From: a virus
Virus record (IMG/VR): IMGVR_UViG_3300023242_000006
Coordinates: 5,476 to 69,475 of that record
Reading direction: 5' to 3' (one strand)
Length of the DNA: 64,000 nucleotides
Under the pieces are notes generated by a model. The model searched no databases, had not been told where the DNA came from, and was given only the letters and a program-made list of their open reading frames with translations. Each line of letters opens with the position of its first letter. Positions within the stretch are counted from its first letter, which is position 1. This document shows positions 1 to 64,000 of this stretch, piece by piece. The position numbers were made by a program, and so were the translations under genes.

Positions 1-152
1 ACTTACTGAACTCCATACTGAACGACTTACTGAATGGTTTACTGAATCCTTTACTGAATATTTTACTGAATTATATACTGAATTATACACTGAATACCTT
101 ACTGACTTACTTATTGAATCGCTTACTTTATCTTTTATTGATTTACTTAGTT

Positions 153-374
153 TCATAGTTTTATTTTTGGTATTAAATTCCTTACTGAACCACTTACTGA
201 ATCCCTTACTGAATTCCAGACTGAATTACTTAGTGAATTACTTACTGAATTATACACTGAATACCATACTGACTTACTTATTGAATCGCTTACTTTATCT
301 TTTATCGATTTACCTAGTATCATAGTTTTATATTTGGTATTGAATTCCTTACTGAACCACTTACTGAAACCCAT
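153..374 (-). CDS. Repeat-array mini-protein (M-x-x-GKSIKDKV N-terminus, then xSVx tetrapeptide repeats, ending IPKIKL)
   Basis: ORF track. The N-terminus is conserved across array members, and the ATG lies in the conserved junction. Confidence 0.5.
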   Translation of the reverse strand: MGFSKWFSKEFNTKYKTMILGKSIKDKVSDSISKSVWYSVYNSVSNSLSNSVWNSVRDSVSGSVRNLIPKIKL

Positions 375-514
375 ACTGAATTACTTACAGAATCATATAC
401 TGAATCATTTACTTTATTACTTACAGAATAAAGTACTTTATCCCTTACTTTATTACTTACTGAATAATATACTGAAGCTCTTACGTTATCTTTTATTGAT
501 TTACTTAGTTTCAT
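320..514 (-). CDS. Repeat-array mini-protein paralog
   Basis: Same MKLSKSIKDNV..SV-repeat architecture. The 5' extension in the ORF track probably overcalls the start. Confidence 0.45.
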   Translation of the reverse strand: MKLSKSIKDNVRASVYYSVSNKVRDKVLYSVSNKVNDSVYDSVSNSVWVSVSGSVRNSIPNIKL

Positions 515-704
515 AGTTTATTTTTGGCATTAAATCCGTTACTGAATTCCTTACTGAATCACTTACTGAATCATGTACTGATTTAAATACTGAATCCCTT
601 ACTGAACGACTTACTGAATCCCTTACTGAATTCCAGACTGAATACCTTACTGAATTATATAGTGAATCCCTTACTTTATTTTTTATCGATTTACCTAGAA
701 TCAT
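501..704 (-). CDS. Repeat-array mini-protein paralog
   Basis: Begins MILGKSIKNKVRDS and carries SVxx repeats. Confidence 0.5.
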   Translation of the reverse strand: MILGKSIKNKVRDSLYNSVRYSVWNSVRDSVSRSVRDSVFKSVHDSVSDSVRNSVTDLMPKINYETK

Positions 705-708
705 AGTT

Positions 709-891
709 TTATTCTTTTATATTTGGTATTGAATCACTTACTGAATCATATACTGAATCCCTTACTGAATACCTTACTGAAACCCATACTGAAGCCCTTA
801 CAGAACCATGTACTGAATTATTTACTGAATTACTTACTGAATACCTTACTGAATCCTTTACTTTATCTTTTATTGATTTACCTATTATCAT
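709..891 (-). CDS. Repeat-array mini-protein paralog
   Basis: Begins MIIGKSIKDKVKDSVRYSV and ends IPNIKE. Confidence 0.5.
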   Translation of the reverse strand: MIIGKSIKDKVKDSVRYSVSNSVNNSVHGSVRASVWVSVRYSVRDSVYDSVSDSIPNIKE

Positions 892-1227
892 AGTTTTATT
901 CTTTTATTTTTGGTACTGAATCACCTACTGAACCCCATACTGAATCACTTACTGAAACCCATACTGAATCCCATACTGAATTATATACTGAATTACTTAC
1001 TGAATTATATACTGAATTACTTATTGAACTGTTTACTTTATCTTTTATCGATTTACCTAGCTTCATTGTTTTATTATTTTATATTTGGTACTGAATTCCT
1101 TACTGATTTCAGTACTGCATCACTTACTGAATACCATACTAAATTCCTTACTAAATTCCTTACTGAATTCCAGACTGAATCCCTTACTGAATTATATAGT
1201 GAATCCCTTACTTTATTTTTTATCGAT

Positions 1228-1515
1228 TTACCTAGTTTCATTGTTTATTTTTGACATTAAATCCCTTACTGAATTATATACTGAATCCCATACTGAATTC
1301 CTTACTTTATCACTTACTGAATTACTTACTGATTTAATCACTGAATCCCTTAATGAATACCTTACTGAACCCCTTACTGAATACCTTACTGAATACCTTA
1401 CTGAATACCATACTGAATCACTTACAGAACCATGTACTGAATTATTTACTGAATTACTTACTGAATACCTTACTGAATCCTTTACTTTATCTTTTATTGA
1501 TTTACCTATTATCAT
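1228..1515 (-). CDS. Repeat-array mini-protein paralog
   Basis: Begins MIIGKSIKDKVKDSV. It is longer because it has more 12-nt repeats. Confidence 0.5.
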   Translation of the reverse strand: MIIGKSIKDKVKDSVRYSVSNSVNNSVHGSVSDSVWYSVRYSVRYSVRGSVRYSLRDSVIKSVSNSVSDKVRNSVWDSVYNSVRDLMSKINNETR

Positions 1516-1730
1516 AGTTTTATATTTGGCGTTGAATTCCTTACTGATTTCATTATTAAATGATTCACTAAATGGTTTACCGAATAGATTATTGAATTAC
1601 TTACTGAATCTCTTACTGAATTCCTTACTGAATTCCTTACTGAATCCCTTACTGAATTCCTTACTGAATTCCTTACTGAACCCCTTATTGAACCCCTTAC
1701 TTTATCTTTTATTGGTTTACCTAGTTTCAT
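1512..1730 (-). CDS. Repeat-array mini-protein paralog
   Basis: Begins MKLGKPIKDKVRGS, with (SVRN)n repeats. Confidence 0.5.
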   Translation of the reverse strand: MKLGKPIKDKVRGSIRGSVRNSVRNSVRDSVRNSVRNSVRDSVSNSIIYSVNHLVNHLIMKSVRNSTPNIKL

Positions 1731-1766
1731 TGTTTATTTTTGGCATTAAATCCGTTACTGAATCCC

Positions 1767-1979
1767 TTACTGAATCCCTTCTGAATTACTTACTGAACAC
1801 CATACTGAATTACTTACTGAACTCCATACTGAATCACTTACTAAATCACGTACTGAATCCCATACTGAATTACTTACAGAATCATATACTGAATCATTTA
1901 CTTTATTACTTACTGAATACCTTGCTGAACCAAATACTGAATCCCTTACTTTATCTTTTATTGATTTACCTACTATCAT
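1767..1979 (-). CDS. Repeat-array mini-protein paralog
   Basis: Begins MIVGKSIKDKVRDSV. Confidence 0.5.
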   Translation of the reverse strand: MIVGKSIKDKVRDSVFGSARYSVSNKVNDSVYDSVSNSVWDSVRDLVSDSVWSSVSNSVWCSVSNSEGIQ

Positions 1980-1983
1980 AGTT

Positions 1984-2178
1984 TTATTCTTTTATTTTTG
2001 GTATTGAATTACTTACTGAACGACTTACTGAATTACTTACTGGAGTCCATACTGAATTCCTTACTGAATTCCTTACTGGAGTCCATACTGAATTCCTTAC
2101 TGAATACCATACTGAATCACTTACTGAATCTCTTACTGAACCCCTTACTTTATCTTTTATTGATTTACCTAGTATCAT
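1984..2178 (-). CDS. Repeat-array mini-protein paralog
   Basis: Begins MILGKSIKDKVRGSV and ends IPKIKE. Confidence 0.5.
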   Translation of the reverse strand: MILGKSIKDKVRGSVRDSVSDSVWYSVRNSVWTPVRNSVRNSVWTPVSNSVSRSVSNSIPKIKE

Positions 2179-2187
2179 TGTTTTAAT

Positions 2188-2232
2188 AAAAAAGTGCAGA
2201 AGGTTATTATTTTTCCCTCTGCACCTAATTTA
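2188..2232 (-). terminator. Rho-independent terminator (stem GGTGCAGAGGG/CCTTCTGCAC followed by a T-run on the minus strand)
   Basis: The inverted repeat gtgcagaagg...ccctctgcac reads on the minus strand as a hairpin followed by TTTTTTATT. It lies directly downstream of gene 2234..2479. Confidence 0.6.
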
Positions 2233-2233
2233 A

Positions 2234-2479
2234 TTAATCTTTTGACTTTTCGTAAACTGCTTTCAAAGGATTGTAAACAACTTGTGTTGTGATTAAACAA
2301 CTTTTCTTTTGTTCTAAAGTTGTGTGATTTTCTGTTGTTAAAACAGACTCACCCTCAACTAAGAACGTTTCATTTACTGCATCAATATCTACTACTTTTT
2401 TAGCGTTTTTGATGAAGTGACCACTTGTACTACTTGGTGCTACATTTACACCCACATTTAATTTTTCCATACTACTCAT
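2234..2479 (-). CDS. Hypothetical protein (unique insert inside the repeat array)
   Basis: Non-repetitive 81-aa ORF between array units, with its own terminator. Confidence 0.5.
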   Translation of the reverse strand: MSSMEKLNVGVNVAPSSTSGHFIKNAKKVVDIDAVNETFLVEGESVLTTENHTTLEQKKSCLITTQVVYNPLKAVYEKSKD

Positions 2480-2762
2480 ATTTATTGTTTAAAATTTTAC
2501 TGAATTACTTATTTTATTTTTAGTATTGAATTACTTACTGAATCCCTTACTTTATCTTTTATTTGTTTACCTAGTTTCATTGTTTATTTACCTAGTATCA
2601 TTATTTTATTTTTGGTATTGAATCATGTACTGAATCATATACTAAATCCCTTACTGAATCACTTACTGAACCCCATACTGAATCATATACTGAATCACTT
2701 ACTGAATTATATACTGAATCCCATACTGAATTACTTACTTTATCTTTTATCGATTTACCGAT
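2480..2762. repeat. Degenerate distal units of the same CTTACTGAAT array
   Basis: Junction motifs recur near 2560, 2590 and 2745 without an intact mini-gene ORF. Confidence 0.7.
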
Positions 2763-2763
2763 A

Positions 2764-3915
2764 TTAAAATTCATAAGTCATTAATTTGAAGTAATCGTTA
2801 CCCGATAAACTAGAGTAACGTTGAAGTTCATCATTACTAAATTCACCATTTTCTAATTTATAGGTAATATCATCATCAAATATAGTTGAAAATTTCTCAC
2901 CTTGTCTACTAATACTAACAATATTATTTTTTAAAATAGTAGGTACTCTGTATAAACTAGCGATAGCATCTTTAGCGGAGTCATAACTTGGCTCAACACC
3001 TAAAAAAAACATTCTATCTGTTGATGGGCAATAACACCTTACATATGCAATATTTACGTCATTTATTTGACCCTTAAATAGTGTGTAAACACCAATTCTG
3101 TTAGACCTAGTTGTACCTTCCAAATATTCATTTTTAGTATCATTCACAAATGAATCAACCTGTTTTAGATTATCTCGCATGAAGTCAAAAACAGCTTCTG
3201 TGCCGTCTCTACTTTCAATGTAAAGTAAAATCATTGACTTGGTTTCTTCGTTCTCTTCCTTAATAAAATCACTAAATGTATACTTTCTATTTTTCAACTT
3301 TAAAAATAAATCAGCATCAACATTTAAACCATTGATAAAATAGCAACCAGTACCATCATTAAATTCAATCGCAAAATCTTCTGTGTTGTGAGGCAATAAA
3401 TTTTCAGAAAGAATGTATTTAGGTGGTTGTACAGCGAAAACAACATTTTCAAATTCAAACGTTTCAAAAACATTTGACTCAATTAATGATTGGTACATAT
3501 TGAACTTTTCATCATTTAACACACCAATCTGTGTGAAATAATCATAAAACGAAATCCAACCAAAATTTGACCACCCAATGTATGAACTTTTCAGCTCTTT
3601 GTTTTCATCCATTTTTTTTAAAAAATCGGATTTTAATTTACTATTTTTATATTTTTCAAAAATAGTTGGGTATTCTGATACATCCATATTAAAATCCTTA
3701 AACATAGTTATTTTAATAATAGCATCAATTATCGAATCACAATAGATAACTTGTGGATTAGGTAAACTAACAAGGTTATTATATAACCAACTTATACCTG
3801 TTTCAAATTTTGATTTGTCAATACCCATTGAGCAATCATTGTAGGCTTTATTTATCCATTTGTCTCTTACTACCAATGTTAACGCCTCTTCTTGTTTTGT
3901 TAATTCTTCTTTCAT
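2764..3915 (-). CDS. Hypothetical protein (383 aa)
   Basis: Long ORF with no recognisable motif. Confidence 0.55.
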   Translation of the reverse strand: MKEELTKQEEALTLVVRDKWINKAYNDCSMGIDKSKFETGISWLYNNLVSLPNPQVIYCDSIIDAIIKITMFKDFNMDVSEYPTIFEKYKNSKLKSDFLKKMDENKELKSSYIGWSNFGWISFYDYFTQIGVLNDEKFNMYQSLIESNVFETFEFENVVFAVQPPKYILSENLLPHNTEDFAIEFNDGTGCYFINGLNVDADLFLKLKNRKYTFSDFIKEENEETKSMILLYIESRDGTEAVFDFMRDNLKQVDSFVNDTKNEYLEGTTRSNRIGVYTLFKGQINDVNIAYVRCYCPSTDRMFFLGVEPSYDSAKDAIASLYRVPTILKNNIVSISRQGEKFSTIFDDDITYKLENGEFSNDELQRYSSLSGNDYFKLMTYEF

Positions 3916-3956
3916 TTTTTTTGTTTTTCTTTTTGTTAATTATTATTATTATTTGA

Positions 3957-4588
3957 TTAATCCCACCAACCTTCTATATTGTTTTCCAATATATTAAACA
4001 ACAACTTTTTTGCTCTTTCGTGATTGATGTGTCCTATATTCATTGCGATTTTTTGTTTTATTTCGCTTTGGTTTTCACCATCAAGTGTAAAGATACCTTT
4101 GCCAGTTAAAACTTGTTTATATATTCTAGGATATTTTTTAAAGTAGTCGTCAAAGTTTTCTTCTAATAACCTAGATTTCCAAGCTGAACAACCTCGTCCA
4201 TCATTAATTGGTTTAAACCAATTTTTTGTTTTATGGTAATCAGAATACTCACTTGAATAAAACTCATCTTGTACAAGTTTCATTAAACGAACACAAAGCC
4301 TCATTCTACTTGCATCTTGTTTTGCTCTGGTATGAATATCTCTATCCCCAATATATTTGGCTTGTGCTGATAGTTTATGTTTTAGTATTTCGAAGATATA
4401 GTGGCTATCCCAATCTCTATCTTTCCATATGATAGGAAACCAATAGATAAGTTTTTTAACGCCTTTAATAAACTCTTTACCAATGAATCTACCATCATTT
4501 TTCCACCACATGGCTATAAACCTTAATTTTCTAATTATCCAAGGTTTAGAATCTCTTTCATCTTTCCATTGGTCGAATATGTCTTTTT
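3957..4588 (-). CDS. Hypothetical protein (start trimmed to MEAEKD, downstream of the promoter motif at 4594)
   Basis: ORF 3957..4625. The TACAAAGGTA motif at 4594-4603 lies inside the longer call, so the internal ATG is more likely. Confidence 0.5.
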
Positions 4589-4648
4589 CTGCTTCCATGG
4601 TACAAAGGTACATATAATATTTCATATACGCAAATAAATTTTATATTT

Positions 4649-5056
4649 TTATTTTAAATATTTGTATTTTGTTTTAACTATCGCATATAGTTCTTTTAAT
4701 TTAGAACCATGTGGTTTTCCTTGTCCTAACCCTTGTAGTGTTTTAAATTCATTATCGAAAATTGATTGTAACGTTTCTTTTGTTTCTGCATTATGAATAA
4801 TAGCTTCAACTTCATCAGCATATTTCCAGAATTTATCTGATTTTCTACTCATCGAAATAGTAAGTGTTAACATAAAACCAAACGGAACCCCAACAAATAA
4901 CCCCATTTTAAGATTCACAAACTGATTTAGAGGTAATTCAGCACTATCACTAAAAAATTGGAAGAGTAAGAAGATAAAAATTACAGTAAATAACCACCAA
5001 AAAATAAAGATTTGAAATAAAGGTGCTGTGTCAAAAAAGTTACTTAATTTTTTCAT
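4649..5056 (-). CDS. Membrane protein (N-terminal TM helices)
   Basis: Hydrophobic N-terminus FFDTAPLFQIFIFWWLFTVIFIFLLF. Confidence 0.5.
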   Translation of the reverse strand: MKKLSNFFDTAPLFQIFIFWWLFTVIFIFLLFQFFSDSAELPLNQFVNLKMGLFVGVPFGFMLTLTISMSRKSDKFWKYADEVEAIIHNAETKETLQSIFDNEFKTLQGLGQGKPHGSKLKELYAIVKTKYKYLK

Positions 5057-5440
5057 ATTGTTTTTAATTTAGGTTCATTTGTCAATTTCTTTTTCGAAAT
5101 ACTTTTGCATGATGTATGCAAGTAATGTACTTTGTATAATAATTTCTGGATATGACCAGTGTTCAAGGATAAGCGTAAGCCCTATCGTGATGAATAGGAA
5201 CAATATTATAAATAAGCCAAATGTTTTCATAAGTTAGTTTTTCTTTCGTGTTCCAATACTTTTATATGTCTTTTTAGTGCGTTAATCTCGAAGTCTTTTG
5301 CATTATCAGTTGTTGCTTCATTAAATACGGCTCTGAACGTTGCGTACAGTCTTCTGTGTGATATTTTGAACCGTGCCAAGTCCCAATCAATCATACGGTT
5401 CTTGGCATGTTTGTTTAGTAATTCAGCCAGTTTGTCCATA

Positions 5441-5671
5441 TTATTTTGTGTTGCATTTACAGTGTCCCGCATGTGTCATTGAAATTCCATCTCTAACTTT
5501 GGAATAGATATAAGTATGACCTTTGTAGTCAAACTCTTGTATGTCTTCAGCATGTGAAAAAGCACCATTGCTAATTCTTACAGTACCTTTTGTTGGCGTT
5601 TTTTGTTCTACATGAGTTGTTGTTTCACCACACCCAGTTAACCCTAATAGAATGAACAGAACCCAAACCAA
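5441..5671 (-). CDS. Putative lipoprotein
   Basis: Signal peptide with lipobox LGLTGC. Confidence 0.45.
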   Translation of the reverse strand: MVWVLFILLGLTGCGETTTHVEQKTPTKGTVRISNGAFSHAEDIQEFDYKGHTYIYSKVRDGISMTHAGHCKCNTK

Positions 5672-5688
5672 TGATAATTTTTCTTTAA

Positions 5689-6129
5689 TTATAATAAAAT
5701 GTTTGTTGATGTTGTACTCTTTTCATTGTACTCACTTACCGTATAATTAAACATTACTTCGTGAACTTTTATCACCTTTGATGTATCTTGTTTGATTACG
5801 GTATGTTGGAAACGTTCGTAGAACTTCACGTCTTCTGCTTCAAACTCGTGGATGAACCAACCATGTTTTTGCAATATTATAATGTCGTCTTTGGTAAACC
5901 AAAAGAACAAGTTATCTAGTGTTTCTACTGCTGATAACCAACTTGCTATTTCTTCGTCAAAATCCATAGCTAAATTTGAGTTAGCACAAAAACTAAACTC
6001 ATTATGAATAAGTCCAGTGAATTCACCATTGAATGCGTACCAAAGACCTTGTAGTGTATCTTTGTGGCATACTCTGAAATATGTTTGTTTACAGCTCATT
6101 TTCTTTTTCGTATAGGTGCCTTCCAACAC
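5689..6129 (-). CDS. Hypothetical protein
   Basis: ORF of 146 aa. Confidence 0.5.
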   Translation of the reverse strand: MLEGTYTKKKMSCKQTYFRVCHKDTLQGLWYAFNGEFTGLIHNEFSFCANSNLAMDFDEEIASWLSAVETLDNLFFWFTKDDIIILQKHGWFIHEFEAEDVKFYERFQHTVIKQDTSKVIKVHEVMFNYTVSEYNEKSTTSTNILL

Positions 6130-6269
6130 ATTTAGTTTCTTCTTTACAATCCCAAAGCATACCTCTTTTTTCTGGTGGTATCATATGGCAATTGTGTGGT
6201 TTGTTATGGTTCTTAGAATGTTCAATGATTCTATCGTTAAAATGGTTTCTAATAACCCATGGACATTCT

Positions 6270-6617
6270 TTACAAGGTTTCGCCATGTTTTTCTCCTTCT
6301 ACTTGTTTTTTGTTCTTGTTGTGGTACGCATCGATTTCGTCTTGCGTTGCCAAACGGTATTCAACACCATACAAGTCCAATTCTTGGTGGTCACAATGCC
6401 AGTCACAAGCAACGTGTGTTGCACCATGCGAACGCATTTCTGTTAACTTGTTGATTAGGTTTTCTATGTTAACCAGACCCGCATCTGAAAATAAGGTTTC
6501 ACCCAATTCGGTGTAGTCTTCATGTGTATCATAGTCAAAACCTAGTTCTTCAAATGGACGAGAATCCAATGAAATTTCTTGAATGTTTTTCTGGTGTAAG
6601 AATAATACGTTTTCCAT
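6270..6617 (-). CDS. Hypothetical acidic protein
   Basis: ORF of 115 aa. The promoter motif lies 17 nt upstream at 6635-6644. Confidence 0.5.
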   Translation of the reverse strand: MENVLFLHQKNIQEISLDSRPFEELGFDYDTHEDYTELGETLFSDAGLVNIENLINKLTEMRSHGATHVACDWHCDHQELDLYGVEYRLATQDEIDAYHNKNKKQVEGEKHGETL

Positions 6618-6634
6618 GTTTTACTTATTTAGAA

Positions 6635-6690
6635 TACAAAGGTATGAAATAAAAATGACACTACCAAATGATAGTGTCACTTTTTTATTA
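6635..6690 (-). promoter_or_regulatory. Terminator-promoter cassette, copy 1: TACAAAGGTA promoter element next to the palindrome TGACACTAccaaatgaTAGTGTCA flanked by A/T runs
   Basis: Direct reading. Near-identical cassettes occur at 13732-13790 and 21155-21210. Confidence 0.6.
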
Positions 6691-6695
6691 AAAAA

Positions 6696-7289
6696 TTATT
6701 TTAATTTAGCTTTTTTACTCTCATCAATCATTTTATCCAACATATCTAACCCTTCACCTATGTTTTTCAACTTATCAACACGGAAATCTGATAACTCCAA
6801 TCGTTTAAATGGTAAAATGAACTCTTTAACCAAATCATTGTGCTTGTCGTGTCTTCCCCAATCTTTCACGTAGCCATCGTACTTACCAGTAGTTTCTACG
6901 TGGTCTAGTGTATCTTTGCAGAATGTGTTAGCTTCTTTGTATTTGTGGTCGTAACCACCAACAAAACGTTCAGCCAATTCAAGACTAGACATATTGCTTC
7001 TGATATCTAACCCACATGAAATATTTTCAATAGCATTCAAATGCAAACAAATAATCAATCGATAGTCATAAGGTAAACTATCTTTAACAAGGATTTCTTT
7101 GATTTCTCTTTCAATCTCGTTTACACGTTGGATAAAGGCAGTAGCATTTTTCTTACTCAAACACCATACGTATTTATGGTAATGTGATGGAACATAGTCC
7201 AACCCAGTAACATAATCAATTTGGAAATACTTTCCTTTTTTTGATGCTTTAAATGATGTTAGCATAGTTTTTTTTATTTGATGAAACAA
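6696..7289 (-). CDS. Hypothetical protein (possible HD-type phosphohydrolase, weak)
   Basis: His/Asp-rich segments (HYHKY, RHDKHND). Motif assignment is uncertain. Confidence 0.35.
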   Translation of the reverse strand: MFHQIKKTMLTSFKASKKGKYFQIDYVTGLDYVPSHYHKYVWCLSKKNATAFIQRVNEIEREIKEILVKDSLPYDYRLIICLHLNAIENISCGLDIRSNMSSLELAERFVGGYDHKYKEANTFCKDTLDHVETTGKYDGYVKDWGRHDKHNDLVKEFILPFKRLELSDFRVDKLKNIGEGLDMLDKMIDESKKAKLK

Positions 7290-7305
7290 AGGTAAGGATA
7301 ATAAT

Positions 7306-7512
7306 TTACCTATGCAAATATTTTCTAATAAATTTTCTTTCTTTTTTATTTAGCACGAGAACGTAGTGTCTTCCACTACGTGTTTTATAGACTTGAAGGC
7401 GTTCTTTACCCTCATAGTACCATTCATCGGTGTAGCTATGTTCTTTTATTAGTAATTCGGGATAGCAAGAGAATAATAAAAAAGCGAACACTAACAGTAA
7501 AATGTTTTTCAT
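7306..7512 (-). CDS. Small secreted protein or lipoprotein
   Basis: Signal peptide LLLVFAFLLFSC. Confidence 0.4.
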   Translation of the reverse strand: MKNILLLVFAFLLFSCYPELLIKEHSYTDEWYYEGKERLQVYKTRSGRHYVLVLNKKERKFIRKYLHR

Positions 7513-7718
7513 CGCTTTTTTATTAAATGTTTATATTTTTCACGTTGTTCTAAACGGTCTTCTTCCAAAGCATAGTTTAAATATTCAATAGCTTGGTCGC
7601 ACCATCTACCCTCACACATGTTACCTTTGGAATCACAGCGTGACCCACAGATAAAATCTTCACAAAGAAGACACATGCGTTCTTGTTGTTCTTCCGAAAG
7701 TTCATGTTGCTCCAACAT
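7509..7718 (-). CDS. Cys-rich small protein
   Basis: CLLCEDFICGSRCDSKGNMCEGRWC. Confidence 0.4.
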   Translation of the reverse strand: MLEQHELSEEQQERMCLLCEDFICGSRCDSKGNMCEGRWCDQAIEYLNYALEEDRLEQREKYKHLIKKR

Positions 7719-8491
7719 ATATTATTCTTTAAGTGTTTTTACTATGTCTTTAATCGCATTAACTGCTGACAGTAGTGTTGATGTATCGGATTTATAATCA
7801 ACTTTATCACGTGTAGTTAATGGGTAAGAACTTCTGCTTCTTTATCACCAATACGAACTTTGATTCGTAATAAACTTTCTTGTGCCATTATCTGTTTTCG
7901 TTTATGTATTGAATTGCTTCTGGTCTTAATCTCGCTCTCATTTTTGCTTGATTTTCGTAATCAAACATACGGTAAAACACCATAGCGTTGTCTTGGACAT
8001 TGGTTATTGAGTTTATTCTTTCCAATTTTTCTGTAACATACCCATATTGGTTATCGTATGTTTGCCACACAGCAATTGCTGATGCTTTCATTTCCTCAAA
8101 AATAAGGACGCTTGGTGTATTCATAATTAATGTTTTTATTAGTCTTCTTCTTCTTCTTCTGGATTGTTAGCGTCAATAATCTTTTCAGCTTTTAAATTGT
8201 ATAAAATATCTCCCATGCTATCCTGTGACAATATGTAGTTTCTAATTTCTTCAATGGTAAATGTGTTCTGCATAGCTATTATATTAATTTAATTATTTTC
8301 ATTTGTTATATCTTTAATTATTGTTGATTTAATTGGGTATGATGCTACAATATAATTCGTTTCACCGTATTCTCCTCCGTAAAATGTATAAGCATTCTCT
8401 GAGATTACGCATTCTCTACATTCGATTTTTACTCTACCTTCGTGTCCGTTGAAATAATATGATACACTAAATGTTTTTTTATTTTTCATGA

Positions 8492-8745
8492 TTAATTAAT
8501 TATATTTTCTATGTATTTATAAGTTCTTAGACCTTTTTCACCTTTTTCTATTGCTTGCACCATACCTTTTTTATATGAATACCTTACCCAGTGACCCTTT
8601 GAGTTTGAATATCGTCTTAATTTACCTCTACTATATTCCCATTGTTCAGCTAAATCACCTACAACACGATAAATTAAGTTGCCTTTTTTATCGTAGTTTT
8701 CAAAAGATTTGATTGACCCATTAGAGTATTCAGAAAAGTTTTAAT
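8492..8745 (-). pseudogene. MORN-repeat-like gene fragment with no ATG start
   Basis: The minus frame reads NFSEYSNGSIKSFENYDKKGNLIYRVVGDLAEQWEYSRGKLRRYSNSKGHWVRYSYKKG. It is open but has no in-frame ATG. Confidence 0.35.
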
Positions 8746-8783
8746 AGTGAAATCTTTATAATAGGTTATTTTGTGTGCTACCA

Positions 8784-9194
8784 TTAGAACTTGGGTTCAA
8801 TAACATTTATTGCCGAATATTCCACGTCATCTACTGTGTAATTTTCCACATACGCATAACATTTTCCATCTTTCAAGTTTGATTTGAAACCAAAGAAATC
8901 AAGGATTAAAAGTAAATCATAAGTTTCTGGGGTTTTATCATCTACCGAAACAGAAATATGTCTGCACTCACCGATAGGGTGTACTTCTATTGAATAGGCT
9001 ACACGATACCCCATGGGTAATTCTATTGAATGGTTTGGGTTATTCCCGATAGCATCATCGATTGCTTCTTCACTGTCTACTTTTTGTTGTAGTTCAACCA
9101 TTTTATCATAAGATACCACATGGTTATCTGCATACTCGATAAGAGTTTTGATTTTCTTTTGGACTTCATCGTCCAATAATAATAGCTCTAACAT
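8784..9194 (-). CDS. Hypothetical protein
   Basis: ORF of 136 aa. Confidence 0.5.
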   Translation of the reverse strand: MLELLLLDDEVQKKIKTLIEYADNHVVSYDKMVELQQKVDSEEAIDDAIGNNPNHSIELPMGYRVAYSIEVHPIGECRHISVSVDDKTPETYDLLLILDFFGFKSNLKDGKCYAYVENYTVDDVEYSAINVIEPKF

Positions 9195-9329
9195 ATTTTT
9201 GGTAATAAATTTTTAATAAATGGAAACCAACGTTTTAACCAACAAATTTTCTTTGCTCGTTTATAACCTTCAAGTCTAACTTTATCTTTCACTTCTTCTG
9301 ATGTTTCGGATAAAATACGTTGTGCTGTT

Positions 9330-9995
9330 TTACTTCTCATTATTTTTATTTTTAAGTTCAGATAAAAACCTTTCGATAACAGAACCTCTCGTATCTCCTT
9401 CTTGACGGTCAAACAACATAAAATCCAAAAGAATCTTTCCCAATTCATTTTCGTGATACATTTTAGAGTTGTTTTTAACATGTGGTAATACAACACCTCT
9501 TAAAGATTCTTCTGCTCTTTTTAACGCTTGTGGGAACATTGTTTTACCCTTAAACTTTTCCATTATCTCACTAATACTTTTAGCTTCACCAGTATCAATA
9601 ATAGCCATGTCTTCCAACTCACCACCATTATCTAAGTTAGGGCAACTTTGAATGCGGAACTCGACTTCTTTATCTATTTCAGCTTTGATTTGCCATTTAA
9701 CTTTCTTTGGACTAATATATCTGGATAGATTAGTTTTGGCTAATTCAGCAACGCATGCGTTAACTGATTCTGAAATCTCTGTGTGTAACACTTCAACTTC
9801 AACCAAGTCTTGATAAACTTCAATAACTATGACTTTGGTAAACACATTGTGTTTAACGGCATCACCAGTGTCGTTTTGGTTGAAGTAAGTTAAAACATCA
9901 TGGTAAACACCAATATCACCAACTTGAATATTTTTAATAGACTTTGTTTTTTTACCTAAAAAACTAAAAAACGGTTTTTGGTTATTACTTTGCAT
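9330..9995 (-). CDS. Hypothetical protein (221 aa)
   Basis: The promoter motif at 10016-10025 lies about 20 nt upstream. Confidence 0.55.
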   Translation of the reverse strand: MQSNNQKPFFSFLGKKTKSIKNIQVGDIGVYHDVLTYFNQNDTGDAVKHNVFTKVIVIEVYQDLVEVEVLHTEISESVNACVAELAKTNLSRYISPKKVKWQIKAEIDKEVEFRIQSCPNLDNGGELEDMAIIDTGEAKSISEIMEKFKGKTMFPQALKRAEESLRGVVLPHVKNNSKMYHENELGKILLDFMLFDRQEGDTRGSVIERFLSELKNKNNEK

Positions 9996-10205
9996 AGTTT
10001 GATTTTTTAATTATGACACAAAGGTAAATATAATAAATGATATATCCAAATTTTTACCAATTATTTTTAAATTATTTCACCTCTTTTAATTTCTTCTTCT
10101 CGACCCAAAAGTTCTAGGTCACTTTCAATCCAAGCTCTCACTTGTTTTTTGATGTAATCTTTACTCTCTAATTTCTTTGTTGTTGTAAGGTTTTTTTGTC
10201 ATAAT

Positions 10206-10484
10206 TTACATATAATAAGTTGCTTGTGTATAATAATATTCATTTGGTGTTGGTTGATACAAGTGACCGTCACCAAAATAATTGTTTTTCATGTGATGTT
10301 CGGCTTCAACATAAGACCCAAATGATAATATATTGTAATTACCATTATCACTAGACTTAACCATTCTCCAACCCCAAAAACCTTTGCGTTGTATGTGCCA
10401 AGTCATTTTGGTGAAGTCATGTCTTGATTGCGTTACTATTCTATACTTTTCCATTATTCTGTAAAATAGTTTAAGTTTTCCCAA
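10206..10484 (-). CDS. Hypothetical protein
   Basis: ORF of 92 aa. Confidence 0.45.
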   Translation of the reverse strand: MGKLKLFYRIMEKYRIVTQSRHDFTKMTWHIQRKGFWGWRMVKSSDNGNYNILSFGSYVEAEHHMKNNYFGDGHLYQPTPNEYYYTQATYYM

Positions 10485-10848
10485 AAAATAAGATTATACC
10501 TAATATAGTTAGTACCATAACCATTTGCCAGTAAAAGGTTTGTAGTAAGCTAAACCTAAAGCCAAGATGATACGCAAAGGTATATGTCCAGTAATACCAG
10601 TTAAAACCCATATAAATGCCATTACCAATGATAATAATACATAATAGATAACTGCGTTGATAAAGAATTTTTTCATATATTTGTTTTTACTTGTTAATAA
10701 TAATTCCGAAAGAAAGGCAGCCGATAACAACATATACCCAAAAAAGGGGCTTTAGTGCTATGTTCAAGTTCGGTGCTTCGATTATACATTTTGTTTAAAT
10801 TGAGAGTTTTGTGCTTCGATTTCCCCTTCTTCGGGTATATGCCAAGCG

Positions 10849-11232
10849 TTATCGGCAACTGCTACCGACACGTTCAAAATGAAACTTTCCATCCCATAAA
10901 GTGTGCTTAATTGACCCCATATTAATTGCTACTTGCATTTTCGTTTTGCTTTTAAATAAGTATTCAAGTTTTTCATTCAGCATTTTATTGAGCTGAATTC
11001 TATAACCTTCTAAATCTGTATGGCACTTGTAATTATTGCAATCTTTACAACTTGGGTTAAGGTTTTCCAACTCATTACTACCTCCAAAAACTTGTGGTTT
11101 AATATGGTCAACATTCCAGCCTTTGAGTAAATCAACTCCACAATAAGCACACTTACCATTGCACTTATCAAAGACTATTACTCTAATTTTGGCTTTTGAG
11201 TTCATTTTATTTTGATTTGTGAAGAAGGGCAT
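10849..11232 (-). CDS. HNH endonuclease
   Basis: CAYCGVDL...WNVDHIKPQVFGGSNELENLNPSCKDCNNYK is the classic HNH/McrA-type motif. Confidence 0.75.
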   Translation of the reverse strand: MPFFTNQNKMNSKAKIRVIVFDKCNGKCAYCGVDLLKGWNVDHIKPQVFGGSNELENLNPSCKDCNNYKCHTDLEGYRIQLNKMLNEKLEYLFKSKTKMQVAINMGSIKHTLWDGKFHFERVGSSCR

Positions 11233-11371
11233 CCGCTAACAAATGCTATACAATATGTCGGGTGACGTGCTTCGATTAAAAAATTGTGGTTAATTCAACT
11301 TTGGTGCTTCGTATTAACTTTTGCGGTAAAAACCGACACATCGTATAGCACCGATAAGGTTATATGCTATT

Positions 11372-11611
11372 TTAATAGACAGCACGTTTAACGAATCCGA
11401 AAATATCGACAGATGTTCTAACCATCATTTCTTTATCGTATTTTACACGAAACAAAATATTGTCTTTATATCTTTTTATTTTCATTGTTTTTGCGCATTT
11501 TTTAGAACATCTTGTTCTATTAATATTTGTTTCGTATTCAACGCCACAACATTCACATTTAGACTTTTTAAAGTCGATATTTCCTTTGTATTTATTTATT
11601 AAATATTTCAT
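11372..11611 (-). CDS. Zinc-ribbon small protein
   Basis: CECCGVEY...CSKKC. Confidence 0.4.
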   Translation of the reverse strand: MKYLINKYKGNIDFKKSKCECCGVEYETNINRTRCSKKCAKTMKIKRYKDNILFRVKYDKEMMVRTSVDIFGFVKRAVY

Positions 11612-11778
11612 TTTGTTTATAATTTAGGAAAGAAAAACAGCGTATAACAGCGTGTATAAAAAATGGCGGGTTCAGTGCTATTTAGAAACATTTGTGCTAT
11701 ATTCAACGCATTGCTTTCAAGTTAATTTTGTGCTTTAATTCCGCCACTTCTCATACACGCCACCCTTTAGTGGCAAAG

Positions 11779-12006
11779 CTAACCGATGTATTTCCTGACA
11801 AAGTATTGGTCACGATTACAAAACTCCGTTCTATGAGAATTTAGACCATCCCCATAAGCATCTGTTATTTGTTCAGCCTCTGTAAGTAAAAGGCTTTTAG
11901 CTTCATTAATCGCAATATTTATCACTCTATGATACAAAGGGTCATTATCCCATTTTTCTTTGGCTCCTTCGAGCCTTTTTATTAGTTGATTTAACGGAGT
12001 TTCCAT
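11779..12006 (-). CDS. Hypothetical small protein
   Basis: ORF of 75 aa. Confidence 0.4.
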   Translation of the reverse strand: METPLNQLIKRLEGAKEKWDNDPLYHRVINIAINEAKSLLLTEAEQITDAYGDGLNSHRTEFCNRDQYFVRKYIG

Positions 12007-12131
12007 TTCGTTTTTAAATTAAATTTAGTGCTGATAATCCGCCCAGCACATAACAGCGTGTATAAAAAATGGCGTTCGTAATTAATTTTTAAAAACGATA
12101 AACTTGCTATATATGGTATTTATATGATAGC

Positions 12132-12380
12132 TTAACGCCACTTGGTACTAAATTGAATACCTCCTTTTGTTTTTCTGCCATTTTTATATTCTTTTACAAT
12201 TATTGTAGGTCTTTCTAATGCTCTGCCACTAAATCCAGAAAGCCTATTTTTATAATTTAATTTTTGAACCCTAATTGCTTCTTTTTCAATTTCTTCTTTT
12301 GTTGCATCATCATGTATATCGAAGTATTCCCAGCCGTAAGAAGATTGTCCAAAATTTTGTGTGATTTGAAATTTTTTCAT
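12132..12380 (-). CDS. Hypothetical small protein
   Basis: ORF of 82 aa. Confidence 0.4.
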   Translation of the reverse strand: MKKFQITQNFGQSSYGWEYFDIHDDATKEEIEKEAIRVQKLNYKNRLSGFSGRALERPTIIVKEYKNGRKTKGGIQFSTKWR

Positions 12381-12448
12381 AATTTTGTTTTTTAATTTTT
12401 AAAAACTATAAACTTGCTATATCTGGTAGTTATAGTGCATTAATTTGC

Positions 12449-12688
12449 CTAACTATCTGTATGCCATTTGTGGCAAGGCTCACATAAATTGTCTCGGTAT
12501 TCTTTTGTAGGTTTGTCACAATCTCGGCAAACAAACGGCACAATAACAACGGGTATAGTTAATTGCTCTCTTTTGCCTTTTAAATAAGCCTCTTCCATTG
12601 CATCAAGTACATCGTCCCTTAATCTACTTTGTTCATTAAACCCATCTGTCTCTTCTTGTAATATACTTAGTAAGTTTGTTCTTGTCAT
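12449..12688 (-). CDS. Cys-rich small protein
   Basis: CRDCDKPTKEYRDNLCEPCHKW. Confidence 0.4.
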   Translation of the reverse strand: MTRTNLLSILQEETDGFNEQSRLRDDVLDAMEEAYLKGKREQLTIPVVIVPFVCRDCDKPTKEYRDNLCEPCHKWHTDS

Positions 12689-12744
12689 TTTAATTTAATT
12701 TAGTGTTATTAATCCGCAACTAACCATACCCAAAGCGTTAGCAA

Positions 12745-12951
12745 CTATTTAAAATTTGCTTTATAATCAGTTGTATCTATTTTAATCAAGTGGTAAGCCT
12801 CACTTGTTTTTCCATTGCCTTCGAGTCTATACATTACTCCATCTGTATCTTTTACTATTTTACCGTCTTTTTCGTAAGTGCATCCTACTAAAAACACAGT
12901 TGCTAACAATGTATAAAATGCATAGCTTAATTTCGTTCTTAAATTTTTCAT
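12745..12951 (-). CDS. Putative lipoprotein
   Basis: Lipobox LVGCTY. Confidence 0.4.
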   Translation of the reverse strand: MKNLRTKLSYAFYTLLATVFLVGCTYEKDGKIVKDTDGVMYRLEGNGKTSEAYHLIKIDTTDYKANFK

Positions 12952-13051
12952 TTGTTGTATTTTTAAAGTTTATTAATTAATTCAAAGTTTTGTGTTGTTT
13001 AGGTTGCTACGCACCTTATACAATCGTTATCACTCAGCTTAGAAGTAATAG

Positions 13052-13273
13052 CTAAAGAATTGCAATATATTTTTTAACTTCATTCCAATATTTAAAATTT
13101 AATCTATCACTATCATAAATATTTGGATTGTCGTTTATTATTTCTTCGACTGCAATTTGTGCATATTTTTTAGCCATTTCTAGTTCAACTATATGCTCAT
13201 CTTTGGTTTTTTCAAAAACATTTCCTCTATACATTTTGTTTGCTAATTCATTAGCTTTTTTAATTGGTGTCAT
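13052..13273 (-). CDS. Hypothetical small protein
   Basis: ORF of 73 aa. Confidence 0.4.
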   Translation of the reverse strand: MTPIKKANELANKMYRGNVFEKTKDEHIVELEMAKKYAQIAVEEIINDNPNIYDSDRLNFKYWNEVKKYIAIL

Positions 13274-13441
13274 AATATTTTTGTATTTAAAAGCCGAAGT
13301 GATAACATACGCTAACCGCTATTTAGGCTTTTGGTTTAATTTAATAATTGTTTTGTGTCTGTAAGTATTTGTAATAATCTGAAAATTTAGGCTTACTTTT
13401 CCCTAAACATCGTATAGCACCGATAAGGTTAGCGGTAATTT

Positions 13442-13729
13442 TTAGAACGCTTGAAGAATATAACCATTGTATAAGCGTTTTGTTTCAGCTAATTGACTAC
13501 GTTCGTCTTCTGTACATTCATTCCAATGTTCCGCTTCATTATCATTGTGTTTTTGGTCATATTTGTTGATAGGTACTTTGACAATAAGTGTTTTGTCTTT
13601 ATTAACAAACACACGTCTGGTCAATCCAGTGTTCTTGTAGGTAAAGGCTTCACCATTTACAAATATAACATCAGCTGTAGATTCTACGGTAGCCGTTTTA
13701 ATGTTAACTATGTGTTCTATTCTACTCAT
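13442..13729 (-). CDS. Hypothetical protein (start at MSRIEH, 2 nt downstream of the promoter motif)
   Basis: ORF 13442..13831 trimmed. The N-terminal extension in the track is a translation of the terminator-promoter cassette. Confidence 0.5.
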   Translation of the reverse strand: MSRIEHIVNIKTATVESTADVIFVNGEAFTYKNTGLTRRVFVNKDKTLIVKVPINKYDQKHNDNEAEHWNECTEDERSQLAETKRLYNGYILQAF

Positions 13730-13731
13730 GG

Positions 13732-13790
13732 TACAAAGGTATAAAATAAAAATGACACTACCAAAAGATAATGTCATTATTTTTAATTTA
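13732..13790 (-). promoter_or_regulatory. Terminator-promoter cassette, copy 2
   Basis: TACAAAGGTAtaaaataaaaaTGACACTAccaaaagaTAATGTCAttattttt. Confidence 0.6.
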
Positions 13791-13802
13791 TTTTCAGTAA
13801 TA

Positions 13803-14111
13803 TTAAAAAAACAAGTTAATAAACCACGCAAATAACAATACTAACCATGGTGTGAGTAATAAATTACCCCACATTTTGCCGTTGTCTTCATATTCACTCT
13901 TAATCGATACACCTAAACTAGGTTTTATTGCTGTTAAAAACAACGAAAAACCTACAAACTGCAACACTGTGAAATGTGGTGCATCAGCAAATGCCGATAA
14001 GATAAACCAACCATACAATGTGTGTGCGATAAAACCCCAGACAAATGCGTTGTAACATAAGATACCTAATGTTAAACCAATTACACCAATCAATACTAAT
14101 AAACTTTCCAT
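13803..14111 (-). CDS. Membrane protein
   Basis: Multiple TM segments. Confidence 0.45.
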   Translation of the reverse strand: MESLLVLIGVIGLTLGILCYNAFVWGFIAHTLYGWFILSAFADAPHFTVLQFVGFSLFLTAIKPSLGVSIKSEYEDNGKMWGNLLLTPWLVLLFAWFINLFF

Positions 14112-14154
14112 TTTATTTTTTTTTTTAATATTTATACTACAAAGGTAAATAAAA

Positions 14155-14427
14155 CTATTGTCTTTTCCAAATTTTTCGAGCAGAATTACTCTTTGGTGAT
14201 AAAATATTTCTTATCACACCCATATTGTTACCCCATAAAACTAGGAACAATCCTAAGCACACCCAACGGTTGGTATGGTAACCAATGATAAAAAAACCAA
14301 CAACTGATATGCAGAACTCAAACAGCAAATAAAAAAACTTTGCTTTTGAAATTTTCAAATCTAATTCAGCTTTTTTTCTCTTTTCTTCTTCCAACAAGTA
14401 TTCCTTGTATTTATCTAATGAACTCAT
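14155..14427 (-). CDS. Membrane protein
   Basis: TM helices. Confidence 0.4.
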   Translation of the reverse strand: MSSLDKYKEYLLEEEKRKKAELDLKISKAKFFYLLFEFCISVVGFFIIGYHTNRWVCLGLFLVLWGNNMGVIRNILSPKSNSARKIWKRQ

Positions 14428-14768
14428 ATCTCAAAGTTTTGGTTATTCACACTATCCTGTGTGGTTTCGTAAACCTGTGATTTAATTTTGTTGTAACCAT
14501 TGGTGTCAGTTTCTCGTTCGTAGTTAATCAACAAACGCATTGAATGTAGAATATCATAACCCATTTTGTTAATCTTGTTACTAAACTTAACACCGTTACC
14601 AGTAACAGTCATTTTCACGATAAACTCACCACGAGTATGACTAGTCCATTGCTCACCATTTGAATGAAACAATGATATTACTCTACCATTTTTGGTAGGT
14701 TTGTCAGTAATACTGTATTCGTGAAGTCCTTCATCAAATACGTGGAATGTTCTTTTTACCTTAGACAT
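14424..14768 (-). CDS. Hypothetical protein
   Basis: ORF of 114 aa. Confidence 0.45.
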   Translation of the reverse strand: MSKVKRTFHVFDEGLHEYSITDKPTKNGRVISLFHSNGEQWTSHTRGEFIVKMTVTGNGVKFSNKINKMGYDILHSMRLLINYERETDTNGYNKIKSQVYETTQDSVNNQNFEI

Positions 14769-15027
14769 TTTTTGAACTTAATAGTGTTTGTAATTCGTTA
14801 AAGTCAGAATCACGTAGCTTTTCATCCTCATAATACGTATAGCTACTAAAAGATTGTGGGGTTTTTTCTTCAAGTTCAATTGAAAAACCACTTACATCAC
14901 CTTTACTAATTTTACCAAATTTGGTAGGGTCTTTAAGGATTTTTTTTAAATCGTTTTTAAGGGCGATATTTAATATGTTTATTTTCATATAGCAAAGATA
15001 TTAAAATTATTTATAATAAACAAATTA

Positions 15028-15345
15028 TTACCATTTTATTTTTACTTCAAGGTCAAAAGTTATTGGTTCCGTGGTAATCAAGTAACCAATTCTATTTATA
15101 AAGTGATAACCACTACAATAGTACATACAAGCATTAACTTCCCCACTATCGTTTATTTCTTCTTCACAATCACTCTCTATGATTGTTATTACTCGGTTTT
15201 CTTTTGCCATTTGCAGAACAAAGTCAATTTCATCACCGTAGGTTTCAAACATAGACCCATTAAATGATGCGTTGGTGTCAATATGATTTTGAACTAATTC
15301 AAATTGTTCATCAAATTGTTCTTCTGTAAGTTGTAATGGTGTCAT
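15028..15345 (-). CDS. Hypothetical acidic protein
   Basis: ORF of 105 aa. Confidence 0.45.
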   Translation of the reverse strand: MTPLQLTEEQFDEQFELVQNHIDTNASFNGSMFETYGDEIDFVLQMAKENRVITIIESDCEEEINDSGEVNACMYYCSGYHFINRIGYLITTEPITFDLEVKIKW

Positions 15346-15574
15346 ACCAATTTTTTTTAGTTAATTTTTCATACTTGGTAATCATACTATTCATATTAAA
15401 ATATATGATACTAAAGATTACAGCACCAATAGGTATAATAATCCAATCATAACTAGCATTTGGGTTTTTACTTGGTATAAAAATAAATGGTAGTGTAGCT
15501 AACCAACACAAAATGGAACACCATTTCATTTGCATCCTAAAATTTTTCGCCTCTTTTAAGGTTTCTTCTGACAT
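15311..15574 (-). CDS. Membrane protein
   Basis: TM helices. Confidence 0.4.
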   Translation of the reverse strand: MSEETLKEAKNFRMQMKWCSILCWLATLPFIFIPSKNPNASYDWIIIPIGAVIFSIIYFNMNSMITKYEKLTKKNWYDTITTYRRTI

Positions 15575-15585
15575 ACTAATTTTTT

Positions 15586-15936
15586 TTAAATGAACCCTAA
15601 ATATCTACTTGGTTTATCGAAGCCATCCAATTCCATGTATTCTTTTGCTCTTTCTTCTGAAGTTCCCTCGGCAATGTATTGAGCCGTTTTAGCCACTTTA
15701 AAACCAGACATAAGCGTTTGTGCCACTTTCTTGCTATCTTCGTTTCTAGCGTCTGTATGGTACTCATCAGATGCCATGTGTTCGATAGTCTGCAACATCA
15801 AACCAAAGGCTGATTGTTGTAGTGTTCTATGTTGCCATGAAAATATTTCGACAAACTCTTTATTCTTCTCTTTGTTACTAGAGTTAACGAAATCAGTTAT
15901 TGCATCAGCTAATTCTTTTGGTGATAATCTTAACAT
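15586..15936 (-). CDS. Hypothetical protein
   Basis: ORF of 116 aa. Promoter motif at 15962. Confidence 0.5.
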   Translation of the reverse strand: MLRLSPKELADAITDFVNSSNKEKNKEFVEIFSWQHRTLQQSAFGLMLQTIEHMASDEYHTDARNEDSKKVAQTLMSGFKVAKTAQYIAEGTSEERAKEYMELDGFDKPSRYLGFI

Positions 15937-15995
15937 AATAATGTTTTTAATTGATTAGATAACAAAGGTAAGCAAAATATTTTAAAGCGCCAAAT

Positions 15996-16286
15996 TTAAA
16001 ATGGAGAATCTTCTATTATTTCTAAAATAAATTCTTCTTTTATAGCTATAGCATTAAGTTTTAACTTTTTAGCGTTAATTCTTTTAGAGTTTATAATATA
16101 AATAATTGAACCTAAATGATATTTTGGGGATAATTCTTTTAGATTAAAAGATTTTTCACCTATATTACAAGGTAATTGATAAATTTTAGAACCAGAACAA
16201 ACAATGTTAGGAAAACCATTAAATTTATATGAAATAACCATAATTTTGATTGTATGGTTATCTACTTGTTTTTCAATTAGTTTCAT
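15996..16286 (-). CDS. Hypothetical protein
   Basis: ORF of 96 aa. Confidence 0.4.
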   Translation of the reverse strand: MKLIEKQVDNHTIKIMVISYKFNGFPNIVCSGSKIYQLPCNIGEKSFNLKELSPKYHLGSIIYIINSKRINAKKLKLNAIAIKEEFILEIIEDSPF

Positions 16287-16327
16287 ATATTATACAATTA
16301 AAAGTTCGTATATCTAGTAGTTAGCGG

Positions 16328-16825
16328 TCAGGCTATGACAGACACCACGTTTTCAAAATTAACATAAGTATGACCTTTCCCTTTTTCACAACCTTGACCT
16401 TCGTGCCAAAAACCATACTGCATAGTTTCAGGGTATAGTTTGACAATTTCGCCTTCAAATTCACCTTTACGAACCAATTTTGCTATTACTTTTTGACCTT
16501 CAATCAAATCAAGTTTAAACTCATTTTCAGCAACCCATTTTTTAATAAATGTTTCTTGAACGTTGCTTCTATCGTAAGAAACGCTATCAAGAATTTCTAC
16601 TAATTCGCTATCAGGAGCAAAACCTTCGTCCTCAAACTCTTTTGCAAGTTCATAGCCATCATCGTTGCTGTGCCATTGAAGTATTTTTTCAGCAGTTTCA
16701 ATACAATCTTCTAATGGTGTTTCATCGTTACACCATTCGTTTACTTGCTTTCCTACAATTTTAGCAAGTTCTTTTACCATTTCATCGTTCCAAGTTGGAC
16801 GAGTTGTTGTTAATGTTTCTGACAT
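16328..16825 (-). CDS. Hypothetical protein (165 aa)
   Basis: ORF. Confidence 0.5.
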   Translation of the reverse strand: MSETLTTTRPTWNDEMVKELAKIVGKQVNEWCNDETPLEDCIETAEKILQWHSNDDGYELAKEFEDEGFAPDSELVEILDSVSYDRSNVQETFIKKWVAENEFKLDLIEGQKVIAKLVRKGEFEGEIVKLYPETMQYGFWHEGQGCEKGKGHTYVNFENVVSVIA

Positions 16826-17359
16826 TTTCTTGTTATTTATTTGTGGACTTCTAAAAGCGGAGAAGCCCGAACCGCTAACAGCACCTACAATAAATTGGGG
16901 GTTCTGTGGTAACTTGTATCTTTGTTCTTCGCATCAAGTGTAGTGGTTCAATGAATTTTTCTGCTCCGAAATCCCCAACTTCTTGTAGCTGCATTCCGTT
17001 ATGTGTAAGTGTTACATTCATACTTCTAATCAACAATTTTCGCATCTTTTAATATACTTTCTCTAAAATATAATTCGTTTCCATGACATAACTTCTCAGT
17101 TTTCCAATCAAAAAGTTCCCTTTGCCCTCCCAGTCTTTTTATCTCAGGAAATTCTTGATTCAAATCCTCTATTCTTTTTTTTAGAAAATCAATTCGTTCA
17201 TCAAATTGACATTTAATCTCTTTTGTAATTGTAATACCTTTCATCTTATTTAATATTTTAGTTTAATTAACCCCAGTAGTTATATGCAATGCTACGTTTG
17301 TGCTTCGTATTAAGTTTCGTGGTTATAATCTTTTTGTTTTATTTTTCTATCACACAAAA

Positions 17360-17929
17360 TTAAGAAATCATTTTAATTTGTTTTGAATTTAATACAACAT
17401 ACACATTAGATACGTTTGCATCTTTACCATACCCAACACCATCATGTACATTTTTAATAATAACCCCATCAAAACCATATTTAATTGCTATTTCAGGTGT
17501 TCTATTTGTTGTTATCCTATCAACCCCATGTTTTAACAAATACTTAATCGCATCTTCACTATTTTCTATACCTTCTACTGAAATATAATCCCAAGATTCA
17601 AAATTAGCATCCACTATTAATGGTTTAACTATTTTAAGATATACATCATATATTATTTTTTCACCATTTTCTTTTTTAGAACGATGTGTTGCATATTTAT
17701 CAGCTAGATTAATATCAGTAGTAAAATATGCATATTGATTTTCACTTGTTCTGAATGAATCAAATTTATTATTTGTGCCATGATAAACTATTAATGGATT
17801 CCCATTTTTATCAACAACTTTACTATTACCAAACCATTCTCGAAAATTATCATTCAAATTGTTATTAATTGTTTTCTGTTCATTTAAATATTCACGTATA
17901 GTCGTTGCTATAAATTTCCTTAGTTCCAT
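17360..17929 (-). CDS. Hypothetical protein (189 aa). I suspect an ADP-ribosyltransferase-like fold but cannot confirm it
   Basis: VYHGT..F...YFTTD..ESWDY..EGIENSE segments. This is a weak impression only. Confidence 0.3.
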   Translation of the reverse strand: MELRKFIATTIREYLNEQKTINNNLNDNFREWFGNSKVVDKNGNPLIVYHGTNNKFDSFRTSENQYAYFTTDINLADKYATHRSKKENGEKIIYDVYLKIVKPLIVDANFESWDYISVEGIENSEDAIKYLLKHGVDRITTNRTPEIAIKYGFDGVIIKNVHDGVGYGKDANVSNVYVVLNSKQIKMIS

Positions 17930-18066
17930 AATGATAAATAGTTTAATCTATATATAAATAGTCACTTTTTAATTTTCCACCCAGAAAAATAAAACAAAAG
18001 GGTTCAGTTCTCCGATTAAACATTCCACCTTAATAATCCACACCTACACATAATAAGGTGTATAAT

Positions 18067-18570
18067 TTAAAGTTTTCTTGTTGCACCATTGGAATCGGTT
18101 GCGACAATAACACATTGGTCATTTAATCGTAACAATCGATAACAAGCTTCATCACTTGCTTTGTTAGCACTCTTAGTTTTAAGGATAACAACACCTTTTG
18201 AATCAAATACCTCAAACTTTAAAGGTAAAGAAGAATCAAATCTATAACCAAATCTTACTTCTCTAAAATACTCATCACGAGTACCAATCTTTTTTACCTT
18301 GAAAGAAATGTCTTTATCCCATTGAGTTGAGTTTTCTGGAAACGTACCGTCTTCGTTTTGAAGAACTGGATAGATTGAAAGATATGGTTTTTCACCAGTA
18401 GTGTCTTCCCATGTGAAGTTAACATCCCAAACCTTACCATTATTATCAGTGAAAGCATTCCAGTTATCATGTAAGTCACCCTCTCTAAGGTCAATTACGT
18501 GTTTCTCATTTTGGAACATAAGAGTTAATACTTTGTTCTTGCAGTCAACGATTGAAGTTAAATTTTCCAT
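18067..18570 (-). CDS. Hypothetical protein (167 aa)
   Basis: Promoter motif at 18607. Confidence 0.5.
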   Translation of the reverse strand: MENLTSIVDCKNKVLTLMFQNEKHVIDLREGDLHDNWNAFTDNNGKVWDVNFTWEDTTGEKPYLSIYPVLQNEDGTFPENSTQWDKDISFKVKKIGTRDEYFREVRFGYRFDSSLPLKFEVFDSKGVVILKTKSANKASDEACYRLLRLNDQCVIVATDSNGATRKL

Positions 18571-18649
18571 ATTAAATTGGTTTTAGCGTTAATGACGGTA
18601 CAAAGGTAAGTATAATATTTTAAACTACCAAGTAATTCCTGGTTTATTT

Positions 18650-18958
18650 TTAATTTAACCAGATTTTTGTGTTTTCACCTAATATATTTATTACCTCATA
18701 TATTTCGGTTTCGTAACAGAATAAAGCCTCTTTAAAAATTTTAATGTTTTTGTTGATGTAAACCAATTGTAACTCAATACAGTCAACTAATTCTAATTTA
18801 GCATCACTATCAACAAAAAGGTAAGTAGTATATAATTCGCCTAGTAATTCAGCACGTATTTTTAATAACCCATTCAAGAAAGTAGTTGTACTATCATGGT
18901 TTAACTTTGAATATACTTCGTACACTGTGAATAATCTTTTGTCTATTTGAATACGCAT
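18650..18958 (-). CDS. Hypothetical protein (paralog of the disrupted gene at 20390..20630)
   Basis: Promoter motif at 18979. Sequence similarity to the frameshifted copy. Confidence 0.5.
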   Translation of the reverse strand: MRIQIDKRLFTVYEVYSKLNHDSTTTFLNGLLKIRAELLGELYTTYLFVDSDAKLELVDCIELQLVYINKNIKIFKEALFCYETEIYEVINILGENTKIWLN

Positions 18959-19201
18959 AATTTCTATTGTTTATTTATTATACTACAAAGGTATGTAATT
19001 AATTCCATGTATCCAAATTTACACATAAAAAAAATGGATGGCTTTCGCCACCCACTCTAAAACGTAAGAACCACCAAACGTTTTAATCACTAACACAAAC
19101 CTTTGTTACCATAGCAACAGCGATTTCGCATATTTATGTTAGTAGATAAGTTAACATGAAACAAAAATAAATCTATTTAAAACTTTTTTATAATTAATTG
19201 A

Positions 19202-19876
19202 TTACCGATAATTTGCGGGGTCTTTTCCTTCTTTCCTCAACTGGTTTTCATATCTTTTTTGTGCGTCATCTTCAATTTGTTGGTATGTCCTGTTTCCAAC
19301 TCTTTCATATTCAATCTCTGAAGGTGTCTTCTCATTAAATCCCAAGATTTCTCTAACCCAACCAACATCATTTTTTATATTGCTTTTACCGATGTTATAT
19401 CCAATAAAAAACATTACGCAAACAGCAACAATATAAAATAACCAACGAGAGCCAACCGTATTGTTAATATCAATTATCCATCTATATAATAAACCACCAA
19501 GCAGTATCATTACTATACAACTTACAAACACACCAGTATTGATAGCAAATAGAACATTCAAAGATGATTCCTCAAAAAAGAAGTCTAGCAACCTTAACAT
19601 CAACCAACCATGTGTAAAATCAAACAATACATAACCACTGATTAACATTACCACCCAAAACTTTATCTTTGAAAACCCATCAAAGGATAAAACAGATAAC
19701 ACAAATAATAATGGCGCTAAAAACACACCTATGATTGCACCGCTGAATAACATTAAAAACCCACTAGCAAAATCTAAATGAGCAATAGTTTCAAAATCGT
19801 ATTCTTTAACTGTAAATTTACTTCCATCAGCATTCTTGCCTCTGAAAATATTTTTTGGGAAAAAATTACTTACCAT
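19202..19876 (-). CDS. Polytopic membrane protein
   Basis: At least 5 TM helices. Confidence 0.5.
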   Translation of the reverse strand: MVSNFFPKNIFRGKNADGSKFTVKEYDFETIAHLDFASGFLMLFSGAIIGVFLAPLLFVLSVLSFDGFSKIKFWVVMLISGYVLFDFTHGWLMLRLLDFFFEESSLNVLFAINTGVFVSCIVMILLGGLLYRWIIDINNTVGSRWLFYIVAVCVMFFIGYNIGKSNIKNDVGWVREILGFNEKTPSEIEYERVGNRTYQQIEDDAQKRYENQLRKEGKDPANYR

Positions 19877-19893
19877 ACTTTTTATTTTTTAGT

Positions 19894-20286
19894 TTATAAT
19901 TCATCAATTGAATCCAGATAAATAACTGTATCATTGACCGTAATGTACTCTCTGTCTTCCATTTCTGCATCAAACCATACCTTGAACCAACCTAACTCAC
20001 TAGACCCTTCTTTCAAGTCGTCATGTAGGCAAACAACATCACCCTTGTGTTGGTAGAAAAGATTTTCATCACTTGAATAATCTGCGTACTCAATTACTTT
20101 GATTGTATTGGTGTTTTCTTGGTTGTACCCATCCAAATGGTTGTGTAATGCAATCATGCAACGTGTGTCACCAAAAAAGTTTCCTTTCTTGATATTGATT
20201 TTACCGTATGAACGTTTTTTATCTACGGTGTCGTAAGCTACAAAATAGTTACCTTCTTTCTTAATTTTAAATTCTTGTACTGACAT
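19894..20286 (-). CDS. Hypothetical protein
   Basis: Promoter motif at 20318. Confidence 0.5.
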   Translation of the reverse strand: MSVQEFKIKKEGNYFVAYDTVDKKRSYGKINIKKGNFFGDTRCMIALHNHLDGYNQENTNTIKVIEYADYSSDENLFYQHKGDVVCLHDDLKEGSSELGWFKVWFDAEMEDREYITVNDTVIYLDSIDEL

Positions 20287-20389
20287 GGCTTTTTGGTTTT
20301 AATTATTAATACGATACAAAGGTAGGGAAAAGAAATGAAATAACCAAATCTTTTCCCATATTTTTTAATTAATTTGCAACAGCAACTTC

Positions 20390-20630
20390 TTATAATGATA
20401 ATACATCATTAAATATGTTAATGTTTTTATTAACGATAACTAATTGAGTTTCGATATTATTTACTAAATCTAATTTCGCATCGTCATTTTTAGGGTTTGA
20501 GTCAACTAACTCTAAACTAGCTACTAATTCATTTCTAGCTTCAATTAATATTGATAAAAACTAATTGTTTGGTCTTTAGATAATGTTGAACAAACTTCAT
20601 TAACTGTAAATAATTTTTTGTTTATTTTCA
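20390..20630 (-). pseudogene. Frameshifted paralog of gene 18650..18958 (one base short in a T5 run)
   Basis: Reads MKINKKLFTVNEVCSTLSKDQTISFYQY* and then, in another frame, IEARNELVASLELVDSNPKNDDAKLDLVNNIETQLVIVNKNINIFNDVL. Both parts align to the 18650 protein. Own promoter motif at 20657. Confidence 0.55.
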
Positions 20631-20721
20631 TGTTTTTATATTTTAATTATTAATATGATACAAAGGTAAGTAATTTCCTGGACACTTGCAAATTTTTGAC
20701 CAGGTTTTTTCAAAATATTTT

Positions 20722-21126
20722 TTAGTCGATTACAACTTCATTGGAAACCAATGAAGTGAAGAATGGTACGATTCTCCAAAGGTCTTCTTTAGCAATACGG
20801 ATATTGACATTGTGGTCGTCAGTTTCTTCAATACGACAATCGTTGTCGTGGTAGTTAACCCCATCAACTGAAACTTTCATGATGTTCTTCTCATAAACTT
20901 TCCAAAGTTTATCAGAAATACTACCATATAGGTCTAGGTATTCTCCCTCATAAGGACACTCGGTATCATCAACGACTTCTTCCAAGTTCTCAAATGGTGC
21001 ATCCATGAGGTTTTCAGATAGTTTTGGTACGGCAAGTTCCATGATTTCTTGTTCTGTCGCATCTACATCAACAATTACTCTTGTTACTAAAGATACTCTT
21101 ACTAATTTTGCTACTTTTTTTGACAT
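20722..21126 (-). CDS. Hypothetical acidic protein (start at MSKKVAKL)
   Basis: Trimmed from ORF 20722..21198. The extension is the cassette translated. Confidence 0.5.
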   Translation of the reverse strand: MSKKVAKLVRVSLVTRVIVDVDATEQEIMELAVPKLSENLMDAPFENLEEVVDDTECPYEGEYLDLYGSISDKLWKVYEKNIMKVSVDGVNYHDNDCRIEETDDHNVNIRIAKEDLWRIVPFFTSLVSNEVVID

Positions 21127-21154
21127 GACTTTTGGTTTTTTAATTATTACATGA

Positions 21155-21210
21155 CAAAGGTAGAAATAAAAAATGACACTACCAAACGATAGTGCCATTA
21201 TTTTTAAATT
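21155..21210 (-). promoter_or_regulatory. Terminator-promoter cassette, copy 3
   Basis: GACAAAGGTAgaaataaaaaaTGACACTAccaaacgaTAGTGCCAttattttt. Confidence 0.6.
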
Positions 21211-21219
21211 ATTTTACAT

Positions 21220-22374
21220 TTATTCTTTTTCATTATTCGTTACACACCACCAAACCGTTGCTACAGATATGATTAGCGTTAATAAGTAAACAAATATCAA
21301 TTGACCACTAGTCGGTTCAAATGACAGATAATTAAAGTCTTCAAACGATTTATATTTCCAATGTGTTCTAATTGCATTATAGTATGTCTTGTGGAATAAT
21401 TTACTATCTGGGTTTTTAGCTGACATTAATTCTTCACGAATATCAATCAACACCCTTTTATTATCACACCATGAAAATGGTTTGACCCATTCAAACTTAC
21501 CATTCTTATCAACACCAATACAAACAACTATCTCGTTCTGGTTTCCACCATCCCAATATGCTTCTTGCAAGAATGCTGTGTTTATGTCTTTGCTCTTAAA
21601 GAATAACGTAAACACCTTAACTTTATACTGACTACCATAAGCACCATTTATATGGTCTAGTGTTTTGGCGAAACCCCATTTATTGTTTATTTTGGTGTTT
21701 TCTAACCCTAATACTGATGTTTGATAATTGTAATTTGCAATTTTTGGGTAATCATATAGACTAGCTTTTTTTGCTTCTTCTTCGGTAATTTCTGGATAGT
21801 TAAACGCAGAGTGATTACTTTTTAATATATTTGTAAACGGTTTCTCATATGTTGTTGTTTCAGATGTATGTACCTCTTTATCCCATGCGAAGAAATACAT
21901 ATCCCCATCTTTACCACAACTACCTCTATAATCTATATCTCGATTAAGGTCAACAAATTTAGGCTTACCACGCCATTGCTTCATCAATGATTTGTACTTG
22001 GACAGACTAATACCAATCTCGTTACCTTTTGTGTCAATAATTGTGTAATGTTCAGCGTTGTAATCACAATATGAACAGTCATAATACACTGTGTGTGTTG
22101 TCCTTGTTTTACCGCTACCAGTTGAGTAGGTTCTGCTACACGTTTTCTTGACCCAAGTTTCGTAAGGTTCGTAGTATCTAGCTTCTGTTACGATGAACCC
22201 ATTGTATTCGGTATCACTTAACGTATAGCTTTTTATTGAATAGTACGAAATCAATATGAAAAGGATTGAACCCGCAGTTGGTATGAATAACTCCCACCAA
22301 ACAATTTCTTTTTTAAATAATACCCATCCAACTATTACAGCTAAGATGGGTATTAATAGTGCGTACCAAATCAT
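21220..22374 (-). CDS. Membrane-anchored protein (N- and C-terminal TM helices)
   Basis: TM segments at both ends of a 384-aa ORF. It overlaps the stop of the upstream gene at 22374. Confidence 0.5.
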   Translation of the reverse strand: MIWYALLIPILAVIVGWVLFKKEIVWWELFIPTAGSILFILISYYSIKSYTLSDTEYNGFIVTEARYYEPYETWVKKTCSRTYSTGSGKTRTTHTVYYDCSYCDYNAEHYTIIDTKGNEIGISLSKYKSLMKQWRGKPKFVDLNRDIDYRGSCGKDGDMYFFAWDKEVHTSETTTYEKPFTNILKSNHSAFNYPEITEEEAKKASLYDYPKIANYNYQTSVLGLENTKINNKWGFAKTLDHINGAYGSQYKVKVFTLFFKSKDINTAFLQEAYWDGGNQNEIVVCIGVDKNGKFEWVKPFSWCDNKRVLIDIREELMSAKNPDSKLFHKTYYNAIRTHWKYKSFEDFNYLSFEPTSGQLIFVYLLTLIISVATVWWCVTNNEKE

Positions 22375-22958
22375 TATAGTTCTAAACTAATGTTATCGTC
22401 TTTGCCAGTTCTCATAACTTCATCTGTACGTGTAGATGTAATCGGTTTGTAAACCAACGCTTGTCTACCCATAAAAACATTATAGAAGCTATTAGGGAAT
22501 TTTTGTATATGGTTCTTGTGTTGTTTTACAACATCTTGAATAACCTTTTCTTCATTAAAGAAACCTTCACGCTGTGCTTCAACTGACCTAGATAAATCTT
22601 TATATAATGCACTAACTTCGCTATAATTTGAATTAGGGTTAGATTCTGTTATCCATTTCATAAACACTTGTGGTGCATCTTTACGACCTTCCATAATAAT
22701 GTTAATGTTTTGTCTGAATGATTCATCATTCTTGACTGCAATCTGTGTTTTCTGTGCAATTACTTTGTACATTTTATCATAGAATGAAGTTCTTTCCTCA
22801 ATCTTTTGGTCAAATGTGTTTCTCAAATCAATCTCCGTATTAGAGAACGATACAAAGTTAGAGAAGAATACTACGATAAAGATAATACCTAAACCAATCA
22901 GCCCTAATTTAATTAGGAATTGGTTGTCAAATTTGTTTTCACCATTAGTGTTTGTCAT
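22374..22958 (-). CDS. LemA-like membrane protein (weak)
   Basis: Single N-terminal TM plus a soluble domain of about 160 aa. Size and topology resemble the LemA family. Promoter motif at 22993. Confidence 0.35.
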   Translation of the reverse strand: MTNTNGENKFDNQFLIKLGLIGLGIIFIVVFFSNFVSFSNTEIDLRNTFDQKIEERTSFYDKMYKVIAQKTQIAVKNDESFRQNINIIMEGRKDAPQVFMKWITESNPNSNYSEVSALYKDLSRSVEAQREGFFNEEKVIQDVVKQHKNHIQKFPNSFYNVFMGRQALVYKPITSTRTDEVMRTGKDDNISLEL

Positions 22959-23188
22959 ACGTTTAAATTTTTAAGTTATTATTATTTAGATTACAAAGGT
23001 ATATAAAAATTTTGGTTTTACCAAATTAATTGCTATCTTTTTTATTTTTTTTTCTTTTGTGTGGTAATGTTTTGTAATATTGATAAGTATCTTTTGAAAG
23101 GTCTCTTTGGTCTACTAGTTGTGATTACATTACAATTGGGGTAACGCATAGGTAGCAAGTTTAAAAACAAGACCAAACATTATAAGTA

Positions 23189-23518
23189 ATTATAAATTTG
23201 CTTTGAGATATTTGGTTTTAACTCTAATAAACTCTTCTTCATAATACTTTTCAGCATCTTCTATTGAAAAAGAAGAATAATACGACCACGCCCATAAGTC
23301 ACCACAACCCGAACCATAACCATCATCTTTATTTGAGGTTTCGCCCTCAATATATCAACTTCATAAGGATAAATATCTTCTAATTTATATCTATCACTTG
23401 GTAGTCTTTCTTTACCACGAAATGATACGTTTTCTATTACTTCAACAACTTGTCTTTCAACAGGTTTTTCAACACATTCTGGCGATGATTTCACTAAATA
23501 CAATTTAGGTAATCCCAT
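23189..23518 (-). pseudogene. Gene with an apparent single-nt frameshift near 23328
   Basis: ORF 23261..23518 degenerates into MMVMVRVVV junk. Another frame continues sensibly as EGETSNKDDGYGSGCGDLWAWSYYSSFSIEDAEKYYEEEFIRVKTKYLKANL*. Confidence 0.45.
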
Positions 23519-23769
23519 ATTTTGTGTATTTCATATTATTTCTTTTTTGCTTTTGTTTTTACAATCTCAACCATTTGTCTTTCAAATGTTGTAATTGCCG
23601 ATACAATCTTACGACAATCTTCGTCTGACAAAGATTCAAACCCACCAATCATGTCTTTGATACCTTTAGTGGACAAATTGACATAGATATTCTTCAAATA
23701 TTTAATCAGTACAATATTAATCTGATTAAATACTTAATTAATACAAAGGTACATATATATCAATTAAAT

Positions 23770-23905
23770 AAGACATGGGATATTGACCATATAGTTCCAT
23801 TATCATCAGCTAAAACAGAAAATATGTTATATAAACTATTTCATTTTTCTAACACACAACCTATGTGTAGTTATCATAACAGATTAATTAAAAAAATAAA
23901 ATCAT
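23770..23905 (+). pseudogene. C-terminal remnant of an HNH homing endonuclease
   Basis: The plus-strand frame reads WDIDHIVPLSSAKTEN..LFHFSNTQPMCSYHNRLIKK. It matches the C-termini of the HNH proteins at 42116 and 43842, and there is no N-terminal part. Confidence 0.55.
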
Positions 23906-23908
23906 TTC

Positions 23909-24538
23909 TTAACTTTTTTTTATTATTGGGTTAATAACCTGTTCAATTATTTTGATTGCAGATGTTATTTTTCGATAGTCTTCGTTGTTTAAAGTATCAT
24001 TTTTTGTAAAATAATCTTTAATAAGACGATTATTAAGGTTAACATAGATATTCTTCAGGGTATTACCCTTTAACATAGCACGTTGAACTGGTGATGCAAC
24101 ACCACCTTGTGCTTCAATGTCCTTGGTAATCTTTTCTTTACCATATCTTCTAGGAATCAAAGCTTCTTTCTTCTCGGACACTTTGTCCTTGACAATGACC
24201 TTGATAGGTTCCACAACTTGCTCAACTACTTCTTCAACTTCAATCACCTCTGCGACCTCAATAGGTTCAGTTTGTGGTGTTGGTGGTGACTGCATTAAAC
24301 GTTGATACTTATTGATTAAATCTTTACTTGTAAGAATAAGGTTTTCAAACAACCCAACCAACAATTCTTTGGTTGAGTTATTTAACTTGCCCTCTTTTTG
24401 TAGAGAGTATAACATAGTAAACGGTATTTTAATTTCATCTGTAAAGATTTCTTTTAAATCGTTGTTCTGCTCAATAATTCCTAGAATAACTAATTCATTG
24501 TACTCTAAATCTGCTATTTTTTCAATTGTTTTTGTCAT
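23909..24538 (-). CDS. Hypothetical protein with acidic PEV-rich linker
   Basis: 209-aa ORF. Its C-terminal about 45 aa is duplicated as a fragment at 23560-23700. Confidence 0.5.
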   Translation of the reverse strand: MTKTIEKIADLEYNELVILGIIEQNNDLKEIFTDEIKIPFTMLYSLQKEGKLNNSTKELLVGLFENLILTSKDLINKYQRLMQSPPTPQTEPIEVAEVIEVEEVVEQVVEPIKVIVKDKVSEKKEALIPRRYGKEKITKDIEAQGGVASPVQRAMLKGNTLKNIYVNLNNRLIKDYFTKNDTLNNEDYRKITSAIKIIEQVINPIIKKS

Positions 24539-24550
24539 AACTTATATTAT

Positions 24551-24928
24551 TTATATGATTGCTCTTTCGTTAATTTCTTCAACAACTTCAGCGTTTTTTT
24601 TAATACATTTTTCTAAATTCAATCTTAAACTACCAATTTGGTTCTTCATCATATCGTGTGTTGCACGAATAATAATCATTTCTAACTTATTACTTCTACG
24701 TCTTTTTAAGATTTCTTTGCCTTGTTTAAGCAATCTATGGGATTCAGAAATATGTTTAACATCAGTACCTTCTACCAGATGATACCAACCAGATAACTCT
24801 CGGTCAATGTTACCTTGTTTTTCACTCACATCTTTATAGTTTGATTCAATTTTGTCAAATTGATTAATGAAATCAACTACTGATTGTAACATCTCATTGT
24901 CTTTGGCAACTAATTTTAATTTCTCCAT
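24551..24928 (-). CDS. Hypothetical protein
   Basis: 125-aa ORF. Its 5' end and promoter are duplicated at 28165-28320. Confidence 0.5.
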   Translation of the reverse strand: MEKLKLVAKDNEMLQSVVDFINQFDKIESNYKDVSEKQGNIDRELSGWYHLVEGTDVKHISESHRLLKQGKEILKRRRSNKLEMIIIRATHDMMKNQIGSLRLNLEKCIKKNAEVVEEINERAII

Positions 24929-25136
24929 TTTTGGTTTGTGTTAATTATTATAATGCAAAGGTATATATAATAATTTAACCCACCAAATATTTTTATGAAT
25001 TTCTTTAATTTTTGGTGCAAAAAGTGTTTTCCTAAAACTTCGTATGTTACCATGCCACTAATTTTATTTGACAAAAAAAAAAACGAAACTTCAAAGAGAA
25101 ATCTCGTTTTTTTTTTGAAAAAAGTTTAGTTTAATT

Positions 25137-28100
25137 CTAATCTTTAATTATTTTTATTGTCCTTGTTTTTAATTTAACAAAATATACACCCTTAGTTAAA
25201 TTACCAAAGTAAATAGTGTTACCATCTTGTTTTACCTTGATACTTCTACCCAAAACGTCATAAACTTTTACTCTTATATCGTTAGTTTCTAAGTAAAGAA
25301 CATCTCTAACGGGGTTAGGATAGGCGTAAAATAAGTCTTCTTTAACTTCCACCACTTTAAGAGGCTCTTGATAAACCAATTGAAATCTACCATTAAATTC
25401 GCCAACTTCTGATGTAAATGTATGGGGTAGTGAGTGTAATACTCCGTTATCTTTTACGTATACATTTTGTATTCCTTGAATTGAATCTAGTGATATTGTA
25501 AAGGTTTCGGCAACTGCTGTAAAATAACCTAACCCAACAACATCATTAACGTCAAACTCACCTCTCGACTGTATTTTATTTAAGTTATCAGAGTCATCTA
25601 AAGAGTAAAATTTAATAGCTTTTCTTGGAGATGAATCAATGTAGTCCCACCCCTTCTGATAGTTTTTAGTTGTTTCAGAGCTGTAACCTATAAGTTGTTG
25701 AGAAAATAACCCTAACTCTGTTGTTAAATTTAACCAAACCCTTTTAATTGAATCTTGAGATGTTCTAAAGAATACTACACTCGTCGTATTATCAATAACT
25801 TTATCCATAAAACTAGGTCTGAATATCAAATCATTTTCTGTCTGAGCCTCAACTAAGAAACCTTGCCCGCTACCAATCGCTGATGTTGGTATCTTACTAG
25901 TAAACGTTGCTGTAGTTCCTATTGTACCAGAAGTAGCCGTTCCACCTAATAAATTGTAATACGCATAATCCGAGGTAGAAAAATTATTAGCTTGTAGCCC
26001 TGGGTAAGTTGTTAAAAAACTCCCCGTATGTGTCCAATATGCTAATGTTCCGCTAATATTTGCTAAGTTTTCATTAATAAAATCGTTAGCTTTAATTGAC
26101 GATGAATAGGGGTTTCCCACTAAATTAAAATCATCAATATTACTAGAACTATTACCACTTAATTTTAATGGATATACAATCACCCCCGTATTCAAATCTC
26201 CCGTAAATGTCACTAGCTCGCCTCTTGGGTAGGGTGGTGAATTTGGTATTGATTTTATCATAGATGCATATCCCTTTCCCGCAACCATACTGTCTGTTTG
26301 GCTAGATAGAGTCCAAGCAAAGGGAGCTTCATCATCTTGACCATCGGGGTCATCAGATTGAAATACTCCGTTAAGATGCGTTTTAGTATCTAAAAAATTT
26401 TCCGTTATAAATTCAAATGTATAGTTATTTTGCCACGCCCCTAATGCTTGACTTATTGTTGTATTTACAGAGCTAGACAAATATGTATAGTCATATCTTT
26501 TCATTTGGGTAGTTCTTCTCTGAACAGAAATATTTCCATTTGAAGTTGATGAATCATTTATTGGTATTAATTTTCCACCCGATTCCACTATAAGACTTCC
26601 AAGATTCTCAATGTGGTTCTGAACAGTTACAAAATCACCCGATTTTACAACTAGACTCCCATTAACAGTTAAATTACAACAATCGAAGCTACCATTTATA
26701 GAAGTGTCATAATTACCATTTATTACAGCATTTCTAGTCTGAGAGGGGAAACCACCAACCCAAGAAGTTCCATTCCAAGTTGATGTTAAATTACAAGTAG
26801 CTAGTGTAATATTCTGATTTAATATATTATATCCATTAACATTATCCCACAAGCCAACATTAGCAAATTGAATTGAGTAACCAAGGTTATTTTCTAAATT
26901 ATTATCCGCTATATGTAATAACAACTCATAAGTGTCATTAGGCAAATCATTAGGTATTGTAATTGTAAATGAGTTCGTTCCCTTGTTAAGTTCTCTAATA
27001 TCAAAATTAATTAAGCGTTTAGTATAAACAGTTCCTCTTTTAAAGACTAAATATAATTTCTTTTCGTATAAAATATTAGCGTACCCAACATTATCTACGT
27101 TTAAGGTAAGTTGATTACCAATAATACTACTTGAGCGAAGTACAAGCCTATACCCAAGGTTTTTAATAATGGTTTCATAGTGGTTAGAAGCAATCCAATT
27201 ATTCCAAGTTGGAATATGGTAGTCTCTATTTAAAGTTGTAAAATTAAGATTATTCATCTCAGTAATAGCGTTAGAACCACTTGTTCTAGGAGGATTAGAC
27301 CCGTTAGTTTCACCCGTCATTGGTAAATAGCGAGAAGTATTAGATATGAACGTGTAGTCGGACGAACCCACAGGATTAGTAAATTGACCGCTAACACTAT
27401 AAGTCCCCATATCTGCATAATAATTTAAAAAAGCATCGTTATAGAAACCAATTCTATCCCCTCCAAAATTAGTAGGTACAGAATTACCATACATTATTCT
27501 CTTAGCATTAGCATATCTAAGTTGTAGTGGTATGTCAATATGAAAGTTTGCTAACATTGAATCGACAACTTCCTTTCTATTAGCCCATTGCACGTTTGAT
27601 ATAGTACCCGCATGCCCAAATTCGGTAGAGCTTGTATAATACCATTCACCCCAAGTTCCTATAAAACCCGCTTGAATTGACATTACAACATCTTTATTTA
27701 AATTTACAACATTTGACAATTGAGAGATGTGGCTTAGTATTTGAGACTTAGCGGGTTGTTGTAAATTAGTGCCACTATAACAATTTGAATCACAATCATT
27801 AGTATAAGCAAATCTTATAATAACCTTTAATCCAGCATTGCGAATTCTGTCAAAATCTGTTTGCATATTGGTAATATAAGTTGATGTCAAAGCACCACTT
27901 GGTAAAATAAAATATCTGTATACGACAGTGACTCTATCGGTGGATGTGCGCCAATTAGTCAAAGTACTTTGAGATAGTTGATTATAGGAGAAAGAGGTGG
28001 CGGGGGAAAGTAAAGAGCCTGATATATTGATAGAATATTTTTGTAACCCCCTTTCAGGGTTTTCTATTATTGCAGTACTTTCGGTGTAATTTATGGTTTG

Positions 28101-28295
28101 GGATACCGCTACAAAATTGATGAATAATAACACCAAATATATTAAGTTTTTGCGTTTAACATTGATACCTTCTACTACATGATACCAACCAGATAACTCT
28201 CGGTCAACGTTATCTTCCTTTTCAGTCACATCTTTATAGTGTGATTCAATTTTGTCAAATTGATTAATGAAATCAACTAATTTTAATTTTTTCAT
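25137..28295 (-). CDS. Large secreted protein with T9SS (Por) C-terminal sorting domain
   Basis: C-terminus FYAYPNPVRDVLYLE...VKVYDVLGRSIKV....GVYFVKLKT matches the Bacteroidetes T9SS CTD pattern. The N-terminal 45 aa duplicate the N-terminus of gene 24551..24928 and are followed by a signal-peptide-like LIYLVLLFINFVAVSQ. Confidence 0.7.
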   Translation of the reverse strand: MKKLKLVDFINQFDKIESHYKDVTEKEDNVDRELSGWYHVVEGINVKRKNLIYLVLLFINFVAVSQTINYTESTAIIENPERGLQKYSINISGSLLSPATSFSYNQLSQSTLTNWRTSTDRVTVVYRYFILPSGALTSTYITNMQTDFDRIRNAGLKVIIRFAYTNDCDSNCYSGTNLQQPAKSQILSHISQLSNVVNLNKDVVMSIQAGFIGTWGEWYYTSSTEFGHAGTISNVQWANRKEVVDSMLANFHIDIPLQLRYANAKRIMYGNSVPTNFGGDRIGFYNDAFLNYYADMGTYSVSGQFTNPVGSSDYTFISNTSRYLPMTGETNGSNPPRTSGSNAITEMNNLNFTTLNRDYHIPTWNNWIASNHYETIIKNLGYRLVLRSSSIIGNQLTLNVDNVGYANILYEKKLYLVFKRGTVYTKRLINFDIRELNKGTNSFTITIPNDLPNDTYELLLHIADNNLENNLGYSIQFANVGLWDNVNGYNILNQNITLATCNLTSTWNGTSWVGGFPSQTRNAVINGNYDTSINGSFDCCNLTVNGSLVVKSGDFVTVQNHIENLGSLIVESGGKLIPINDSSTSNGNISVQRRTTQMKRYDYTYLSSSVNTTISQALGAWQNNYTFEFITENFLDTKTHLNGVFQSDDPDGQDDEAPFAWTLSSQTDSMVAGKGYASMIKSIPNSPPYPRGELVTFTGDLNTGVIVYPLKLSGNSSSNIDDFNLVGNPYSSSIKANDFINENLANISGTLAYWTHTGSFLTTYPGLQANNFSTSDYAYYNLLGGTATSGTIGTTATFTSKIPTSAIGSGQGFLVEAQTENDLIFRPSFMDKVIDNTTSVVFFRTSQDSIKRVWLNLTTELGLFSQQLIGYSSETTKNYQKGWDYIDSSPRKAIKFYSLDDSDNLNKIQSRGEFDVNDVVGLGYFTAVAETFTISLDSIQGIQNVYVKDNGVLHSLPHTFTSEVGEFNGRFQLVYQEPLKVVEVKEDLFYAYPNPVRDVLYLETNDIRVKVYDVLGRSIKVKQDGNTIYFGNLTKGVYFVKLKTRTIKIIKD

Positions 28296-28449
28296 TTTTG
28301 GTTTGTGTTAATTATTTTTATTAATTCATTGGGATTATTAAATTATTTGTATTACCTTTGTGTAACTTTCATAAAACCTGTGGTCTTACAACCACATATA
28401 TAAAGTCATGCACACTATACTCAATATAGTCTTCGAGTTTAGGTCTATA

Positions 28450-28839
28450 TTATTTAAAAGCTACTGGGTTATCTACAACTTTACCCATGGCGTTCGCTTG
28501 TTTTACTGACAAGTGTCTGACCTTGCCATCTGCATCTGGATTACCAGACACTGCTTTACCAATTGCTGACCTGTCGGTTGCGTTGTCCGCACTACCTACA
28601 CCCGCAGCATCCATTACTTGAGATAACTTTAAAAGTTTACCATCGCCTTGCGTTGCGTTTTTAATCTTTTTTGTTAACGTTTGAACTTTTTTCTTTTCGT
28701 CTTGGTTCAACTCAGTGAATTTACCCTCAACATCTTCTTTTTCAGTGTCTTCTCCACCACCTTCTTTGTTCGCTTCTTTTATTTTACTAAGTAAAGATTC
28801 TCTAAGCATGTCTTTTATAAATGATTTTTTCATATCCAA
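28450..28839 (-). CDS. Hypothetical protein
   Basis: ORF of 129 aa. Confidence 0.45.
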   Translation of the reverse strand: MDMKKSFIKDMLRESLLSKIKEANKEGGGEDTEKEDVEGKFTELNQDEKKKVQTLTKKIKNATQGDGKLLKLSQVMDAAGVGSADNATDRSAIGKAVSGNPDADGKVRHLSVKQANAMGKVVDNPVAFK

Positions 28840-29210
28840 TTCTTTTATAATAAATATCTCTAAAACTAATAAAAATTAATAAAACACATATCTGCGTACA
28901 CATTTGTGTACATCAATATATTGTTTCTATGTTTAATATCATATTGATATTTTGACGTTATCACAAAATCAGTGCCGTTTAACTCGTATAGTCTATATCG
29001 TATATCGCTTATTCTATCCATTTACCCCAAATTCGTTCAAAATTTTCTTTTGATATAGCAAATATCTTTTCCATATCACGCCAAATTGATTTAAGCGAAA
29101 TGTCGGTTTTATTCATTTTATCATATAACGTATATGATGACAATGTTAATAAGCAAAACATGTAATTTTTATCTAGATAATTTATTATGATTTTTTCCAT
29201 CAGAAAAATT

Positions 29211-29504
29211 TTAGTTTAATTTTTTTTCAAAGTCTTTTTCTATTTGTACCATAACCACTTCTTTAAATGCTTGGTTTATTATTTTAGAATCAACACCAAA
29301 AATTTTACATAACTGTATTTCTACATCCCAAAGATAAGTATTTTTATCTGATTCTATTTCTTTGATACTAAAGTCATGGGCCAAAGGAAAACTTTTTCCT
29401 TTGGCCCTATCAGCATATATTCTGTAAACAACATAATGCTTGTCAATATATTTTTTGACAAGCATCACATTAAAAATATCTTCTTTACTATTAATCAAGT
29501 TCAT
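29211..29504 (-). CDS. Hypothetical protein
   Basis: ORF of 97 aa. Confidence 0.4.
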   Translation of the reverse strand: MNLINSKEDIFNVMLVKKYIDKHYVVYRIYADRAKGKSFPLAHDFSIKEIESDKNTYLWDVEIQLCKIFGVDSKIINQAFKEVVMVQIEKDFEKKLN

Positions 29505-30369
29505 TGTAAGCTAAAAGAACTCTAGGGTTTCTTCTCAATACGTTAAGTGATTTTTCACGTACTTGACGTACTCTTTCACGAGTTATCCCCATTCTATCAC
29601 CAACTTCATTAAGAGTCATAGGATTATTACCATTCAACCCAAATAAACATTCCATGATTTCCCTATCTCTTAAAGATAAAACACCAAGAATTGAGTTTAT
29701 TTCATCAATTAAATTTGAATCATTCAATATATGGTCAGTTGCTTTAAATGAATTATCAGCAATCAATTCACCTAACGCTGAACCACCATCATCGTTACCA
29801 ACTTGACGGTCCAATGAATCCATATTATATGTGCTTAATACATCTAAAAACAGGAAATCTTCATCGTTCATTTCGTTACCAAACTCTTCCATTACTTCTT
29901 GAACATCTACTTTACGACCTTTTATTTGTTCAAGTTCAGCAATCTTTTTATTTAACTTAGATAAGCTATTCAATTTATTTGCTGGAATACGAACCATCGT
30001 ACCATTCTTTGCGATGTGTTCTAGAATTATTTTTCTGACCCACCATACAGCATATGAAATAAATTTATAACCCATACTTGGTGTGAATTTCTCAGCAGCA
30101 ATAACTAATCCGATATTACCTTCATTTACTAAGTCTTCCAATGCTATACCATTACTAACATATTGTTTAGCAACTGACACAACAAAACGTAAATTTTTTT
30201 GAACTAATTCATTTATGGCTTTTTCATCACCTAAACTTGCTCTTTCACTAACAGCAAATTCTTCTTCTGGGGATGAGAACAAAGGAACACTCCCAATTTC
30301 TTTTAAATATTGTTTGAAAGATTCATTCTCTCTATTGGTAAGTTTGTACGAAATTTTTAATTGCTTCAT
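29491..30369 (-). CDS. RNA polymerase sigma-70 family factor (regions 2-4)
   Basis: Region 4 HTH LNEVGDRMGITRERVRQVREKSLNVLR. Region 2 FISYAVWWVRKII. About 290 aa. Confidence 0.8.
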   Translation of the reverse strand: MKQLKISYKLTNRENESFKQYLKEIGSVPLFSSPEEEFAVSERASLGDEKAINELVQKNLRFVVSVAKQYVSNGIALEDLVNEGNIGLVIAAEKFTPSMGYKFISYAVWWVRKIILEHIAKNGTMVRIPANKLNSLSKLNKKIAELEQIKGRKVDVQEVMEEFGNEMNDEDFLFLDVLSTYNMDSLDRQVGNDDGGSALGELIADNSFKATDHILNDSNLIDEINSILGVLSLRDREIMECLFGLNGNNPMTLNEVGDRMGITRERVRQVREKSLNVLRRNPRVLLAYNELD

Positions 30370-30433
30370 AAATAAATTATATTTTTAGTTAATGTTATGT
30401 AAAGGTAATGAATATATTTGGTTTTAAAAAGGC

Positions 30434-30877
30434 TTAATCAGTGTTTCTTTCTAAGTCTCTTTTTAAGTCTTTTTCTTTGATGGAGTGTTTTTTATCATAT
30501 AAGTGTTTACCTTTACCCAAACCAATGTTAACCTTGATAAACCCAGTGTTTGATACTATAATTTCAATAGGTACAATAGTCAACCCCTTTTGCGATAAAC
30601 TTTTATCTAACTTAAAGATTTCTTTTTTCTTCATAAGAAGCTTTCTATCTCTTAGCGGTAAATGATTGTTATGTTTACCACCTTCTTTGTGTTCAGCAAC
30701 GTGCATACCTTTAATAAACAACTCACCATTGGAGATGTAACAATAAGCCTCAACAATAGAAGCCTTACCATTCCTAATAGACTTAACCTCAGACCCAACC
30801 AAGACGATTCCCGATACAAAAGTTTCGATAATCTCATACTCAAATCTCGCTTTGCGATTAGTTAAAATAACTTTCAT
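30434..30877 (-). CDS. smpB: SsrA-binding protein SmpB
   Basis: MKVILTNRKARFEYEIIETFVSGIVLVGSEVKSIRNGKASIVEAYCYI is the canonical SmpB N-terminus. Start trimmed so that the promoter motif at 30886-30895 lies upstream. Confidence 0.8.
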   Translation of the reverse strand: MKVILTNRKARFEYEIIETFVSGIVLVGSEVKSIRNGKASIVEAYCYISNGELFIKGMHVAEHKEGGKHNNHLPLRDRKLLMKKKEIFKLDKSLSQKGLTIVPIEIIVSNTGFIKVNIGLGKGKHLYDKKHSIKEKDLKRDLERNTD

Positions 30878-30954
30878 AATATACAAAGGTACTAAATAAT
30901 TTCTAATTATACAATTTATTTACTTATTTAATTTTTATAACTATATTTATATTT

Positions 30955-31083
30955 ATGAAAACAGATACAACTAAACTCAACATCACCCTTCCAACAGAGT
31001 TAATTAAAAAAGTAAAAGAAGGTAATTATAACCGTACTCAGTTATTAGTTAGTCTTTTAAAAAATTATATTAACAAAAAGTAA
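30955..31083 (+). CDS. Ribbon-helix-helix (CopG/Arc-like) small protein
   Basis: MKTDTTKLNITLPTELIKKVKEG... Short basic protein. Confidence 0.4.
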   Translation: MKTDTTKLNITLPTELIKKVKEGNYNRTQLLVSLLKNYINKK

Positions 31084-31159
31084 AATAATTAAATTATTTT
31101 ACGGTTTTTTCACCGTTTTCATTGTTTCATGATATTTATATGTATACAAACAAAATATT

Positions 31160-31318
31160 ATGAAAAAAGACAAATTATCACCAAAAGAGAGAAAACAAAC
31201 CATAAGTATCCAGATTCCTAATGAATTAATAATTCATTTAGATGTAATTAATAATAAGAGTAAATTCTTCGAATGGTTATTAATTGAACATTTTAACACT
31301 TTAAAAAATGGAAAATAA
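31160..31318 (+). CDS. Ribbon-helix-helix-like small protein; overlaps the start of the downstream endonuclease gene
   Basis: ..KQTISIQIPNELIIHLD.. Its stop overlaps the ATG at 31308. Confidence 0.4.
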   Translation: MKKDKLSPKERKQTISIQIPNELIIHLDVINNKSKFFEWLLIEHFNTLKNGK

Positions 31319-32258
31319 AACTGAAAATTTTATTTCAAAAGCTAAATTAATACATGGTGATAAATATGATTATTCAAAAGTTAACTATATTAATAAAAGA
31401 ACTAACGTTAAAATAATTTGTTCTGAACATGGTGTTTTTGAACAATTAGTACATAACCATTTAAAAGGTAATGGTTGTATTAAATGTTCTGGAAAAGGTT
31501 TAACTAATGAAGAATTTATTAATAAATGTAATATAGTTCATAAAAATAAATTTAATTATTCATTGGTAGATTATAAAAATTGTTATGAAAAAATTAAAAT
31601 AATTTGCCCAATACATGATAAATTTGAACAAACACCAAGTTCTCATATTAGTGGTGTTGGTTGTTGGAAGTGTTTTAATGAGGATAGAACCACATCAAAT
31701 AATGAGTTCATATTAAAAGCCGAAAAAGTTCATAGCGATAAATATAATTATTCTAAAATTATTTATTTAAATAGTAAAGTTAATATCACAATTATTTGTC
31801 CAATACATGGTGACTTTGAACAAACACCTAATATGCATTTAAAAGGTTGTGGTTGCCGTAAATGTGGTTATATAACGGTGTCTAAAAAAGCAATTAATAA
31901 TTCACATAGTTTTTCACTATCAAGTTGGAAAAATATTATATCTAAAAACATAAAGGCTAAACCAATGTTATATATTATTAAATGTTATAATGATACTGAA
32001 GAATTCATTAAAATAGGTATAACAATAAACAACTTAAAAGGAAGATACCCTAGTAATAAACATATGCCTTATAAATATGATATAATATTAACACATGAAG
32101 CTGAACCAGAATTAGTGTTTAACATAGAAAAAGCGTTACACAGGTATTTTAAAAAAATTAAATACACCCCGACTATAAAATTCCATGGTATGGGTGAGTG
32201 TTATTATATAAAAGATAAACCAGAAATTTTAAACTATTGTAATAAACAATTAAATTAA
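31308..32258 (+). CDS. Putative homing endonuclease: three zinc-ribbon repeats plus a C-terminal T5orf172 (GIY-YIG-like) domain
   Basis: The repeat [10 protein letters not shown]..IICxxHGxFEQxPxxHLKGxGCxKC occurs three times. C-terminus [18 protein letters not shown].......YDIIL.HEA....[11 protein letters not shown]. It sits on the plus strand, opposite to all its neighbours. Confidence 0.6.
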
Positions 32259-32397
32259 TTTTCTTTAACTTCTGAACCCTGTAATTGAATACCAGCAGTA
32301 TATTTTTCTAGAATGAAATATTCAAAATATGCTTTCTTGTTAGAACAAATTTTATTCATTTTTTATGTGTTTTTAAATATAAAAGGTATTTAAATAG

Positions 32398-32471
32398 TGT
32401 CCACAACAGGAGTCGAACCTGTGACCTATCCCACATTGGGGGAGTGCTCTAACCAACTGAGCTATGTGGAC
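32398..32471 (-). tRNA. tRNA (74 nt) with textbook acceptor, D and T arms, and an anticodon loop CCAATGT that lacks U33
   Basis: Minus strand GTCCACA-TA-GCTCAGTTGGTTAGAGC-A-CTCCC-CCAATGT-GGGAT-AGGTC-ACAGGTTCGACTCCTGT-TGTGGAC-A. The anticodon would formally be AAU, so the identity is unresolved. Confidence 0.7.
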
Positions 32472-32521
32472 TAATTGGAGGCGTTGCTTTTACGGTTCGT
32501 TTCTCCATTATAAAAACTATT

Positions 32522-33337
32522 TTACTCTAAGTTCTTCAAAAGCACTGGTGCACCTACACCAAAATAATTATTTTGACCATAAATAGACTTTCCATGTTTT
32601 TTAAAGCCTTCTGCAATAATCCTTTCATTCTCTACACGTTGTAGTTCCAACATTTTAGGTTGAGATAGAATATCTTTAGTTTTCGCATCGTAGAGAGCAG
32701 ATTCAAAATCTCCTTTTGATTTAGCAATTCTTGCTGCCGCTAAATTCTTTTGCTCTTCCTCTTTTTTTGAAGCCAACTCATTCTTCCCTATTTGTACTGC
32801 TGTTTCCGTAGCTAGTTTAGATACTTCTAGTGGAATGTCCACATCAGTAATTCTCACACGCTTAAACTCCACAAAAAATTCTGGCAACTCTTGTTGTAAT
32901 ATCTTACTTAGCGCTTTTTCGGCCACACCTCTTTGGTGTCTGTTCAAGTCTGTTGCTGAATATTGTGGCACAACTTCTTTGGCTGCGGAAGATAAAGAAC
33001 TCTCAATTTTTATATTTACATCGTTTATCTTTGTGTGTAAATGTTGTAATTGGTTCGGATTCAGATTATAGTCTAAAGATAATTGAACTTTAGTTACCAT
33101 GTCGTTTTTATCATTAAACTCAAAAACCTTCACAATAGTATGCTCCCTAACATCATACTCGACCATCTCATCCCAAACCCAATGGAAACCTCCATTCATC
33201 CCCTCTGGGTAAATTTTATTCATGTTGGTCTCTCCACCCCAACTAACCTCGACTCCTTTATGTCCCGAATCGACAGTTGTACAACCTATTAACAACAATA
33301 ATGTTAATACACCTAATAAACCTAAAAATTTCTTCAT
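32522..33337 (-). CDS. SPFH/band-7 (prohibitin/HflC-like) lipoprotein
   Basis: Lipobox LLLIGCTT, then GHKGVEVSWGG..YD.R and a long coiled C-terminal region typical of SPFH. Confidence 0.6.
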   Translation of the reverse strand: MKKFLGLLGVLTLLLLIGCTTVDSGHKGVEVSWGGETNMNKIYPEGMNGGFHWVWDEMVEYDVREHTIVKVFEFNDKNDMVTKVQLSLDYNLNPNQLQHLHTKINDVNIKIESSLSSAAKEVVPQYSATDLNRHQRGVAEKALSKILQQELPEFFVEFKRVRITDVDIPLEVSKLATETAVQIGKNELASKKEEEQKNLAAARIAKSKGDFESALYDAKTKDILSQPKMLELQRVENERIIAEGFKKHGKSIYGQNNYFGVGAPVLLKNLE

Positions 33338-34073
33338 TTTACTTTTGTTTTGTTAATTTGTAAAAAAAATAATCTAATAATTTCCACATTAACGCAAGTG
33401 GTACGAAAATTGGCCATGTAATTGTAATCCCTACAATCTTCCAGAACGCCTGTGTATAAACCAAATCATCATAGCTGTCTCTACTCTCCATCTCACGAGA
33501 ATACTTTTTGTAAGAGAAATAGAACGCTAAAAACGTTGCGAATAAATAAATAAAAATCATACTAATCTTTTTTTCTTGTTCTTTTAATAAATACGTATGT
33601 CAACCAAAAGACATATACAACGGCAACGATTGCCAATAACCCTAATGCTCCTTTCATAATTTTGTTTTTGAGTTTTATAAAGGTCGCTCAAACCTATCTA
33701 ATTTTATTTTATAAAGGTAATACTAATTTTATTGTCACCCTAATTTTTTAGCTAAAAAAGAATAAAAATAGAATTTTATCAAGACATTATATATTATGCT
33801 ACCACGTATAAGTTAGGTTCACTATATAAAACTCTGTTTATTCTTTTAATTAAAATATTTCAGGTAACGGCATCCAAGCTATGACTTCATCATTAATAAA
33901 GTAGCCATCATCTGAAGACCACTCTTCAAAATCACTTCCGTCCATAAAACCTATATAACATACACCTATTTTAATATCCTTACCTTTGGTTAATACTAAC
34001 AACCTATCTGTTTTTTTCCCATCCCAATTACCTGTTTCCCAAGCGTTTGGTTTACCTCTGTTCCATCCCATAA

Positions 34074-34370
34074 TTATTTTCTTTTAATTGTTTTTCCATC
34101 TTTATTGTTGTTTTGTTTTAATACTTTTTTGTTTTTCTTTGGCCACATACCTTCACAGTTACTTCGTTCATCCCAACACCATCTAAGTGTTCTAGCAACA
34201 ACCACATTGGTTGAATGTACATCACAACCCGATTCCAATAGCTTGGCAAACTCTCTTGTTGCTCGTCTATCCATCTTATGAGTAACTGCCACCATAACGG
34301 CACCATCACATTTAGAACATGTAGCTACTTGAACCTTGACTTTACTTAAGTATTCTTCTTGATTTTCCAT
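34074..34370 (-). CDS. Hypothetical Cys-containing protein
   Basis: ORF of 98 aa. The promoter motif lies 2 nt upstream (34373-34382). Confidence 0.45.
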   Translation of the reverse strand: MENQEEYLSKVKVQVATCSKCDGAVMVAVTHKMDRRATREFAKLLESGCDVHSTNVVVARTLRWCWDERSNCEGMWPKKNKKVLKQNNNKDGKTIKRK

Positions 34371-34412
34371 GATACAAAGGTAGATATAAATTACTTTATA
34401 TCCTAATAAAAA

Positions 34413-35108
34413 TTAAAGTTTTTTTGCCGTGGGTATTAAATCGTTGATTTCTAGGTATTCACCAGTAGTACCAATTGTGTCAATACCAATAATATTATTG
34501 TTAATGGTTAGTTTTTTTAATGTAGAATGACCTACAACACAGGTAACCCCATCAATCATATCTTTATATAGAGATGGTATTCTAACCCATATAGGTGTTT
34601 GAGTAATATCATTACCAGATTGGTCAAAATTGTCACCCATAGTGAATCTAAAAGCGGATTTATTGTTAACAAATAATTGATTAATAGAATTTTCTAAATC
34701 GTTTAAGTTAATATCATAGAAACCAGCCCATGTTTTTGTCACACCAGCATGTGTAAACACATATTTGTCATAGACAAAACACATTTGAACCAGTCCATAG
34801 GTAACTGCTGGCTCTAATATTTCATTGATATCTGTGAATTTAAAAGGGTTAAACCCAGAATATTTTTCTTGGACATCTTTTAAGTAATGAAAATCATGGT
34901 TTCCTAGTAGTAAAACTACTTGGTCCATGTTATTTTTCTTAAATTCTAATAATTCTTTGAAGTTTTCTATCTGTTGGTCGACAGTAATATCGTAATGGGT
35001 ATCAAAATAGTCACCGATGAATATAATTTTGTCAACATCTTTCTCTTTTGCTACTATTTCTTTCCATAATACTCTTCCATGAGTATCACCTAGTGCTATA
35101 ATTCTCAT
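34413..35108 (-). CDS. Ser/Thr phosphatase-like metallophosphoesterase (PP-lambda/ApaH family)
   Basis: GDTHG..., IFIGDYFD, GNHD motifs. Confidence 0.75.
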   Translation of the reverse strand: MRIIALGDTHGRVLWKEIVAKEKDVDKIIFIGDYFDTHYDITVDQQIENFKELLEFKKNNMDQVVLLLGNHDFHYLKDVQEKYSGFNPFKFTDINEILEPAVTYGLVQMCFVYDKYVFTHAGVTKTWAGFYDINLNDLENSINQLFVNNKSAFRFTMGDNFDQSGNDITQTPIWVRIPSLYKDMIDGVTCVVGHSTLKKLTINNNIIGIDTIGTTGEYLEINDLIPTAKKL

Positions 35109-35123
35109 AATTTTACTAATTAG

Positions 35124-35225
35124 TGGTACATCGTATAGGAATCGAACCTATGTTACCGCAAGCGATTGGTACTTAATCTTCCGATGTGCTCTCATTTCGG
35201 CATTCTACCATTAAACTAACGATAT
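35124..35225 (-). tRNA. tRNA-like element A (encodes CCA; good T-arm; about 98 nt if the distal 5' acceptor strand is used, or a 60-nt minimal form)
   Basis: 3' end ..ATAGGTTCGATTCCTAT-ACGATGT-ACCA. Complementary 5' strands are ACATCGG at 35181-35187 or ATATCGT at 35219-35225. Confidence 0.45.
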
Positions 35226-35336
35226 GTTTGGTTATATTATATGGTGGTCTATCACCACAATGTTTTCAATAGTACTGTTTTATGTGTGCCTCACGTGATT
35301 ACTCACATCAATGTCGCTTTAATAATATAACCTAGA

Positions 35337-35408
35337 AACTCATACTGGATTCGAACCAGCGTCTGCGGGCTCAACGCCCACCATAGTGTCCACTCTACCA
35401 ATGAATCA
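35337..35408 (-). tRNA. tRNA (72 nt) with anticodon loop CGTTGAG (formally UUG, Gln-like, but G at position 33)
   Basis: GATTCAT-TG-GTAGAGTGGACACTAT-G-GTGGG-CGTTGAG-CCCGC-AGAC-GCTGGTTCGAATCCAGT-ATGAGTT-T. Confidence 0.55.
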
Positions 35409-35505
35409 ACTATCACTATGTCGCTCGGCAAAGTTAAACGTGATAGAAAGGATTATAACCGTCTGAAAGTTTGCCGACCTTCATGTTGCTATTCCCCAAT
35501 TTTGT

Positions 35506-35603
35506 GCGAGAGGGTGGACTCGAACCACCGACACCCAGTCCCTAGTTGTTCCCTTGTACTTCGGGCTAAAGACCTTAGCGTTTACCACTTCGCCACTCTC
35601 GCA
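35506..35603 (-). tRNA. tRNA-like element C (98 nt): perfect 7-bp acceptor stem GCGAGAG/CTCTCGC, 3-bp D-stem, good T-arm, but no canonical anticodon stem
   Basis: GCGAGAG-TG-GCGAAGTGGTAAACGC-...48 nt...-GGTGGTTCGAGTCCACC-CTCTCGC-A. Confidence 0.45.
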
Positions 35604-35931
35604 AATTACTAGTCTTTCCTAGTTGTCAGAGGTTTTCCCTTCTACCATCGGTTCTGGCACACATCACCGAAAACAAGCTTTGCCTTTGTAAACTTCGTCA
35701 CCGTAAAACTCTCTGGCCCCTCTTATTTGATGTTCTTGGTCAGTTAAGTATCTCAAAGCGCTAAGCTTTTTAACTAACCAAAAACCCACAAGAGATGTTT
35801 CGTTCAAATCCAGACCATCATGTTTCTACTGACTAATAACCTCACACTGAAAGCGTACCCCGTGTTATTGGTTTTCGACAAGAGGAAATAAGATACAAAT
35901 CTCCCCACTCTGCTGTTGATTTGTGGTTGGG

Positions 35932-36020
35932 AAAGGACTCGAACCTCTCTGTAGGGTGCTACCCGTGCCAACACCTTCCATCGGAATCGAACCGACCTTC
36001 TCCAAGCCAACCAAATTGAC
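35932..36020 (-). tRNA. tRNA-like element D (about 89 nt) containing two T-arm-like hairpins (GGTCGGTTCGATTCCGA and AGAGGTTCGAGTCCTTT)
   Basis: Acceptor GGTTGGC/CCCAACC with one mismatch. Confidence 0.35.
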
Positions 36021-36344
36021 TTTACTTTACAAAGTCTAAGTAGGTTTAGTTGCAGACTTTCAAAACCTATACGTCTATAGGTCTCCTTCTTCTGAGTGCT
36101 TCTTTTCACAGAGTTTACCTCTATTGGTATGTTATCCCAGTTTTCAACACAAAACCAATGTGTTAGCAATCGTGGGGAGAACGGGATTCGGACCCGCAAT
36201 CTCTAGGTTATGCCCCCAGCGAATAATTTTCTTTCTAAATGTTAGTAACCACCTCTTCAAGTTGTACACCTATCCGATTTTAATCTAACACGTTAAACAA
36301 AAGAAACTCCAATCATTCTTCCTCCCTAACGGTTTTTGTAGACA

Positions 36345-36445
36345 AGACTGAATTTGAATCAGTACCGCCAAGCTAGCCACGCTCGGATTGGGTGTTTAAT
36401 GAGATTTGCCCACACCTCCAGCCATTATTGTGTCTACTGATTTAA
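36345..36445 (-). tRNA. tRNA-like element G (101 nt): perfect acceptor GTAGACA/TGTCTAC, T-arm ACTGATTCAAATTCAGT
   Basis: Direct reading. The internal domain does not fold as a standard anticodon arm. Confidence 0.4.
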
Positions 36446-36992
36446 GATTCTCCTAGAACCACCGCTCCTACGAAGCCAGCTCAGTTTTTCCACCACTTGT
36501 CTAATATTTGCCATCTTCACAACACGATGAGTAGCGTACATGCACGAGGATATTTCACCTCTTTAGGAACTCGTACTCCCTACTATTTTCGGTCTAGCCG
36601 ACCAGCGCTACCTCTAATCAACAAACGCCATTTGTGTTTGACTATAGTGTCTGAACATACCAAGTTCATAAGTTTTGATTACATCTAAGCCGCTAAGCCT
36701 AATATCACGCACCAGACCTTACTGGTATCAGTGTGGTTAACACTACTTGTTGACTTTGAACAAATATTTTAATAAATCACATATCACCAAGAATGTATAA
36801 GTTATATAAGCCCAAACCCTCATACACCGCCTAGCTTAACACCCTTATAAAACTTTGCTCAAATTACCTTATGAGACTTACATTCTTTCTACAGTTAAGT
36901 TTACAACTTATCTTACTTAACAAACATAACACCTCTTGTAGTATTGTAACTAACTTATTACTTGTTTGTCTTTCTATATGTGATTAATATGA
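36446..36992 (-). ncRNA. Roughly 550-nt noncoding leader between the promoter motif at 36993-37002 and tRNA-like element G; no ORF
   Basis: The promoter motif is followed by no minus-strand ORF. The track ORF 36497..36688 (+) looks spurious. GC content is moderately raised. Confidence 0.35.
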
Positions 36993-37055
36993 TACAAAGG
37001 TACTAACTCTTTTTTAAAAATGCAAGTATTTTGTATCATTTTTTTTGTTTTTTAT

Positions 37056-37283
37056 TTAACACCTTAAAACTGAACCATCACTGTCCCTCATAGGAAATTG
37101 TGGTTTATGAATTTCATTTAATTCAGCTTGATGTTCTGGACCACCCATGCTTGGGTCAATCTCATGCTTAAACACAAGGTTCAAGTGTTTTTTAATCATA
37201 TCGGTTTCTTTGCTACCGATAGTAATTGGGTTAGCTACTTCAAAGAAACCTTGAAGCCAAAATGCGAAGTCTCTACTAGTCAT
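37056..37283 (-). CDS. Hypothetical protein
   Basis: ORF of 75 aa. Confidence 0.4.
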   Translation of the reverse strand: MTSRDFAFWLQGFFEVANPITIGSKETDMIKKHLNLVFKHEIDPSMGGPEHQAELNEIHKPQFPMRDSDGSVLRC

Positions 37284-37293
37284 ATTTATTTAT

Positions 37294-37590
37294 TTATTTA
37301 TTTAAGTAATCTACTAATTCTTGTAATTTGTTCGCATCTTTTGGGTTAAAGATAAATTCATCAAATGCACCATAGTTGCATTTATACCCAAAAATATATT
37401 TGATTCCGTATTTAACTCTTTCCCAAAATGGTTTTTTGTTTAAATGAATATGGAAATAACACATTGGATATTTGCTACCATTATCTAATTCATCTTCACT
37501 ATAAAGAATTATAAGTTGATGGTCGGTTGAGTGACACTCACAGATTAATATTTCTTTTTCATCTGTTGTTTTTTTATTACTCATATTCAA
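37294..37590 (-). CDS. Hypothetical Cys/His-containing protein
   Basis: ORF of 98 aa. Confidence 0.4.
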   Translation of the reverse strand: MNMSNKKTTDEKEILICECHSTDHQLIILYSEDELDNGSKYPMCYFHIHLNKKPFWERVKYGIKYIFGYKCNYGAFDEFIFNPKDANKLQELVDYLNK

Positions 37591-37909
37591 CTTTGTTTTT
37601 TGTTGTCAATATAAACACTTGCGTTTGTTCCCAATCACCAGTATTTCCCATCACATAGGTGTAACCATCTTTATCACCCATGAAGAAATCTTCACCTTTG
37701 GCTCCCATAGATGAAATGTCATAACCATAATAGTTATCTTCTAAATCTTCATCATCAACTTGAAGATGGAGTTCATCATCATTTACCAACCATTTTTTGT
37801 CGATGAAATCCAAGTTAATTGGGCTATCATCACAATGACCCATAATAGTTTCTAATTCAACTATAATAGCATCTCGTTCAATAATGTGTTTTTTAATTCT
37901 ATCAATCAT
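37577..37909 (-). CDS. Hypothetical acidic protein
   Basis: ORF of 110 aa. Confidence 0.45.
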   Translation of the reverse strand: MIDRIKKHIIERDAIIVELETIMGHCDDSPINLDFIDKKWLVNDDELHLQVDDEDLEDNYYGYDISSMGAKGEDFFMGDKDGYTYVMGNTGDWEQTQVFILTTKNKVEYE

Positions 37910-37910
37910 A

Positions 37911-38561
37911 TTATTTTGTTATTTCAATTTCATGTGGTAAATTACTCATTACATATCTAGCATTCAAAACGCTAGCGTTCAAAAATACACCCCCATCTGG
38001 AAAATCAACTCTTCCATAAGCTTCGTGTATGTGTCCATGAACAAACAACTTTAAATTTGTTAGTTCAGATATCTTCTCCAATAAATAAGGACATCCAGTT
38101 ACGTCACCCTTTAGTGTCAAATCCAAATATCCTTTGGCTGCACCATGTGTGATTAGTATATCAGTATCTAATGGTATCAAATCCCAATGTGGGCATATTT
38201 CAGTTCCTTTTCGGTTGAAAGCCCATGAATAGAACCAAGGTTGTACTGGACTTCCCCAAATCTTTAACCCTTCAATCTCAACACCACTATCATTCAAGTA
38301 GGTAATGTTAGGGTATTTTGCTAACATAGCTTCTATCTCATACTCTGGTGCTTGCTCAAAAAAGAAATCGTGGTTACCAGCAATGAAAATCTTGTACTTA
38401 TAAGGTAAATCGTTATACCATGATAGGAAAACTTCTATCTCTTGTCTGGTACCCCTACTAGAAACATCACCCGCATGGATAACACAATCACCACCAGCCA
38501 AATATTTGCTAGGGATGTTATTGTGTTGATTGTGAGAATCAGATAGTGCCGTAATAGTCAT
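37911..38561 (-). CDS. Metallophosphoesterase (YfcE/MJ0936-like)
   Basis: SDSHN, GD, GNHD, GHIH motifs. Confidence 0.7.
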   Translation of the reverse strand: MTITALSDSHNQHNNIPSKYLAGGDCVIHAGDVSSRGTRQEIEVFLSWYNDLPYKYKIFIAGNHDFFFEQAPEYEIEAMLAKYPNITYLNDSGVEIEGLKIWGSPVQPWFYSWAFNRKGTEICPHWDLIPLDTDILITHGAAKGYLDLTLKGDVTGCPYLLEKISELTNLKLFVHGHIHEAYGRVDFPDGGVFLNASVLNARYVMSNLPHEIEITK

Positions 38562-38568
38562 GTTTCTT

Positions 38569-38928
38569 TTATTTTATAATTTCAATTTTAACAGTTATTA
38601 CACCAGTCTTATGGCTACCAATATTACCAAAAGTTTTATAACTTAAATCAATTATCATTGGTCTTTTATCCCCCATTCTATCGGTAATAGTTGTCACTGT
38701 TTGTTTATTGTTTTGAGTGTTGGTAATTAACAATTTAGTACCCATGGGTAAGGCGTTGTAAGCGCATGTGGCTGAATCTCGGTGCATCCTAACACCAGAA
38801 GCACTTATTCTTCCATGCATGTCATACCATGTCGCTTTGACAAAAGTATTTTTTGTAGTTTTTGTAAATGATGTTAATACGATAAAACCTAGGACTATTA
38901 ACATCAAAATTGTTTTCAAATTTTTCAT
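38569..38928 (-). CDS. Secreted RlpA-like / 3D-domain (double-psi beta-barrel) protein
   Basis: Signal peptide, then ATWYDMHGRISASG...DSATCAYNALPMGTKLLITN..N.K.V...ITDRMG......IDLSYKTFGNIG. Start trimmed to MKNLKT. Confidence 0.55.
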   Translation of the reverse strand: MKNLKTILMLIVLGFIVLTSFTKTTKNTFVKATWYDMHGRISASGVRMHRDSATCAYNALPMGTKLLITNTQNNKQTVTTITDRMGDKRPMIIDLSYKTFGNIGSHKTGVITVKIEIIK

Positions 38929-38992
38929 ATTTTTCGTATTTGTTATACAAAGGTACGAAATAAAATTCAATAAACCAAGCTTTTATGAAAAT

Positions 38993-39802
38993 TTAAAAAT
39001 TTGATGGAAGATTAACAGTCGGAAAACTGTTCCCATAATTGTTTCTCATTAGTGTTCTTTCAGATGCGTCAATCACAGCAGTTTCATACCACTCGTCATA
39101 CATCTTAACAATAAATTTATGGTGATATTCGTTCTCATTCTTGAACTGACTCAATAATTTTTCTCTACTCAAAGGTCCATGACCAATCCAAGTAACAACC
39201 CAATTTCTAGAACCTAAAGTGATAACTAATTGAGTTAAAAAGTCTTTCATCTTATCACCAATAACAGTATTGGCGTACCACTCGTTTAAATGGTCCAAAG
39301 CATATTGATAAATTTTTGGTGTTTCAAAAGTAAGTTTCTCAGAGATTGTTTCTACTAAAGCTTGACTACCAGCTTCAACATGAAAACTTTTTAATATTTT
39401 TTTCAATTGTGAGTCAATCACTGTTTCTTTGTAGTAATCATTGAAATAGTTCTCGATGAACTCACCATTATATAAATCTTTATCATTCCCATGACTAAAT
39501 CTATTAACAGCTTTAAAAAGTAGTTTAACACTACCCTCAGACATATCTAATGTCTCTAAATACTCTGTAAGTTTTTTTGTTAATATACGCTTATGAAAAC
39601 CAAACCATTTATGGAATAATTCAACACTAGTTTCGTTATCGATGGTTATAAAATAGCCAAAGATAGTCTTAAAAGTAACCAAAAATTCATTCGGTGTGGT
39701 ACTGGTATAATTATCTTTTTCAACCACTTTAAAATAAACGTAATCAGTAATTACTCTGTAGTTTTTTTCTAAGAAATCGGTTATTAATTTTTCATCAGTC
39801 AT
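38993..39802 (-). CDS. Hypothetical protein (269 aa)
   Basis: ORF. Confidence 0.5.
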   Translation of the reverse strand: MTDEKLITDFLEKNYRVITDYVYFKVVEKDNYTSTTPNEFLVTFKTIFGYFITIDNETSVELFHKWFGFHKRILTKKLTEYLETLDMSEGSVKLLFKAVNRFSHGNDKDLYNGEFIENYFNDYYKETVIDSQLKKILKSFHVEAGSQALVETISEKLTFETPKIYQYALDHLNEWYANTVIGDKMKDFLTQLVITLGSRNWVVTWIGHGPLSREKLLSQFKNENEYHHKFIVKMYDEWYETAVIDASERTLMRNNYGNSFPTVNLPSNF

Positions 39803-39849
39803 GTTATTAAATTTTTACCAATGTAATTTTTTTTGTATATAAATCAATA

Positions 39850-41877
39850 CTATAATCGAATTATTGTTAAATTAATATTCTTTTTATCGATATCTACACT
39901 AGAAACTACAACGTGAACCATATCACCCAAACGAATCTTATCACCTGTGTTATACCCTTTAACACAATAGTTACTCATATCAACTTGATATGTATCACCA
40001 GAAATTTCAGATAACTTAATAAGTCCTTCGGCTTTGGAATCAATTAATTCAACGTATATTCCGTATTCAGTTAATGATGTGATTATACCTTTATTTACAG
40101 TACCTACTTTATCGTTTAAATAAACACAATACATGTATTTGATTGAGTCACGTTCAGCTTTCTGTGCTTTCTTTTCTCTTTCAGATAAATGAATACATCT
40201 AGTTTCTAACTTCTCTAACTTAGGTGTTGTTTTCTTGTTCTCATCCAAATACAAAGCTAACAATCTATGAACGATTACATCACTGTAACGTCTGATTGGA
40301 CTAGTAAAGTGTGAATAGTTAGCAAAACCTAAACCATAGTGACCAATGTTTTTTGTTGTATAGTTTGCTTTTTGCATTGTTCTGACAACTAAGTTATTAA
40401 CCATATCTTCTTCAGCAGTACCACGTATATCTATTAACAATTTGTTAAGGGATTTTGTTGTTTCTTCTGGGGTATCGATTTTAATATCGTAACCAAACTG
40501 AACAATAAAGTCTTTTAACGCTGCTAACTTTTCTTCGTTAGGTTTATCGTGTGCTCTATTCACGTTGGGTAAACCTTTCGTGTTGATGAACTGAGCTACG
40601 TGTTTATTCGCTAACAACATGTATTCTTCAATAAGTTTGTTTGAGTCTTTGGCAACCTTGAATATAATCCCAGTTGGTTTACTATTCTCATCCAATTTGA
40701 ATTTGACCTCTTGTTTATCAAATGATAAAGAACCTTTTATCAAACGAACTTTACGCATCTTTTTAGCTATCTTGTTCAACGCCAATACAGCATCGGCTAG
40801 TTTTCTAGCTGGGTCCCAACCTAATAACCTTAAACCAGTGTCTTCCAATAGTATTTTGGTTCTACCCTCAACATCGTCTTTAGGTAACCTACCCAATTCA
40901 ATGATAGCTTGCGCTTCTTCGTAGCTAAATCTGTGGTCAGAGTTAATTACGGTTCTACCGAACCATTCTTCTAACACATGACCATTGTGGTCTAACTTAA
41001 AGACAGCAGAAAAACATAATTTATCTTCATTAGGTCTTAACGAACATAACCCATTAGATAGGTTCTCTGGAAGCATAGGGACACATCTATCAACTAAGTA
41101 AACACTTGTACCTCTGGCAAAAGCTTCTTTATCTAATTCGCTATCTGGACGTAAGTAATGTGATACATCGGCAATATGAACGCCAACATACAACTCACCA
41201 TCAAGCCATTCCACGCTCAACGCATCGTCAAAGTCTTTGGCATCAGCTGGGTCAATTGTGAAGGTAAGTACATCACGCATATCTCTACGTTTATCAATTT
41301 CTTCTTGTGTAATTTCTGTAGAAATCAAATTGGCCTCCATAATTACATCTGTTTCGAAATAGTAAGGTAAACCATATTCTTCTAAAATACTATGTATCTC
41401 AGTTTCGTGTTCACCAGCATTACCTAGAATTCTGATAACTTCACCGTTAGGGTTTTTAGCACCTTCTTTCCATTCAGTTATACTTGCAATTACTTTTTGG
41501 CCTTCTGTAGCACCCATTGTCTTGTTTAATGGAATAAAAAAGTCAATTGGTAGTTTGTTGCTATCTGGAACAAAGAAAGCAAATTTAGCGCTTATTTGGA
41601 TTACACCAACAAACTCTGTTCTAAAACGCTCAACTACCTCAATTACTTTACCTTCAAGTGCACGACCTTGACCAACCATTACCTCAATTTTTACCTTATC
41701 CAAATGCAACGCATGGTTAGTGTTGGTTTTATGAACATAAATGTCTTTTGGTAAATTCTCACTCACCAAATATGCGGACCCACTTTGAGTCATTGAGATT
41801 CGCCCTTCTAGTATGTCACCAACATTAATTCTATTTATTTTTTTTTCTATCATTATTATTTTTTTACAAATATACAT
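39850..41877 (-). CDS. RNase R / RNase II family 3'-5' exoribonuclease
   Basis: 675 aa with N-terminal OB/cold-shock-like region, central RNB-like region and C-terminal S1-like domain (..GIITSLTEYGIYVEL..). The size is that of VacB/RNase R. Confidence 0.65.
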   Translation of the reverse strand: MYICKKIIMIEKKINRINVGDILEGRISMTQSGSAYLVSENLPKDIYVHKTNTNHALHLDKVKIEVMVGQGRALEGKVIEVVERFRTEFVGVIQISAKFAFFVPDSNKLPIDFFIPLNKTMGATEGQKVIASITEWKEGAKNPNGEVIRILGNAGEHETEIHSILEEYGLPYYFETDVIMEANLISTEITQEEIDKRRDMRDVLTFTIDPADAKDFDDALSVEWLDGELYVGVHIADVSHYLRPDSELDKEAFARGTSVYLVDRCVPMLPENLSNGLCSLRPNEDKLCFSAVFKLDHNGHVLEEWFGRTVINSDHRFSYEEAQAIIELGRLPKDDVEGRTKILLEDTGLRLLGWDPARKLADAVLALNKIAKKMRKVRLIKGSLSFDKQEVKFKLDENSKPTGIIFKVAKDSNKLIEEYMLLANKHVAQFINTKGLPNVNRAHDKPNEEKLAALKDFIVQFGYDIKIDTPEETTKSLNKLLIDIRGTAEEDMVNNLVVRTMQKANYTTKNIGHYGLGFANYSHFTSPIRRYSDVIVHRLLALYLDENKKTTPKLEKLETRCIHLSEREKKAQKAERDSIKYMYCVYLNDKVGTVNKGIITSLTEYGIYVELIDSKAEGLIKLSEISGDTYQVDMSNYCVKGYNTGDKIRLGDMVHVVVSSVDIDKKNINLTIIRL

Positions 41878-41964
41878 ATTAATATTTCAATAAACAATTT
41901 TTTTTTCATATAAATTTGTTTTTTTTTAAAAATTACTTATATTTATATATAGAAACTATATATT

Positions 41965-42126
41965 ATGAAAAAACAAGACAAACGAATTCTTCTAAATATT
42001 GATGGGGAATTAAAAACAGAATTTACAAAAAAATGTGATGATAACCATATGAAAATATCAGCCAGAATAAAATATTTAATTAGATTAGATGTAGAAAATA
42101 AAATAATTATTAAAAATGGAAACTAA
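41965..42126 (+). CDS. Ribbon-helix-helix (CopG/Arc-like) protein; overlaps the downstream HNH gene start by 11 nt
   Basis: ILLNIDGELKTEFTKKCDDNHMKISARIKYLI. Confidence 0.5.
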   Translation: MKKQDKRILLNIDGELKTEFTKKCDDNHMKISARIKYLIRLDVENKIIIKNGN

Positions 42127-42877
42127 AGTATGTAAAAAATGTTCAATAGATAAACCAATATCTAATTTTAGTGTAGCTAAAGATAATAGAGACGGTTTAA
42201 ATAATATATGTAAAAAATGTAAATGTGAATATAGTAAAAATTACACATTAAATAATTTTAATGAAATTTCAATAAAAAGAAAAAAATTTTATAATATTAA
42301 TAAAGATAGATTATTAAATCCAGAAACCTATGTTTTAATACATAATAAAATTTGTAGTGTTTGTAATGATGATAAAGCTATTTGTGAATTTAATAAAAAT
42401 AAAAAAAGTAATGATGGGTATAGAGCAGATTGTAAAATTTGTCAAGCTAAAAAAGGTAAAATATATCGGCTAAATAATGTTGATAAATTAAAACAATATC
42501 GTTTAGATAATAAAAATAATATAAACCAATATAGAAAAAATAAAAAACAAACTGATATTAATTATAAAATAACCTGTAATTTAAGAACTAGACTTTGGTC
42601 AGCTATTAAAAACGAATATAAATCTGGTTCAGCAGTAAGTGATTTAGGTTGTAGTATTGAATATTTTAAAAACTATATTGAATTAAAATTTGAAGATAAA
42701 ATGTCTTGGGATACTTGGGGTCGTGATACTTGGCATTTAGACCATGTAAAACCATTATCATCGTTTAATTTATCTAATAGGGAAGAATTTTTAATAGCTG
42801 TTAATTATAAAAACATTAAACCAATGTGGTGTAAAGATAATTTAAGTAAAGGTGGGGTGAAAAATGTTCATGCTTAG
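42116..42877 (+). CDS. HNH homing endonuclease
   Basis: Cys-rich N-terminus with C-terminal WHLDHVKPLSS...N...PMWCKDNLSKG. It lies on the plus strand amid minus-strand genes. Confidence 0.7.
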   Translation: METKVCKKCSIDKPISNFSVAKDNRDGLNNICKKCKCEYSKNYTLNNFNEISIKRKKFYNINKDRLLNPETYVLIHNKICSVCNDDKAICEFNKNKKSNDGYRADCKICQAKKGKIYRLNNVDKLKQYRLDNKNNINQYRKNKKQTDINYKITCNLRTRLWSAIKNEYKSGSAVSDLGCSIEYFKNYIELKFEDKMSWDTWGRDTWHLDHVKPLSSFNLSNREEFLIAVNYKNIKPMWCKDNLSKGGVKNVHA

Positions 42878-42919
42878 TCTTCCTTCTAATATATCGTTTA
42901 TTTTAATCATTCTTTTTTA

Positions 42920-43435
42920 TTAATCGACAATGAAATCATTAATCATCTCATTGTACTTTTCTTCGTTATTTTGTATTTTCCCGTAATACATTCTAGCCAT
43001 TGGCCCATACTGTTCTTGTTTATATTTTAGGTTTAATTGTTGTGTTTCATACCATGGGTAGATTTCCTTGTTGAAGTGGTAAAACAATCTACATGCGTAT
43101 CTGTCTGCAAAAATTTCTTCTTCAAAGATATGTGCTGTGAATTCATTAAAGTCTTCTATTGATAAATTAGCTAACATCAAGTCTTTACCCATTCTACTAA
43201 TACGTTTCATGTGTGCAGTTTCGTGAAGCAATATGAAGTAAACCAACTTGTCATGGTATCTATTAATCACCGACATATCCAACAATACACCATTAAGTGT
43301 AGCAATGGCCAAAGGTCCTCTAAGTTTTCTATCTTTATAAACAAATTCAGAACCCACCATAAACTGAATCAATTTGATGAAATCGTATTTTCCATCACGT
43401 TCAATTAGTTTATCTATGATTTTTTTGTCTATCAT
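42920..43435 (-). CDS. Putative HExxH metallopeptidase-like protein
   Basis: LHETAHM motif. Otherwise unassigned. Confidence 0.35.
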   Translation of the reverse strand: MIDKKIIDKLIERDGKYDFIKLIQFMVGSEFVYKDRKLRGPLAIATLNGVLLDMSVINRYHDKLVYFILLHETAHMKRISRMGKDLMLANLSIEDFNEFTAHIFEEEIFADRYACRLFYHFNKEIYPWYETQQLNLKYKQEQYGPMARMYYGKIQNNEEKYNEMINDFIVD

Positions 43436-43743
43436 TAATATAAGTCTTCAGAGAACAACACTATTTTGTGTTGTGTTATTTGCCCAGCCTCAAAAGCGAT
43501 TTGTGCCGCTTCTTCACGTTCAACAAATCTATCAGTATTGGTTAAGAACCCTTGTCTTTCAGTTCGCTTCAAAGCATGTGCATTTTCATCATATGGAAAA
43601 CCAACCATCTTAGCAAACATGCTAATACAGTTGTGGTGTCTTCTACCACAAATTACAAATCCAGACTCAATGTTTTTTGGGCCATGAGTCATCTCTTTAC
43701 CATCATCATAATGGTTTGCCGCACATAAAATATATTCTTTCAT
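43435..43743 (-). CDS. Hypothetical protein
   Basis: 102 aa. Promoter motif 3 nt upstream. Confidence 0.45.
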   Translation of the reverse strand: MKEYILCAANHYDDGKEMTHGPKNIESGFVICGRRHHNCISMFAKMVGFPYDENAHALKRTERQGFLTNTDRFVEREEAAQIAFEAGQITQHKIVLFSEDLY

Positions 43744-43841
43744 ATTACAAAGGTACTATTAATTTTTTATATATCCAAATAATAATGTTCAATTCTATCG
43801 TCTTTTTAAAAATATGTGGATATTTATAATAAATATAAATT

Positions 43842-44486
43842 ATGACACTAGAAGAAAAAAAAGAAGCTAAAAGACTTTACGATATGGAATATCGTAAAAA
43901 AAATAAATTAAGAATATCAAAACAACAAAAAGCTAGATATAATGCTTTAAGTGACGAAGAACGTTTAATTATTAATAAAAATAAATACGAAAAATTAGAT
44001 AAAGAAAAAAAGAAAAAAAAAGATAAAGAATATGCTATTAAAAATAAAGAAAAATTAAATTTAAAAAAGAAATTATGGGGGTTAGAAAACCCAGAAAAAC
44101 ATAAAAAAGCTAAATATGATTATGTAAAGAAAATGATGAGTACTGATATTCTTTATAAACTAAAGAGATATGTTTCCGCATCAATAAATCAAAGTTTAAA
44201 GAAAAAAGGTTTTTATAAAAAATATAGGTCGTATGAAATACTTGGGTGTTCTTATGAAGAATTTAAAACCCATATCGAATCTAAGTTTGAACAATGGATG
44301 AATTGGGAAAATCGTGGTAATTGGAATGGGGTACCCAAAGAAATTAATACTGCTTGGGATATTGACCATATACTACCACTTAGTTCAGCAATGTGTGAAG
44401 AAGACGTTATTAAACTTAATCACTACACCAATCTACAACCACTTTGTAGTTATACTAATAGAAATATAAAAAGAGACCAATATTAA
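43842..44486 (+). CDS. HNH homing endonuclease
   Basis: C-terminus WDIDHILPLSSA....N.QPLCSYTNRNIK. Basic N-terminal region. Plus strand. Confidence 0.7.
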   Translation: MTLEEKKEAKRLYDMEYRKKNKLRISKQQKARYNALSDEERLIINKNKYEKLDKEKKKKKDKEYAIKNKEKLNLKKKLWGLENPEKHKKAKYDYVKKMMSTDILYKLKRYVSASINQSLKKKGFYKKYRSYEILGCSYEEFKTHIESKFEQWMNWENRGNWNGVPKEINTAWDIDHILPLSSAMCEEDVIKLNHYTNLQPLCSYTNRNIKRDQY

Positions 44487-44496
44487 TCTCTTTTTA

Positions 44497-45021
44497 TTAA
44501 TGTCTATGTGCTGGAACTAAATTAATTTTAAAACTCGTTAATCGACCAGCTTTAACCAACTTATCACCAAATTCTTGAAATATTGGGATATGCTCCTTAC
44601 GGTCATCCCAAGCTTCTAATTCATTTACGTTAGCATATTTTTCTAACAATGATTCCATTGTTTTTATTTTAGCAACATCAGTACTACCACCTCTGTTGAA
44701 ATGGTACTCATCGAATATTAACCCTTTTGCGTCTAAGATTTTCTTTACCAAGTCACCTAGCTTCACTATTCGACCAGTCAACATAACCATACATGTGTTT
44801 GCGTTAACTTTCTCTTTCTTATATGCTGAAGTAACCATTGGCACCGTTGGCATATCAAAGATATCCATATCTAAGCTGAAAGGTTGTCCCCACCATCCAG
44901 GGAAAGGCCAAACCTTTCCAGTTTTTTCTTGGTATTCTTTTTTACCAAATTCTGGAAGAGGTGTCATTAATAAAGTGCCGTCAAAATCGAAAACAGCTAG
45001 TCTAGTTATTTTTTTTTCCAT
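44497..45021 (-). CDS. HAD-superfamily hydrolase
   Basis: Motif I VFDFDGTL. Confidence 0.6.
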   Translation of the reverse strand: MEKKITRLAVFDFDGTLLMTPLPEFGKKEYQEKTGKVWPFPGWWGQPFSLDMDIFDMPTVPMVTSAYKKEKVNANTCMVMLTGRIVKLGDLVKKILDAKGLIFDEYHFNRGGSTDVAKIKTMESLLEKYANVNELEAWDDRKEHIPIFQEFGDKLVKAGRLTSFKINLVPAHRH

Positions 45022-45025
45022 AATA

Positions 45026-45712
45026 TTAGTTTTTATATTTCCAAATGTATTTATAAGCGTGTTTTGTTTTATTTCTTAAATTTGCACTAATGTTTTTTCT
45101 AGACAACCCAAGTTCATTCTCAACATCTTGTGCACTTTTCCATTCTTTAATAAAATTGTTATTTAAATCGTATTGTAAAATAGGTTTTTTAATACTTTCA
45201 GCATTATTTTTAACCCATTCTTCAGATTTAATTATTTTTTTACCTCTAAGGTTATCAATAGCTTTCTGGTGAGCTAAAGTTTTACCAGTTTTTTTTCTAT
45301 TTTCAGAAATTAATTTTTTTGTTTCTTCTGAATGTGGGTTATAAACTCTATTTTTATTCGCTTCTCTTATTTTTTGTTTACGTTCCTCTGAATAAATAAC
45401 ACCAAAACCACCATCACCACCTAATGTTAAATTCATTCCGTTTTCATTATTACCATGAAAAGAATTATATTCATTTATATAATTGATTTCAATTTCATTT
45501 ATTTCATTTAACGAATGTTCACCTTCGTATATAACATCAAAACTATGACCGCTAAAACCATATTTTAATAATGAGTAATATATTAATGGTTGTTTTTTAC
45601 ATTTTAAACGTCTATAATAATCAAGTCTTAATTTTAAATTACTCGTTTTACCGATATAAATTCTACCAGATGGCGAAACTATTTTATAAATTTGACAAAT
45701 CTTTTTTTCCAT
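45026..45712 (-). CDS. GIY-YIG homing endonuclease (Seg/I-TevI-like) with NUMOD-type DNA-binding modules
   Basis: IYKIVSPSGRIYIGKTSNLKLRLDYY (GIY..YIG), repeated ..H.EETKKLISE.. and ..HQKAIDNLRG.., and a C-terminal HTH. Confidence 0.75.
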   Translation of the reverse strand: MEKKICQIYKIVSPSGRIYIGKTSNLKLRLDYYRRLKCKKQPLIYYSLLKYGFSGHSFDVIYEGEHSLNEINEIEINYINEYNSFHGNNENGMNLTLGGDGGFGVIYSEERKQKIREANKNRVYNPHSEETKKLISENRKKTGKTLAHQKAIDNLRGKKIIKSEEWVKNNAESIKKPILQYDLNNNFIKEWKSAQDVENELGLSRKNISANLRNKTKHAYKYIWKYKN

Positions 45713-45921
45713 AATATTGTTTTATTAATAAATATCACAATATTTCTCAAAATCAAATTTATTTTACAACCAACGTTCCATCAAAATCAAATACCGATAA
45801 TTTATTTATATTTTCCATAATTCTAATTTTCTGTTTCTAAACGTTTAATTACGTCTTTAATGTTAATAAATGATATTATTATACGTGATAGTATCGATAG
45901 CTGTTAATTTTGTCATGTGAT

Positions 45922-46308
45922 TTAAAGCTTTTTAATTAACACAACAAACACACTTAAAATAATCAAAACCATTGTCACTAACATCAACGTTGCTTTGTAA
46001 ACCCTTAGATAACGATTATATTTTAAACCATTATTTAAAAGAGCACCATATATCCTTTTTGTTGCTGAACCAATCAATACTTTTGTTATATTTGAATGTG
46101 CGTTTATTGTTTGTTTAAGTGCACCACTTATTCTTTTTGTTTCACATAACTTTTCCTTCTTTAATTTATCTATAGTTTCCAAGTTATTTTTTTCATAATC
46201 ATCTATGATTCTTAAAACATTTTCAATGTTTGGTTTGGGTTTTTGAATCTCATTATTTAGTTTTTCTGAAAGTTTCCCCCGTCTTGTTTTTAATATATCA
46301 AATTTCAT
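45922..46308 (-). CDS. Hypothetical protein with C-terminal TM
   Basis: 128 aa. Promoter motif at 46323. Confidence 0.45.
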   Translation of the reverse strand: MKFDILKTRRGKLSEKLNNEIQKPKPNIENVLRIIDDYEKNNLETIDKLKKEKLCETKRISGALKQTINAHSNITKVLIGSATKRIYGALLNNGLKYNRYLRVYKATLMLVTMVLIILSVFVVLIKKL

Positions 46309-46335
46309 TCTTTTTTTTCTTTTACAAAGGTAATC

Positions 46336-46800
46336 TTAATTTTTGAATATTCCAAATATTCGTTTATAAATATTTTGTAAAAATTTAATAACCTTTTCAA
46401 ATATATTTTCGTTTGAGTAAAAATAATCTATGTAATCCAACTGTGCCGTTGATGGTGACGTTGGTTGGATGCTAATTAAATCTTGTGAAACTGTAGACGC
46501 AGCAACGTTTTGAATTACTGGAAAAACAAAGTTATGAAATTCTTCACCCATTTTCCAGTAAAAATCTAAATCAATGTTGGCTTCGAAAATTCGTGCCCAT
46601 CCATATATGTAACCTTTGGCCTCAACTTTAGTAAGACCAAAAACGGTGATAATATCTTTTACCAGCTTATCACCATTGAATGGAATTGAGATTCTTAGGT
46701 CACTATACCTTTGATAGATACCTTGATTTCCAACATCACTAGTTTTTATATAATAATTTTCTGATAAGTAAACATATATAAGTTTTTTCATATACAACAT
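46336..46800 (-). CDS. Hypothetical protein
   Basis: ORF of 154 aa. Confidence 0.45.
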   Translation of the reverse strand: MLYMKKLIYVYLSENYYIKTSDVGNQGIYQRYSDLRISIPFNGDKLVKDIITVFGLTKVEAKGYIYGWARIFEANIDLDFYWKMGEEFHNFVFPVIQNVAASTVSQDLISIQPTSPSTAQLDYIDYFYSNENIFEKVIKFLQNIYKRIFGIFKN

Positions 46801-46827
46801 TACTTATAATGATAACACTAGTAAAGG

Positions 46828-47322
46828 TTATTTAGATGGTTTTGGTTTAATCGTGGCGAACATTTTTTTACCTTCTAACTTAGGCATAGCCTCTGGGCTA
46901 CCATATTCTTCAACTGCAAGTATCGTCTTAAGAATTTGTTCTTGACCAATGTCAATATGTTGCATTTGTCGACCTCTAAATTGAAGACTAACTTTAATCC
47001 TATGGCCTTTTTGTAAAAACTCAACCATGTGTTTGATTCTGTAGTTCAAATCATTCTCAGATGTGTTAGGTCCTAGTTTGATTTCTTTCATGTCAAGTGT
47101 TTTGTTCTTAGGTTTTTTACTTTGTTCGTATATAAACTTTTCATAATTCATTACACGACAAACAGGTGGTTGAGCTTTTTCGTTAATCATAACCAAATCA
47201 AGTTCTTTTGATTTGGCTAATTTAATGGCATCAGCTAATGCCATTATTCCCTCATCAATAATACGCAATTCACTTGCTGTTATCTCTGAATTAAGTTTAT
47301 GTTCTATTATTTTTTTACGCAT
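46828..47322 (-). CDS. infC: Translation initiation factor IF-3
   Basis: ELRIIDEGIMALADAIKLAKSKELDLVMINEKAQPPVCRVMNYEKFIYEQSKK...LQFRGRQMQH aligns along the full length with bacterial IF-3. Confidence 0.8.
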   Translation of the reverse strand: MRKKIIEHKLNSEITASELRIIDEGIMALADAIKLAKSKELDLVMINEKAQPPVCRVMNYEKFIYEQSKKPKNKTLDMKEIKLGPNTSENDLNYRIKHMVEFLQKGHRIKVSLQFRGRQMQHIDIGQEQILKTILAVEEYGSPEAMPKLEGKKMFATIKPKPSK

Positions 47323-47707
47323 TAATTGCTTTGATTAATTCTTCAAACGATTCAACCTGTTTAACATCGTACTTTTCACATACAATATCAACATTGCCTT
47401 TCCTCCAGAAACCTTCTGGACATAAAACGATTAGTTTACCACCTTTGGCGTGTAACCCCAATTCCAACAATGAGATTGGTGACTTCGTATTAGGGTCGAA
47501 GTACATCAAAATGATGTCTGCCATGTCTAACGCTTTCAATTCCCAAGATACTTGTTCATTGAATTGTTTATTCTCAATTTTTTGCTCCCATGAGCTGTCC
47601 CAATCATCTCTTCTTGGGTTTAAAAACGTGTAACCTTTATAAGATAACTCGTCTACTATTCTTTTTTGCCAATTCTCAGCTTTACCCATTTCGATTGACC
47701 CAGCCAA
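47315..47707 (-). CDS. Nucleoside 2-deoxyribosyltransferase-like protein
   Basis: About 130 aa with the conserved LELG.H..GK..I...PEG Rossmann-like core typical of the family. Confidence 0.5.
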   Translation of the reverse strand: MAGSIEMGKAENWQKRIVDELSYKGYTFLNPRRDDWDSSWEQKIENKQFNEQVSWELKALDMADIILMYFDPNTKSPISLLELGLHAKGGKLIVLCPEGFWRKGNVDIVCEKYDVKQVESFEELIKAINA

Positions 47708-48250
47708 AAAAAATACATTTATTGTTTTTAGCGAATGTCAAATCATTTGGTGCTTGTATTTCTTTTGATTTTTCCATGAAATATTTTAATTCAAGTTGAT
47801 AGTGTAATCGTTAAAACCTACATCATCATTATTATCTTCGTCATCACTAGAATCGTCTGTGTTAGTAATAGTAATAGATTCAATTACTCCTTCAAGTTCG
47901 TCTAATACGGTCACTTCAATTGCACCAGTTACATCATCGTATTCTATGTCGATGATATATTCCCCTAAATCTACCTTTTTTCTTATTAACATTTAACCAT
48001 TCATAGTATTTGGTGTTATTTTACCAGCAATAATATCTGGTATTACTTTTTCTTGGTAATCGTTCAACAATTTTTCTCGTGTAACTGACCAACCAATTGG
48101 TGGTAATGTATAATCTTCAAAGTATGTATAGCGAATCATACCAGCAATGTTGGGACCAACCGACTTAATTTCACCATCTGGCATTACTAACTCAAATTTT
48201 CCGTCAACTATGTGTCTTATTTCGATATACATACTTATTATATTTTTGTT

Positions 48251-49423
48251 TTACCCACCAGAGATACAATCATTTTCACCATCATCGTCATTTATTTTAT
48301 CATTGTAAGTTATTTTATCAATGATATTTTTAGTAAAGTTAGCAACACCTTTTTTAGGTTTATTAACCACAGCACTACCATAACCATCGTAAGCATAAGC
48401 ATAGTTAACTATGTCAGCATCTTCTATTTTAATGAATAGTGGTTCTTCAAAACCTAATTTTTCACCTTTTTTATCTTCAAAAGGTTCAATCTCAATTGTT
48501 GAGAAATTAATAACACGACTAATAGTACCTATTGATTGACCATCAATCTCAAACCTATAACCTTGGTTATTCTCACTGTACATAGGTCTAGGGTATACGT
48601 TAACACCGCTAGCTATTTCAACCATCTCACCATTTTTATCTCTCATTGTAACATTGTGTTTACCTTTAATTTTTTTAACATTAAAGATAGATTCAAATAC
48701 CGATGGAGTTTCTTCATGAATATTAACCTCGCTGATGATTGCTTTAACAATATCAACAGTAATCGTTTCCAAATTAGAAATGAAATTGACGCATTCTTTT
48801 TTAAATTGTGTGTGAATCAATAAATCATTTACTATTTCTTCGACAACTTCTGGCTTCAAATCCTCGAATTTTTTAAGGTAACGGATACGTCCTGGTCTTT
48901 GTATAAGATTTTTTTCTATATACAACTCATTTGTAGTCAATAAGAATACTCTTCTAAACTCAGAATTTAACGCACCATCCATGATTGTTAACATCGTAGA
49001 TGAATCACCAAATATCTTCTCATACTCATCTATAAATATAGTTATATTTTGAGAAATTGAGTTTAAGAATGTATGGATTCCTTGAATGTTTGATTCTACT
49101 AGGATAGTTGGTTGGTTTAATTGTGTTGCGATAACTTTCGAAGAAACAGTTTTACCAGTACCTTTTAAACCATTTAACAAAATACCCAAATTATTATTCG
49201 TCGCACTATATGTTTTGATGATTCGGTTAATCAAATCACTCTCCAAACCATATAATTTGTAGTCGAATGTGAAACCATCACTATGTTTAACCAAATAAAA
49301 ACGTCCATATTCGTCTACACCTACTGTATAGATAGCGTTTTCTAATTTTTCAAATTCTTGCGATGGATGAGTAAGGTAAAGTTTTTTACCATCAGCATTC
49401 CATACTTTTTTTACGTCTCCCAT
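48251..49423 (-). CDS. P-loop ATPase (Walker A GLKGTGKT, Walker B IFIDEYE)
   Basis: Motifs read directly. Confidence 0.6.
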   Translation of the reverse strand: MGDVKKVWNADGKKLYLTHPSQEFEKLENAIYTVGVDEYGRFYLVKHSDGFTFDYKLYGLESDLINRIIKTYSATNNNLGILLNGLKGTGKTVSSKVIATQLNQPTILVESNIQGIHTFLNSISQNITIFIDEYEKIFGDSSTMLTIMDGALNSEFRRVFLLTTNELYIEKNLIQRPGRIRYLKKFEDLKPEVVEEIVNDLLIHTQFKKECVNFISNLETITVDIVKAIISEVNIHEETPSVFESIFNVKKIKGKHNVTMRDKNGEMVEIASGVNVYPRPMYSENNQGYRFEIDGQSIGTISRVINFSTIEIEPFEDKKGEKLGFEEPLFIKIEDADIVNYAYAYDGYGSAVVNKPKKGVANFTKNIIDKITYNDKINDDDGENDCISGG

Positions 49424-49569
49424 TATATTTATTTTAAATGTTACTAATTAACTCTAACTTTTCTTTTCTAGTTAGTTGTTTTATTCTATATTCTTCTTTA
49501 CTGGCTAAACTTCTATTTTCAACCTCAAAGGAATATCGTAGAATAACGGGTAATCTTGTCATGGTATAT

Positions 49570-50457
49570 TTAGCACAATTTGTCACTAATTTTTTCATTA
49601 TATCTAATAATAATTAAATTAATATTTTTGCTTTTACAATAATCTTTTTTAATTTTATCGTTAATTTGTTGTTGTTTAAATTTTATTATTCCACCAAAAT
49701 AATTAACTGGTTTGTAATGTTGAATACCGTTGAATTCAATACATATATTATAATCTGGTAAATAAAAATCAAATGGTAATAAATTAATATTTTTACAATC
49801 AGGAAATTTATATTGTCGTAAATATTTTATTTTTTTATTTTCTAATATATCTTTAATTTCAATTTCACCTTTTGATTCATTACATAAAGGACAACCATGT
49901 TTTCTGTTGATATGATGGTCTGGAGATTGTTCAAACTCACCATGCTCTGGACATATTATTTTAACCTTAATTTTATTATTTCTATAATTAACTTTTGAAT
50001 AATCATATTTATTATTATGTATTTTATCACCCTCTTCTATAAATGTTTCAATATTTTTATTATTATAAGTACAGTAAGTACAACCATGACCCTTTAAATG
50101 ATTACTTGGTGTTTGCTTGAATTCACCGTGGATTGAACAAATTATCTTTATTTCATTATGTGAACTGATATAATTAATATTTTTATAATCGAATTTATTA
50201 CCATGTATTTTAATCGCATCAAAAATAAATTTCTCGTTATTTTTAGTTAATTTATTTTTCATCTCTTCTCTTCCACATAATAAACAGCCTTTACCTTGTA
50301 TATGTGATTTTGGAGTCTGTTTAAATTCTCCATGTATCGGACAAATTATAACAACTTTTTGTGTTTGATTAATATAATCGACTAAACTATATTCATATTT
50401 ATTTGAATGTTTATTATTAGCTTTAATTTTAAAATTCTCTGTATTTGATGTACTCAT
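49570..50457 (-). CDS. Putative homing endonuclease: three zinc-ribbon repeats plus a C-terminal PD-(D/E)XK (Vsr/DUF559-like) nuclease domain
   Basis: Same KYDYS..IICPIHGEF.Q.P..H..G.GC..C repeats as 31308..32258. C-terminus FDFYLPDYNICIEFNGIQHY. Confidence 0.6.
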   Translation of the reverse strand: MSTSNTENFKIKANNKHSNKYEYSLVDYINQTQKVVIICPIHGEFKQTPKSHIQGKGCLLCGREEMKNKLTKNNEKFIFDAIKIHGNKFDYKNINYISSHNEIKIICSIHGEFKQTPSNHLKGHGCTYCTYNNKNIETFIEEGDKIHNNKYDYSKVNYRNNKIKVKIICPEHGEFEQSPDHHINRKHGCPLCNESKGEIEIKDILENKKIKYLRQYKFPDCKNINLLPFDFYLPDYNICIEFNGIQHYKPVNYFGGIIKFKQQQINDKIKKDYCKSKNINLIIIRYNEKISDKLC

Positions 50458-50523
50458 AATTATTCTTTATTATAAATATATCAAAATATTATAAAATACT
50501 GTTTTGTTCTGAATTTACTAAAA

Positions 50524-50778
50524 CTAAACGTCCATTTCAAATTTATTTATTAATAATAATTTATCATTTCTTTTTAACTTTTTAATTTTAATTTCTAACT
50601 TACTGGCTTCTGACCTATTTTGAACTCCCCAGAATGCTTTTAAAATAACTGGTAAACGATTTTTACAATATTTTGCACCCTTGCCTTTATTATGTGTTGT
50701 GATTCGTTTATTTACATCAGTTGTTATACCAGTGTAAACAGTACCATCGTTGCATTCCACCAAATAAACATACCACAT
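50524..50778 (-). CDS. GIY-YIG nuclease (small YhbQ-like)
   Basis: MWYVYLVECNDGTVYTGITTDVNKRITTHNKGKGAKY. Confidence 0.7.
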   Translation of the reverse strand: MWYVYLVECNDGTVYTGITTDVNKRITTHNKGKGAKYCKNRLPVILKAFWGVQNRSEASKLEIKIKKLKRNDKLLLINKFEMDV

Positions 50779-50996
50779 TACAAATCAAAACTAAGACTAC
50801 CACCTGTGTCATTAAAAAAATTGTTCGGTATTAACCCATGTTCAGCTAGACAAGAAATAACTATTTGTTTCATCATATATGAATTACCCGTAATCAAGGT
50901 TGCGTTAGAAGTGTTATTTTGAATACATAACCAAATAAACTCATCAACTGTCTTAACAACATCTTCGTGTTTTACACCATGCAAATCTAAAGTCAT
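50778..50996 (-). CDS. Smr domain protein
   Basis: LDLHGVKHEDVVKTVDEFI.....ATLITGNS. Confidence 0.6.
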   Translation of the reverse strand: MTLDLHGVKHEDVVKTVDEFIWLCIQNNTSNATLITGNSYMMKQIVISCLAEHGLIPNNFFNDTGGSLSFDL

Positions 50997-51469
50997 TTAT
51001 TTATTGTTTCTAAAATTTTATCTATACAAGCAACTTGTGTTTCATGAAGTAAGTCTCTAGCTTCATCTAAAGTAACCCATTTATAACCATCCATTTCTGG
51101 AAAACCACCTCGTTCAGCTGGAACGTTAGAATTACATTTAAGTTCTTGCTCACCCCAATTAAATTTTGAGTCCCTTTTTTCTAAGTACAAAAAAGGATAA
51201 ACAATTTTTTTCTTATGTCCGTAATTAACACCTAGCATTGGAAAAATATCAAAATCAGTAGAACCAGATAAATCTAGGTTTGTTTCCTCATACGTTTCAC
51301 GCAAGGCTCCTTCTAAGAATGTTTCATTTTCTTCAACCTTACCCTTTGGAATACTCCAAAAATTAGGTTTATGGTTTGTCGGGTGTGCTATTAATAATTG
51401 TTTATTTTTTCTTACAATAAACAAACCAGCAGCTATCGTTTTCATCATTTTAAATGATTTTAGTACCAA
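50993..51469 (-). CDS. NUDIX hydrolase
   Basis: Nudix box GKVEENETFLEGALRETYEETNL. Confidence 0.75.
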   Translation of the reverse strand: MVLKSFKMMKTIAAGLFIVRKNKQLLIAHPTNHKPNFWSIPKGKVEENETFLEGALRETYEETNLDLSGSTDFDIFPMLGVNYGHKKKIVYPFLYLEKRDSKFNWGEQELKCNSNVPAERGGFPEMDGYKWVTLDEARDLLHETQVACIDKILETINK

Positions 51470-51782
51470 CTAACGCCTCATACCATTCTTCACCGCCAGA
51501 AATATTCTTTGGTGGCAAAATCATTGCTTGACTTAATACCCCTTTAATTTCAAAAGGCGCTAAATTCGTTACAAAATTTGTTGTAAAATTAATGAATTCT
51601 TCTGGTTTATGCGTTTTACCTAAATTAGTAAAAACACTTCTAATATCACCATCACCAAAATCTACAATCATTTTAATACCATAGCTTTTTGGTATTGATG
51701 TCGCTTCTGTTATTCGACCAACTTTAATTTCTAGTTTGCTCTCGATTTCTAAGAACTCGTCAAAACTAATTTCTTTTTTCAT
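51450..51782 (-). CDS. tRNA-binding domain protein (CsaA/EMAP-like)
   Basis: FLEIESKLEIKVGRITEA..IPKS.YGIKMIVDFGDG is the OB-fold tRNA-binding signature. Confidence 0.6.
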   Translation of the reverse strand: MKKEISFDEFLEIESKLEIKVGRITEATSIPKSYGIKMIVDFGDGDIRSVFTNLGKTHKPEEFINFTTNFVTNLAPFEIKGVLSQAMILPPKNISGGEEWYEALVGTKII

Positions 51783-51940
51783 CTATGTAGAATTGTTCAG
51801 TAATTATTTTAATTTGTTTCTCGTTAGATTCAATAGCTCTATTAATTAAATCATCATTGATAGAACCTAACATAATTTTAAGTAACCTATTTGATTCTTG
51901 TAATGCTTCTTTAAAAGCTTTTAAATGCGATATCGATACT

Positions 51941-52372
51941 TTATACATTTATTAAATTCATTTTAGTTAATATTTCTTCTACTTTAACCCAGTCAACAAA
52001 TGGTCTAGGTGAAATTGCAAGGTCTATCTTCAAAGGGCAACCTAAAGCACTATCATCAATCATTAATGGAGCGTAGCTTTTAGGTGATGTTGTCCAATTC
52101 AATTGAGTTGGATTCTTTTGAATTCCATATAGAGGAATGTCATTAGTTTTAAACCAATTAATTGCATCGGTTAAACCATGGTTATCTGTGGTACCATCTA
52201 ATCTATCAAAATTACTACCATCACTTCTCATCGTGAAAAGAATAAGTCTATGACCATTCTCAACTAATTTTTTTAAAACAGTAATTGCACCTATATCATA
52301 ACCAACTCTAGGGTAATCATGCGTAACAACAGTTCCGTCAAAATACAAGTTAATTTCAATTGTATTTTTCAT
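51941..52372 (-). CDS. HAD-like phosphatase (divergent motif I)
   Basis: NLYFDGTVVTHDYP. It shares a fold signature with 56821..57252 and 57254..57817. Confidence 0.4.
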   Translation of the reverse strand: MKNTIEINLYFDGTVVTHDYPRVGYDIGAITVLKKLVENGHRLILFTMRSDGSNFDRLDGTTDNHGLTDAINWFKTNDIPLYGIQKNPTQLNWTTSPKSYAPLMIDDSALGCPLKIDLAISPRPFVDWVKVEEILTKMNLINV

Positions 52373-52417
52373 ACTACAAAGGTACTAAGATTATTTTAAA
52401 TACGCAAGTAAAAATAA

Positions 52418-52648
52418 ATTAAAATTACCTTTTGATTTCTATTTACCAGATTTTAATATTTGTATTGAATTTAACGGGATTCAACATTATAAAGTAGTTG
52501 AACATTTTGGTGGGGTTCAAGGGTTTAATTCTAGGAAAATTAATGATAAAATAAAAAGGGAATATTGTTTACTAAACAATATTCCACTTATTATTATTAA
52601 ATATAATGACAATGTTGGTGATAAATTAACTTATTCAAAAGTAGTATA
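52418..52648 (+). pseudogene. C-terminal remnant of a PD-(D/E)XK homing endonuclease domain
   Basis: The plus frame reads LPFDFYLPDFNICIEFNGIQHYKVVEHFGGVQGF..IIIKYND. It matches the C-terminus of 49570..50457 and has no N-terminal part. Confidence 0.55.
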
Positions 52649-54244
52649 ACCCAACTTACCGTCTTTATCTAGCATAAAATTTATGTGTTGGGCTCGACCA
52701 TCTGTGTGGATAATAACATGTGATTGTAACCATGAGCTGGCACCTCTGTTATAACCCACCCTTAATTTTGTACTAGTACCAACAGCCAATGCTCCGTCCT
52801 TTCTACCAGGCGAGTGATAATGACCAACCACAATTTTAGTATTTAATTTTCTAAATTGTAATAACGAACCTCGACTACCATTTGAACCTATGTCACCATG
52901 TTGACCTAATTCCCAATCTTTAACCCGATAAGAAGCGCTTCGACCCAACGTAATAAACTTAGGAAACTTCTGGTTGATGATACTTGGAATTACTCCTTTG
53001 ACATTATAAGGGTCGTTAGAGTATTGCTCTAACAACATATCAGACATTTTCATGTAAAGTCTAGAATTTTTGTACGTTGGTTGTTTCTTCCAATCTTCAT
53101 TCTTAAGCCAACGGTCTAAGAAATCATCATGATTACTTCTGACAATAACCACGTTATCAAACTTTTCAAATGCTTTTAACGATTCTAACATAAAATCAAC
53201 CTCTTTACCTAAGTCATTAGTGCCAGATATTTCTTTACCATACTGAATGAAAGGGTCTTTAATCTCATGATGGGTAATTGAAGACCCATCAAATACGTCA
53301 TGTAATATAACGTGTTGTGGTTTTACTCTTTCAAATAAACTAAGTGTTGTATCTAAAACGTCTTGGTCATGATGTCCATAGTGAATATCACCTAATATAG
53401 CAGCAGCGAATTTAGTTACTTCACTTACCTCACCTTTTTCAACTCGATAATATAAATCAGTAAAATTACCTGTTTTATCATCAGCGGTTACTTGTCTAAC
53501 GAAAAATGTGTCATCATTTTTAATCTCAACAATAACGAATCCAAATGTATGGTGGAACTCGCCAGTTTTACCAGCTTTAGAATCAGTATAATTCTTTTTA
53601 GTTACAGCACCAGTAGTGGTCATCATTTTAGGTTTGTTACCTTCTAATACTGAAATCATTTCTAACTGAACCTTTGGGCTACCAAACACGCATGAATTAA
53701 TACCACTCAACGCTTGTAAACCAGTCATAGGGTTCACAGCCGTTGGTTGAATCTTAATATCTGACATAATCGATACGTACTTATGTATATCATGTCTGTT
53801 AGCATCTAGGTATGGTAATACCTCTGAAACCCAAAATTCTGATTCTTCTTGTTGATTTGTCCACATACTAGTAGGGTTTCTATACCTACCAGCTATGATA
53901 TGAATATCAGCAGCGATAAATTCAGCATAAGCTTCTAAGTTTTTCATCAAACCAGTATGAACAGGCGTATTGTTCTGAGCCCAACTTATAATAAAACGTT
54001 TTTTAGTCCCGTCATGGACTCTTGTTTTGGCTTTTACATACTGTTCTGGTTCAATTTCAACTTTTTCTTTGAAGTTTAATTTTTTAAACCATTTTCTAAC
54101 GGTTCTCTCTGATAACCCTAAGTCATTACCAATTTTAATTGCTAATTTCTCAACTGTTAAATTATTTTCTAACCTATTAACATATTCTAACCTAAATTTC
54201 TCAATTTCAATTTCAGTTAAATCTTTAAATTTAATTTTTACCAT
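52631..54244 (-). CDS. Calcineurin-like metallophosphoesterase with N-terminal HTH region
   Basis: GDIHYGHHD, HDVFDG, RSNHDD, GHYH motifs. N-terminus LSERTVRKWFKK. Confidence 0.65.
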   Translation of the reverse strand: MVKIKFKDLTEIEIEKFRLEYVNRLENNLTVEKLAIKIGNDLGLSERTVRKWFKKLNFKEKVEIEPEQYVKAKTRVHDGTKKRFIISWAQNNTPVHTGLMKNLEAYAEFIAADIHIIAGRYRNPTSMWTNQQEESEFWVSEVLPYLDANRHDIHKYVSIMSDIKIQPTAVNPMTGLQALSGINSCVFGSPKVQLEMISVLEGNKPKMMTTTGAVTKKNYTDSKAGKTGEFHHTFGFVIVEIKNDDTFFVRQVTADDKTGNFTDLYYRVEKGEVSEVTKFAAAILGDIHYGHHDQDVLDTTLSLFERVKPQHVILHDVFDGSSITHHEIKDPFIQYGKEISGTNDLGKEVDFMLESLKAFEKFDNVVIVRSNHDDFLDRWLKNEDWKKQPTYKNSRLYMKMSDMLLEQYSNDPYNVKGVIPSIINQKFPKFITLGRSASYRVKDWELGQHGDIGSNGSRGSLLQFRKLNTKIVVGHYHSPGRKDGALAVGTSTKLRVGYNRGASSWLQSHVIIHTDGRAQHINFMLDKDGKLGYTTFE

Positions 54245-54550
54245 TATTTTTTAAAATTTTATTTATTTTATTTATTTTAGTTAATAAATTATCTGTTTTT
54301 TCATTGTATTTTATTATTATTAACTTTATTTTATTATTGTCACAGTAATCTTTTTTTATTTTATCTTTCTTCTGTTGTTCTTTTAAACCACTTGTACCAC
54401 CAAATAACATAAAAAATACCAGCTATTACACTTGCGATGACAATATACTTAAAAACCACCACAAACATAAAGACTCCAAAAAAAACGCCTTGAATAACGA
54501 ATACCGTTAACAGACTAATCAATAGGTATAATGAAAATTTTGCCTTCATT

Positions 54551-54910
54551 TTAATTTATTTTTTTCCACATTCGGTCATGAAATTTTGTTTTGTACGTTC
54601 CCAACTCGAAACTATTGTTGTGTAATATGATATCTAAAGCCATCGGTAATTCAGAATATAATTTATCCCACTCGGCTTTTTGTTCGTCAGAATACTCCTT
54701 AATTTCTTCCACATTAAATGGGTCAAAATATGCTGGCATACCATTCAACATAAGGTCAATCTCTTCGTAAAGACTATCACCATTAAATGGTGGCATATAT
54801 TCTTCACCATCATGTTTAACACCAGAAATAATGTTATCTTTCATCGACCAACGTAATTTTGACAACAATGTTACGTGTTCTTTTTTTAATTCTAATTTTA
54901 GTACTGACAT
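54551..54910 (-). CDS. Hypothetical protein
   Basis: ORF of 119 aa. Confidence 0.45.
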   Translation of the reverse strand: MSVLKLELKKEHVTLLSKLRWSMKDNIISGVKHDGEEYMPPFNGDSLYEEIDLMLNGMPAYFDPFNVEEIKEYSDEQKAEWDKLYSELPMALDIILHNNSFELGTYKTKFHDRMWKKIN

Positions 54911-54914
54911 TCGG

Positions 54915-55298
54915 TTATTTTTTTACATAAGAATCCAATAATACTTGGACCCGTTTATTATCTTTTTTAGCTTTAGCTTGTTCTTTCTCAACCCTACTAT
55001 CTATATACTCACAAATAGCTATCGCCCTTAAATTGTTATAAAATTTACCATTATGTTCGTTTCCTTTAACCACAAAAGCAACTGTTACTACTTCATTAAG
55101 GCTAAATCTTTCTAATGTTTCAACGTTTTCATTAATAAATTCTAACTTAACAATCTCTGGGTATTGTTCTTCTGTTTTTACAACAAATTCTCTCTTTTTA
55201 AAGTTACCAAATTCCTGTATCTCTCCAATTTGTTTAATTGTACCATCTAAAAAATAATGCATATATTTAATTTTGTTCGTTAATAATTCTTTCCACAA
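54915..55298 (-). CDS. Hypothetical protein
   Basis: ORF of 127 aa. Confidence 0.45.
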   Translation of the reverse strand: MWKELLTNKIKYMHYFLDGTIKQIGEIQEFGNFKKREFVVKTEEQYPEIVKLEFINENVETLERFSLNEVVTVAFVVKGNEHNGKFYNNLRAIAICEYIDSRVEKEQAKAKKDNKRVQVLLDSYVKK

Positions 55299-55995
55299 TT
55301 TCTGTCACCCCTTCAACAGCACTTTTCTCTACGTACTCAATGTTTAAATCAAGTGTGTCTAAATCATGACTAGGGTTAGGGTCAACGTATATTACGTTAA
55401 AACCTTTCGGTAGGTTATCAAAAAAACTTAAGGTATAACCAATTTGTAAACTAGTTCCAACAATTATTACAATATCAGCTGTTAAAAAAGCATCATAAGC
55501 TTTATTTACATCAAAAGGATATTCACCAAACCATACAATGTGTGGTCTTAATTGTGCACCATACTTCTCGCATTTATCACCAATATTAATATCAGAATAA
55601 CCAATGTCAATAGAATCTAACTTAACTTTTAAAAGATTACCAGTTAAATAAGAACTCCTAGCTTTAGTTAACTCACCATGCAAGTGAATGATGTTAGTAG
55701 ACCCACCTCTTTCGTGCAAATCATCAACATTTTGTGTAACGATAGTTACATCAAAGTCTTCTTCTAACCTAGCCAATGCTTTATGTGCATTGTTAGGTTC
55801 AACACTTGGCATTTGTCTTCTGCGGTCATTGTAAAAGTTAAGTACTTTCTCACGGTCTTTTCTCCAACCATCAAGAGTACAAACTTCTTCAATCTTATGG
55901 TTTTCCCAAAGGCCATCTACCAAATCTCTGAATGTATCAACACCAGATTCTTTGCTTATTCCAGCACCTGTAAATATAACTACTTTCTTTTTCAT
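55267..55995 (-). CDS. Sir2-family NAD+-dependent deacylase or ADP-ribosyltransferase (no Zn-ribbon Cys4)
   Basis: GAGISKESGVDTFRD, TQNVDDLHERGG, catalytic LHGEL. Confidence 0.75.
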   Translation of the reverse strand: MKKKVVIFTGAGISKESGVDTFRDLVDGLWENHKIEEVCTLDGWRKDREKVLNFYNDRRRQMPSVEPNNAHKALARLEEDFDVTIVTQNVDDLHERGGSTNIIHLHGELTKARSSYLTGNLLKVKLDSIDIGYSDINIGDKCEKYGAQLRPHIVWFGEYPFDVNKAYDAFLTADIVIIVGTSLQIGYTLSFFDNLPKGFNVIYVDPNPSHDLDTLDLNIEYVEKSAVEGVTEIVERIINEQN

Positions 55996-56297
55996 TACTT
56001 CTGAACAGCCGATTTAACCCCAAGAATCATGTTTTTGATAACTTTAACCATTAAAAAAAACCCACCGATGAAACCGAAGTCATACCACCCACCGTTATTA
56101 TTAACAGCATAGATAGCTACATCATTCCAGATAAGACTACCAATAAATGATGGTAGCATAATCATACCATGCCAAGTACCACCCCAAAAGCCATATACAT
56201 GCTCACTAGGATTCATATATTGGATTTGTGAAACATCAGCACATCCAGTCATTAATAATAGCGTAAAAGCCGCTAAAACGTAAATTAAATTTTTCAT
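55995..56297 (-). CDS. Membrane lipoprotein
   Basis: Lipobox LLMTGCADV plus TM segments. Confidence 0.45.
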   Translation of the reverse strand: MKNLIYVLAAFTLLLMTGCADVSQIQYMNPSEHVYGFWGGTWHGMIMLPSFIGSLIWNDVAIYAVNNNGGWYDFGFIGGFFLMVKVIKNMILGVKSAVQK

Positions 56298-56474
56298 TTT
56301 GTAATATTAAAAGTTAAATTTTTATAAATTTTAATTTGGTTGCTAAGATAATGTCTAACATGACCACCATCACATAAAACCACACACCAGATATCGTTTT
56401 CAAATGTTCCACCATTTGAAACATAAATAGCATAACCCTCTTTGTCTTCTTCAACAATCACTGGTATTGGGTTT

Positions 56475-56828
56475 TTAAATTCTAGCATCGTGTTTCATTT
56501 CTAATTTTTTATTAATTCTTCGGTCAACTTCACCTTCAATGATTCTATTAGTACAATTTGAAATTATTTTCTCAGTAATACCGTTTATCTTATCATCAAT
56601 GTGTCTTGACATACCATTTTCGATTTGTTTTAGCTTAAAATCTAAACGGTCTTTTAATTTTATTTTATCTTGTTCAGTGATACCATCAACGAAAAAATCT
56701 ATTTCTGTCTTTAGGTAATCAACCATAATAGCTTTCAAATCATCTGCTGACATCAAAACAGTTTCACCATTAACCGTTTTTATTTTTATACAATCTTTTC
56801 GACTATCGTTGAAAGATAAATTAACCAT
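56475..56828 (-). CDS. Hypothetical protein
   Basis: ORF of 117 aa. Confidence 0.4.
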   Translation of the reverse strand: MVNLSFNDSRKDCIKIKTVNGETVLMSADDLKAIMVDYLKTEIDFFVDGITEQDKIKLKDRLDFKLKQIENGMSRHIDDKINGITEKIISNCTNRIIEGEVDRRINKKLEMKHDARI

Positions 56829-57252
56829 AATGTTTAGTTAATAAATTATAAACCTCTGACCAATCAGTGGTTGGGTCAAAACCAGCTTTATCTTCAAACA
56901 AAACATTCATATAAGGTTTTTTATCGTAATTCCCATAACCATCTGGTTGAGTAGGTACCTCTGGATTATCGTTGACATACTTGAATAGAATATCATTAGC
57001 TTTGAATAAAGCTAAATACTCATTGACTTCATGTGGGTGAGAACATGTATATAAAAACATAACAACATCTGGCAACTTGCTAATTAATTGCAAAGTTTCT
57101 TTCGCCATAGGGTAAAACTCATCTGTAGTGTTACGAACGTAGTTAGGTTTAAGTATGGTACCATGGATATCAAACGCCCAAAAAGTTCTATCCCAGTTTC
57201 TAGAAATCATATACCCGAAATGATTTACATTTATTGATTTTATTATACTCAC
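56821..57252 (-). CDS. HAD-like phosphatase family protein (divergent)
   Basis: WAFDIHGTIL motif I-like. Confidence 0.4.
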   Translation of the reverse strand: MSIIKSINVNHFGYMISRNWDRTFWAFDIHGTILKPNYVRNTTDEFYPMAKETLQLISKLPDVVMFLYTCSHPHEVNEYLALFKANDILFKYVNDNPEVPTQPDGYGNYDKKPYMNVLFEDKAGFDPTTDWSEVYNLLTKHYG

Positions 57253-57253
57253 A

Positions 57254-57817
57254 TTATTTATTTAAAAAACTAATTACTTTCTCTTTAATACCTATTTGTT
57301 TGATACCCTCATTAATTCTAGGTGTGATAACAAAATTTTTAACACCCCATGTTCCTCTCCAACTTATATCTAAGTCATCAACAGCAACCCAATTTGTTAT
57401 TTGTTCGTTATCTTTAACATATTGGTTAATCTCTAAAGAACGTTCTTGCTCATAACGAAAAGACATATCCCACTGAAAACCGTCTGGTTTATAAGTACCG
57501 ATAAAACTTTTTGTCGTGGCTATTGGTTTCTTAATTATCCCTTGTTCTATGTAGTATTCACTTAATTCTTCTAATGTCCCATGTTTCTTCCAATCGGAAG
57601 AAACAACTATCTCAGCACCAGTTTCTTCTAATATTTGATTTAAAACCTTAACAGCTTTTGCGTCAAAATCATCAAACCTAACCGAAGCTGGTGCATGACA
57701 AAGAAATTTAGATGATTCTGGATTAGTAGAACAATATTTTACCCACTTCTTATTACGACACCCCCAATTATTGGATAGACATATTACACCATCATTATCT
57801 AAGAATATTACTTTCAT
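57254..57817 (-). CDS. HAD-like phosphatase
   Basis: IFLDNDGVI, VSSDWK, AVDDLD, which correspond to motifs I-III. Confidence 0.5.
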   Translation of the reverse strand: MKVIFLDNDGVICLSNNWGCRNKKWVKYCSTNPESSKFLCHAPASVRFDDFDAKAVKVLNQILEETGAEIVVSSDWKKHGTLEELSEYYIEQGIIKKPIATTKSFIGTYKPDGFQWDMSFRYEQERSLEINQYVKDNEQITNWVAVDDLDISWRGTWGVKNFVITPRINEGIKQIGIKEKVISFLNK

Positions 57818-57960
57818 ACTACAAAGGTACTAAAAGATTTTGATAAATAAAATGTTTTGGTGGAATAATTTTTTTTGGTTCATTTATTCTGATAAAAACC
57901 AGTCTTTTTCAAAATATCTAGATATTTATAAAAGTAAGAATACCATTGGTTGGGAGGTAA

Positions 57961-58416
57961 TTACTCTGTAGGTTTATACCTTACAATAGTAACACATTCT
58001 CCTCTAAAAATTTCATCTATCATAGGTAAAATTATTTTTTCATCACCCCCAGCAAGCCCACAACCAATAAGTGGCATACCAAAAAGTAAACCAGTAAATT
58101 TATTTTTCATTTCTCTTAACGCAGAACGTAAAGCATCATAATCTAAATCCATTTGACCATTTCGTCTTCCAGTATAGTCATATTGACCATACAAATTAAC
58201 AATTATAGGTTTTGTGTTTTCGGTATAGGTAATTGTACCTAATTTATCTCTATCACCTTTTATTGTTTCACAATCAGCTTCATAAGCTTCTGGAAATTTA
58301 CTTTTAATTTGTGGGGCTATACCAGCACCCATAGTACAAAAACAGTTACAGCAATGAGCTATAACATCAAATAATTCGGCATCTCTTACTAAGTCACCAT
58401 CAATGTATTTTATCAT
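57961..58416 (-). CDS. Macro domain protein (ADP-ribose / O-acetyl-ADP-ribose binding or hydrolase)
   Basis: DVIAHCCNCFCTMGAGIAPQI and IGCGLAGGD. Confidence 0.7.
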   Translation of the reverse strand: MIKYIDGDLVRDAELFDVIAHCCNCFCTMGAGIAPQIKSKFPEAYEADCETIKGDRDKLGTITYTENTKPIIVNLYGQYDYTGRRNGQMDLDYDALRSALREMKNKFTGLLFGMPLIGCGLAGGDEKIILPMIDEIFRGECVTIVRYKPTE

Positions 58417-58421
58417 AATTT

Positions 58422-58955
58422 TTATTGTTTTAAAGTTTCTCTTACTCGCATAATAGCTTCACCTAACCAGTTTTTACCTTGCCATTTGCTCTTATCTTCA
58501 ATATTTCGGTGTTCAACACCCATTCCAATCCCCCAGATTTTATCGTAAGGGCTTGCTTCAACAATTTCTCTATCTTCAGTTGCTAACAATGATGTTTTGA
58601 AACTTATATTCTGTGTAAACTTGGCCAAGTTACCTTGATAAACAAATTCTCTACATACTCCATTCCATCTATTTGTATCGAAATTTTTAACACTACGACC
58701 CAAAGCTTTTTGTTCTTTTGGGTTTGTAGTATTCATAATAGTTTCATATACTTCCATATCTTTGAAATATAAAGCTTTTTGGGCCATCATGTATTGTTCA
58801 CAACTAGTGTAAGTGATTCCAGCAATGACAAACTTTGATGGATGCCATTGACTATAAATCCCATTCCAAAAGAATACAAACTCGTCTGTTATTGTAACGT
58901 CTTTTGTTCCCATAATTAAACTTTTGCTCGTTCTCTCACTTCTTCGAATGTCCAT
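58422..58955 (-). CDS. NADAR (YbiA/DUF1768) domain protein
   Basis: FFW...SQW.PS.F.I.G..YTSCEQYMMAQKALYF.D......I.....P.EQKALGR.V.NFD...W......V...GN.AKF.QN......LL.T....IVEASPYDKIWGIG. Confidence 0.7.
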   Translation of the reverse strand: MDIRRSERTSKSLIMGTKDVTITDEFVFFWNGIYSQWHPSKFVIAGITYTSCEQYMMAQKALYFKDMEVYETIMNTTNPKEQKALGRSVKNFDTNRWNGVCREFVYQGNLAKFTQNISFKTSLLATEDREIVEASPYDKIWGIGMGVEHRNIEDKSKWQGKNWLGEAIMRVRETLKQ

Positions 58956-59937
58956 TCTTTAGTGATTATACCGTTTCTGAACACTTCTACCAACTCATCT
59001 GTAACATCGTTGAACTCAGAATCCATTGAAGTAACTGTTCTAAACGTACCATCGTCATTCTTAACCAATTTAAGTAACCCTTGTTTTGATTTCTTGAATG
59101 ATTTTGTGATGTTACCATTAGCATCCATCTCAGTTGGAGATTTGATGATATTCTTTTCTTCACCATTGACAATAGCATAACATGCTTTGGTTGCAAAGTT
59201 TTGCGTATCACGGTTGATATCGGCTTGTAATAATTTGCCACCCATACCTAAAGCTAAGTTTTCTGGTGATATTTTTTGTTCCTCTAACAATGCATAGATT
59301 TCTTTGATTGAATCTAGATTAACACCATCACCTTGAATCACACGAACTTGTGGTGGTAACACTTTATAACCCTTATCGTTTACTGTGTAACCGAATTTGT
59401 CGAATAATATAGTGAAAATTTCTTTCAATGTCATTAACACGTCACCAGAATCTGGACGGATAACTAGTTGATTTCCTGGTTCTGATGGGCGAGATAGTAC
59501 TAAGTCTCTCAATTCAGTTCCCCAATACTCAGAACATGCACGAAAGATATTGTATGAATCAGATACACACGCAACTAACCCAGTAGGGAATGTTGTAAGT
59601 ACTCGTTTCATCATTTCCAATTCACCTTCTTCACCTTTAAGTGTCATGATAGAGTGTTCAGTTGCTGGGATAGATAACCCATAAACCGTTTCTGTATTGT
59701 AGTAATCTCTGATGTATTTAGATGCCATGATTGTGTCAGACCCTCTAAAGTTTACCAAGTGAGCAGAGCCACCGATACCAGCTGATTGTACAGACGATAC
59801 ACCACGGAAACCGAAGTCATTCAACACGTAATCAACCAGAAACTCTCTTAACCCAGTATCATATGATGTGTTTTTTTGAAAACTACTATCTACTATTTTA
59901 CGAACTTCTCTCGAAAGTGTAGCAACCGTAATCGGGT
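58916..59937 (-). CDS. nadV: Nicotinamide phosphoribosyltransferase NadV/NAMPT, exon 2
   Basis: ...YPITVATLSREVRKI...VLNDFGFRGVSSVQSAGIGGSAHLVNFRGSDT... The frame is open upstream of the track ATG and reads back to a splice-like boundary. Confidence 0.7.
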
Positions 59938-60856
59938 CGTGATGTTCGTATAGGTTCGTTAATCCCTATACCGTTCTCTTATGAACTGCTACATTTTTCA
60001 ATGTAGACCAGACTATATCAACATCTTATAAATAAGATGGTATCCATTTCCACTCACTTGAGTGTACGTCTTTCGACTAGTCGTTGAACTTTTTTAATCT
60101 TTATTTTGATAAGTATAAATTCTAGTTATGTGAGAAATAAACTCTTCTGTCGTCATGGTACTTTTTGAATTATTACAAAACTTACAACAACTAACACAAT
60201 TATCAACAGAATAACCAATAGAGTTATTTACTCTATCAACACCATTAACTCTAAATGGAGAAGTATCCATTTTTTTTCGTTTAGTGCCTTTCCATCCCAT
60301 ATGTGGTTCTAAACCACAATAATGACAATTACCATCTAGTAATTTATAACATTCCTCAGTAGTTAACTTAAAAAAGTAATTTCTTCTTGTTGCTGCTTTT
60401 AAATAATTTCTAAAAATTTCATGTTTAAGACCTTCAAAATTTGGTTTTGATTGCCTTTCAACTATTTTTTCTTTCATTAAACAACCACATGATGCGTGTC
60501 TACCGTTTTTTAAAAGATTACTTCTAGCTATTGTGGTATTACCACAATCACATTTACAAAGGTAACCTTTTTCTCTACTGTGATGCTCAATAACTGTTAA
60601 CCTATTGAACTTTTTACCTATCATTTTCTCTTTTGCTTTCATATGTTACAACATTAATTATAATAATAAATATATAACTATTTCACAAAAGACATTAAAA
60701 ATTAAACTTAGCTGCTGATTTTCCAATCTCTTACCTTTTCAAACATTCACGATTGATGTTACCATCTGCGTTGTAGTGTTAAGAGCTCTAAGGACGTTCC
60801 AGCAATTAGAATACTTTCGATATGGTGTCACCACCATAAAGGGCTATATTAATCTA
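59938..60856 (-). mobile_element. Group I-like intron (about 919 nt) interrupting nadV, carrying an HNH endonuclease ORF
   Basis: On the RNA strand exon 1 ends ..GUAUGGU and the intron ends ..CAUCACG (terminal G) before ACCCGAUU. Splicing restores VWY-PITV, which is conserved in NAMPT. Confidence 0.65.
60094..60642 (-). CDS. Intron-encoded HNH endonuclease
   Basis: C..C pairs and C-terminal GVDRVNNSIGYSVDNCVSCCKFCNNSK. Confidence 0.7.
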   Translation of the reverse strand: MKAKEKMIGKKFNRLTVIEHHSREKGYLCKCDCGNTTIARSNLLKNGRHASCGCLMKEKIVERQSKPNFEGLKHEIFRNYLKAATRRNYFFKLTTEECYKLLDGNCHYCGLEPHMGWKGTKRKKMDTSPFRVNGVDRVNNSIGYSVDNCVSCCKFCNNSKSTMTTEEFISHITRIYTYQNKD

Positions 60857-61394
60857 ACCATACTTGCAACAAGATAGTTTCTAAAAAGTTAGTTAACCAT
60901 GCACAGTTCTCATCTAAAGATTCGATAACGAACAAAACATTTTTGGTTCCAACTACATTTCCTTCTGGAACTGCTTTGATGCTGATAGGTAATTTACCAT
61001 CATACATCTCGATAATATAATCGAATTTTGTTCTATCGAATACATCGTCACGACCAAACACACCGTGCTTTGTACCTAAATATTCAAATGCTTCATCAAC
61101 CTCTTCTTTCGTAATGGCAACACCTTCTAAGTATTGTTTTAAAAAGATTTGTAACCCGTAGAATACTGTCTCAGAGAATTTACCACCTCTTGATTCCAAG
61201 TAAGATACCATCTTAGTCATTTCACTACCATAGAATCTGTGATGTGAATATTTGTAAGCATCTGAACACAAAATCAAGTTGTTTGGTTTTGTTAACGCTT
61301 TACTGAGATATTTTTGAATACCTTCAATAGATACCCAATCTTTGTTTTCTATCGCAGTTTTTAATTTTTCAGCTATTTTTTTTTGTAAACTCAT
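60857..61394 (-). CDS. nadV: Nicotinamide phosphoribosyltransferase NadV/NAMPT, exon 1
   Basis: ..LCSDAYKYSHHRFYG... is the NAMPT N-terminus. The track ORF ends LQVWLD* just inside the intron. Confidence 0.7.
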
Positions 61395-61415
61395 GTTTTT
61401 GTTCTTTATTTAATG

Positions 61416-62414
61416 TTATTCACCAGTGTAAGTTACATTATCAATTCTTTCAACTAATCTTTCACCAATATTTGGTATAAGTTTTTCATCGTAAACTTTG
61501 TTAACCAAAGCCAACATCATTTCACGGTGTTCTGGCATTACTTTGGTTCTAACCGTATCAAAGTTACTGAACTCTCTAATTGGAATCCATTTAACATCTG
61601 CGATATCATCACTAGCTTTTGCGTAACCCATATTTTTGCGACCCAAGAATAACGTAGTCATTATCCCAGATTCTTCTTTGGCATATCTCCAATCTTTTAC
61701 TCTATGACTTAAGATATATTTTAAGTCGCTGATAACACAATTACCACCAGTTTCTTCACGAAACTCTCTCAAAGCTGCTTTTTCATAGCTTTCATCTGTC
61801 GGGTCAACAAATCCACCAACGAATCTCCAATACTTCTCGTTAGGTTTTCTACCCATAAGAATCTCACCTTCATCGTTGTATGCACAGATATCAACTGTTG
61901 GATAAGAGACTGGTCTTTGATTAAATGCTGAGTAGATAACACCAGACCTAAAATCAGTAGAGTCAAGAGTTTCTTTAGCGACATCTGCTCTAATGTTTGT
62001 AGCGTTATGGTTAAAGCTAGCTTCTAATTCAATAACTTGAAATTTGCCTTTGTAATGAGGAATGAACGAATCACGGCTACCATAAATAACTGTTTTCTTT
62101 TCACCAAACGGCATAGAAATAGCTGAATCAATTTCTGAACTCCATTTTTCATCGTATCTTTGGTCCATTACTGGTAAAATCATTAAACTAGGAAACGATT
62201 TTTGAATCATAGCTTTACGACTAGCAAAATCCAAAGGGTTTTTCTTGGTGTTTTGTACTCTAGACACACCTAGGATAAGTACAGTTTTTTTATGATTTGA
62301 AAGGACGTGGTTAATCAAGTCAATATGTCCTTTATGTAATCGGTTTGTTTGAAATCGCCCTATAACAACCCCAACTTCAAAATCCGTTGGTTCTATGTTT
62401 TTTTTAATGTCCAT
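61416..62414 (-). CDS. Bifunctional NMN adenylyltransferase / Nudix hydrolase (NatV/NadM-Nudix-like)
   Basis: N-terminus GRFQ..HKGH (nucleotidyltransferase H-x-G-H). C-terminal Nudix box GGFVDPTDESYEKAALREFREETGG. Start trimmed to MDIKK, downstream of the promoter motif at 62438. Confidence 0.75.
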   Translation of the reverse strand: MDIKKNIEPTDFEVGVVIGRFQTNRLHKGHIDLINHVLSNHKKTVLILGVSRVQNTKKNPLDFASRKAMIQKSFPSLMILPVMDQRYDEKWSSEIDSAISMPFGEKKTVIYGSRDSFIPHYKGKFQVIELEASFNHNATNIRADVAKETLDSTDFRSGVIYSAFNQRPVSYPTVDICAYNDEGEILMGRKPNEKYWRFVGGFVDPTDESYEKAALREFREETGGNCVISDLKYILSHRVKDWRYAKEESGIMTTLFLGRKNMGYAKASDDIADVKWIPIREFSNFDTVRTKVMPEHREMMLALVNKVYDEKLIPNIGERLVERIDNVTYTGE

Positions 62415-62486
62415 ATTTGATTTTATTTTTATAGTACAAAGGTACAAAAAAAAATGCAGATAAAACAAATTATCTAAAAGTTTTTT

Positions 62487-63872
62487 TTATTTAACTTGAA
62501 AACCCATTGTTTGTTTCTCTTTTTCCACTTGGCTTGAATAAAACCCTTTGTAAGATTCATTAATTAAACTAACAGTATCATCAATACCCCATTCAGCATC
62601 ATCCTCAGACATCTCTTTAATGTTATCAGCTAAATTTGCTATGAAAGCACCTGTGATGTTAACTTTTTTACCGTTTATTTTACCAGAAAGCGCATTGTAC
62701 ACTTCTTGAACCTTCCATTGTTCTGGTAAATGAATCTTACATACTTTGATTATTTGTTCGTCATCTAAGAAACTATAATCTAACGTGAAGTTAAAACGTC
62801 CAGGTCTCTCAGCCGCTTTATCCACTAACCCTTTGTCATTGGTGGAAGCCAATAAACTTATTTTTCTTTTCTTAACTCCATCGAAGAACGATAAAAATTG
62901 ACCTAACAAACGAGTGTAGCTACCATTATCTCTTGAACCTAAGTACAAGTCAATATCATCCATTATAATTACAGCGTTTTCGAATATCTCACACCCTTCC
63001 ATGATTGACGTTAAGTCTTCAGAGTTACCGAAGTCTGGAATAATAAATGTTACATTAGGAATAAGCTTTCTAGCAATCTCACGAATTGATTCCGTTTTTC
63101 CAGTTCCTGGTTCACCATTAAGTAAGTATCTTGCATTACCACCTCTAGCCACACGTGTTACAAAGTGTTCTATAAATTTCATTTGAACATCATTAAGAAC
63201 AAGTTCGTTACTAGCAGCTTCGATATCAATGATTTCAATACCTTTAAAACGACCCTCTCTTAATTTAACTTTGATACATTTACCTTTGTATTCAGATTCA
63301 TTAAAAGCAAGAGTTTTAATTTTCTTAATCAATTTCGAAAAATCGTTATGGTCAATACCTTTTTTAGAAGTTAAATGAAATTGATTATTCAATTCATTTC
63401 GACCATCTAAAAACATTTTTGTTTGAAAGATATAATCGTTTTCATCATCTTCTAACTTACAAATAAACCAGTAAGAACCTGTAACTTCGAAATTACCTCC
63501 AAACTCTACTCTACCAATATTATCGCTAGTACCGTAACCATTTACAACCATACCACTTTGTTTACCTTTCATCACTGAATGTAAATAAGCGTTGATAATT
63601 GCAAATTCAATAAAACTAACTTCTTCAGTGTATGAATTAGTTAAGTACGGTTCATCATCATCATCATCATCATCATATGTTTTGTTCGAAAACGAATCAT
63701 TTGGTACCCCAAAAGTTTCAACCTCAGTTGATAATATAGCAACCTCTTCCAAAGTTTCTACATCTATTTTTGGTAAAAGACTAACTAAATCTTCTAGACT
63801 TTTAGTTAGTCTAATTTCACGCTTTTGATTTGAATTTGTCACTTCAACCTTCTTTTTTTTCTTTTCGTACAT
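62487..63872 (-). CDS. AAA+ ATPase with poly-Asp N-terminal region
   Basis: Walker A GEPGTGKT, Walker B IIMDDIDL, and a DDDDDDE run. Confidence 0.65.
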   Translation of the reverse strand: MYEKKKKKVEVTNSNQKREIRLTKSLEDLVSLLPKIDVETLEEVAILSTEVETFGVPNDSFSNKTYDDDDDDDEPYLTNSYTEEVSFIEFAIINAYLHSVMKGKQSGMVVNGYGTSDNIGRVEFGGNFEVTGSYWFICKLEDDENDYIFQTKMFLDGRNELNNQFHLTSKKGIDHNDFSKLIKKIKTLAFNESEYKGKCIKVKLREGRFKGIEIIDIEAASNELVLNDVQMKFIEHFVTRVARGGNARYLLNGEPGTGKTESIREIARKLIPNVTFIIPDFGNSEDLTSIMEGCEIFENAVIIMDDIDLYLGSRDNGSYTRLLGQFLSFFDGVKKRKISLLASTNDKGLVDKAAERPGRFNFTLDYSFLDDEQIIKVCKIHLPEQWKVQEVYNALSGKINGKKVNITGAFIANLADNIKEMSEDDAEWGIDDTVSLINESYKGFYSSQVEKEKQTMGFQVK

Positions 63873-64000
63873 GTTTTTTTTTTATTTTTAAATTTGATTA
63901 ATGATGGTCAATTCTTTCTATTTCTTTTATGTTCATTATTGTTTTTATTTCATCGTAACTAACTGGTCTATACTCCCATCCATTACAACCCATATCTAAA

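Follow-up and report, generated by a model that had tools for sequence, protein, structure and literature searches.

The window analysed here is a 64,000-nt stretch of viral DNA in which a block of small genes, all on the - strand, occupies the interval from 10.1 to 13.4 kb and encodes proteins of 73, 68, 79, 82, 75, 79, 118, 55 and 82 aa. Gene A (13052-13273; 73 aa) matches phrog_21441, a family of unknown function, and is followed by gene B (12745-12951; 68 aa), a putative lipoprotein on the strength of a signal peptide and Cys read by eye. Genes C (12449-12688; 79 aa, two CxxC pairs) and F (11372-11611; 79 aa) had been called zinc-ribbon proteins, a reading that comes from CxxC pairs seen by eye only. 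Between them lie gene D (12132-12380; 82 aa), which matches phrog_30540 and shares 60% identity with an ORF from Flavobacterium phage MaF61, and gene E (11779-12006; 75 aa). The predicted HNH endonuclease is borne out: gene G (10849-11205; 118 aa; Pfam HNH, 1.5e-10; PHROG 2118, 8e-31) encodes the sole block protein with a Pfam hit. Upstream of the block, the segment 13442-13741 on the same strand holds gene K, of 95 aa here, and a promoter box.

A sequence-only reading of this block had described four families of intergenic repeats, and all four were recovered by exact search and repeat search. Copies of GTGCTTCG start at 10773, 10811, 11267, 11304 and 17300 (given earlier as about 10770, 10825, 11260, 11305 and 17305), those of CATCGTATAGCACCGATAAGGTTA at 11339 and 13408 (earlier 11341 and 13396), those of TAACAGCGTGTATAAAAAATGGCG at 11645 and 12051 (earlier 11654 and 12048), and those of AAAAC(G/T)ATAAACTTGCTATAT(A/C)TGGTA at 12092 and 12402. 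Repeated exact 24-mers in the 64 kb are far above chance expectation, and the density of GTGCT in the block is about 8 times that elsewhere in the window. The same reading held that the phage-wide box TACAAAGGTA, present in 22 exact copies in the window (36 with at most one mismatch, against 9.7 expected), is absent from the block; there is indeed no gene-orientation copy between 10026 and 13732, a 3.7-kb gap that is unremarkable alone at the window-wide density (P ~0.2), with gaps of 5-6 kb found elsewhere.

The four repeat families are pieces of one element of about 150 nt, not separate motifs, and this element sits 5' of nearly every block gene, on the gene strand. Its 5' half consists of a variable 10-nt arm that ends in TAAC, a spacer of 6 nt and one arm of a stem of 17-19 bp in which a G·T wobble is conserved; its loop, of about 70 nt, carries three direct repeats of roughly 19 nt (AAGCAC..GTTnAAT); and its 3' half comprises the return arm of the stem, a 2-nt spacer, GTTA and a second 10-nt variable arm. 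The core-to-stem spacers are thus asymmetric, at 6 and 2 nt, and no bulged extrahelical bases were seen in the stem. In phages the element gives way to a T-rich stretch and next to an A-rich leader, with NN-TGTTA and a further 10 nt standing between the 3' arm of the stem and the T-rich run. In an alignment of 42 copies the columns of the TAAC-G and T-GTTA cores are invariant or at least 90% conserved; the integron consensus RYYYAAC/GTTRRRY is satisfied at AAC and GTT only, its RYYY and RRRY positions deviating.

All elements of the window lie on the - strand and can be followed from the upstream end of the array. Element A (13290-13448), with TAAC at 13428-13431, GTTA at 13303-13306 and a degenerate stem, was found as a repeat-search match and scores 51.1 bits (E 3e-9) against the covariance model as a copy outside the model-building set; its 5' arm resembles that of a widespread type 1 element. 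Element B (12881-13046; 42.1 bits, E 3e-7; also detected by stem scan) has TAAC at 13026-13029, GTTA at 12904-12907 and arms at 13007-13021 and 12911-12925 that pair over 15 bp with 0 mismatches, and the ATG of gene B lies inside its loop. Upstream of gene C there is a weak, stemless remnant (12698-12757; 15.4 bits, E 0.16, 113 model positions deleted) in which 12 nt separate TAACG (12737-12740) from GTTAG (12721-12724) and no inner hairpin remains. The spacer upD (12381-12448) is a 5' half-site without a return arm, consisting of TATAAC (12429-12432) and the repeat at 12392-12434, and the spacer upE (12007-12131) is a hybrid of an upD-type 5' half (12082-12124) and an upF-type 3' arm with TGTTA (12044-12074); the two repeat copies flanking gene D in upD and upE are 93% identical and 310 nt apart.

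The remaining elements of the block were found by inverted-repeat search. Element F (11622-11786; 113.5 bits) pairs 11741-11760 with 11650-11669 over 20 bp, three G·U included, and has GTTA at 11645-11648, its 5' core having degenerated to TAAA (11766-11769); its RNAfold z is -2.9 on the - strand versus -0.5 on the + strand. Element G (11214-11379; 127 bits; TAAC 11359-11362, arms 11333-11350 and 11244-11261, GTTA 11237-11240) matches about 45 loci by blastn and shows 84-88% identity to the widespread type 1 element. The TAA stop of gene G is the TAA of the next TAAC core, at 10848-10851, which belongs to element H (10702-10868; 134.5 bits; arms 10823-10841 and 10731-10749, GTTA 10725-10728), whose outer arms CCGATAAC and GTTATCGG are paired in place. 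Since several of these sites are half-sites or have mutated cores (two, upF and upE, read TAAA), part of the array is probably decaying.

Comparison with relatives agrees with the earlier description of a hypervariable region. In the relative L001, whose flanks are 93-97% identical, four unrelated and tightly packed genes take the place of 10696-13443, which blastn and the ORFs of L001 and L157 thus delimit as a window-specific cassette array; L157, a third relative at about 80% identity, carries the L001-type genes. The array replaces the C-terminal ~50 codons of gene K, which encodes 146 aa in both relatives, together with several genes conserved in L001 and L157. The same element is present in a second variable locus, at 16324-18049. 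There, a complete copy (16853-17018; found by nhmmer and stem scan, 119.9 bits) has TAAC at 16998-17001, arms at 16974-16988 and 16885-16899 and GTTA at 16876-16879, and delimits a - strand cassette (16320-16998) with a 165-aa gene (16328-16825) and the end ..AGCCTGACCGCTAAC at 16320-16334; L001 homology picks up again with the TAAC of 16320-16323. The repeat copy noted earlier at 17305 is a weak, loop-only fragment of the element (17260-17331; repeat search; 15 bits, E 0.19). Six copies in the window score as significant with the covariance model, and every one lies in one of the two segments without an L001 counterpart; L001, L007, L002 and L004 give none.

The stem of this element is kept by compensatory change, and a single strand is clearly preferred. 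Three window spacers of about 165 nt contain long-range inverted repeats of 18-20 bp with 71-73 nt between arms and with differing arm sequences, and these spacers fold with z near -2.9 on the - strand, better than on the + strand. RNAalifold on the 42-copy alignment predicts 17 pairs, 14-15 of them with compensatory changes. Across these 42 viral and window copies, 91.4% of stem positions pair, as opposed to 62.8% in shuffled alignments and 40-49% when the partners are slid, and both-sided changes number 179 versus 58 in shuffles. The preference shows in a hand tally of the pair table, which gives 91 G·U against 6 A·C on the element strand, and in a single wobble position that is G·U in 41/42 viral and window copies and in 32/32 bacterial ones. 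Bacterial copies outside the model set (n = 33) pair at 96.0%.

A pattern scan followed by nhmmer located 95 copies of the element, as many as 7 of them within 7 kb, on about 45 contigs of uncultivated viruses, and the element occurs also in Polaribacter phage P12002L and in Bacteroidota chromosomes. The sites that bound mobile cassettes in bacterial chromosomes are its homologues. The arrangement of genes around it is reversed between the two settings: in viral contigs the element and ORF share a strand in 21/22 decisive cases, with the site 5' of the ORF, whereas at bacterial loci they lie on opposite strands in 12/13 decisive cases and the ORF precedes the site, the canonical attC order. 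The bacterial arrays carry cargo typical of integrons (PemK toxin, GNAT, HpaII restriction-modification, AraC), and no cargo genes were common to phage and bacterial arrays within the loci sampled. One short-loop copy in P12002L (L080, 29974-30077) is the published predicted site P12002L_attC1 (PMC9892861), which matches the covariance model weakly (E 0.13).

This distribution bears on how the repeats were first understood. The block had been proposed to be separately regulated, perhaps early, and nothing computed here supports that proposal; the repeats belong to a family of structured recombination sites, and because members of that family lie antisense to the genes in bacterial integron arrays, we argue that they are not primarily promoters or operators. 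On a reading of the sequence only, the Bacteroidota TAnnTTTG box has no match in the repeats, in the gene-orientation interval or in the family consensus, and a TACCTTTGTA box is likewise neither present in the block interval in gene orientation nor visible in that consensus. The nearest TACCTTTGTA box upstream of the array lies at 13732-13741 on the - strand, and read-through from it would be the simplest, and likely, source of transcription of the block genes.

Cassette units recur in differing contexts, with boundaries at the AAC/GTT core. For instance, loci L031 and L034 have in common only one segment, of 641 nt, which runs from just 3' of TAAC to the TAACG of the next element. In Bacteroidota, three genomes share a GNAT cassette of 722 nt at 99.1-99.9% identity; its ends are G|TTAGCGG and ..AAACG|TTA, and this essentially identical unit has moved between three genera. 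A further trace of cassette structure lies in the variable arms, whose complementarity was scored across 10 positions. Arms of the same element as arrayed are not complementary, scoring 5.3 at viral and 5.4 at genome loci versus 5.2 for randomly paired arms; the two arms of one cassette, compared across the ORF, score 7.1 at viral loci (n = 19, p = 0.001) and 7.6 at genome loci (n = 25, p = 0.0003). In the window the same-cassette scores are 7 for A, 9 for B, 5 for G and 9 for F, with the anchor for F set by hand. Complementarity across the ORF is what is expected if the two arms formerly made up one site in a circular cassette.

Candidates for the enzyme were sought in both settings. In Flavobacterium macacae (L130), a 415-aa IntI/Xer-like tyrosine recombinase adjoins the array (Phage_integrase, 4.5e-35; Phage_int_SAM_4, 6e-15); it scores 210 bits with the NCBIfam model 'tyrosine recombinase/integron integrase', falls under the curated integron-integrase cut-offs (210 vs 220 and 180 vs 265 bits), and has XerA and XerC as its best solved relatives in the PDB. 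In the window, which is part of a genome, no adjacent integron integrase, attI or Pc was found. Individual scans of ten window ORFs (253-461 aa) gave no tyrosine recombinase (ORFs 2764-3915 and 58916-59728, also in that size range, were covered by the grouped scan only), nor did one appear among the Pfam families, at most 25 per list, given for 53 window ORFs and for 150 array-neighbour ORFs. Array-bearing contigs encode ERF, YqaJ and NinG, and no integrase was seen among the families listed for them.

Taken with the evidence for recombination sites, the replacement of genes conserved in relatives leads us to read the block as an integrase-less integron array (CALIN) with its ORFs on the opposite strand from the usual one, and we consider it probable, with good confidence, that it consists of small-gene cassettes separated by attC-type sites of a Bacteroidota integron family. 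Spacers that are folded integron-type recombination sites would explain why the block differs between near-identical phages. Cassettes would enter and leave when the folded single strand recombines at TAA|C (G|TT on the other strand), with a host IntI/Xer-like tyrosine recombinase, or some phage enzyme, as the presumed catalyst acting during infection. Phage ORFs lie on the folded ('bottom') strand, which puts the site ahead of its gene here, the reverse of the bacterial order, in which the ORF comes first. Neither outer junction of the main array (13443/13444 and 10695/10696) falls on a core; the block was not acquired as a whole by one clean site-specific event.

Three other readings of these spacers deserve consideration, the nearest being that they are mobile regulatory cassettes akin to the PeSLs of T4-type phages, that is, promoter and/or terminator modules ahead of each accessory gene, whose likeness in sequence lets homologous recombination, for example by phage ERF/YqaJ, shuffle genes as in T4-type hyperplastic regions. 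The placement of the elements 5' of ORFs and ahead of the T-rich stretch and A-rich leader, the indels that they mark between near-identical phages, the recombination genes of array-bearing contigs and the off-core outer junctions would all suit such modules. We nonetheless regard this reading as unlikely: by eye the elements contain no TAnnTTTG box or recognisable promoter, no U-run directly follows the stem, and the same family stands 3' of and antisense to genes in bacterial arrays. Moreover, the AAC and GTT cores are invariant, yet the stems covary; common units terminate at the core; and arm complementarity across the ORF is unexpected from recombination by homology.

A role in RNA, as RNase III sites or stabilisers of small mRNAs in a polycistronic transcript like that of the T7 early region, with loop repeats bound by an RNA-binding protein, could account for 17-20 bp stems whose folding in phages is confined to the transcribed sense strand, where all mismatches are G·U, and for elements placed between co-oriented genes without a promoter box in a phage that encodes RNA-handling proteins. 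In bacteria, however, the genes lie on the other strand, so an mRNA there would carry A·C mismatches, and yet it is the element strand that keeps its wobble in 32/32 copies and a 96% paired stem. Nor does an RNA role explain the invariant AAC/GTT or the cassette boundaries, and the element matches no Rfam family; as the main function we judge it very unlikely, a secondary RNA role in phages being possible. Scattered MITEs or other transposon ends would likewise present a short core flanked by 18-20 bp inverted repeats, in many copies on unrelated contigs. The arms, however, differ between copies and covary, unlike a conserved transposase binding site, the flanks are inverted (TAAC, GTTA) rather than direct with no target-site duplications, the G·T asymmetry is strand-specific and the copies stand in regular arrays of one per gene, all of which makes a transposon origin extremely improbable.

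The integrase-less attC-type array that we favour has counterparts among known systems. Sedentary chromosomal integrons, such as the VCR arrays of Vibrio, have long sites (>100 nt) that are alike within an array, conserved AAC/GTT cores with structure kept more than sequence, cassette boundaries at G|TT, complementary cassette ends, and toxin-antitoxin and acetyltransferase cargo. The family described here shares these traits, the cargo as seen in the homologous Bacteroidota arrays. The window differs in showing no integrase, attI or Pc and in ORFs that are inverted relative to the site; the core-stem spacers are asymmetric (6 / 2 nt), no bulged bases were seen, and R-box complementarity reaches about 14 nt. 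The hairpins cut by RNase III between the T7 early genes, at about 60 nt with an internal loop and no conserved flanking cores, are also long duplexes in the spacers of a co-transcribed small-gene block without internal promoters, but the window element belongs to a family conserved on the non-coding strand in bacteria.

Among phages, CALINs are known from virulent examples including Polaribacter phage P12002L (Qi et al. 2023, PMC9892861). These resemble the window array: in lytic phage genomes, folded recombination sites stand between accessory genes of small size, in many cases for DNA methyltransferases, and the array has no integrase. P12002L_attC1 has the same layout of TAAC, 6 nt, stem, loop, stem, 2 nt and TGTTA, with a loop of 11 nt rather than the ~70 nt with three conserved direct repeats found here. 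It is the only family member to have been assayed, and was the sole non-recombining site of six with IntI1 x attI1 (PMC9892861). That study predicted two sites in P12002L and noted 'divergent directions'; here some 45 viral contigs and also chromosomal arrays are shown to carry the family, and the ORFs are placed on the folded strand. The PeSL cassettes of T4-type phages are promoter and terminator units of ~50-60 bp that act via homologous recombination (PMC2839356, PMC4122927). They and the window element are alike as repeated stem-loop modules that flank small ORFan genes in hyperplastic regions and mark insertions, deletions and replacements between close relatives, with units of gene plus element that can be pictured as mini-circles; the window elements differ in showing no visible promoter, and in invariant cores and covarying stems held in common with bacterial integrons.

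In the literature searched we found no prior description of a ~150-nt Bacteroidota attC family whose loop is large and conserved, whose spacers are asymmetric and whose G·T is invariant. Such sites give the 'hyperplastic' small-gene regions of a large environmental phage group a concrete mechanism that can be tested, and as recombination sites common to host integrons they could allow accessory and anti-restriction genes to move singly between unrelated phages. More tentatively, and at somewhat less than even chances, Bacteroidota phages may maintain an integron-type cassette pool of their own, which would use the same attC family as host chromosomal integrons and presumably the same host IntI/Xer-like recombinase, with the ORF on the recombinogenic strand and the site doubling as the upstream region of the gene. 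If so, orphan methyltransferases, HNH nucleases and small ORFans would be swapped among unrelated phages by site-specific recombination of folded ssDNA during infection, in a mirror-image counterpart of the bacterial cassette pool, and the conserved loop repeats would be accessory recombinase binding sites. The strand reversal of ORFs between phage and bacterial arrays bears on the coupling of attC folding to replication and transcription (PMC5371416). For annotation, the practical consequence is that repeats of this kind should not be called promoters or non-coding RNAs.

The small-ORF block at 10696-13443, whose cassettes A to G lie on the - strand, is best read as a CALIN, that is, a cluster of attC-type sites without an integrase, with its cassette genes on the folded strand (the recombinase search covered the 64-kb window, and its grouped scans the 25 families listed). 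The observations beneath this reading are homology to bacterial cassette sites, a strand-specific and covarying structure, units bounded by cores, complementarity between cassette ends, and hypervariability. The four families of intergenic repeats described in the sequence-only reading were recovered by repeat and exact searches, with GTGCTTCG at 10773, 10811, 11267, 11304 and 17300, and the three longer motifs at 11339 and 13408, 11645 and 12051, and 12092 and 12402. Within an attC-like element of ~150 nt, GTGCTTCG maps to a loop repeat, CATCGTATAGCACCGATAAGGTTA to TAAC, spacer and 5' arm, and TAACAGCGTGTATAAAAAATGGCG to the 3' arm and TGTTA; the fourth motif maps to the 5' half of another site type. 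The - strand carries every gene of 9-19 kb, and the promoter motif of that reading, TACAAAGGTA, is the reverse complement of TACCTTTGTA, which fits TAnnTTTG, the -7 box of Bacteroidota sigma-A. The window holds 22 exact copies of TACCTTTGTA, and 36 with one mismatch against 9.7 expected. As claimed, the motif is missing from the block, with no copy in gene orientation between 10026 and 13732, a length that is unremarkable on its own, as the window has longer gaps, of 5-6 kb, elsewhere. The box at 13728-13741 directly adjoins the start of gene K, the block's upstream neighbour (TACCTTTGTACC-ATG), a placement that suggests an mRNA with little or no leader; that at 10017-10026 lies 22 nt from the ATG of its gene.

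Read on the gene strand, the spacers of the block are unusually long, at 56-169 nt, and three of them (10680-10848, 11209-11371 and 11612-11778) follow one plan: a long-range inverted repeat of 18-20 bp, its arms 71-73 nt apart, with a loop that encloses three (A/G)AGCAC motifs, and then TGTTA. Arm sequence differs among the three. Seven stem mismatches were counted by eye, and each is a G·U when the gene strand is read; on that strand RNAfold gives a z of about -2.9 against -0.5 to -1.2 on the other. RNAalifold, applied to an alignment of 42 copies, returned a 17-pair stem with compensatory changes in 14 pairs. Pairing holds in 91.4% of the alignment cells, against 62.8% in shuffles and 40-49% with slid partners, while 179 cells are changed on both sides against 58 in shuffles. 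Non-Watson-Crick pairs, tallied by hand from the pair table, comprise 91 G·U and 6 A·C, with one stem position being G·U in 41 of the 42 copies, and the flanking columns TAAC-G and T-GTTA are invariant or nearly so. The ~70-nt loop (for example 10750-10822, 11262-11332 and 11670-11740) is built of three ~19-nt direct repeats, AAGCAC-AAA-nGTTnAAT, which are kept in phage and bacterial copies; each includes a GTT-core-like sequence, and the repeats recall DR1/DR2, accessory sites for the integrase in attI1.

A covariance model was built from the 42-copy alignment; in a MAFFT alignment of three copies one arm is off by a base. Run on the whole window with filters off, the model finds, beyond four copies used in its building, elements at 13290-13448 (E 3e-9) and 12881-13046 (E 3e-7), the latter with the ATG of gene B inside its loop. 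It also yields a stemless TAACG..GTTAG remnant at 12698-12757 and two weak fragments, with nothing significant in the rest of the window; several window sites are degenerate. No match was obtained in the relatives L001, L007, L002 and L004.

The element is widespread among viral contigs. A scan with the pattern CGAAGCAC-N(15-45)-AATCGAAGCAC gave 72 loci, with identical spacing in 41 of 94 matched stretches, and an HMM made from these stretches brought the count to 95 copies on ~45 contigs, at up to seven per ~7 kb, adding a fourth window copy at 16853-17008. The element lies on the ORF strand in 21 of 22 decisive viral cases. It is followed by diverse ORFs of 60-250 aa, several of which resemble DNA methyltransferases in their N-terminal motifs. 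Among 150 large ORFs near the viral arrays, Pfam identified N6_N4_Mtase (6), C-5 DNA methylase (4), Mom (4) and MT-A70 (2), in addition to ERF, YqaJ, HNH and GIY-YIG families. Searches of 50,697 GenBank phages with the type-1 consensus (blastn), the 9-19 kb region (megablast) and the 1052-aa protein (tblastn) gave no match, nor did an exact 24-mer scan of the viral contigs. In the block, nothing was found by tRNA scans or by Rfam at the gathering threshold (whole window) and at E<=1 (10.0-13.6 kb). Only the HNH protein among the block ORFs has a Pfam match, and two ORFs besides it have PHROG matches of unknown function. Exact-protein look-up found none for the HNH gene and, for gene D, only L005, a near-identical 3-kb fragment. 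The gene D homolog of Flavobacterium phage MaF61 sits among tightly packed genes without the element; L005 and MaF61 alone among the fetched loci hold relatives of the window cargo genes.

Element-bearing contigs L031 and L034 illustrate the mobile unit, in that their common DNA is a single 641-nt segment (95% identity) that starts immediately behind the TAAC of one element, takes in a methyltransferase ORF and ends at the TAACG of the following element. Complementarity was scored out of 10 between arm F, the 10 variable bases before TAAC, and arm T, the 10 after GTTA. As arrayed in viral contigs, F and T of the same element reach 5.3, no better than the 5.2 of random pairs; T with the next element's F across the ORF reaches 7.1 (n=19, p=0.001), with many at 9-10. 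Bacterial loci replicate this across-ORF complementarity (7.6 vs 5.4 of 10, n=25, p=0.0003), and the scores of the window cassettes are 7 for A, 9 for B, 5 for G and 9 for F, the last with its anchor corrected by hand. Such pairing would be expected if both cassette ends had once been a single site on a circular intermediate.

With one genome scanned per species, the element appears in ~23 loci, nearly all Bacteroidota, with carriers that include Flavobacterium macacae, Brumimicrobium oceani, a Flavobacteriaceae MAG and a Bacteroidia MAG chromosome with copies across at least 4.344-4.384 Mb; the covariance model finds 33 copies within 72 kb of bacterial loci. Among their cargo are a PemK toxin, a GNAT, an HpaII restriction-modification pair and an AraC regulator, and comparison with phage array cargo gave distant methyltransferase similarity only. 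The F. macacae array adjoins a 415-aa tyrosine recombinase with Phage_integrase (4.5e-35) and Phage_int_SAM_4 (6e-15) domains. This protein scores 210 bits with the NCBIfam 'site-specific tyrosine recombinase/integron integrase' model, below the cut-off of 220, and 180 bits with TIGR02249 integron integrase, below that of 265; among solved structures its nearest relatives are XerC-like, XerA, then IntI4. A 722-nt GNAT cassette, with ends at G|TTAGCGG and ..AAACG|TTA, is 99.1-99.9% identical at L130 1265-1986, L102 6808-7529 and L114 7417-8000, its hosts being F. macacae, B. oceani and a Flavobacteriaceae MAG, an identity that points to recent transfer between genera. On a Flavobacterium MAG contig, L088 1259-4669 holds a complete HpaII-type restriction-modification pair (C-5 methylase 6e-103, RE_HpaII 1e-144) as one cassette between two elements; phage arrays, unlike this cassette, are rich in orphan methyltransferases.

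Bacterial loci have the order ORF then site, as in the canonical cassette; in 12 of 13 decisive ones the ORFs lie opposite the element strand, a layout found in 1 of 22 such cases from viral contigs. Bacterial copies outside model building are 96.0% paired in the stem, and at the position of the conserved wobble they have G·U in 32 of 32. Because bacterial mRNA comes from the other strand, conservation of this wobble speaks for folding of single-stranded DNA and not of RNA. Three rival readings take the element for a MITE, for a PeSL-like regulatory module, or for a hairpin that acts as stabiliser or RNase III site. Each explains some features and fits less well than a CALIN: none accounts for a structure kept on the same strand in bacteria, where that strand is untranscribed, and all leave unexplained the invariant cores and the arm complementarity across ORFs. 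PeSLs are the nearest functional analogue among phage shuffling modules (PMC2839356, PMC4122927), but as a primary role they were dropped on this evidence, as were RNase III sites; the elements may have an extra RNA role in phages. Three other candidates were set aside. An operator or iteron array for a DNA-binding protein would draw on the AGCAC spacing of ~20 and ~40 nt, which is real, and leaves the covarying stems and cores unexplained; as intrinsic terminators the elements are unlikely, their stem having no U-run directly after it; and the TTCGA likeness to tRNA remnants is superficial.

Under the CALIN reading, a host enzyme of the IntI/Xer type would recombine the folded strand at TAA|C, and the array would be transcribed by read-through from 13741. 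The orientation of attC relative to replication determines ease of folding (PMC5371416). Cumulative GC skew declines over the entire window, which is compatible, if weakly, with a folded strand that serves as template for lagging-strand synthesis.

The suggestion that the region is hypervariable is borne out by the close phage relative L001. Both flanks are collinear between L001 and the window (93-97% identity), and in L001 the place of 10696-13443 is taken by a TACCTTTGTA box and four tightly packed, unrelated genes. The more distant L157 (~80% identical) also has L001-type genes. Gene K, at 146 aa in both relatives, is cut to 95 aa in the window, with its stop coinciding with the array start; the array is therefore the derived state, and it took the place of conserved genes. 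Its outer junctions lie away from cores. Homology to gene K and its surroundings breaks off at 13444-13446 in each of seven metagenome relatives of this gene, and no long-loop element was found in them. At a second variable locus, 16324-18049, the window reads ..AGCCTGACCGCTAAC|TACTAGATATACG and L001 ..GTATTGTACATAAC|TACTGGATATACG; homology restarts at TAAC, as cassette exchange at the core would leave it. L001 has its own small cassette at this locus (3195-3400), between TAAC cores and bounded by ..AATGCTAAC|GGTTTG.. and ..TACATAAC|TACTGG..; this cassette has a short inner hairpin with poor pairing and an ATG that overlaps the GTTA core. Elsewhere in L001, a 391-aa ORF at 8527-9702 (- strand of the locus) breaks the homolog of window gene 9330-9995, which is intact in the window; from its C-terminal CxxC..CxxC it looks like an IS605-family TnpB.

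CALINs with methyltransferase cargo have been described in virulent phages (Qi et al. 2023; PMC9892861), where one of six sites, P12002L_attC1, was the sole failure to recombine with IntI1 (PMC9892861). This site is the spacer at 29974-30077 of Polaribacter phage P12002L; its layout is like that of the window elements, but its loop is 11 nt. The same phage has more element copies, including a long-loop one at 39100-39252. In an incomplete coverage of the literature, we found no description of the Bacteroidota attC family, its loop repeats or the phage strand reversal.

The window has other features. Its ORFs (for example 29491-30369) include a sigma-70 family protein with regions 1.2, 2 and 4, alongside SmpB, IF3, an RNB-type exoribonuclease, NAMPT/NAPRTase, Sir2, NADAR, NUDIX, an ART-PolyVal ADP-ribosyltransferase and HAD RNA-repair domains. 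Two 99-nt tRNA-like genes at 35127-35225 and 35505-35602 (Rfam tRNA, 43.5 and 41.8 bits) sit in a GC-rich patch (0.42 vs ~0.31); ARAGORN assigns one a 4-base anticodon, and they may be intron-bearing or otherwise unusual tRNAs. Three ORFs run on the + strand, against nearly all of the other genes, and are possible insertions of mobile nuclease genes: 31308-32258, which has a T5orf172 domain, and 42116-42877 each lie in a 1-kb window of 22% GC, and 43842-44486 in one of ~31%. Finally, 1-2700 is internally repetitive, giving dozens of overlapping blastn alignments (65-80%) to L001 15179-16533.

Follow-up and report, generated by a model that had tools for sequence, protein, structure and literature searches.

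How does a phage come to encode a protein that ends in a sorting domain of the Bacteroidota type IX secretion system (T9SS), where did the gene come from, and what might its product do? These questions are raised by a locus in a 64,000-nt stretch of viral DNA (IMG/VR record IMGVR_UViG_3300023242_000006, positions 5,476 to 69,475), hereafter the window. A first-pass annotation treated T9SS cargo in a phage as odd, but the idea is already in print: the cryophage of Bellas et al. (2020, Nat Commun; PMC7468147) set the precedent, and hijacked secretion or superinfection exclusion was proposed for it. Such T9SS-tagged genes are rare in the literature and common in related uncultured phages. The protein described here is most likely a surface-displayed or secreted predicted glycanase exported via the host T9SS.

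The window comes from a large phage, with PHROG matches to a nuclease, a DNA transfer protein, a sigma factor, an HNH endonuclease, and NAD-salvage enzymes. We infer a Bacteroidota host from the 17 TTTG/TACCTTTG promoters (the TACCTTTG motif occurs 17 times on this strand, 14 of them at 4.6 to 25 kb) and from the nearest bacterial head-domain sequences, which belong to Aquimarina and Flavobacterium. The contig is a metagenome assembly and was judged here from the assembled sequence. Megablast of the 22- to 31-kb region and tblastn of the encoded protein against 50,697 GenBank phage records gave no match, and gene X (see below) used as a query for related IMG/VR loci recovered nothing; the related loci were obtained through exact-protein look-ups.

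Architecture of the fusion protein

The 1052-aa open reading frame (ORF) of the first-pass annotation is confirmed, and its product is large rather than giant. From N to C terminus it consists of a peptide derived from the neighboring gene X, a signal peptide, a glycoside hydrolase (GH)-like head, a module resembling the adhesins RemA and RemZ, and a T9SS type A C-terminal domain (CTD):

25137..28295, minus strand: fusion ORF, 1052 aa (ORF listing; Pfam and NCBIfam domains)
28155..28295, minus strand: X' segment, aa 1-47, equal to X codons 1-7 plus 19-58 (repeats D1/D3, alignments, codon table)
28101..28154, minus strand: Sec signal peptide core RKNLIYLVLLFINFVAVS, predicted cleavage before Q66 (aligned with homologue signal peptides)
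26859..28061, minus strand: DUF4874 and DUF4832 head, aa 79-479 (Pfam; AF2 model)
25326..26837, minus strand: RemA/RemZ-like module, aa 487-990, beta-rich (phmmer against PDB sequences)
25143..25322, minus strand: T9SS type A C-terminal sorting domain, aa 992-1051 (TIGR04183, PF18962, motifs)

The annotated T9SS domain was upheld by a hidden Markov model search with TIGR04183 (41.3 bits; cut-off, 23) and by Pfam Por_Secre_tail (PF18962, aa 992-1050; 40 bits; cut-off, 27), and the translation contains the motifs PNP and G-x-Y (KGVYF) and a lysine five residues from the end (K1048). Membership of T9SS type C was considered because NCBI so names the bacterial module homologues, and it was rejected (NF033708, 15 bits against a cut-off of 40). 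No second CTD or module gene was found within the window.

A signal-peptide-like stretch, KRKNLIYLVLLFINFVAVS followed by Q (aa 47-66), lies behind the copied X segment, as had been noted, and is now internal. In an alignment it falls on the genuine N-terminal signal peptides of P0002 to P0019, all of which end in S or A before the Q, and its A-V-S before Q is homologous to them; it starts at residue 47 in the fusion protein, whereas it is N-terminal in all homologues. All homologues read begin with a canonical, cleavable signal peptide that has Gln at +1; the exceptions are P0004 and P0005, for which the called starts are truncated. The +1 Gln agrees with the "Q-rule" of Bacteroidetes. The efficiency of export is uncertain because 47 residues precede the signal peptide.

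The head comprises DUF4874 (110.9 bits; gathering threshold, 30.1) and DUF4832 (135.4 bits; 29.2), in that order. Modeled from a 77-sequence alignment, it is predicted to fold as a (beta/alpha)8 barrel of the clan GH-A type followed by a beta-sandwich; a full-length AF2 model with 18 sequences gave a poor head (pLDDT 71). Two glutamates are invariant in the 77 sequences: E217, which follows beta4 in the model, and E329, at the end of beta7. They make up a candidate catalytic pair. We found no literature on DUF4832 function, and no activity, substrate, or solved structure for DUF4874/DUF4832; the sole functional hint published for DUF4832 is gene linkage to Gram-positive Pel loci. Around the head homologues of two bacterial loci (L022 and L034), the ORF layout showed no evident PUL or EPS cluster.

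No Pfam or NCBIfam family covers aa 487-990, the module. In phmmer searches, this part of the protein matched RemZ (8gl8_D; E = 2e-49, aa 487-1019 against 557-1072) and RemA (8gl6_D; E = 6e-30, RemA 1085-1411), in both cases limited to their C-terminal parts. Both adhesins are T9SS substrates of type A and are bound by SprA/PorV (PMC10994853). A lectin or a long adhesin N-terminal region is absent from the fusion protein, where Pfam identifies DUF4874 and DUF4832 only. The first-pass guess of a depolymerase or adhesin fits this combination of a GH-A-like TIM-barrel head with an adhesin-like module. The phage-clade module is also found with other heads, and phage contigs encode head-less proteins too, in which the signal peptide is followed by just the module and CTD (P0144, P0159, and dozens more); as read from these protein architectures, the module in phages carries interchangeable heads.

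The head-less versions also speak for an alternative in which the module and CTD would be the active part and the head secondary, the protein competing for the SprA/PorV translocon or the gliding track and so blocking export of receptor adhesins. RemZ is the substrate stuck in the stalled Flavobacterium johnsoniae translocon (PMC10994853), and a further report (PMC9804748) maps Flavobacterium phage resistance to gliding/T9SS genes. The idea is purely an analogy, though, and RemZ stalling needs a motor deletion. The head of the window protein, moreover, is strongly conserved with its candidate catalytic residues intact and therefore appears to matter, and we regard this alternative as improbable. 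Superinfection exclusion or gliding arrest would be its outcome.

Insertion of the gene and its fusion to gene X

The surroundings of the fusion ORF contain the following features:

28450..28839, minus strand: o129, last gene of the sigma-factor operon, homologue of a 124-aa gene of related phages (ORF listing, relatives)
28310..28444, minus strand: conserved intergenic segment B/C, 86% identical to L005 9783-9921 (alignment, blastn)
28296..28321, minus strand: duplicated 5' leader AATAATTAACACAAACCAAAA, copy of 24929-24954, with no -33/-7 promoter
25074..25116, no strand assigned: A/T-flanked hairpin, bidirectional intrinsic-terminator-like (inverted repeat I6)
25006..25073, minus strand: insert-specific 3' spacer (homology to L005 resumes at 25005)
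24956..24987, minus strand: gene X promoter, Bacteroidota -33/-7 type, TTTGG-N20-TACCTTTG, single copy (regex scan)
24551..24928, minus strand: gene X, 125 aa, intact copy (ORF listing; repeat covers 24754-24954)

Five distinct related loci (L005, L007, L008, L009, and L010) run from the sigma factor through o124, a 340-bp gap, and X, in the order o124, terminator, promoter, X, with no gene between o124 and X; the window therefore carries a 3.4-kb insertion (~25006-28321) between the sigma-factor operon and the early gene X. These loci without the insert bear out the proposal that the duplication at its edge marks the insertion of a gene. Gene X itself has homologues in related phages (P0122 to P0131) at 54 to 86% identity.

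The duplication is a direct repeat in two blocks, 24754-24879 against 28154-28279 (126 nt, 91%) and 24907-24954 against 28274-28321 (48 nt, 92%). The blocks are out of register because the upstream copy has lost 33 nt in frame, X codons 8-18 (AKDNEMLQSVV). A window self-BLAST gave E values of 2.9e-47 and 1e-14 and thus places the repeat far beyond chance. The annotated near-copy of the start of gene X is real, and its extent needs correction: the first 47 codons (not 45) and a 26-nt leader of the fusion ORF are a 91 to 95% copy. The sole ATG of the fusion ORF comes from the X' segment; the start codon of the donor gene is gone, and what follows is fused in frame to the X leader and first codons.

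The X' copy originated within this phage lineage, and ~9% divergence has accumulated since. It shares derived codons with the window's own X (40 AAC, 47 GGT, 54 GGT, and 57 GTT) and carries private changes, five nonsynonymous and one synonymous. The junction between X' and the signal peptide lies at an AAAC microhomology (28154-28157); the blastn match to L005 stops at 28154-28151, as does repeat D1. An assembly artefact is unlikely because the copies differ by 9%, X' has private substitutions, and AAAC is too short a microhomology for a mis-join.

Searches for the donor with the 3' flank of the insert (25006-25136) and the signal-peptide region found no match at the other loci carrying the family, and the spacer at 25006..25073 had no counterpart in related phages, at other family loci, or elsewhere in the window. 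The ~1000-aa architecture occurs on six independent phage contigs from the first search (L001, L003, L004, L012, L013, and L014) and on L088, found later, while contigs bearing the family numbered six in the first search and three more later; the full architecture was found in no bacterial genome of a 185,579-species scan and at 0 of 69 bacterial loci. All 10 phage-clade homologues for which contigs were inspected lie on phage contigs. The donor is therefore most likely another phage, and the architecture would represent a phage-resident, mobile gene family. The idea of an oddity newly acquired from the host is contradicted by the seven phage contigs and the bacterial scan, and recent capture from a host is, on this distribution, probably not what happened.

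The same contigs bear on whether the protein is instead a structural component of the virion (fiber, whisker, or tail-associated depolymerase), its signal peptide and CTD serving structural ends and its gene relocated in this phage. At five of the inspected phage loci, the family lies in a late structural operon, beside neck and sheath genes. On L012, L014, L001, and L088 the homologue is part of a T4-like late module, flanked by large genes of baseplate size on one side and by the gp13, gp15, and sheath genes on the other, and it often overlaps the stop codon of the gene before it. The conservation of the module combined with head swapping also resembles receptor-binding proteins, and depolymerase heads are typical of tail spikes. 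Virion assembly is cytoplasmic, however. The homologues bear cleavable signal peptides, the CTD of the window protein scores above curated T9SS cut-offs, and the module is homologous to exported bacterial adhesins. Further, the gene lies among nonstructural genes in the window, L003, L013, L084, and L086, and a BFVD fold search returned no confident tail-fiber match, the best hits being to a DUF4832 protein and to a marine-phage protein made up of the module alone. A virion role is thus unlikely in our estimation.

Expression and constraint

The first-pass annotation also described a duplicated promoter, but only the ~26-nt leader (28296-28321) was copied. The TTTGG-N20-TACCTTTG promoter lies solely before X, just outside the repeat, is conserved in L005, L007, and L010, and has no counterpart upstream of the fusion ORF in TTTG/TAnnTTTG scans or alignments. 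That pattern replaced the sigma-70 consensus, the wrong model for Bacteroidota, whose scan was not enriched (30 matches against 23.4 ± 4.8 in shuffles). In related phages a strong terminator and ~110 nt precede segment B/C, and both are deleted in the window. The fusion gene, with no recognizable promoter, thus probably depends on read-through from the sigma operon. Within segment B/C, a hairpin at 28379-28396 carries one compensatory G-C/A-U change and was terminator-like in the terminator scan. This conserved upstream hairpin could end read-through.

Downstream, the hairpin at 25074..25116 belongs to the insert and begins 21 nt past the stop codon; it has 19-nt arms (89% complementary) and a 5-nt loop, and the consensus terminator scan missed it because its stem has fewer than three G-C pairs. 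Rfam identified no RNA family in the intergenic regions, either at the locus (E-value mode) or across the whole window (gathering mode); its only matches were tRNAs elsewhere.

Such a locus might also be a dead or dying fusion, a neutral scar whose protein is not exported or not made because illegitimate recombination took its start codon and buried its signal peptide. The 47 residues ahead of the signal peptide and the lack of a recognizable promoter suit this account, as do the mostly nonsynonymous private changes and the deletion in X'. The fusion is seen on one contig only (P0001, identical to the fusion ORF product, is on a JGI metagenome contig), and 7 of 159 family-invariant residues are changed, slightly more than in most members (0 to 6). 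Against it, the 3.16-kb, 1052-codon frame is uninterrupted in 31% GC DNA although the flanking duplicate has diverged by ~9%, where by a rough estimate ~6 stop-creating changes would be expected under neutrality. The X' deletion is in frame, the CTD with its motifs, the +1 Gln, and both candidate catalytic glutamates are intact, and selection for expression would favor losing the upstream terminator. From the intact frame and the few changed invariant residues, the fusion gene is judged to be still under constraint, and a dead locus seems quite unlikely.

Predicted role and relation to known systems

We return to the predicted exported glycanase, and assign a probability of roughly 0.6 to the explanation as a whole, namely, a phage-derived cassette that is expressed by read-through, exported by the T9SS, and active in surface glycan cleavage. 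The cassette would have been donated by another phage. Read-through from the sigma operon would account for its transcription, and translation would start in the initiation region of X, with the X' peptide as an adaptor only. The hydrophobic segment behind X' may still act as a Sec signal or signal-anchor, cut before Q66, and the type A CTD would lead the protein through the SprA/PorV type IX translocon of the host. The RemA/RemZ-like module could then hold it on the cell surface, as it may in gliding adhesins, and there the GH-A-type head would cleave a glycan belonging to the infected cell's surface or matrix. The likely benefit would be removal of receptor or capsule, so that fewer progeny are lost on infected cells and debris, superinfection exclusion, or easier escape from the matrix.

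A broader reading, which we offer tentatively as a doubtful extension, is that large phages of gliding Bacteroidota share a phage-specific, horizontally mobile "surface effector" family that loads swappable heads via Sec signal, module, and CTD. The heads would be a GH-like barrel, an NHL/SGL beta-propeller, a ~200-aa head of no assigned kind, or none. The surface or gliding track of the infected cell would be loaded with them, and the phage would turn the secretion and motility machinery of its host to stripping or masking receptors or to jamming the translocon. The window would then represent capture by in-frame fusion to a resident translation start, accompanied by the removal of a terminator upstream.

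Phage resistance in Flavobacterium fish pathogens arises mainly through T9SS and gliding proteins, and the turnover of polysaccharides by marine and gut Bacteroidota is shaped by T9SS cargo. If the proposed role is correct, phages alter the infected cell's surface ahead of lysis by way of the host T9SS, which would bear on superinfection exclusion, on biofilm escape, and on how many progeny are lost to debris. T9SS-targetable enzymes would then be available from a natural source, and functional work on DUF4874/DUF4832 and on the pre-CTD module of RemA/RemZ would gain a first point of entry. The locus, with its ancestral-state relatives, documents the capture of a foreign ORF in which the translation start of a neighbor, not its promoter, was borrowed.

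Several known systems share parts of this arrangement. The cryophage (MT820023) is likened here by its published description: both concern uncultured Bacteroidota phage genes that end in a type A sorting domain and have GH-type heads (endoglucanase and GH39 in the cryophage), and its cargo genes lie in a flexible, recombining part of the phage pan-genome. It differs in genome size (76 kb), cryoconite origin, and head families, and neither a RemA/RemZ-like module nor in-frame capture of a neighbor's start has been described for it. With RemA and RemZ (Fjoh_0808/Fjoh_0803; 8gl6 and 8gl8), the window protein shares ~500 homologous residues before the CTD and a type A CTD of the kind recognized by SprA/PorV. 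Similarity is low, however (bacterial module homologues are ≤35% identical), and the window protein is phage encoded, with a GH-like barrel in place of a lectin domain or the long N-terminal region of RemA. Bacterial DUF4874/DUF4832 proteins (~545 aa; Aquimarina and Flavobacterium) have a head 49 to 54% identical, the same signal peptide, and a T9SS CTD but lack the 500-aa RemZ-like module.

Like phage morons, the fusion gene is an accessory gene between two conserved genes, has its own terminator-like hairpin, and is absent from close relatives, and the locus thus combines presence/absence polymorphism with that hairpin; unlike morons, it has no promoter or start codon of its own and uses the translation start of its neighbor through an in-frame fusion. 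Finally, the predicted glycan-active head recalls secreted or virion depolymerases and receptor-destroying enzymes, from which the window protein would differ in being routed via the host secretion system rather than released by lysis or borne on a tail.

Domain composition of the predicted T9SS cargo protein

The ORF examined here (big ORF; 25137..28295, minus strand) codes for 1,052 aa, with the following Pfam matches.

aa 79-262: DUF4874, 110.9 bits
aa 281-479: DUF4832, 135.4 bits
aa 992-1050: Por_Secre_tail, 40 bits (cut-off, 27)

The first-pass annotation had claimed a T9SS sorting domain at the C-terminus, to be given up if TIGR04183 found no match; because this NCBIfam model matches at 41.3 bits (cut-off, 23), the big ORF survives that test. 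The C-terminal domain (CTD) is of type A, with the PNP, GxY, and Lys(-5) motifs legible in the sequence. Behind the DUF4874/DUF4832 head, a GH-A-like barrel, residues 487-1019 match RemZ (Fjoh_0803, 8gl8_D; E = 2e-49); this module, to which no Pfam or NCBIfam model extends, also matches RemA (8gl6_D; E = 6e-30), the gliding lectin that moves on F. johnsoniae cells. Its homolog RemZ is the type A substrate with which the SprA/PorV Extended Translocon was captured (PMC10994853). Where bacterial homologs carry the NCBI label "type C sorting signal," the label stems from the last 55 residues only.

A search with aa 480-1052 recovered a clade at 43 to 63% identity, with bacterial proteins at 35% or less, and the heads ahead of the module differ between clade members.

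Heads preceding the module
DUF4874/4832 barrel
NHL/SGL-type beta-propeller with He_PIG (P0163, 995 aa)
~200-aa head without annotation (P0136)
none (P0144, P0159, and dozens more proteins of 550-580 aa)

All five clade members read start with a signal peptide; the called start of P0136 is truncated. The two contexts checked are phage: long runs of small genes accompany T4_Y16D in L084, and L086 has RecA, an RNA ligase, and, right beside the module gene, a LAGLIDADG endonuclease and a DUF723 gene. When viral models were searched by fold, the matches included a protein of an uncultured marine phage that consists of the module alone (E = 3e-29), a viral-contig DUF4832 protein, and several viral proteins whose annotation names the sorting domain; such genes are thus already present, unremarked, in public viral data. 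L084, whose module gene is headless, also encodes an 841-aa TonB-dependent receptor (1016-3541, minus strand; Plug and TonB_dep_Rec_b-barrel), which would be a further host outer-membrane-type protein from a phage.

Phage residence of the family

We found ~20 homologs of 987 to 1,032 aa that are 41 to 62% identical across 94 to 95% of the query, the uncovered portion being X', a copied start of the neighboring gene X. The contigs of six full-length homologs were inspected, and all six are phage.

Genes near full-length homologs
L001: sheath
L003: sigma, SmpB, RNase R-like (distant relative of the window phage)
L004: GH19 endolysin, HSP70, Clp
L012: Gp23 capsid, gp13, sheath
L013: SIR2, Clp, NADAR, thioredoxin
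L014: sheath

At a seventh locus, L088, the homolog immediately precedes gp13, gp15, and sheath genes; judging from the neighbors in these seven loci, the family occurs in the late structural module at some loci and in non-structural regions at others. Its structural-module position in five phage loci would suit a virion protein, but a universal cleavable signal peptide, the CTD match to a curated model, the homology to adhesins, and the non-structural positions in other loci argue against a virion role. A pattern scan of one bacterial genome for each of 185,579 species recovered 69 loci, all with the head alone or head plus CTD (~545 aa) and none with the 1,000-aa architecture, and 50,697 GenBank phage records yielded neither a DNA nor a protein match. 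The gene family is phage-resident, and the likeliest donor is another uncultured phage rather than the host chromosome. Homing-endonuclease genes near family members could contribute to cassette mobility: LAGLIDADG and DUF723 genes (8057-9118 and 13007-13732) closely flank the L086 module gene, an HNH gene (31308..32258, plus strand) lies in a 22% GC island 3 kb upstream of the big ORF, and the L001 DUF723 gene (12175-13608) is 46% identical to this HNH protein.

The window is phage DNA: besides tRNAs and an SmpB gene, it has PHROG matches to a DNA transfer protein (E = 8e-151), NAMPT, NMNAT/Nudix, a nuclease (E = 9e-146), an HNH endonuclease, and a sigma factor, among others. Its 17 minus-strand promoters have the form TTTG-N20/21-TACCTTTG (Bacteroidota -33/-7), and this motif, together with the nearest bacterial homologs (Aquimarina, Flavobacterium, other Flavobacteriales, and Saprospiraceae), points to a probable T9SS-bearing Bacteroidota host.

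The SmpB homolog (30434..30886, minus strand) adjoins the RpoD-like sigma factor (29491..30369, minus strand), a pairing that every related locus (L003, L005-L010) retains; across the whole window, Rfam yielded no tmRNA at or above its gathering score. ARAGORN called a 99-nt tRNA-like gene with a four-base anticodon (gccc) at 35504-35602 (minus strand), and Rfam tRNAs lie at 35505-35602 and 35127-35225 (minus strand), the latter missed by ARAGORN; since both are ~98 nt, they may have introns or long variable arms. Two NAD+ salvage genes (58916..59827 and 61416..62468, minus strand) encode a nicotinamide phosphoribosyltransferase (E = 5.5e-96), whose ORF aligns to no more of its PHROG profile than the C-terminal 300 positions, and a cytidylyltransferase-like/Nudix fusion of the kind typically seen in phage NMNAT-Nudix proteins.

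Insertion between the sigma operon and gene X

The near-copy of the start of gene X (24551..24928, minus strand, 125 aa) that had been noted at the 5' end of the big ORF is real: within the window, 24754-24879 matches 28154-28279 (126 nt, 91%; BLAST E = 2.9e-47) and 24907-24954 matches 28274-28321 (48 nt, 92%; E = 1e-14), the blocks being 33 nt out of register because the upstream copy lacks codons 8-18 of gene X. Related phages have X homologs at 54 to 86% identity. Five distinct related loci (L005, L007, L008, L009, and L010) have the order SmpB, sigma factor, two small genes, o124, 340 bp, X, 223/230-aa gene, ..., 194, 384, and are colinear with the window apart from having o124 and X as direct neighbors, which upholds the view that the duplication marks a gene insertion. 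Both copies were aligned with the corresponding region of three related phages, with blastn mapping onto the closest, L005. The relatives preserve the ancestral order o124, strong terminator, ~110 nt, conserved segment B/C, promoter P, leader, X; the window order is as follows.

Window order (minus strand)
o129, counterpart of o124; terminator and ~110 nt deleted behind it
28444-28310: B/C
28321-28155: leader and X codons 1-7 and 19-58
signal peptide and remaining big ORF
25074-25116: A/T-flanked hairpin
68-nt unique spacer
24987-24956: promoter P
leader and X

P (TTTGG-N20-TACCTTTG) is a textbook Bacteroidota promoter. The first-pass annotation had it duplicated, which is wrong because P is single-copy and only the leader and 5' coding part occur twice; the duplication begins only ~two bases downstream of the -7 box. 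Of the 17 minus-strand TACCTTTG motifs, 14 lie at 4.6-25 kb and one each at ~43.8, 46.3, and 62.5 kb; the stretch from 25 to 41.6 kb has none. Gene X bears the final promoter of the 4.6-25 kb cluster, and the insert thus sits exactly at the border of two transcription regimes.

X' and the window's own X share codons unlike those of all relatives (40 AAC, 47 GGT, 54 GGT, 57 GTT), so X' was copied within the window phage's lineage; it then acquired five non-synonymous and one synonymous private changes and the in-frame deletion. Homology with X stops at GTTAAAC, and the next codons (CGC AAA AAC TTA ...) are the n- and h-regions of a signal peptide, as had been proposed for the stretch behind the copied segment; since this peptide is N-terminal (MKK/MKR...) in every homolog, the donor's ATG was lost. 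The join is in frame, at AAAC microhomology, a junction that suggests illegitimate recombination. That X' and the big ORF were instead joined as an assembly chimera is unlikely, as the two copies differ by 9% and the junctions have no long shared words.

Another partial duplication is found 1 kb downstream (53-aa ORF at 23536..23697, minus strand, and 24036-24204). Where L005 has a single 230-aa gene, its 3' end is matched both by the 53-aa ORF and by the C-terminus of a 209-aa gene (23909..24538), at 10776-10944 and 10920-11094 (88% each); it looks as if a ~340-nt insertion split the ancestral gene.

Expression, function, and precedent

The layout of the insertion, the domain make-up of the protein, and the family's residence in phages are shown by the comparisons above. 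In the steps that we infer from transcription to glycan cleavage, the big ORF would be transcribed by read-through from the sigma operon, because the insert has no recognizable promoter of the TTTG/TACCTTTG type (none on the minus strand from 25 to 41.6 kb) and the operon-closing terminator of all relatives is deleted here. A hairpin common to related phages (28379-28396, minus strand; TGTGGTT..GACCACA, then GGTTTT) lies inside the conserved intergenic segment 28310-28444, which has no Rfam match, and, over four sequences, shows one compensatory change (G-C/A-U); as an attenuator it could weaken this read-through, and other candidate roles are those of a second terminator or a small RNA. Translation would begin at X's ATG, with X' evolving like an unconstrained adaptor that need only stay in frame, and the internal signal peptide would still direct the protein to Sec, with cleavage before Q66; more speculatively, ATC at codon 44 would, as a rare start, make the signal peptide perfectly N-terminal (MNVKRKN...). 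The buried signal peptide and missing promoter would also be expected of a dead fusion, but in DNA of 31% GC the 3.16-kb frame has stayed open although the duplicate flank diverged by 9%, and only 7 of 159 family-invariant residues are altered (0 to 6 in most members), which suggests that the gene is functional.

For a functional product, the CTD would carry the protein through SprA/PorV, the RemA/RemZ-like module would retain it at the surface, and the head would cut a glycan of the surface or matrix, which would favor progeny release or the exclusion of other phages. Family members without a head and the behavior of RemZ in stalled translocons suggest, by analogy, another role, in which the product may compete for the translocon or track.

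The link to RemA and RemZ is the point likely to intrigue specialists; the function is predicted, and the basic idea has precedent. In the literature searched, we found one earlier report of phage-encoded T9SS cargo, in which three flexible genes of a 76-kb "Cryophage" (an endoglucanase, a GH39, and a PA14 protein) were termed a unique occurrence (PMC7468147). The window phage likewise encodes predicted T9SS cargo, but differs from the Cryophage in a phage-specific architecture that joins a GH-A-like family of uncharacterized function to a gliding-adhesin module, in the evidence that this module is a widespread carrier of exchangeable heads in large Bacteroidota phages, and in a documented capture mechanism in which a neighbor's translation start was borrowed.

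Follow-up and report, generated by a model that had tools for sequence, protein, structure and literature searches.

A conserved smpB-sigma gene pair behind a predicted Bacteroidota-type promoter in an uncultured clade of probable huge phages

Introduction

Why would a virus carry its own sigma factor, SmpB, IF-3, RNase R and tRNA-binding protein, and how unusual is it to find them together? The question is raised by a 64-kb stretch of DNA from an uncultured, very large virus (the window; its own contig measures 69.5 kb), in which a sequence-only reading had recognized these five host-type genes plus tRNAs, and had described them as a takeover toolkit of unusual extent, with smpB and infC each rare in phages. 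In the Al-Shayeb/Lak huge phages, genomes larger than 200 kb encode IF-3, SmpB, sigma-70 factors and tRNAs, and genes for IF-3, SmpB with tmRNA, and sigma-70 factors are recurrent (Al-Shayeb et al., 2020; PMC7162821). The Moraphages, jumbo phages of Flavobacteriia with genomes of 200-307 kb, were described from freshwater metagenomes, and depend on the host polymerase because they lack a phage RNA polymerase (PMC12619734).

Results

Five host-type genes appear intact and under purifying selection

The five open reading frames were confirmed at the given positions as full length and on the minus strand, and the predicted tRNAs were found as tRNA-Ile, tRNA-Gln and two tRNA-like genes (Table 1). 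The profile matches of the five genes had E-values from 1e-11 to 1e-199, so that chance is no concern for their identities, and dN/dS values of 0.12-0.26 indicated purifying selection on all five. Judged by profile coverage and these ratios, the host-type gene-expression genes of the phage are intact and selectively maintained. As had been proposed, they jointly touch transcription, ribosome rescue and translation initiation, to which RNA decay can be added; that they would serve as a takeover toolkit is conjecture.

Table 1. Features of the window discussed in the text
Feature	Position	Strand	Remarks
First terminator-like hairpin downstream of smpB-sigma	28379..28396	-	
Conserved ~127-aa gene, no assigned function	28450..28839	-	Last gene before the terminator-like hairpin
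Second conserved motif, GATATTTATTATAAA	28845-28857	-	Precedes the ~127-aa gene
Conserved operon gene	28866..29200	-	Two ORFs of 63 and 51 aa here; unbroken in L001, L002 and L006
97-aa fast-evolving gene	29211..29504	-	14-nt overlap at the sigma stop codon
Sigma-70 family factor, compact Bacteroidota sigma-A type	29491..30369	-	292 aa; Pfam, NCBIfam
smpB (SsrA-binding protein), full length	30434..30877	-	147 aa from ATG
-7 box TACCTTTG, Bacteroidota sigma-A-type promoter (predicted)	30884..30891	-	6 nt before the smpB ATG
-33 TTG element	30912..30914	-	20 nt upstream of the -7 box
Homing-endonuclease cassette	31160..32258	+	52-aa ORF and 316-aa T5orf172/DUF723-type protein
Second, diverged smpB allele	32255..32359	-	34-codon N-terminal remnant; also in L001
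tRNA-Ile, anticodon AAT	32397..32471	-	ARAGORN
tRNA cluster	35127..35602	-	tRNA-Gln (35335-35407) and two tRNA-like genes
Two tRNA-like genes, 98-99 nt	35127-35225, 35505-35602	-	Inserts of ~25-28 nt in the anticodon-arm/variable-region part
RNase R-type 3'-5' exoribonuclease	39850..41877	-	OB, CSD2, RNB and S1 domains
infC (IF-3), both domains	46828..47322	-	ATG start; 8-nt overlap with upstream gene
Stand-alone tRNA_bind OB-fold protein (Trbp111 / MetRS C-terminal domain like)	51450..51782	-	

The sigma factor resembles a diverged Bacteroidota sigma A

The assignment to the sigma-70 family was upheld by Sigma70_r1_2 (25.9 bits), r2 (64.1 bits) and r4 (43.7 bits), all past the Pfam cut-offs; region 3 is weak (r3, 21.3 bits against a cut-off of 25.3), and region 1.1 is missing. 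The protein scored under every NCBIfam equivalog cut-off (best matches: TIGR02394, 207 vs 378.7 bits; TIGR02393, 177 vs 354 bits). Since the RpoD/RpoS equivalog match failed, it is best classified as a diverged paralogue and not as an orthologue of the housekeeping factor.

When compared with the sigma A proteins of 80 Bacteroidota genomes, the phage protein was 40-44% identical over residues 1-283/288, whereas the bacterial proteins are ~71% identical among themselves. Its length is close to that of bacterial sigma A (285-291 aa in 60 of the 61 proteins extracted), the alignment starts at residue 1, and the two share the missing region 1.1, the N-terminal motif M(K/R)QLKI..(I/L)TNRE.S...YL.EI and conserved regions 2.2 and 4.2, with the region 4.2 residues R-E-R-x-R-Q kept. 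The solved SigA chains 7l7b_F and 7ckq_F align with it over its full length. Regions 2.4 and 3.0 carry changes from bacterial sigma A that are fixed in the clade (Q to K at K113 of the window's protein, plus E117, K121, A130 and N134), and dN/dS relative to the closest relative is 0.14. These alignments identify the sigma factor as a diverged copy of the compact primary sigma A of Bacteroidota.

A near-consensus promoter precedes the pair and is repeated across the window

In Flavobacterium, the sigma-A consensus is TAnnTTTG at -12 to -5 (PMC9723704). The box TACCTTTG upstream of smpB fits this consensus, and the phage promoters share the architecture and spacing of the Bacteroidota -33 TTG / -7 TAnnTTTG type. 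The promoter of the pair is thus predicted to be a near-consensus Bacteroidota sigma-A promoter, and the leader of smpB transcribed from TTG-N20-TACCTTTG is predicted to be 0-3 nt. Boxes of the same type precede the smpB-sigma operons of three related loci (L001, L006 and L008). The window holds 32 copies of TACCTTTG on both strands, against 3.1 expected, with 26 on the coding strand and 6 on the other; 16 of the 26 have TTTG at the 20-nt spacing, and roughly 7/26 are predicted to give leaderless transcripts. A search for E. coli-type promoters near the sigma gene returned 24 sites vs 17 expected, a difference without meaning in DNA so rich in AT.

Bacteroidota promoters leave the two n positions of the -7 box free; in contrast, the phage boxes fix them lineage by lineage, with CC, TA or CA preferred. 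The box reads TACCTTTG in the lineage of the window and TATATTTG or TACATTTG in sister lineages. The pair CC was found in 16/21 full motifs of the window and in 21/33 motifs from its relatives, but in only 3/30 in 498 kb of Bacteroidota DNA. This enrichment, the difference in preference between lineages and the clade-fixed changes in sigma regions 2.4 and 3.0 could mean that the -7 box is mainly read by the phage sigma instead of host sigma A, with the two n positions serving as a phage-specific promoter code. We consider this unlikely. The sigma gene itself lies behind such a box in the window and in L001, L006 and L008, so the host polymerase must read it first. No sigma residue tracks the class of the box once phylogeny is considered: none segregates cleanly, and all TA boxes come from one clade, so that covariation between residues and boxes supports neither side. 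L280 (CC) and L279 (TA), for instance, both carry K at the region 2.4 Q to K position. The pattern would also arise if the promoters of a genome evolved in concert or were duplicated within it.

smpB and the sigma gene form a clade-wide pair

In all 37 IMG/VR loci holding both genes, smpB lies upstream of the sigma gene on the same strand, with a distance of at most 120 nt in 30 of them, and the pairing spans sigma identities of 38-89%. No terminator was found between the two genes in the window. By contrast, smpB was never beside rpoD in the 80 Bacteroidota genomes, and no sigma gene was found within 10 kb of smpB in the three huge phages compared (Lak-A1, LR756504 and LR756501), so that among the phages examined the conserved pair was seen only in the clade of the window. 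We conclude from this gene order that smpB and a diverged host-type sigma gene constitute a clade-wide conserved pair, which in the window is predicted to be served by one upstream promoter.

The pair belongs to a larger arrangement. RNase R and IF-3 lie upstream of it on the same strand in the window, an RNase R gene precedes smpB in the same orientation at 26 clade loci, and the order RNase R, Metallophos, smpB-sigma was observed in L002, L006, L007 and L008. In clade contigs of 233-369 kb, only a few kb separate IF-3 and RNase R. A conserved syntenic block of IF-3, RNase R, SmpB and sigma recurs in the clade, where their supposed rarity does not hold.

Downstream of the sigma gene, the 97-aa product is 84% identical to its counterpart in L001 and, among 13 sequences compared, gave weak and short BLASTP matches in L008 (28%, E=8e-8) and L006 (25%, E=5e-5). 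Pfam searches of the 97-aa and ~127-aa genes returned nothing past threshold. Upstream, the homing-endonuclease cassette sits between the full smpB and the smpB remnant; its 316-aa endonuclease is 100% identical in L001, whereas the flanking genes are 89-93% identical.

SmpB is full length, and a tmRNA was not found nearby

Profile searches supported SmpB over its full length: it matched PF01668 with 177 bits against a cut-off of 27 (positions 1-140 of 143), and exceeded the equivalog cut-offs of TIGR00086 (169.6 vs 119.1 bits) and NF003843 (180.3 vs 130 bits). The start codon is likely the ATG at 30877, because the alternative TTG at 30886, the outer coordinate given in the first reading, falls within the promoter box. 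Solved SmpB structures can be aligned with residues 1-145. The tail motif GKGKHLYDKK is present at the C terminus, and the basic tail, which in SmpB enters the empty mRNA channel, reads GKGKHLYDKKHSIKEKDLKRDLERNTD and lines up with its counterparts in the closest solved chains, 7ljp, 5zey and 1p6v. The value of dN/dS is 0.26.

In bacterial trans-translation SmpB acts with tmRNA. No tmRNA was detected in the window by ARAGORN or by Rfam, either at the gathering threshold or at E<=0.5, and 29 clade loci had none up to 10 kb from smpB-sigma; the ARAGORN search of relatives took in 35 related loci. A degenerate tmRNA 3'-end pattern gave at least 120 matching stretches in IMG/VR, and none of the 80 contigs listed for them belonged to the clade. 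In the stretches searched, the clade differs in this respect from the Al-Shayeb/Lak huge phages.

The missing neighbouring tmRNA could be explained if the phage SmpB were an antagonist or decoy that sequesters host tmRNA or occupies stalled ribosomes, and thereby blocks tagging and proteolysis of phage proteins. A mycobacteriophage tmRNA consisting of the tRNA-like domain only has been proposed to titrate SmpB (PMC4131195), and the window's protein is ~13 residues shorter than the 160-aa E. coli SmpB, most of the difference being apparently N-terminal. Such a role is nonetheless very unlikely, given that functional SmpBs can be aligned with the protein throughout, both in the tail (GKGK..YDKK...K.KD.KRD) and in the RNA-binding core, that the equivalog cut-offs are exceeded, and that the length is uniform (146-148 aa) in more than 120 clade sequences.

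RNase R, IF-3 and the tRNA-binding protein

The exoribonuclease was confirmed as RNase R (TIGR02063, 663 bits vs 598; RNB, 363 bits). Its alignment with B. subtilis RNase R (779 aa) takes in residues 70-708 of that enzyme, and the putative catalytic motif DAKDFDDA is kept, aligning with DAKDLDDA of the B. subtilis protein. Unlike the bacterial nuclease of non-stop mRNAs, it lacks the N-terminal HTH and the C-terminal Lys/Arg-rich tail, the match running from model position 58 to the end of S1. In E. coli, the C-terminal basic tail of RNase R links the enzyme to trans-translation by recruiting it to tmRNA-rescued ribosomes. Because the phage enzyme lacks this region, a direct link between SmpB and RNase R is unsupported.

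IF-3 was likewise supported over its full length, with both domains past threshold (IF3_N, 82.6 bits; IF3_C, 97.6 bits; TIGR00168, 153 vs 60). It aligns to the solved IF-3 chains 5me0 and 8jsg (in the latter, residues 13-178); the N-domain and the linker each show gaps of ~5 residues. In many bacteria infC uses a non-canonical AUU-type start for autoregulation. The phage gene lacks such a start, which suggests that it escapes this control; the trait does not define the family.

The fifth protein had been called CsaA-like. Its tRNA_bind domain passes (PF01588, 43.6 bits vs a cut-off of 27), but the protein stays under the cut-offs of all CsaA and tRNA-binding models of NCBIfam (TIGR02222, 29.6 vs 119.65; NF007495, 32.2 vs 117; NF007492-6), and the name is too specific. 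Among solved structures it is best matched by the LysRS and MetRS C-terminal domains, and among relatives it was found only in the closest one, with dN/dS = 0.13. The matches assign it to the generic tRNA_bind OB domains, nearest to those appended to aminoacyl-tRNA synthetases and to Trbp111.

The window derives from a phage of a distinct clade

Gene content and the IMG/VR classification of relatives assign the window to a phage, in agreement with its first description. One strand carries 110 of the 124 called ORFs, which are small, and 20 of the 52 larger ORFs scanned have no Pfam match; nor did an ORF inside a split NadV gene give anything past threshold. PHROG matches comprise a T5 A1-like protein (phrog_1745), NadV and HNH/GIY-YIG/T5orf172 endonucleases; there are three homing endonucleases and phage-type NadV/NMNAT genes. 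Syntenic relatives are located on contigs of 233-369 kb from IMG/VR and NCBI; clade contigs include IMGVR_UViG_3300028676_000003 (368,549 bp), IMGVR_UViG_3300042502_001233 (362,018 bp) and JAWVHA010000067.1 (350,439 bp). IMG/VR holds 418 relatives of the sigma factor, and distinct SmpB clusters number more than 120.

Genes for capsid, portal or terminase were not recognized within the 64 kb, and many genes are of cellular type, a protein with a T9SS sorting domain among them. Large plasmid-like elements with similar gene suites were noted by Al-Shayeb et al. (PMC7162821). An origin from a bacterial chromosome, plasmid or other element is still highly improbable: no ribosomal protein or other core housekeeping family was matched among the scanned ORFs, one promoter is repeated 26 times, and the ORFans on one strand, the homing endonucleases, the phage-type genes and the viral relatives all point to a phage. 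That the five genes are recent host-derived passengers with no phage role is scarcely credible and largely refuted, for although all have cellular homologues and the homing endonucleases and smpB remnant mark a recombinationally active region, the dN/dS values, the distance of the sigma factor from every bacterial sigma A and a synteny kept across 38-89% sigma identity speak against it.

No GenBank phage gave a megablast match to 20 kb of the window, and the best tblastn match of the sigma factor stood at 37%, so that no cultured relative was usable for a whole-genome reading. SmpB and IF-3 had tblastn matches in 68 and 60 GenBank phage records, respectively, some of which look bacterial. The window's SmpB is 45-50% identical to that of the huge phages, and its IF-3 36-40%. 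On these comparisons the clade is distinct from the Al-Shayeb/Lak phages and has no GenBank representative. The host is assigned to Bacteroidota and is probably Flavobacteriia-like.

Discussion

The reading that we prefer, with a probability of about 0.7, is that the window belongs to a huge Bacteroidota phage with intact host-type expression genes, in which host sigma A acts first, followed by the phage sigma, SmpB and IF-3. Early in infection, the host sigma-A RNA polymerase would read the TACCTTTG-type promoters. Because the sigma gene is itself behind a host-type promoter, the phage sigma is not needed to start its own expression; it may then bind the host core polymerase and either hold transcription on phage promoters or shift it there. 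SmpB would pair with the tmRNA of the host, or with a phage copy elsewhere in the genome, and free ribosomes stalled on truncated mRNAs, which could arise by RNA decay during infection, that by phage RNase R included. IF-3 might aid the recycling of subunits and the initiation of phage mRNAs, of which many are predicted to be leaderless or nearly so. In E. coli, leaderless mRNAs are expected to fare worse when IF-3 is in excess, and for this reason the proposed role fits poorly with the share of predicted leaderless transcripts.

A bolder version, which we regard as doubtful and quite unlikely, takes smpB-sigma as a functional unit with a private promoter code (TACCTTTG/TATATTTG/TACATTTG) imposed on the host polymerase, an SmpB that commandeers host tmRNA, and an IF-3 variant that tolerates leaderless mRNAs. 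It adds that SmpB would come from the same nearly leaderless transcript as sigma, and that RNase R would shred host RNA while ribosomes stay free.

The gene content itself is mostly expected for phages of such size. The claim of an unusual extent stands in comparison with small cultured phages only, since these genes recur in huge phages (PMC7162821). What is new is an added clade of a known gene set, with some new detail in the pair and the promoter. The Moraphages resemble it in their predicted Bacteroidota hosts, similar genome sizes and sigma factor, there a core gene; SmpB, IF-3 and RNase R are unmentioned for them, and they are stated to do without much of the machinery that other large phages possess (PMC12619734).

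The window adds a well-defined, widespread and uncultured clade to the huge phages with host-type expression genes. Its testable features are a sigma-A paralogue from a phylum with unusual promoters, a deeply conserved and phage-specific smpB-sigma pair, and a sharply defined promoter that varies by lineage and is predicted to yield many leaderless transcripts. If the specificity of the sigma factor or of IF-3 proves to be altered, the clade would show how viruses re-tune the transcription and the SD-less translation of Bacteroidota.

Results

The sequence-only reading had named five host-type expression genes, and ORF calling recovered all of them at the positions it gave; domain searches matched each ORF to its own family across its full length. 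For the sigma factor, a profile search matched Sigma-70 regions 1.2, 2 and 4, with region 3 slightly below the cut-off. SmpB scored 169.6 bits against TIGR00086 (cut-off 119), and its basic C-terminal tail is kept, as revealed by alignment to solved structures. IF-3 scored 153 bits against TIGR00168 (cut-off 60) with both domains present, and the corresponding alignment placed ~5-residue gaps in its N-domain and linker. RNase R reached 663 bits against TIGR02063 (cut-off 598), and the catalytic DxxxxDxDD motif is kept in the alignment. However, the match runs only from residue 70 to residue 708 of B. subtilis RNase R (779 aa), and hence both the HTH at the N-terminus and the basic tail at the C-terminus are missing. 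The "CsaA-like" assignment was not upheld: the protein fell below all CsaA and tRNA-binding-protein cut-offs, carries only a tRNA_bind domain, and on alignment to solved structures is nearest to the appended domains of LysRS and MetRS.

Relatives were found in IMG/VR and NCBI on contigs of 233-369 kb with the same gene set and order: RNase R, two metallophosphatases, smpB and sigma follow each other on one strand, with a few kb between IF-3 and RNase R. All five genes have dN/dS of 0.12-0.26 relative to the closest relative (L001), and hence are genes that a huge-phage clade maintains, not debris of recent date.

Coordinates of features in the window
Feature	Position	Strand	Remarks
Sigma factor	29491-30369	minus	
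SmpB	30434-30877	minus	
RNase R	39850-41877	minus	
IF-3	46828-47322	minus	
tRNA_bind protein	51450-51782	minus	
1052-aa protein	25137-28295	minus	DUF4874, DUF4832, Por/T9SS C-terminal sorting domain
Conserved gene 3' of sigma	28866-29200	minus	63-aa and 51-aa ORFs; intact (104-131 aa) in L001 and the related loci L002 and L006
TACCTTTG before smpB	30884-30891	minus	
smpB remnant	32255-32359		34-codon N-terminal part of a second allele, within remodelled stretch 31160-32359
Two tRNA-like genes	35127-35225, 35505-35602	minus	98-99 nt; ~25-28-nt inserts, anticodon-arm/variable-region part
GATATTTAT(A/T)AT(A/T)AAA	28845-28857, 43824-43836, 45723-45735, 50467-50479, 60661-60673	minus	
GATATTTAT(A/T)AT(A/T)AAA	43820-43832	plus	before plus-strand gene 43842-44486

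The window has ~30% G+C and a coding density of 88%, with many small ORFs and nearly all genes on the minus strand. Pfam gave no match for 20 of the 52 larger ORFs scanned, and nucleotide and sigma protein searches found no near-identical GenBank phage. The gene content is phage-like, and includes a T5 A1-like protein, three homing endonucleases, AAA ATPases and a NadV/NMNAT-Nudix/NADAR/Macro/Sir2 cluster. The T9SS sorting domain of the 1052-aa protein, which is apparently built for export through the host type IX secretion system, points to a Bacteroidota host.

The NAD+/ADP-ribose genes, packed at 50993-62468 and 17360-17929, encode NMNAT-Nudix, NadV, NADAR, Macro, Sir2 and Nudix proteins, two HAD 'Swiss Army Knife' RNA-repair-type domains and one ART-PolyVal ADP-ribosyltransferase; the set looks like a NAD-replenishing, anti-defence cluster. 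Within it, the NadV/NAMPT gene is apparently split (58916-61394, minus strand) into an N-terminal domain (60849-61394) and a catalytic part (58916-59827). The ~1 kb between them holds an unannotated 182-aa ORF (60094-60642) preceded by a GATATTTAT-type motif. An intron could account for the interruption, as could insertion of a homing endonuclease; a search with Rfam detected no group I intron. At the other end of the window (1-2774, minus strand), at least 11 small paralogues (55-95 aa) are arranged in tandem, and their products start with M(K/I)LGKSIKDKV(R/K)DSV, continue with a tetrapeptide 'xxSV' run and end in IPKIK. The DNA of the array contains ~180 copies of a 12-nt unit inside 167-175-nt repeats, and the long plus-strand ORFs 910-1254 and 1085-1981 look like repeat artefacts.

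The origin of the sigma factor was examined by scanning bacteria, with each species represented by a single genome. Every protein matched was a Bacteroidota-type primary sigma factor, with 40-44% identity from residue 1 to ~283-288, at equal length. In a joint alignment, identities were ~71% between bacterial proteins, ~58% between phage proteins and ~40% between the two groups. The phage sigmas have in common with Bacteroidota sigma A the characteristic N-terminus, the core-binding region 2.2 and the R-E-R-x-R-Q of region 4.2, but differ from it by fixed substitutions in regions 2.4 and 3.0 (e.g., Q to K at window K113). This makes the gene a paralogue of host sigma A that diverged long ago, which accounts for its scores below the RpoD equivalog cut-offs.

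The adjacency of smpB and sigma, also remarked on in the earlier reading, proved to be a conserved trait specific to the clade. Among the 80 best IMG/VR sigma relatives, smpB lies upstream of sigma on the same strand in 37, with a gap of ≤120 nt in 30 of these; sigma identity to the window in paired loci goes from 89% down to 38%, and in 26 loci RNase R lies farther upstream. In contrast, smpB, infC or rnr were found within 3 kb of rpoD in 0/80 Bacteroidota genomes, and in Lak-A1 and two phages of 636-735 kb the 10 kb on either side of smpB contained no sigma, rnr or infC gene. In public metagenomes, the clade's SmpB and sigma families are large and diverse.

The window contains 32 copies of the octamer TACCTTTG (3.1 expected). 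The majority of the 26 coding-strand copies are immediately 5' of start codons, at least three are intragenic or distant from any start, and 16 have TTTG exactly 20 nt upstream. The Bacteroidota sigma-A promoter has -33 TTG and -7 TAnnTTTG, with the box from -12 to -5 (PMC9723704), and the phage arrangement reads as this architecture. The copy before smpB ends 6 nt from the ATG, so a leader of 0-3 nt is predicted. Leaderless mRNAs are predicted for ~7/26 window promoters; 5.5% were reported in Flavobacterium psychrophilum (PMC9723704). A box of the same type feeds the smpB-sigma operon in L001, L006 and L008. The sigma gene itself stands behind such a box, which must therefore be readable by the host sigma-A polymerase. 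A hairpin scan of the window found no terminator-like structure between smpB and sigma; the first one 3' of sigma follows three further conserved small genes. The split of the conserved gene at 28866-29200 is either a frameshift or a sequencing error.

The nn of TAnnTTTG is CC in 16/21 full motifs in the window and 21/33 in relatives. Bacterial DNA totalling 498 kb has CC in only 3/30, and in further lineages of the clade the preference is for TA or CA. No sigma residue was found to track this preference beyond phylogeny, and hence a phage-specific promoter code is offered as a hypothesis. The second motif, GATATTTAT(A/T)AT(A/T)AAA, is conserved ~10 nt 5' of ATGs in the window, L001, L002 and L006. 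It stands before a conserved operon gene, as well as before three ORFs that are homing-endonuclease genes or inserts, and may represent a distinct, perhaps late, promoter class.

Upstream of smpB, a T5orf172/DUF723-type homing endonuclease in opposite orientation separates the full gene from the remnant. The closest relative has this layout too, and its endonuclease matches that of the window at 100% identity, whereas identity is 89-93% for the flanking genes; this is suggestive of a recent homing event with replacement of the smpB allele. The window has four genes for tRNAs or tRNA-like RNAs. For tRNA-Ile (32397-32471, minus strand), ARAGORN gave anticodon AAT where bacteria usually have GAT, and predicted a loop of atypical appearance. 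In several related loci (L276, L279, L288, L296 and L307), ARAGORN tRNAs with 6- or 8-nt anticodon loops ('tRNA-???') lie just 5' of smpB. The unusual tRNA-like genes in the window and related phages may reflect introns, decode in an unusual way or be degenerate.

Discussion

The genes are intact, conserved and selected, with a common sigma-A-type promoter and a phage-specific operon. We propose that the host holoenzyme would carry out early transcription, and that the phage sigma would then take over the host core polymerase. SmpB and a tmRNA would recycle ribosomes that have stalled on truncated mRNAs; RNA would be degraded by RNase R, and initiation supported by IF-3. This mechanism is weakened by the tmRNA searches, which found none in the window and, for 29 relatives, none up to 10 kb from smpB. 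In E. coli, RNase R is coupled to trans-translation by its C-terminal tail, and the window enzyme is without that tail; a further weak point is that, in E. coli, surplus IF-3 would be expected to act against leaderless mRNAs.

Dozens of GenBank phage records contain SmpB and IF-3 homologues. IF1/IF3, SmpB with tmRNAs and sigma-70 factors are explicitly listed for huge phages (Al-Shayeb et al. 2020, PMC7162821). Jumbo phages with a core sigma factor and no phage polymerase are described from Flavobacteriia (PMC12619734), and may or may not be of the window's lineage. The kind of gene set is therefore already known from huge phages, and the new details do not change its category. What is new, and worth a note, is the sigma-A origin, the conserved smpB-sigma operon, and a sharply defined promoter with lineage-specific variants and predicted leaderless transcripts.
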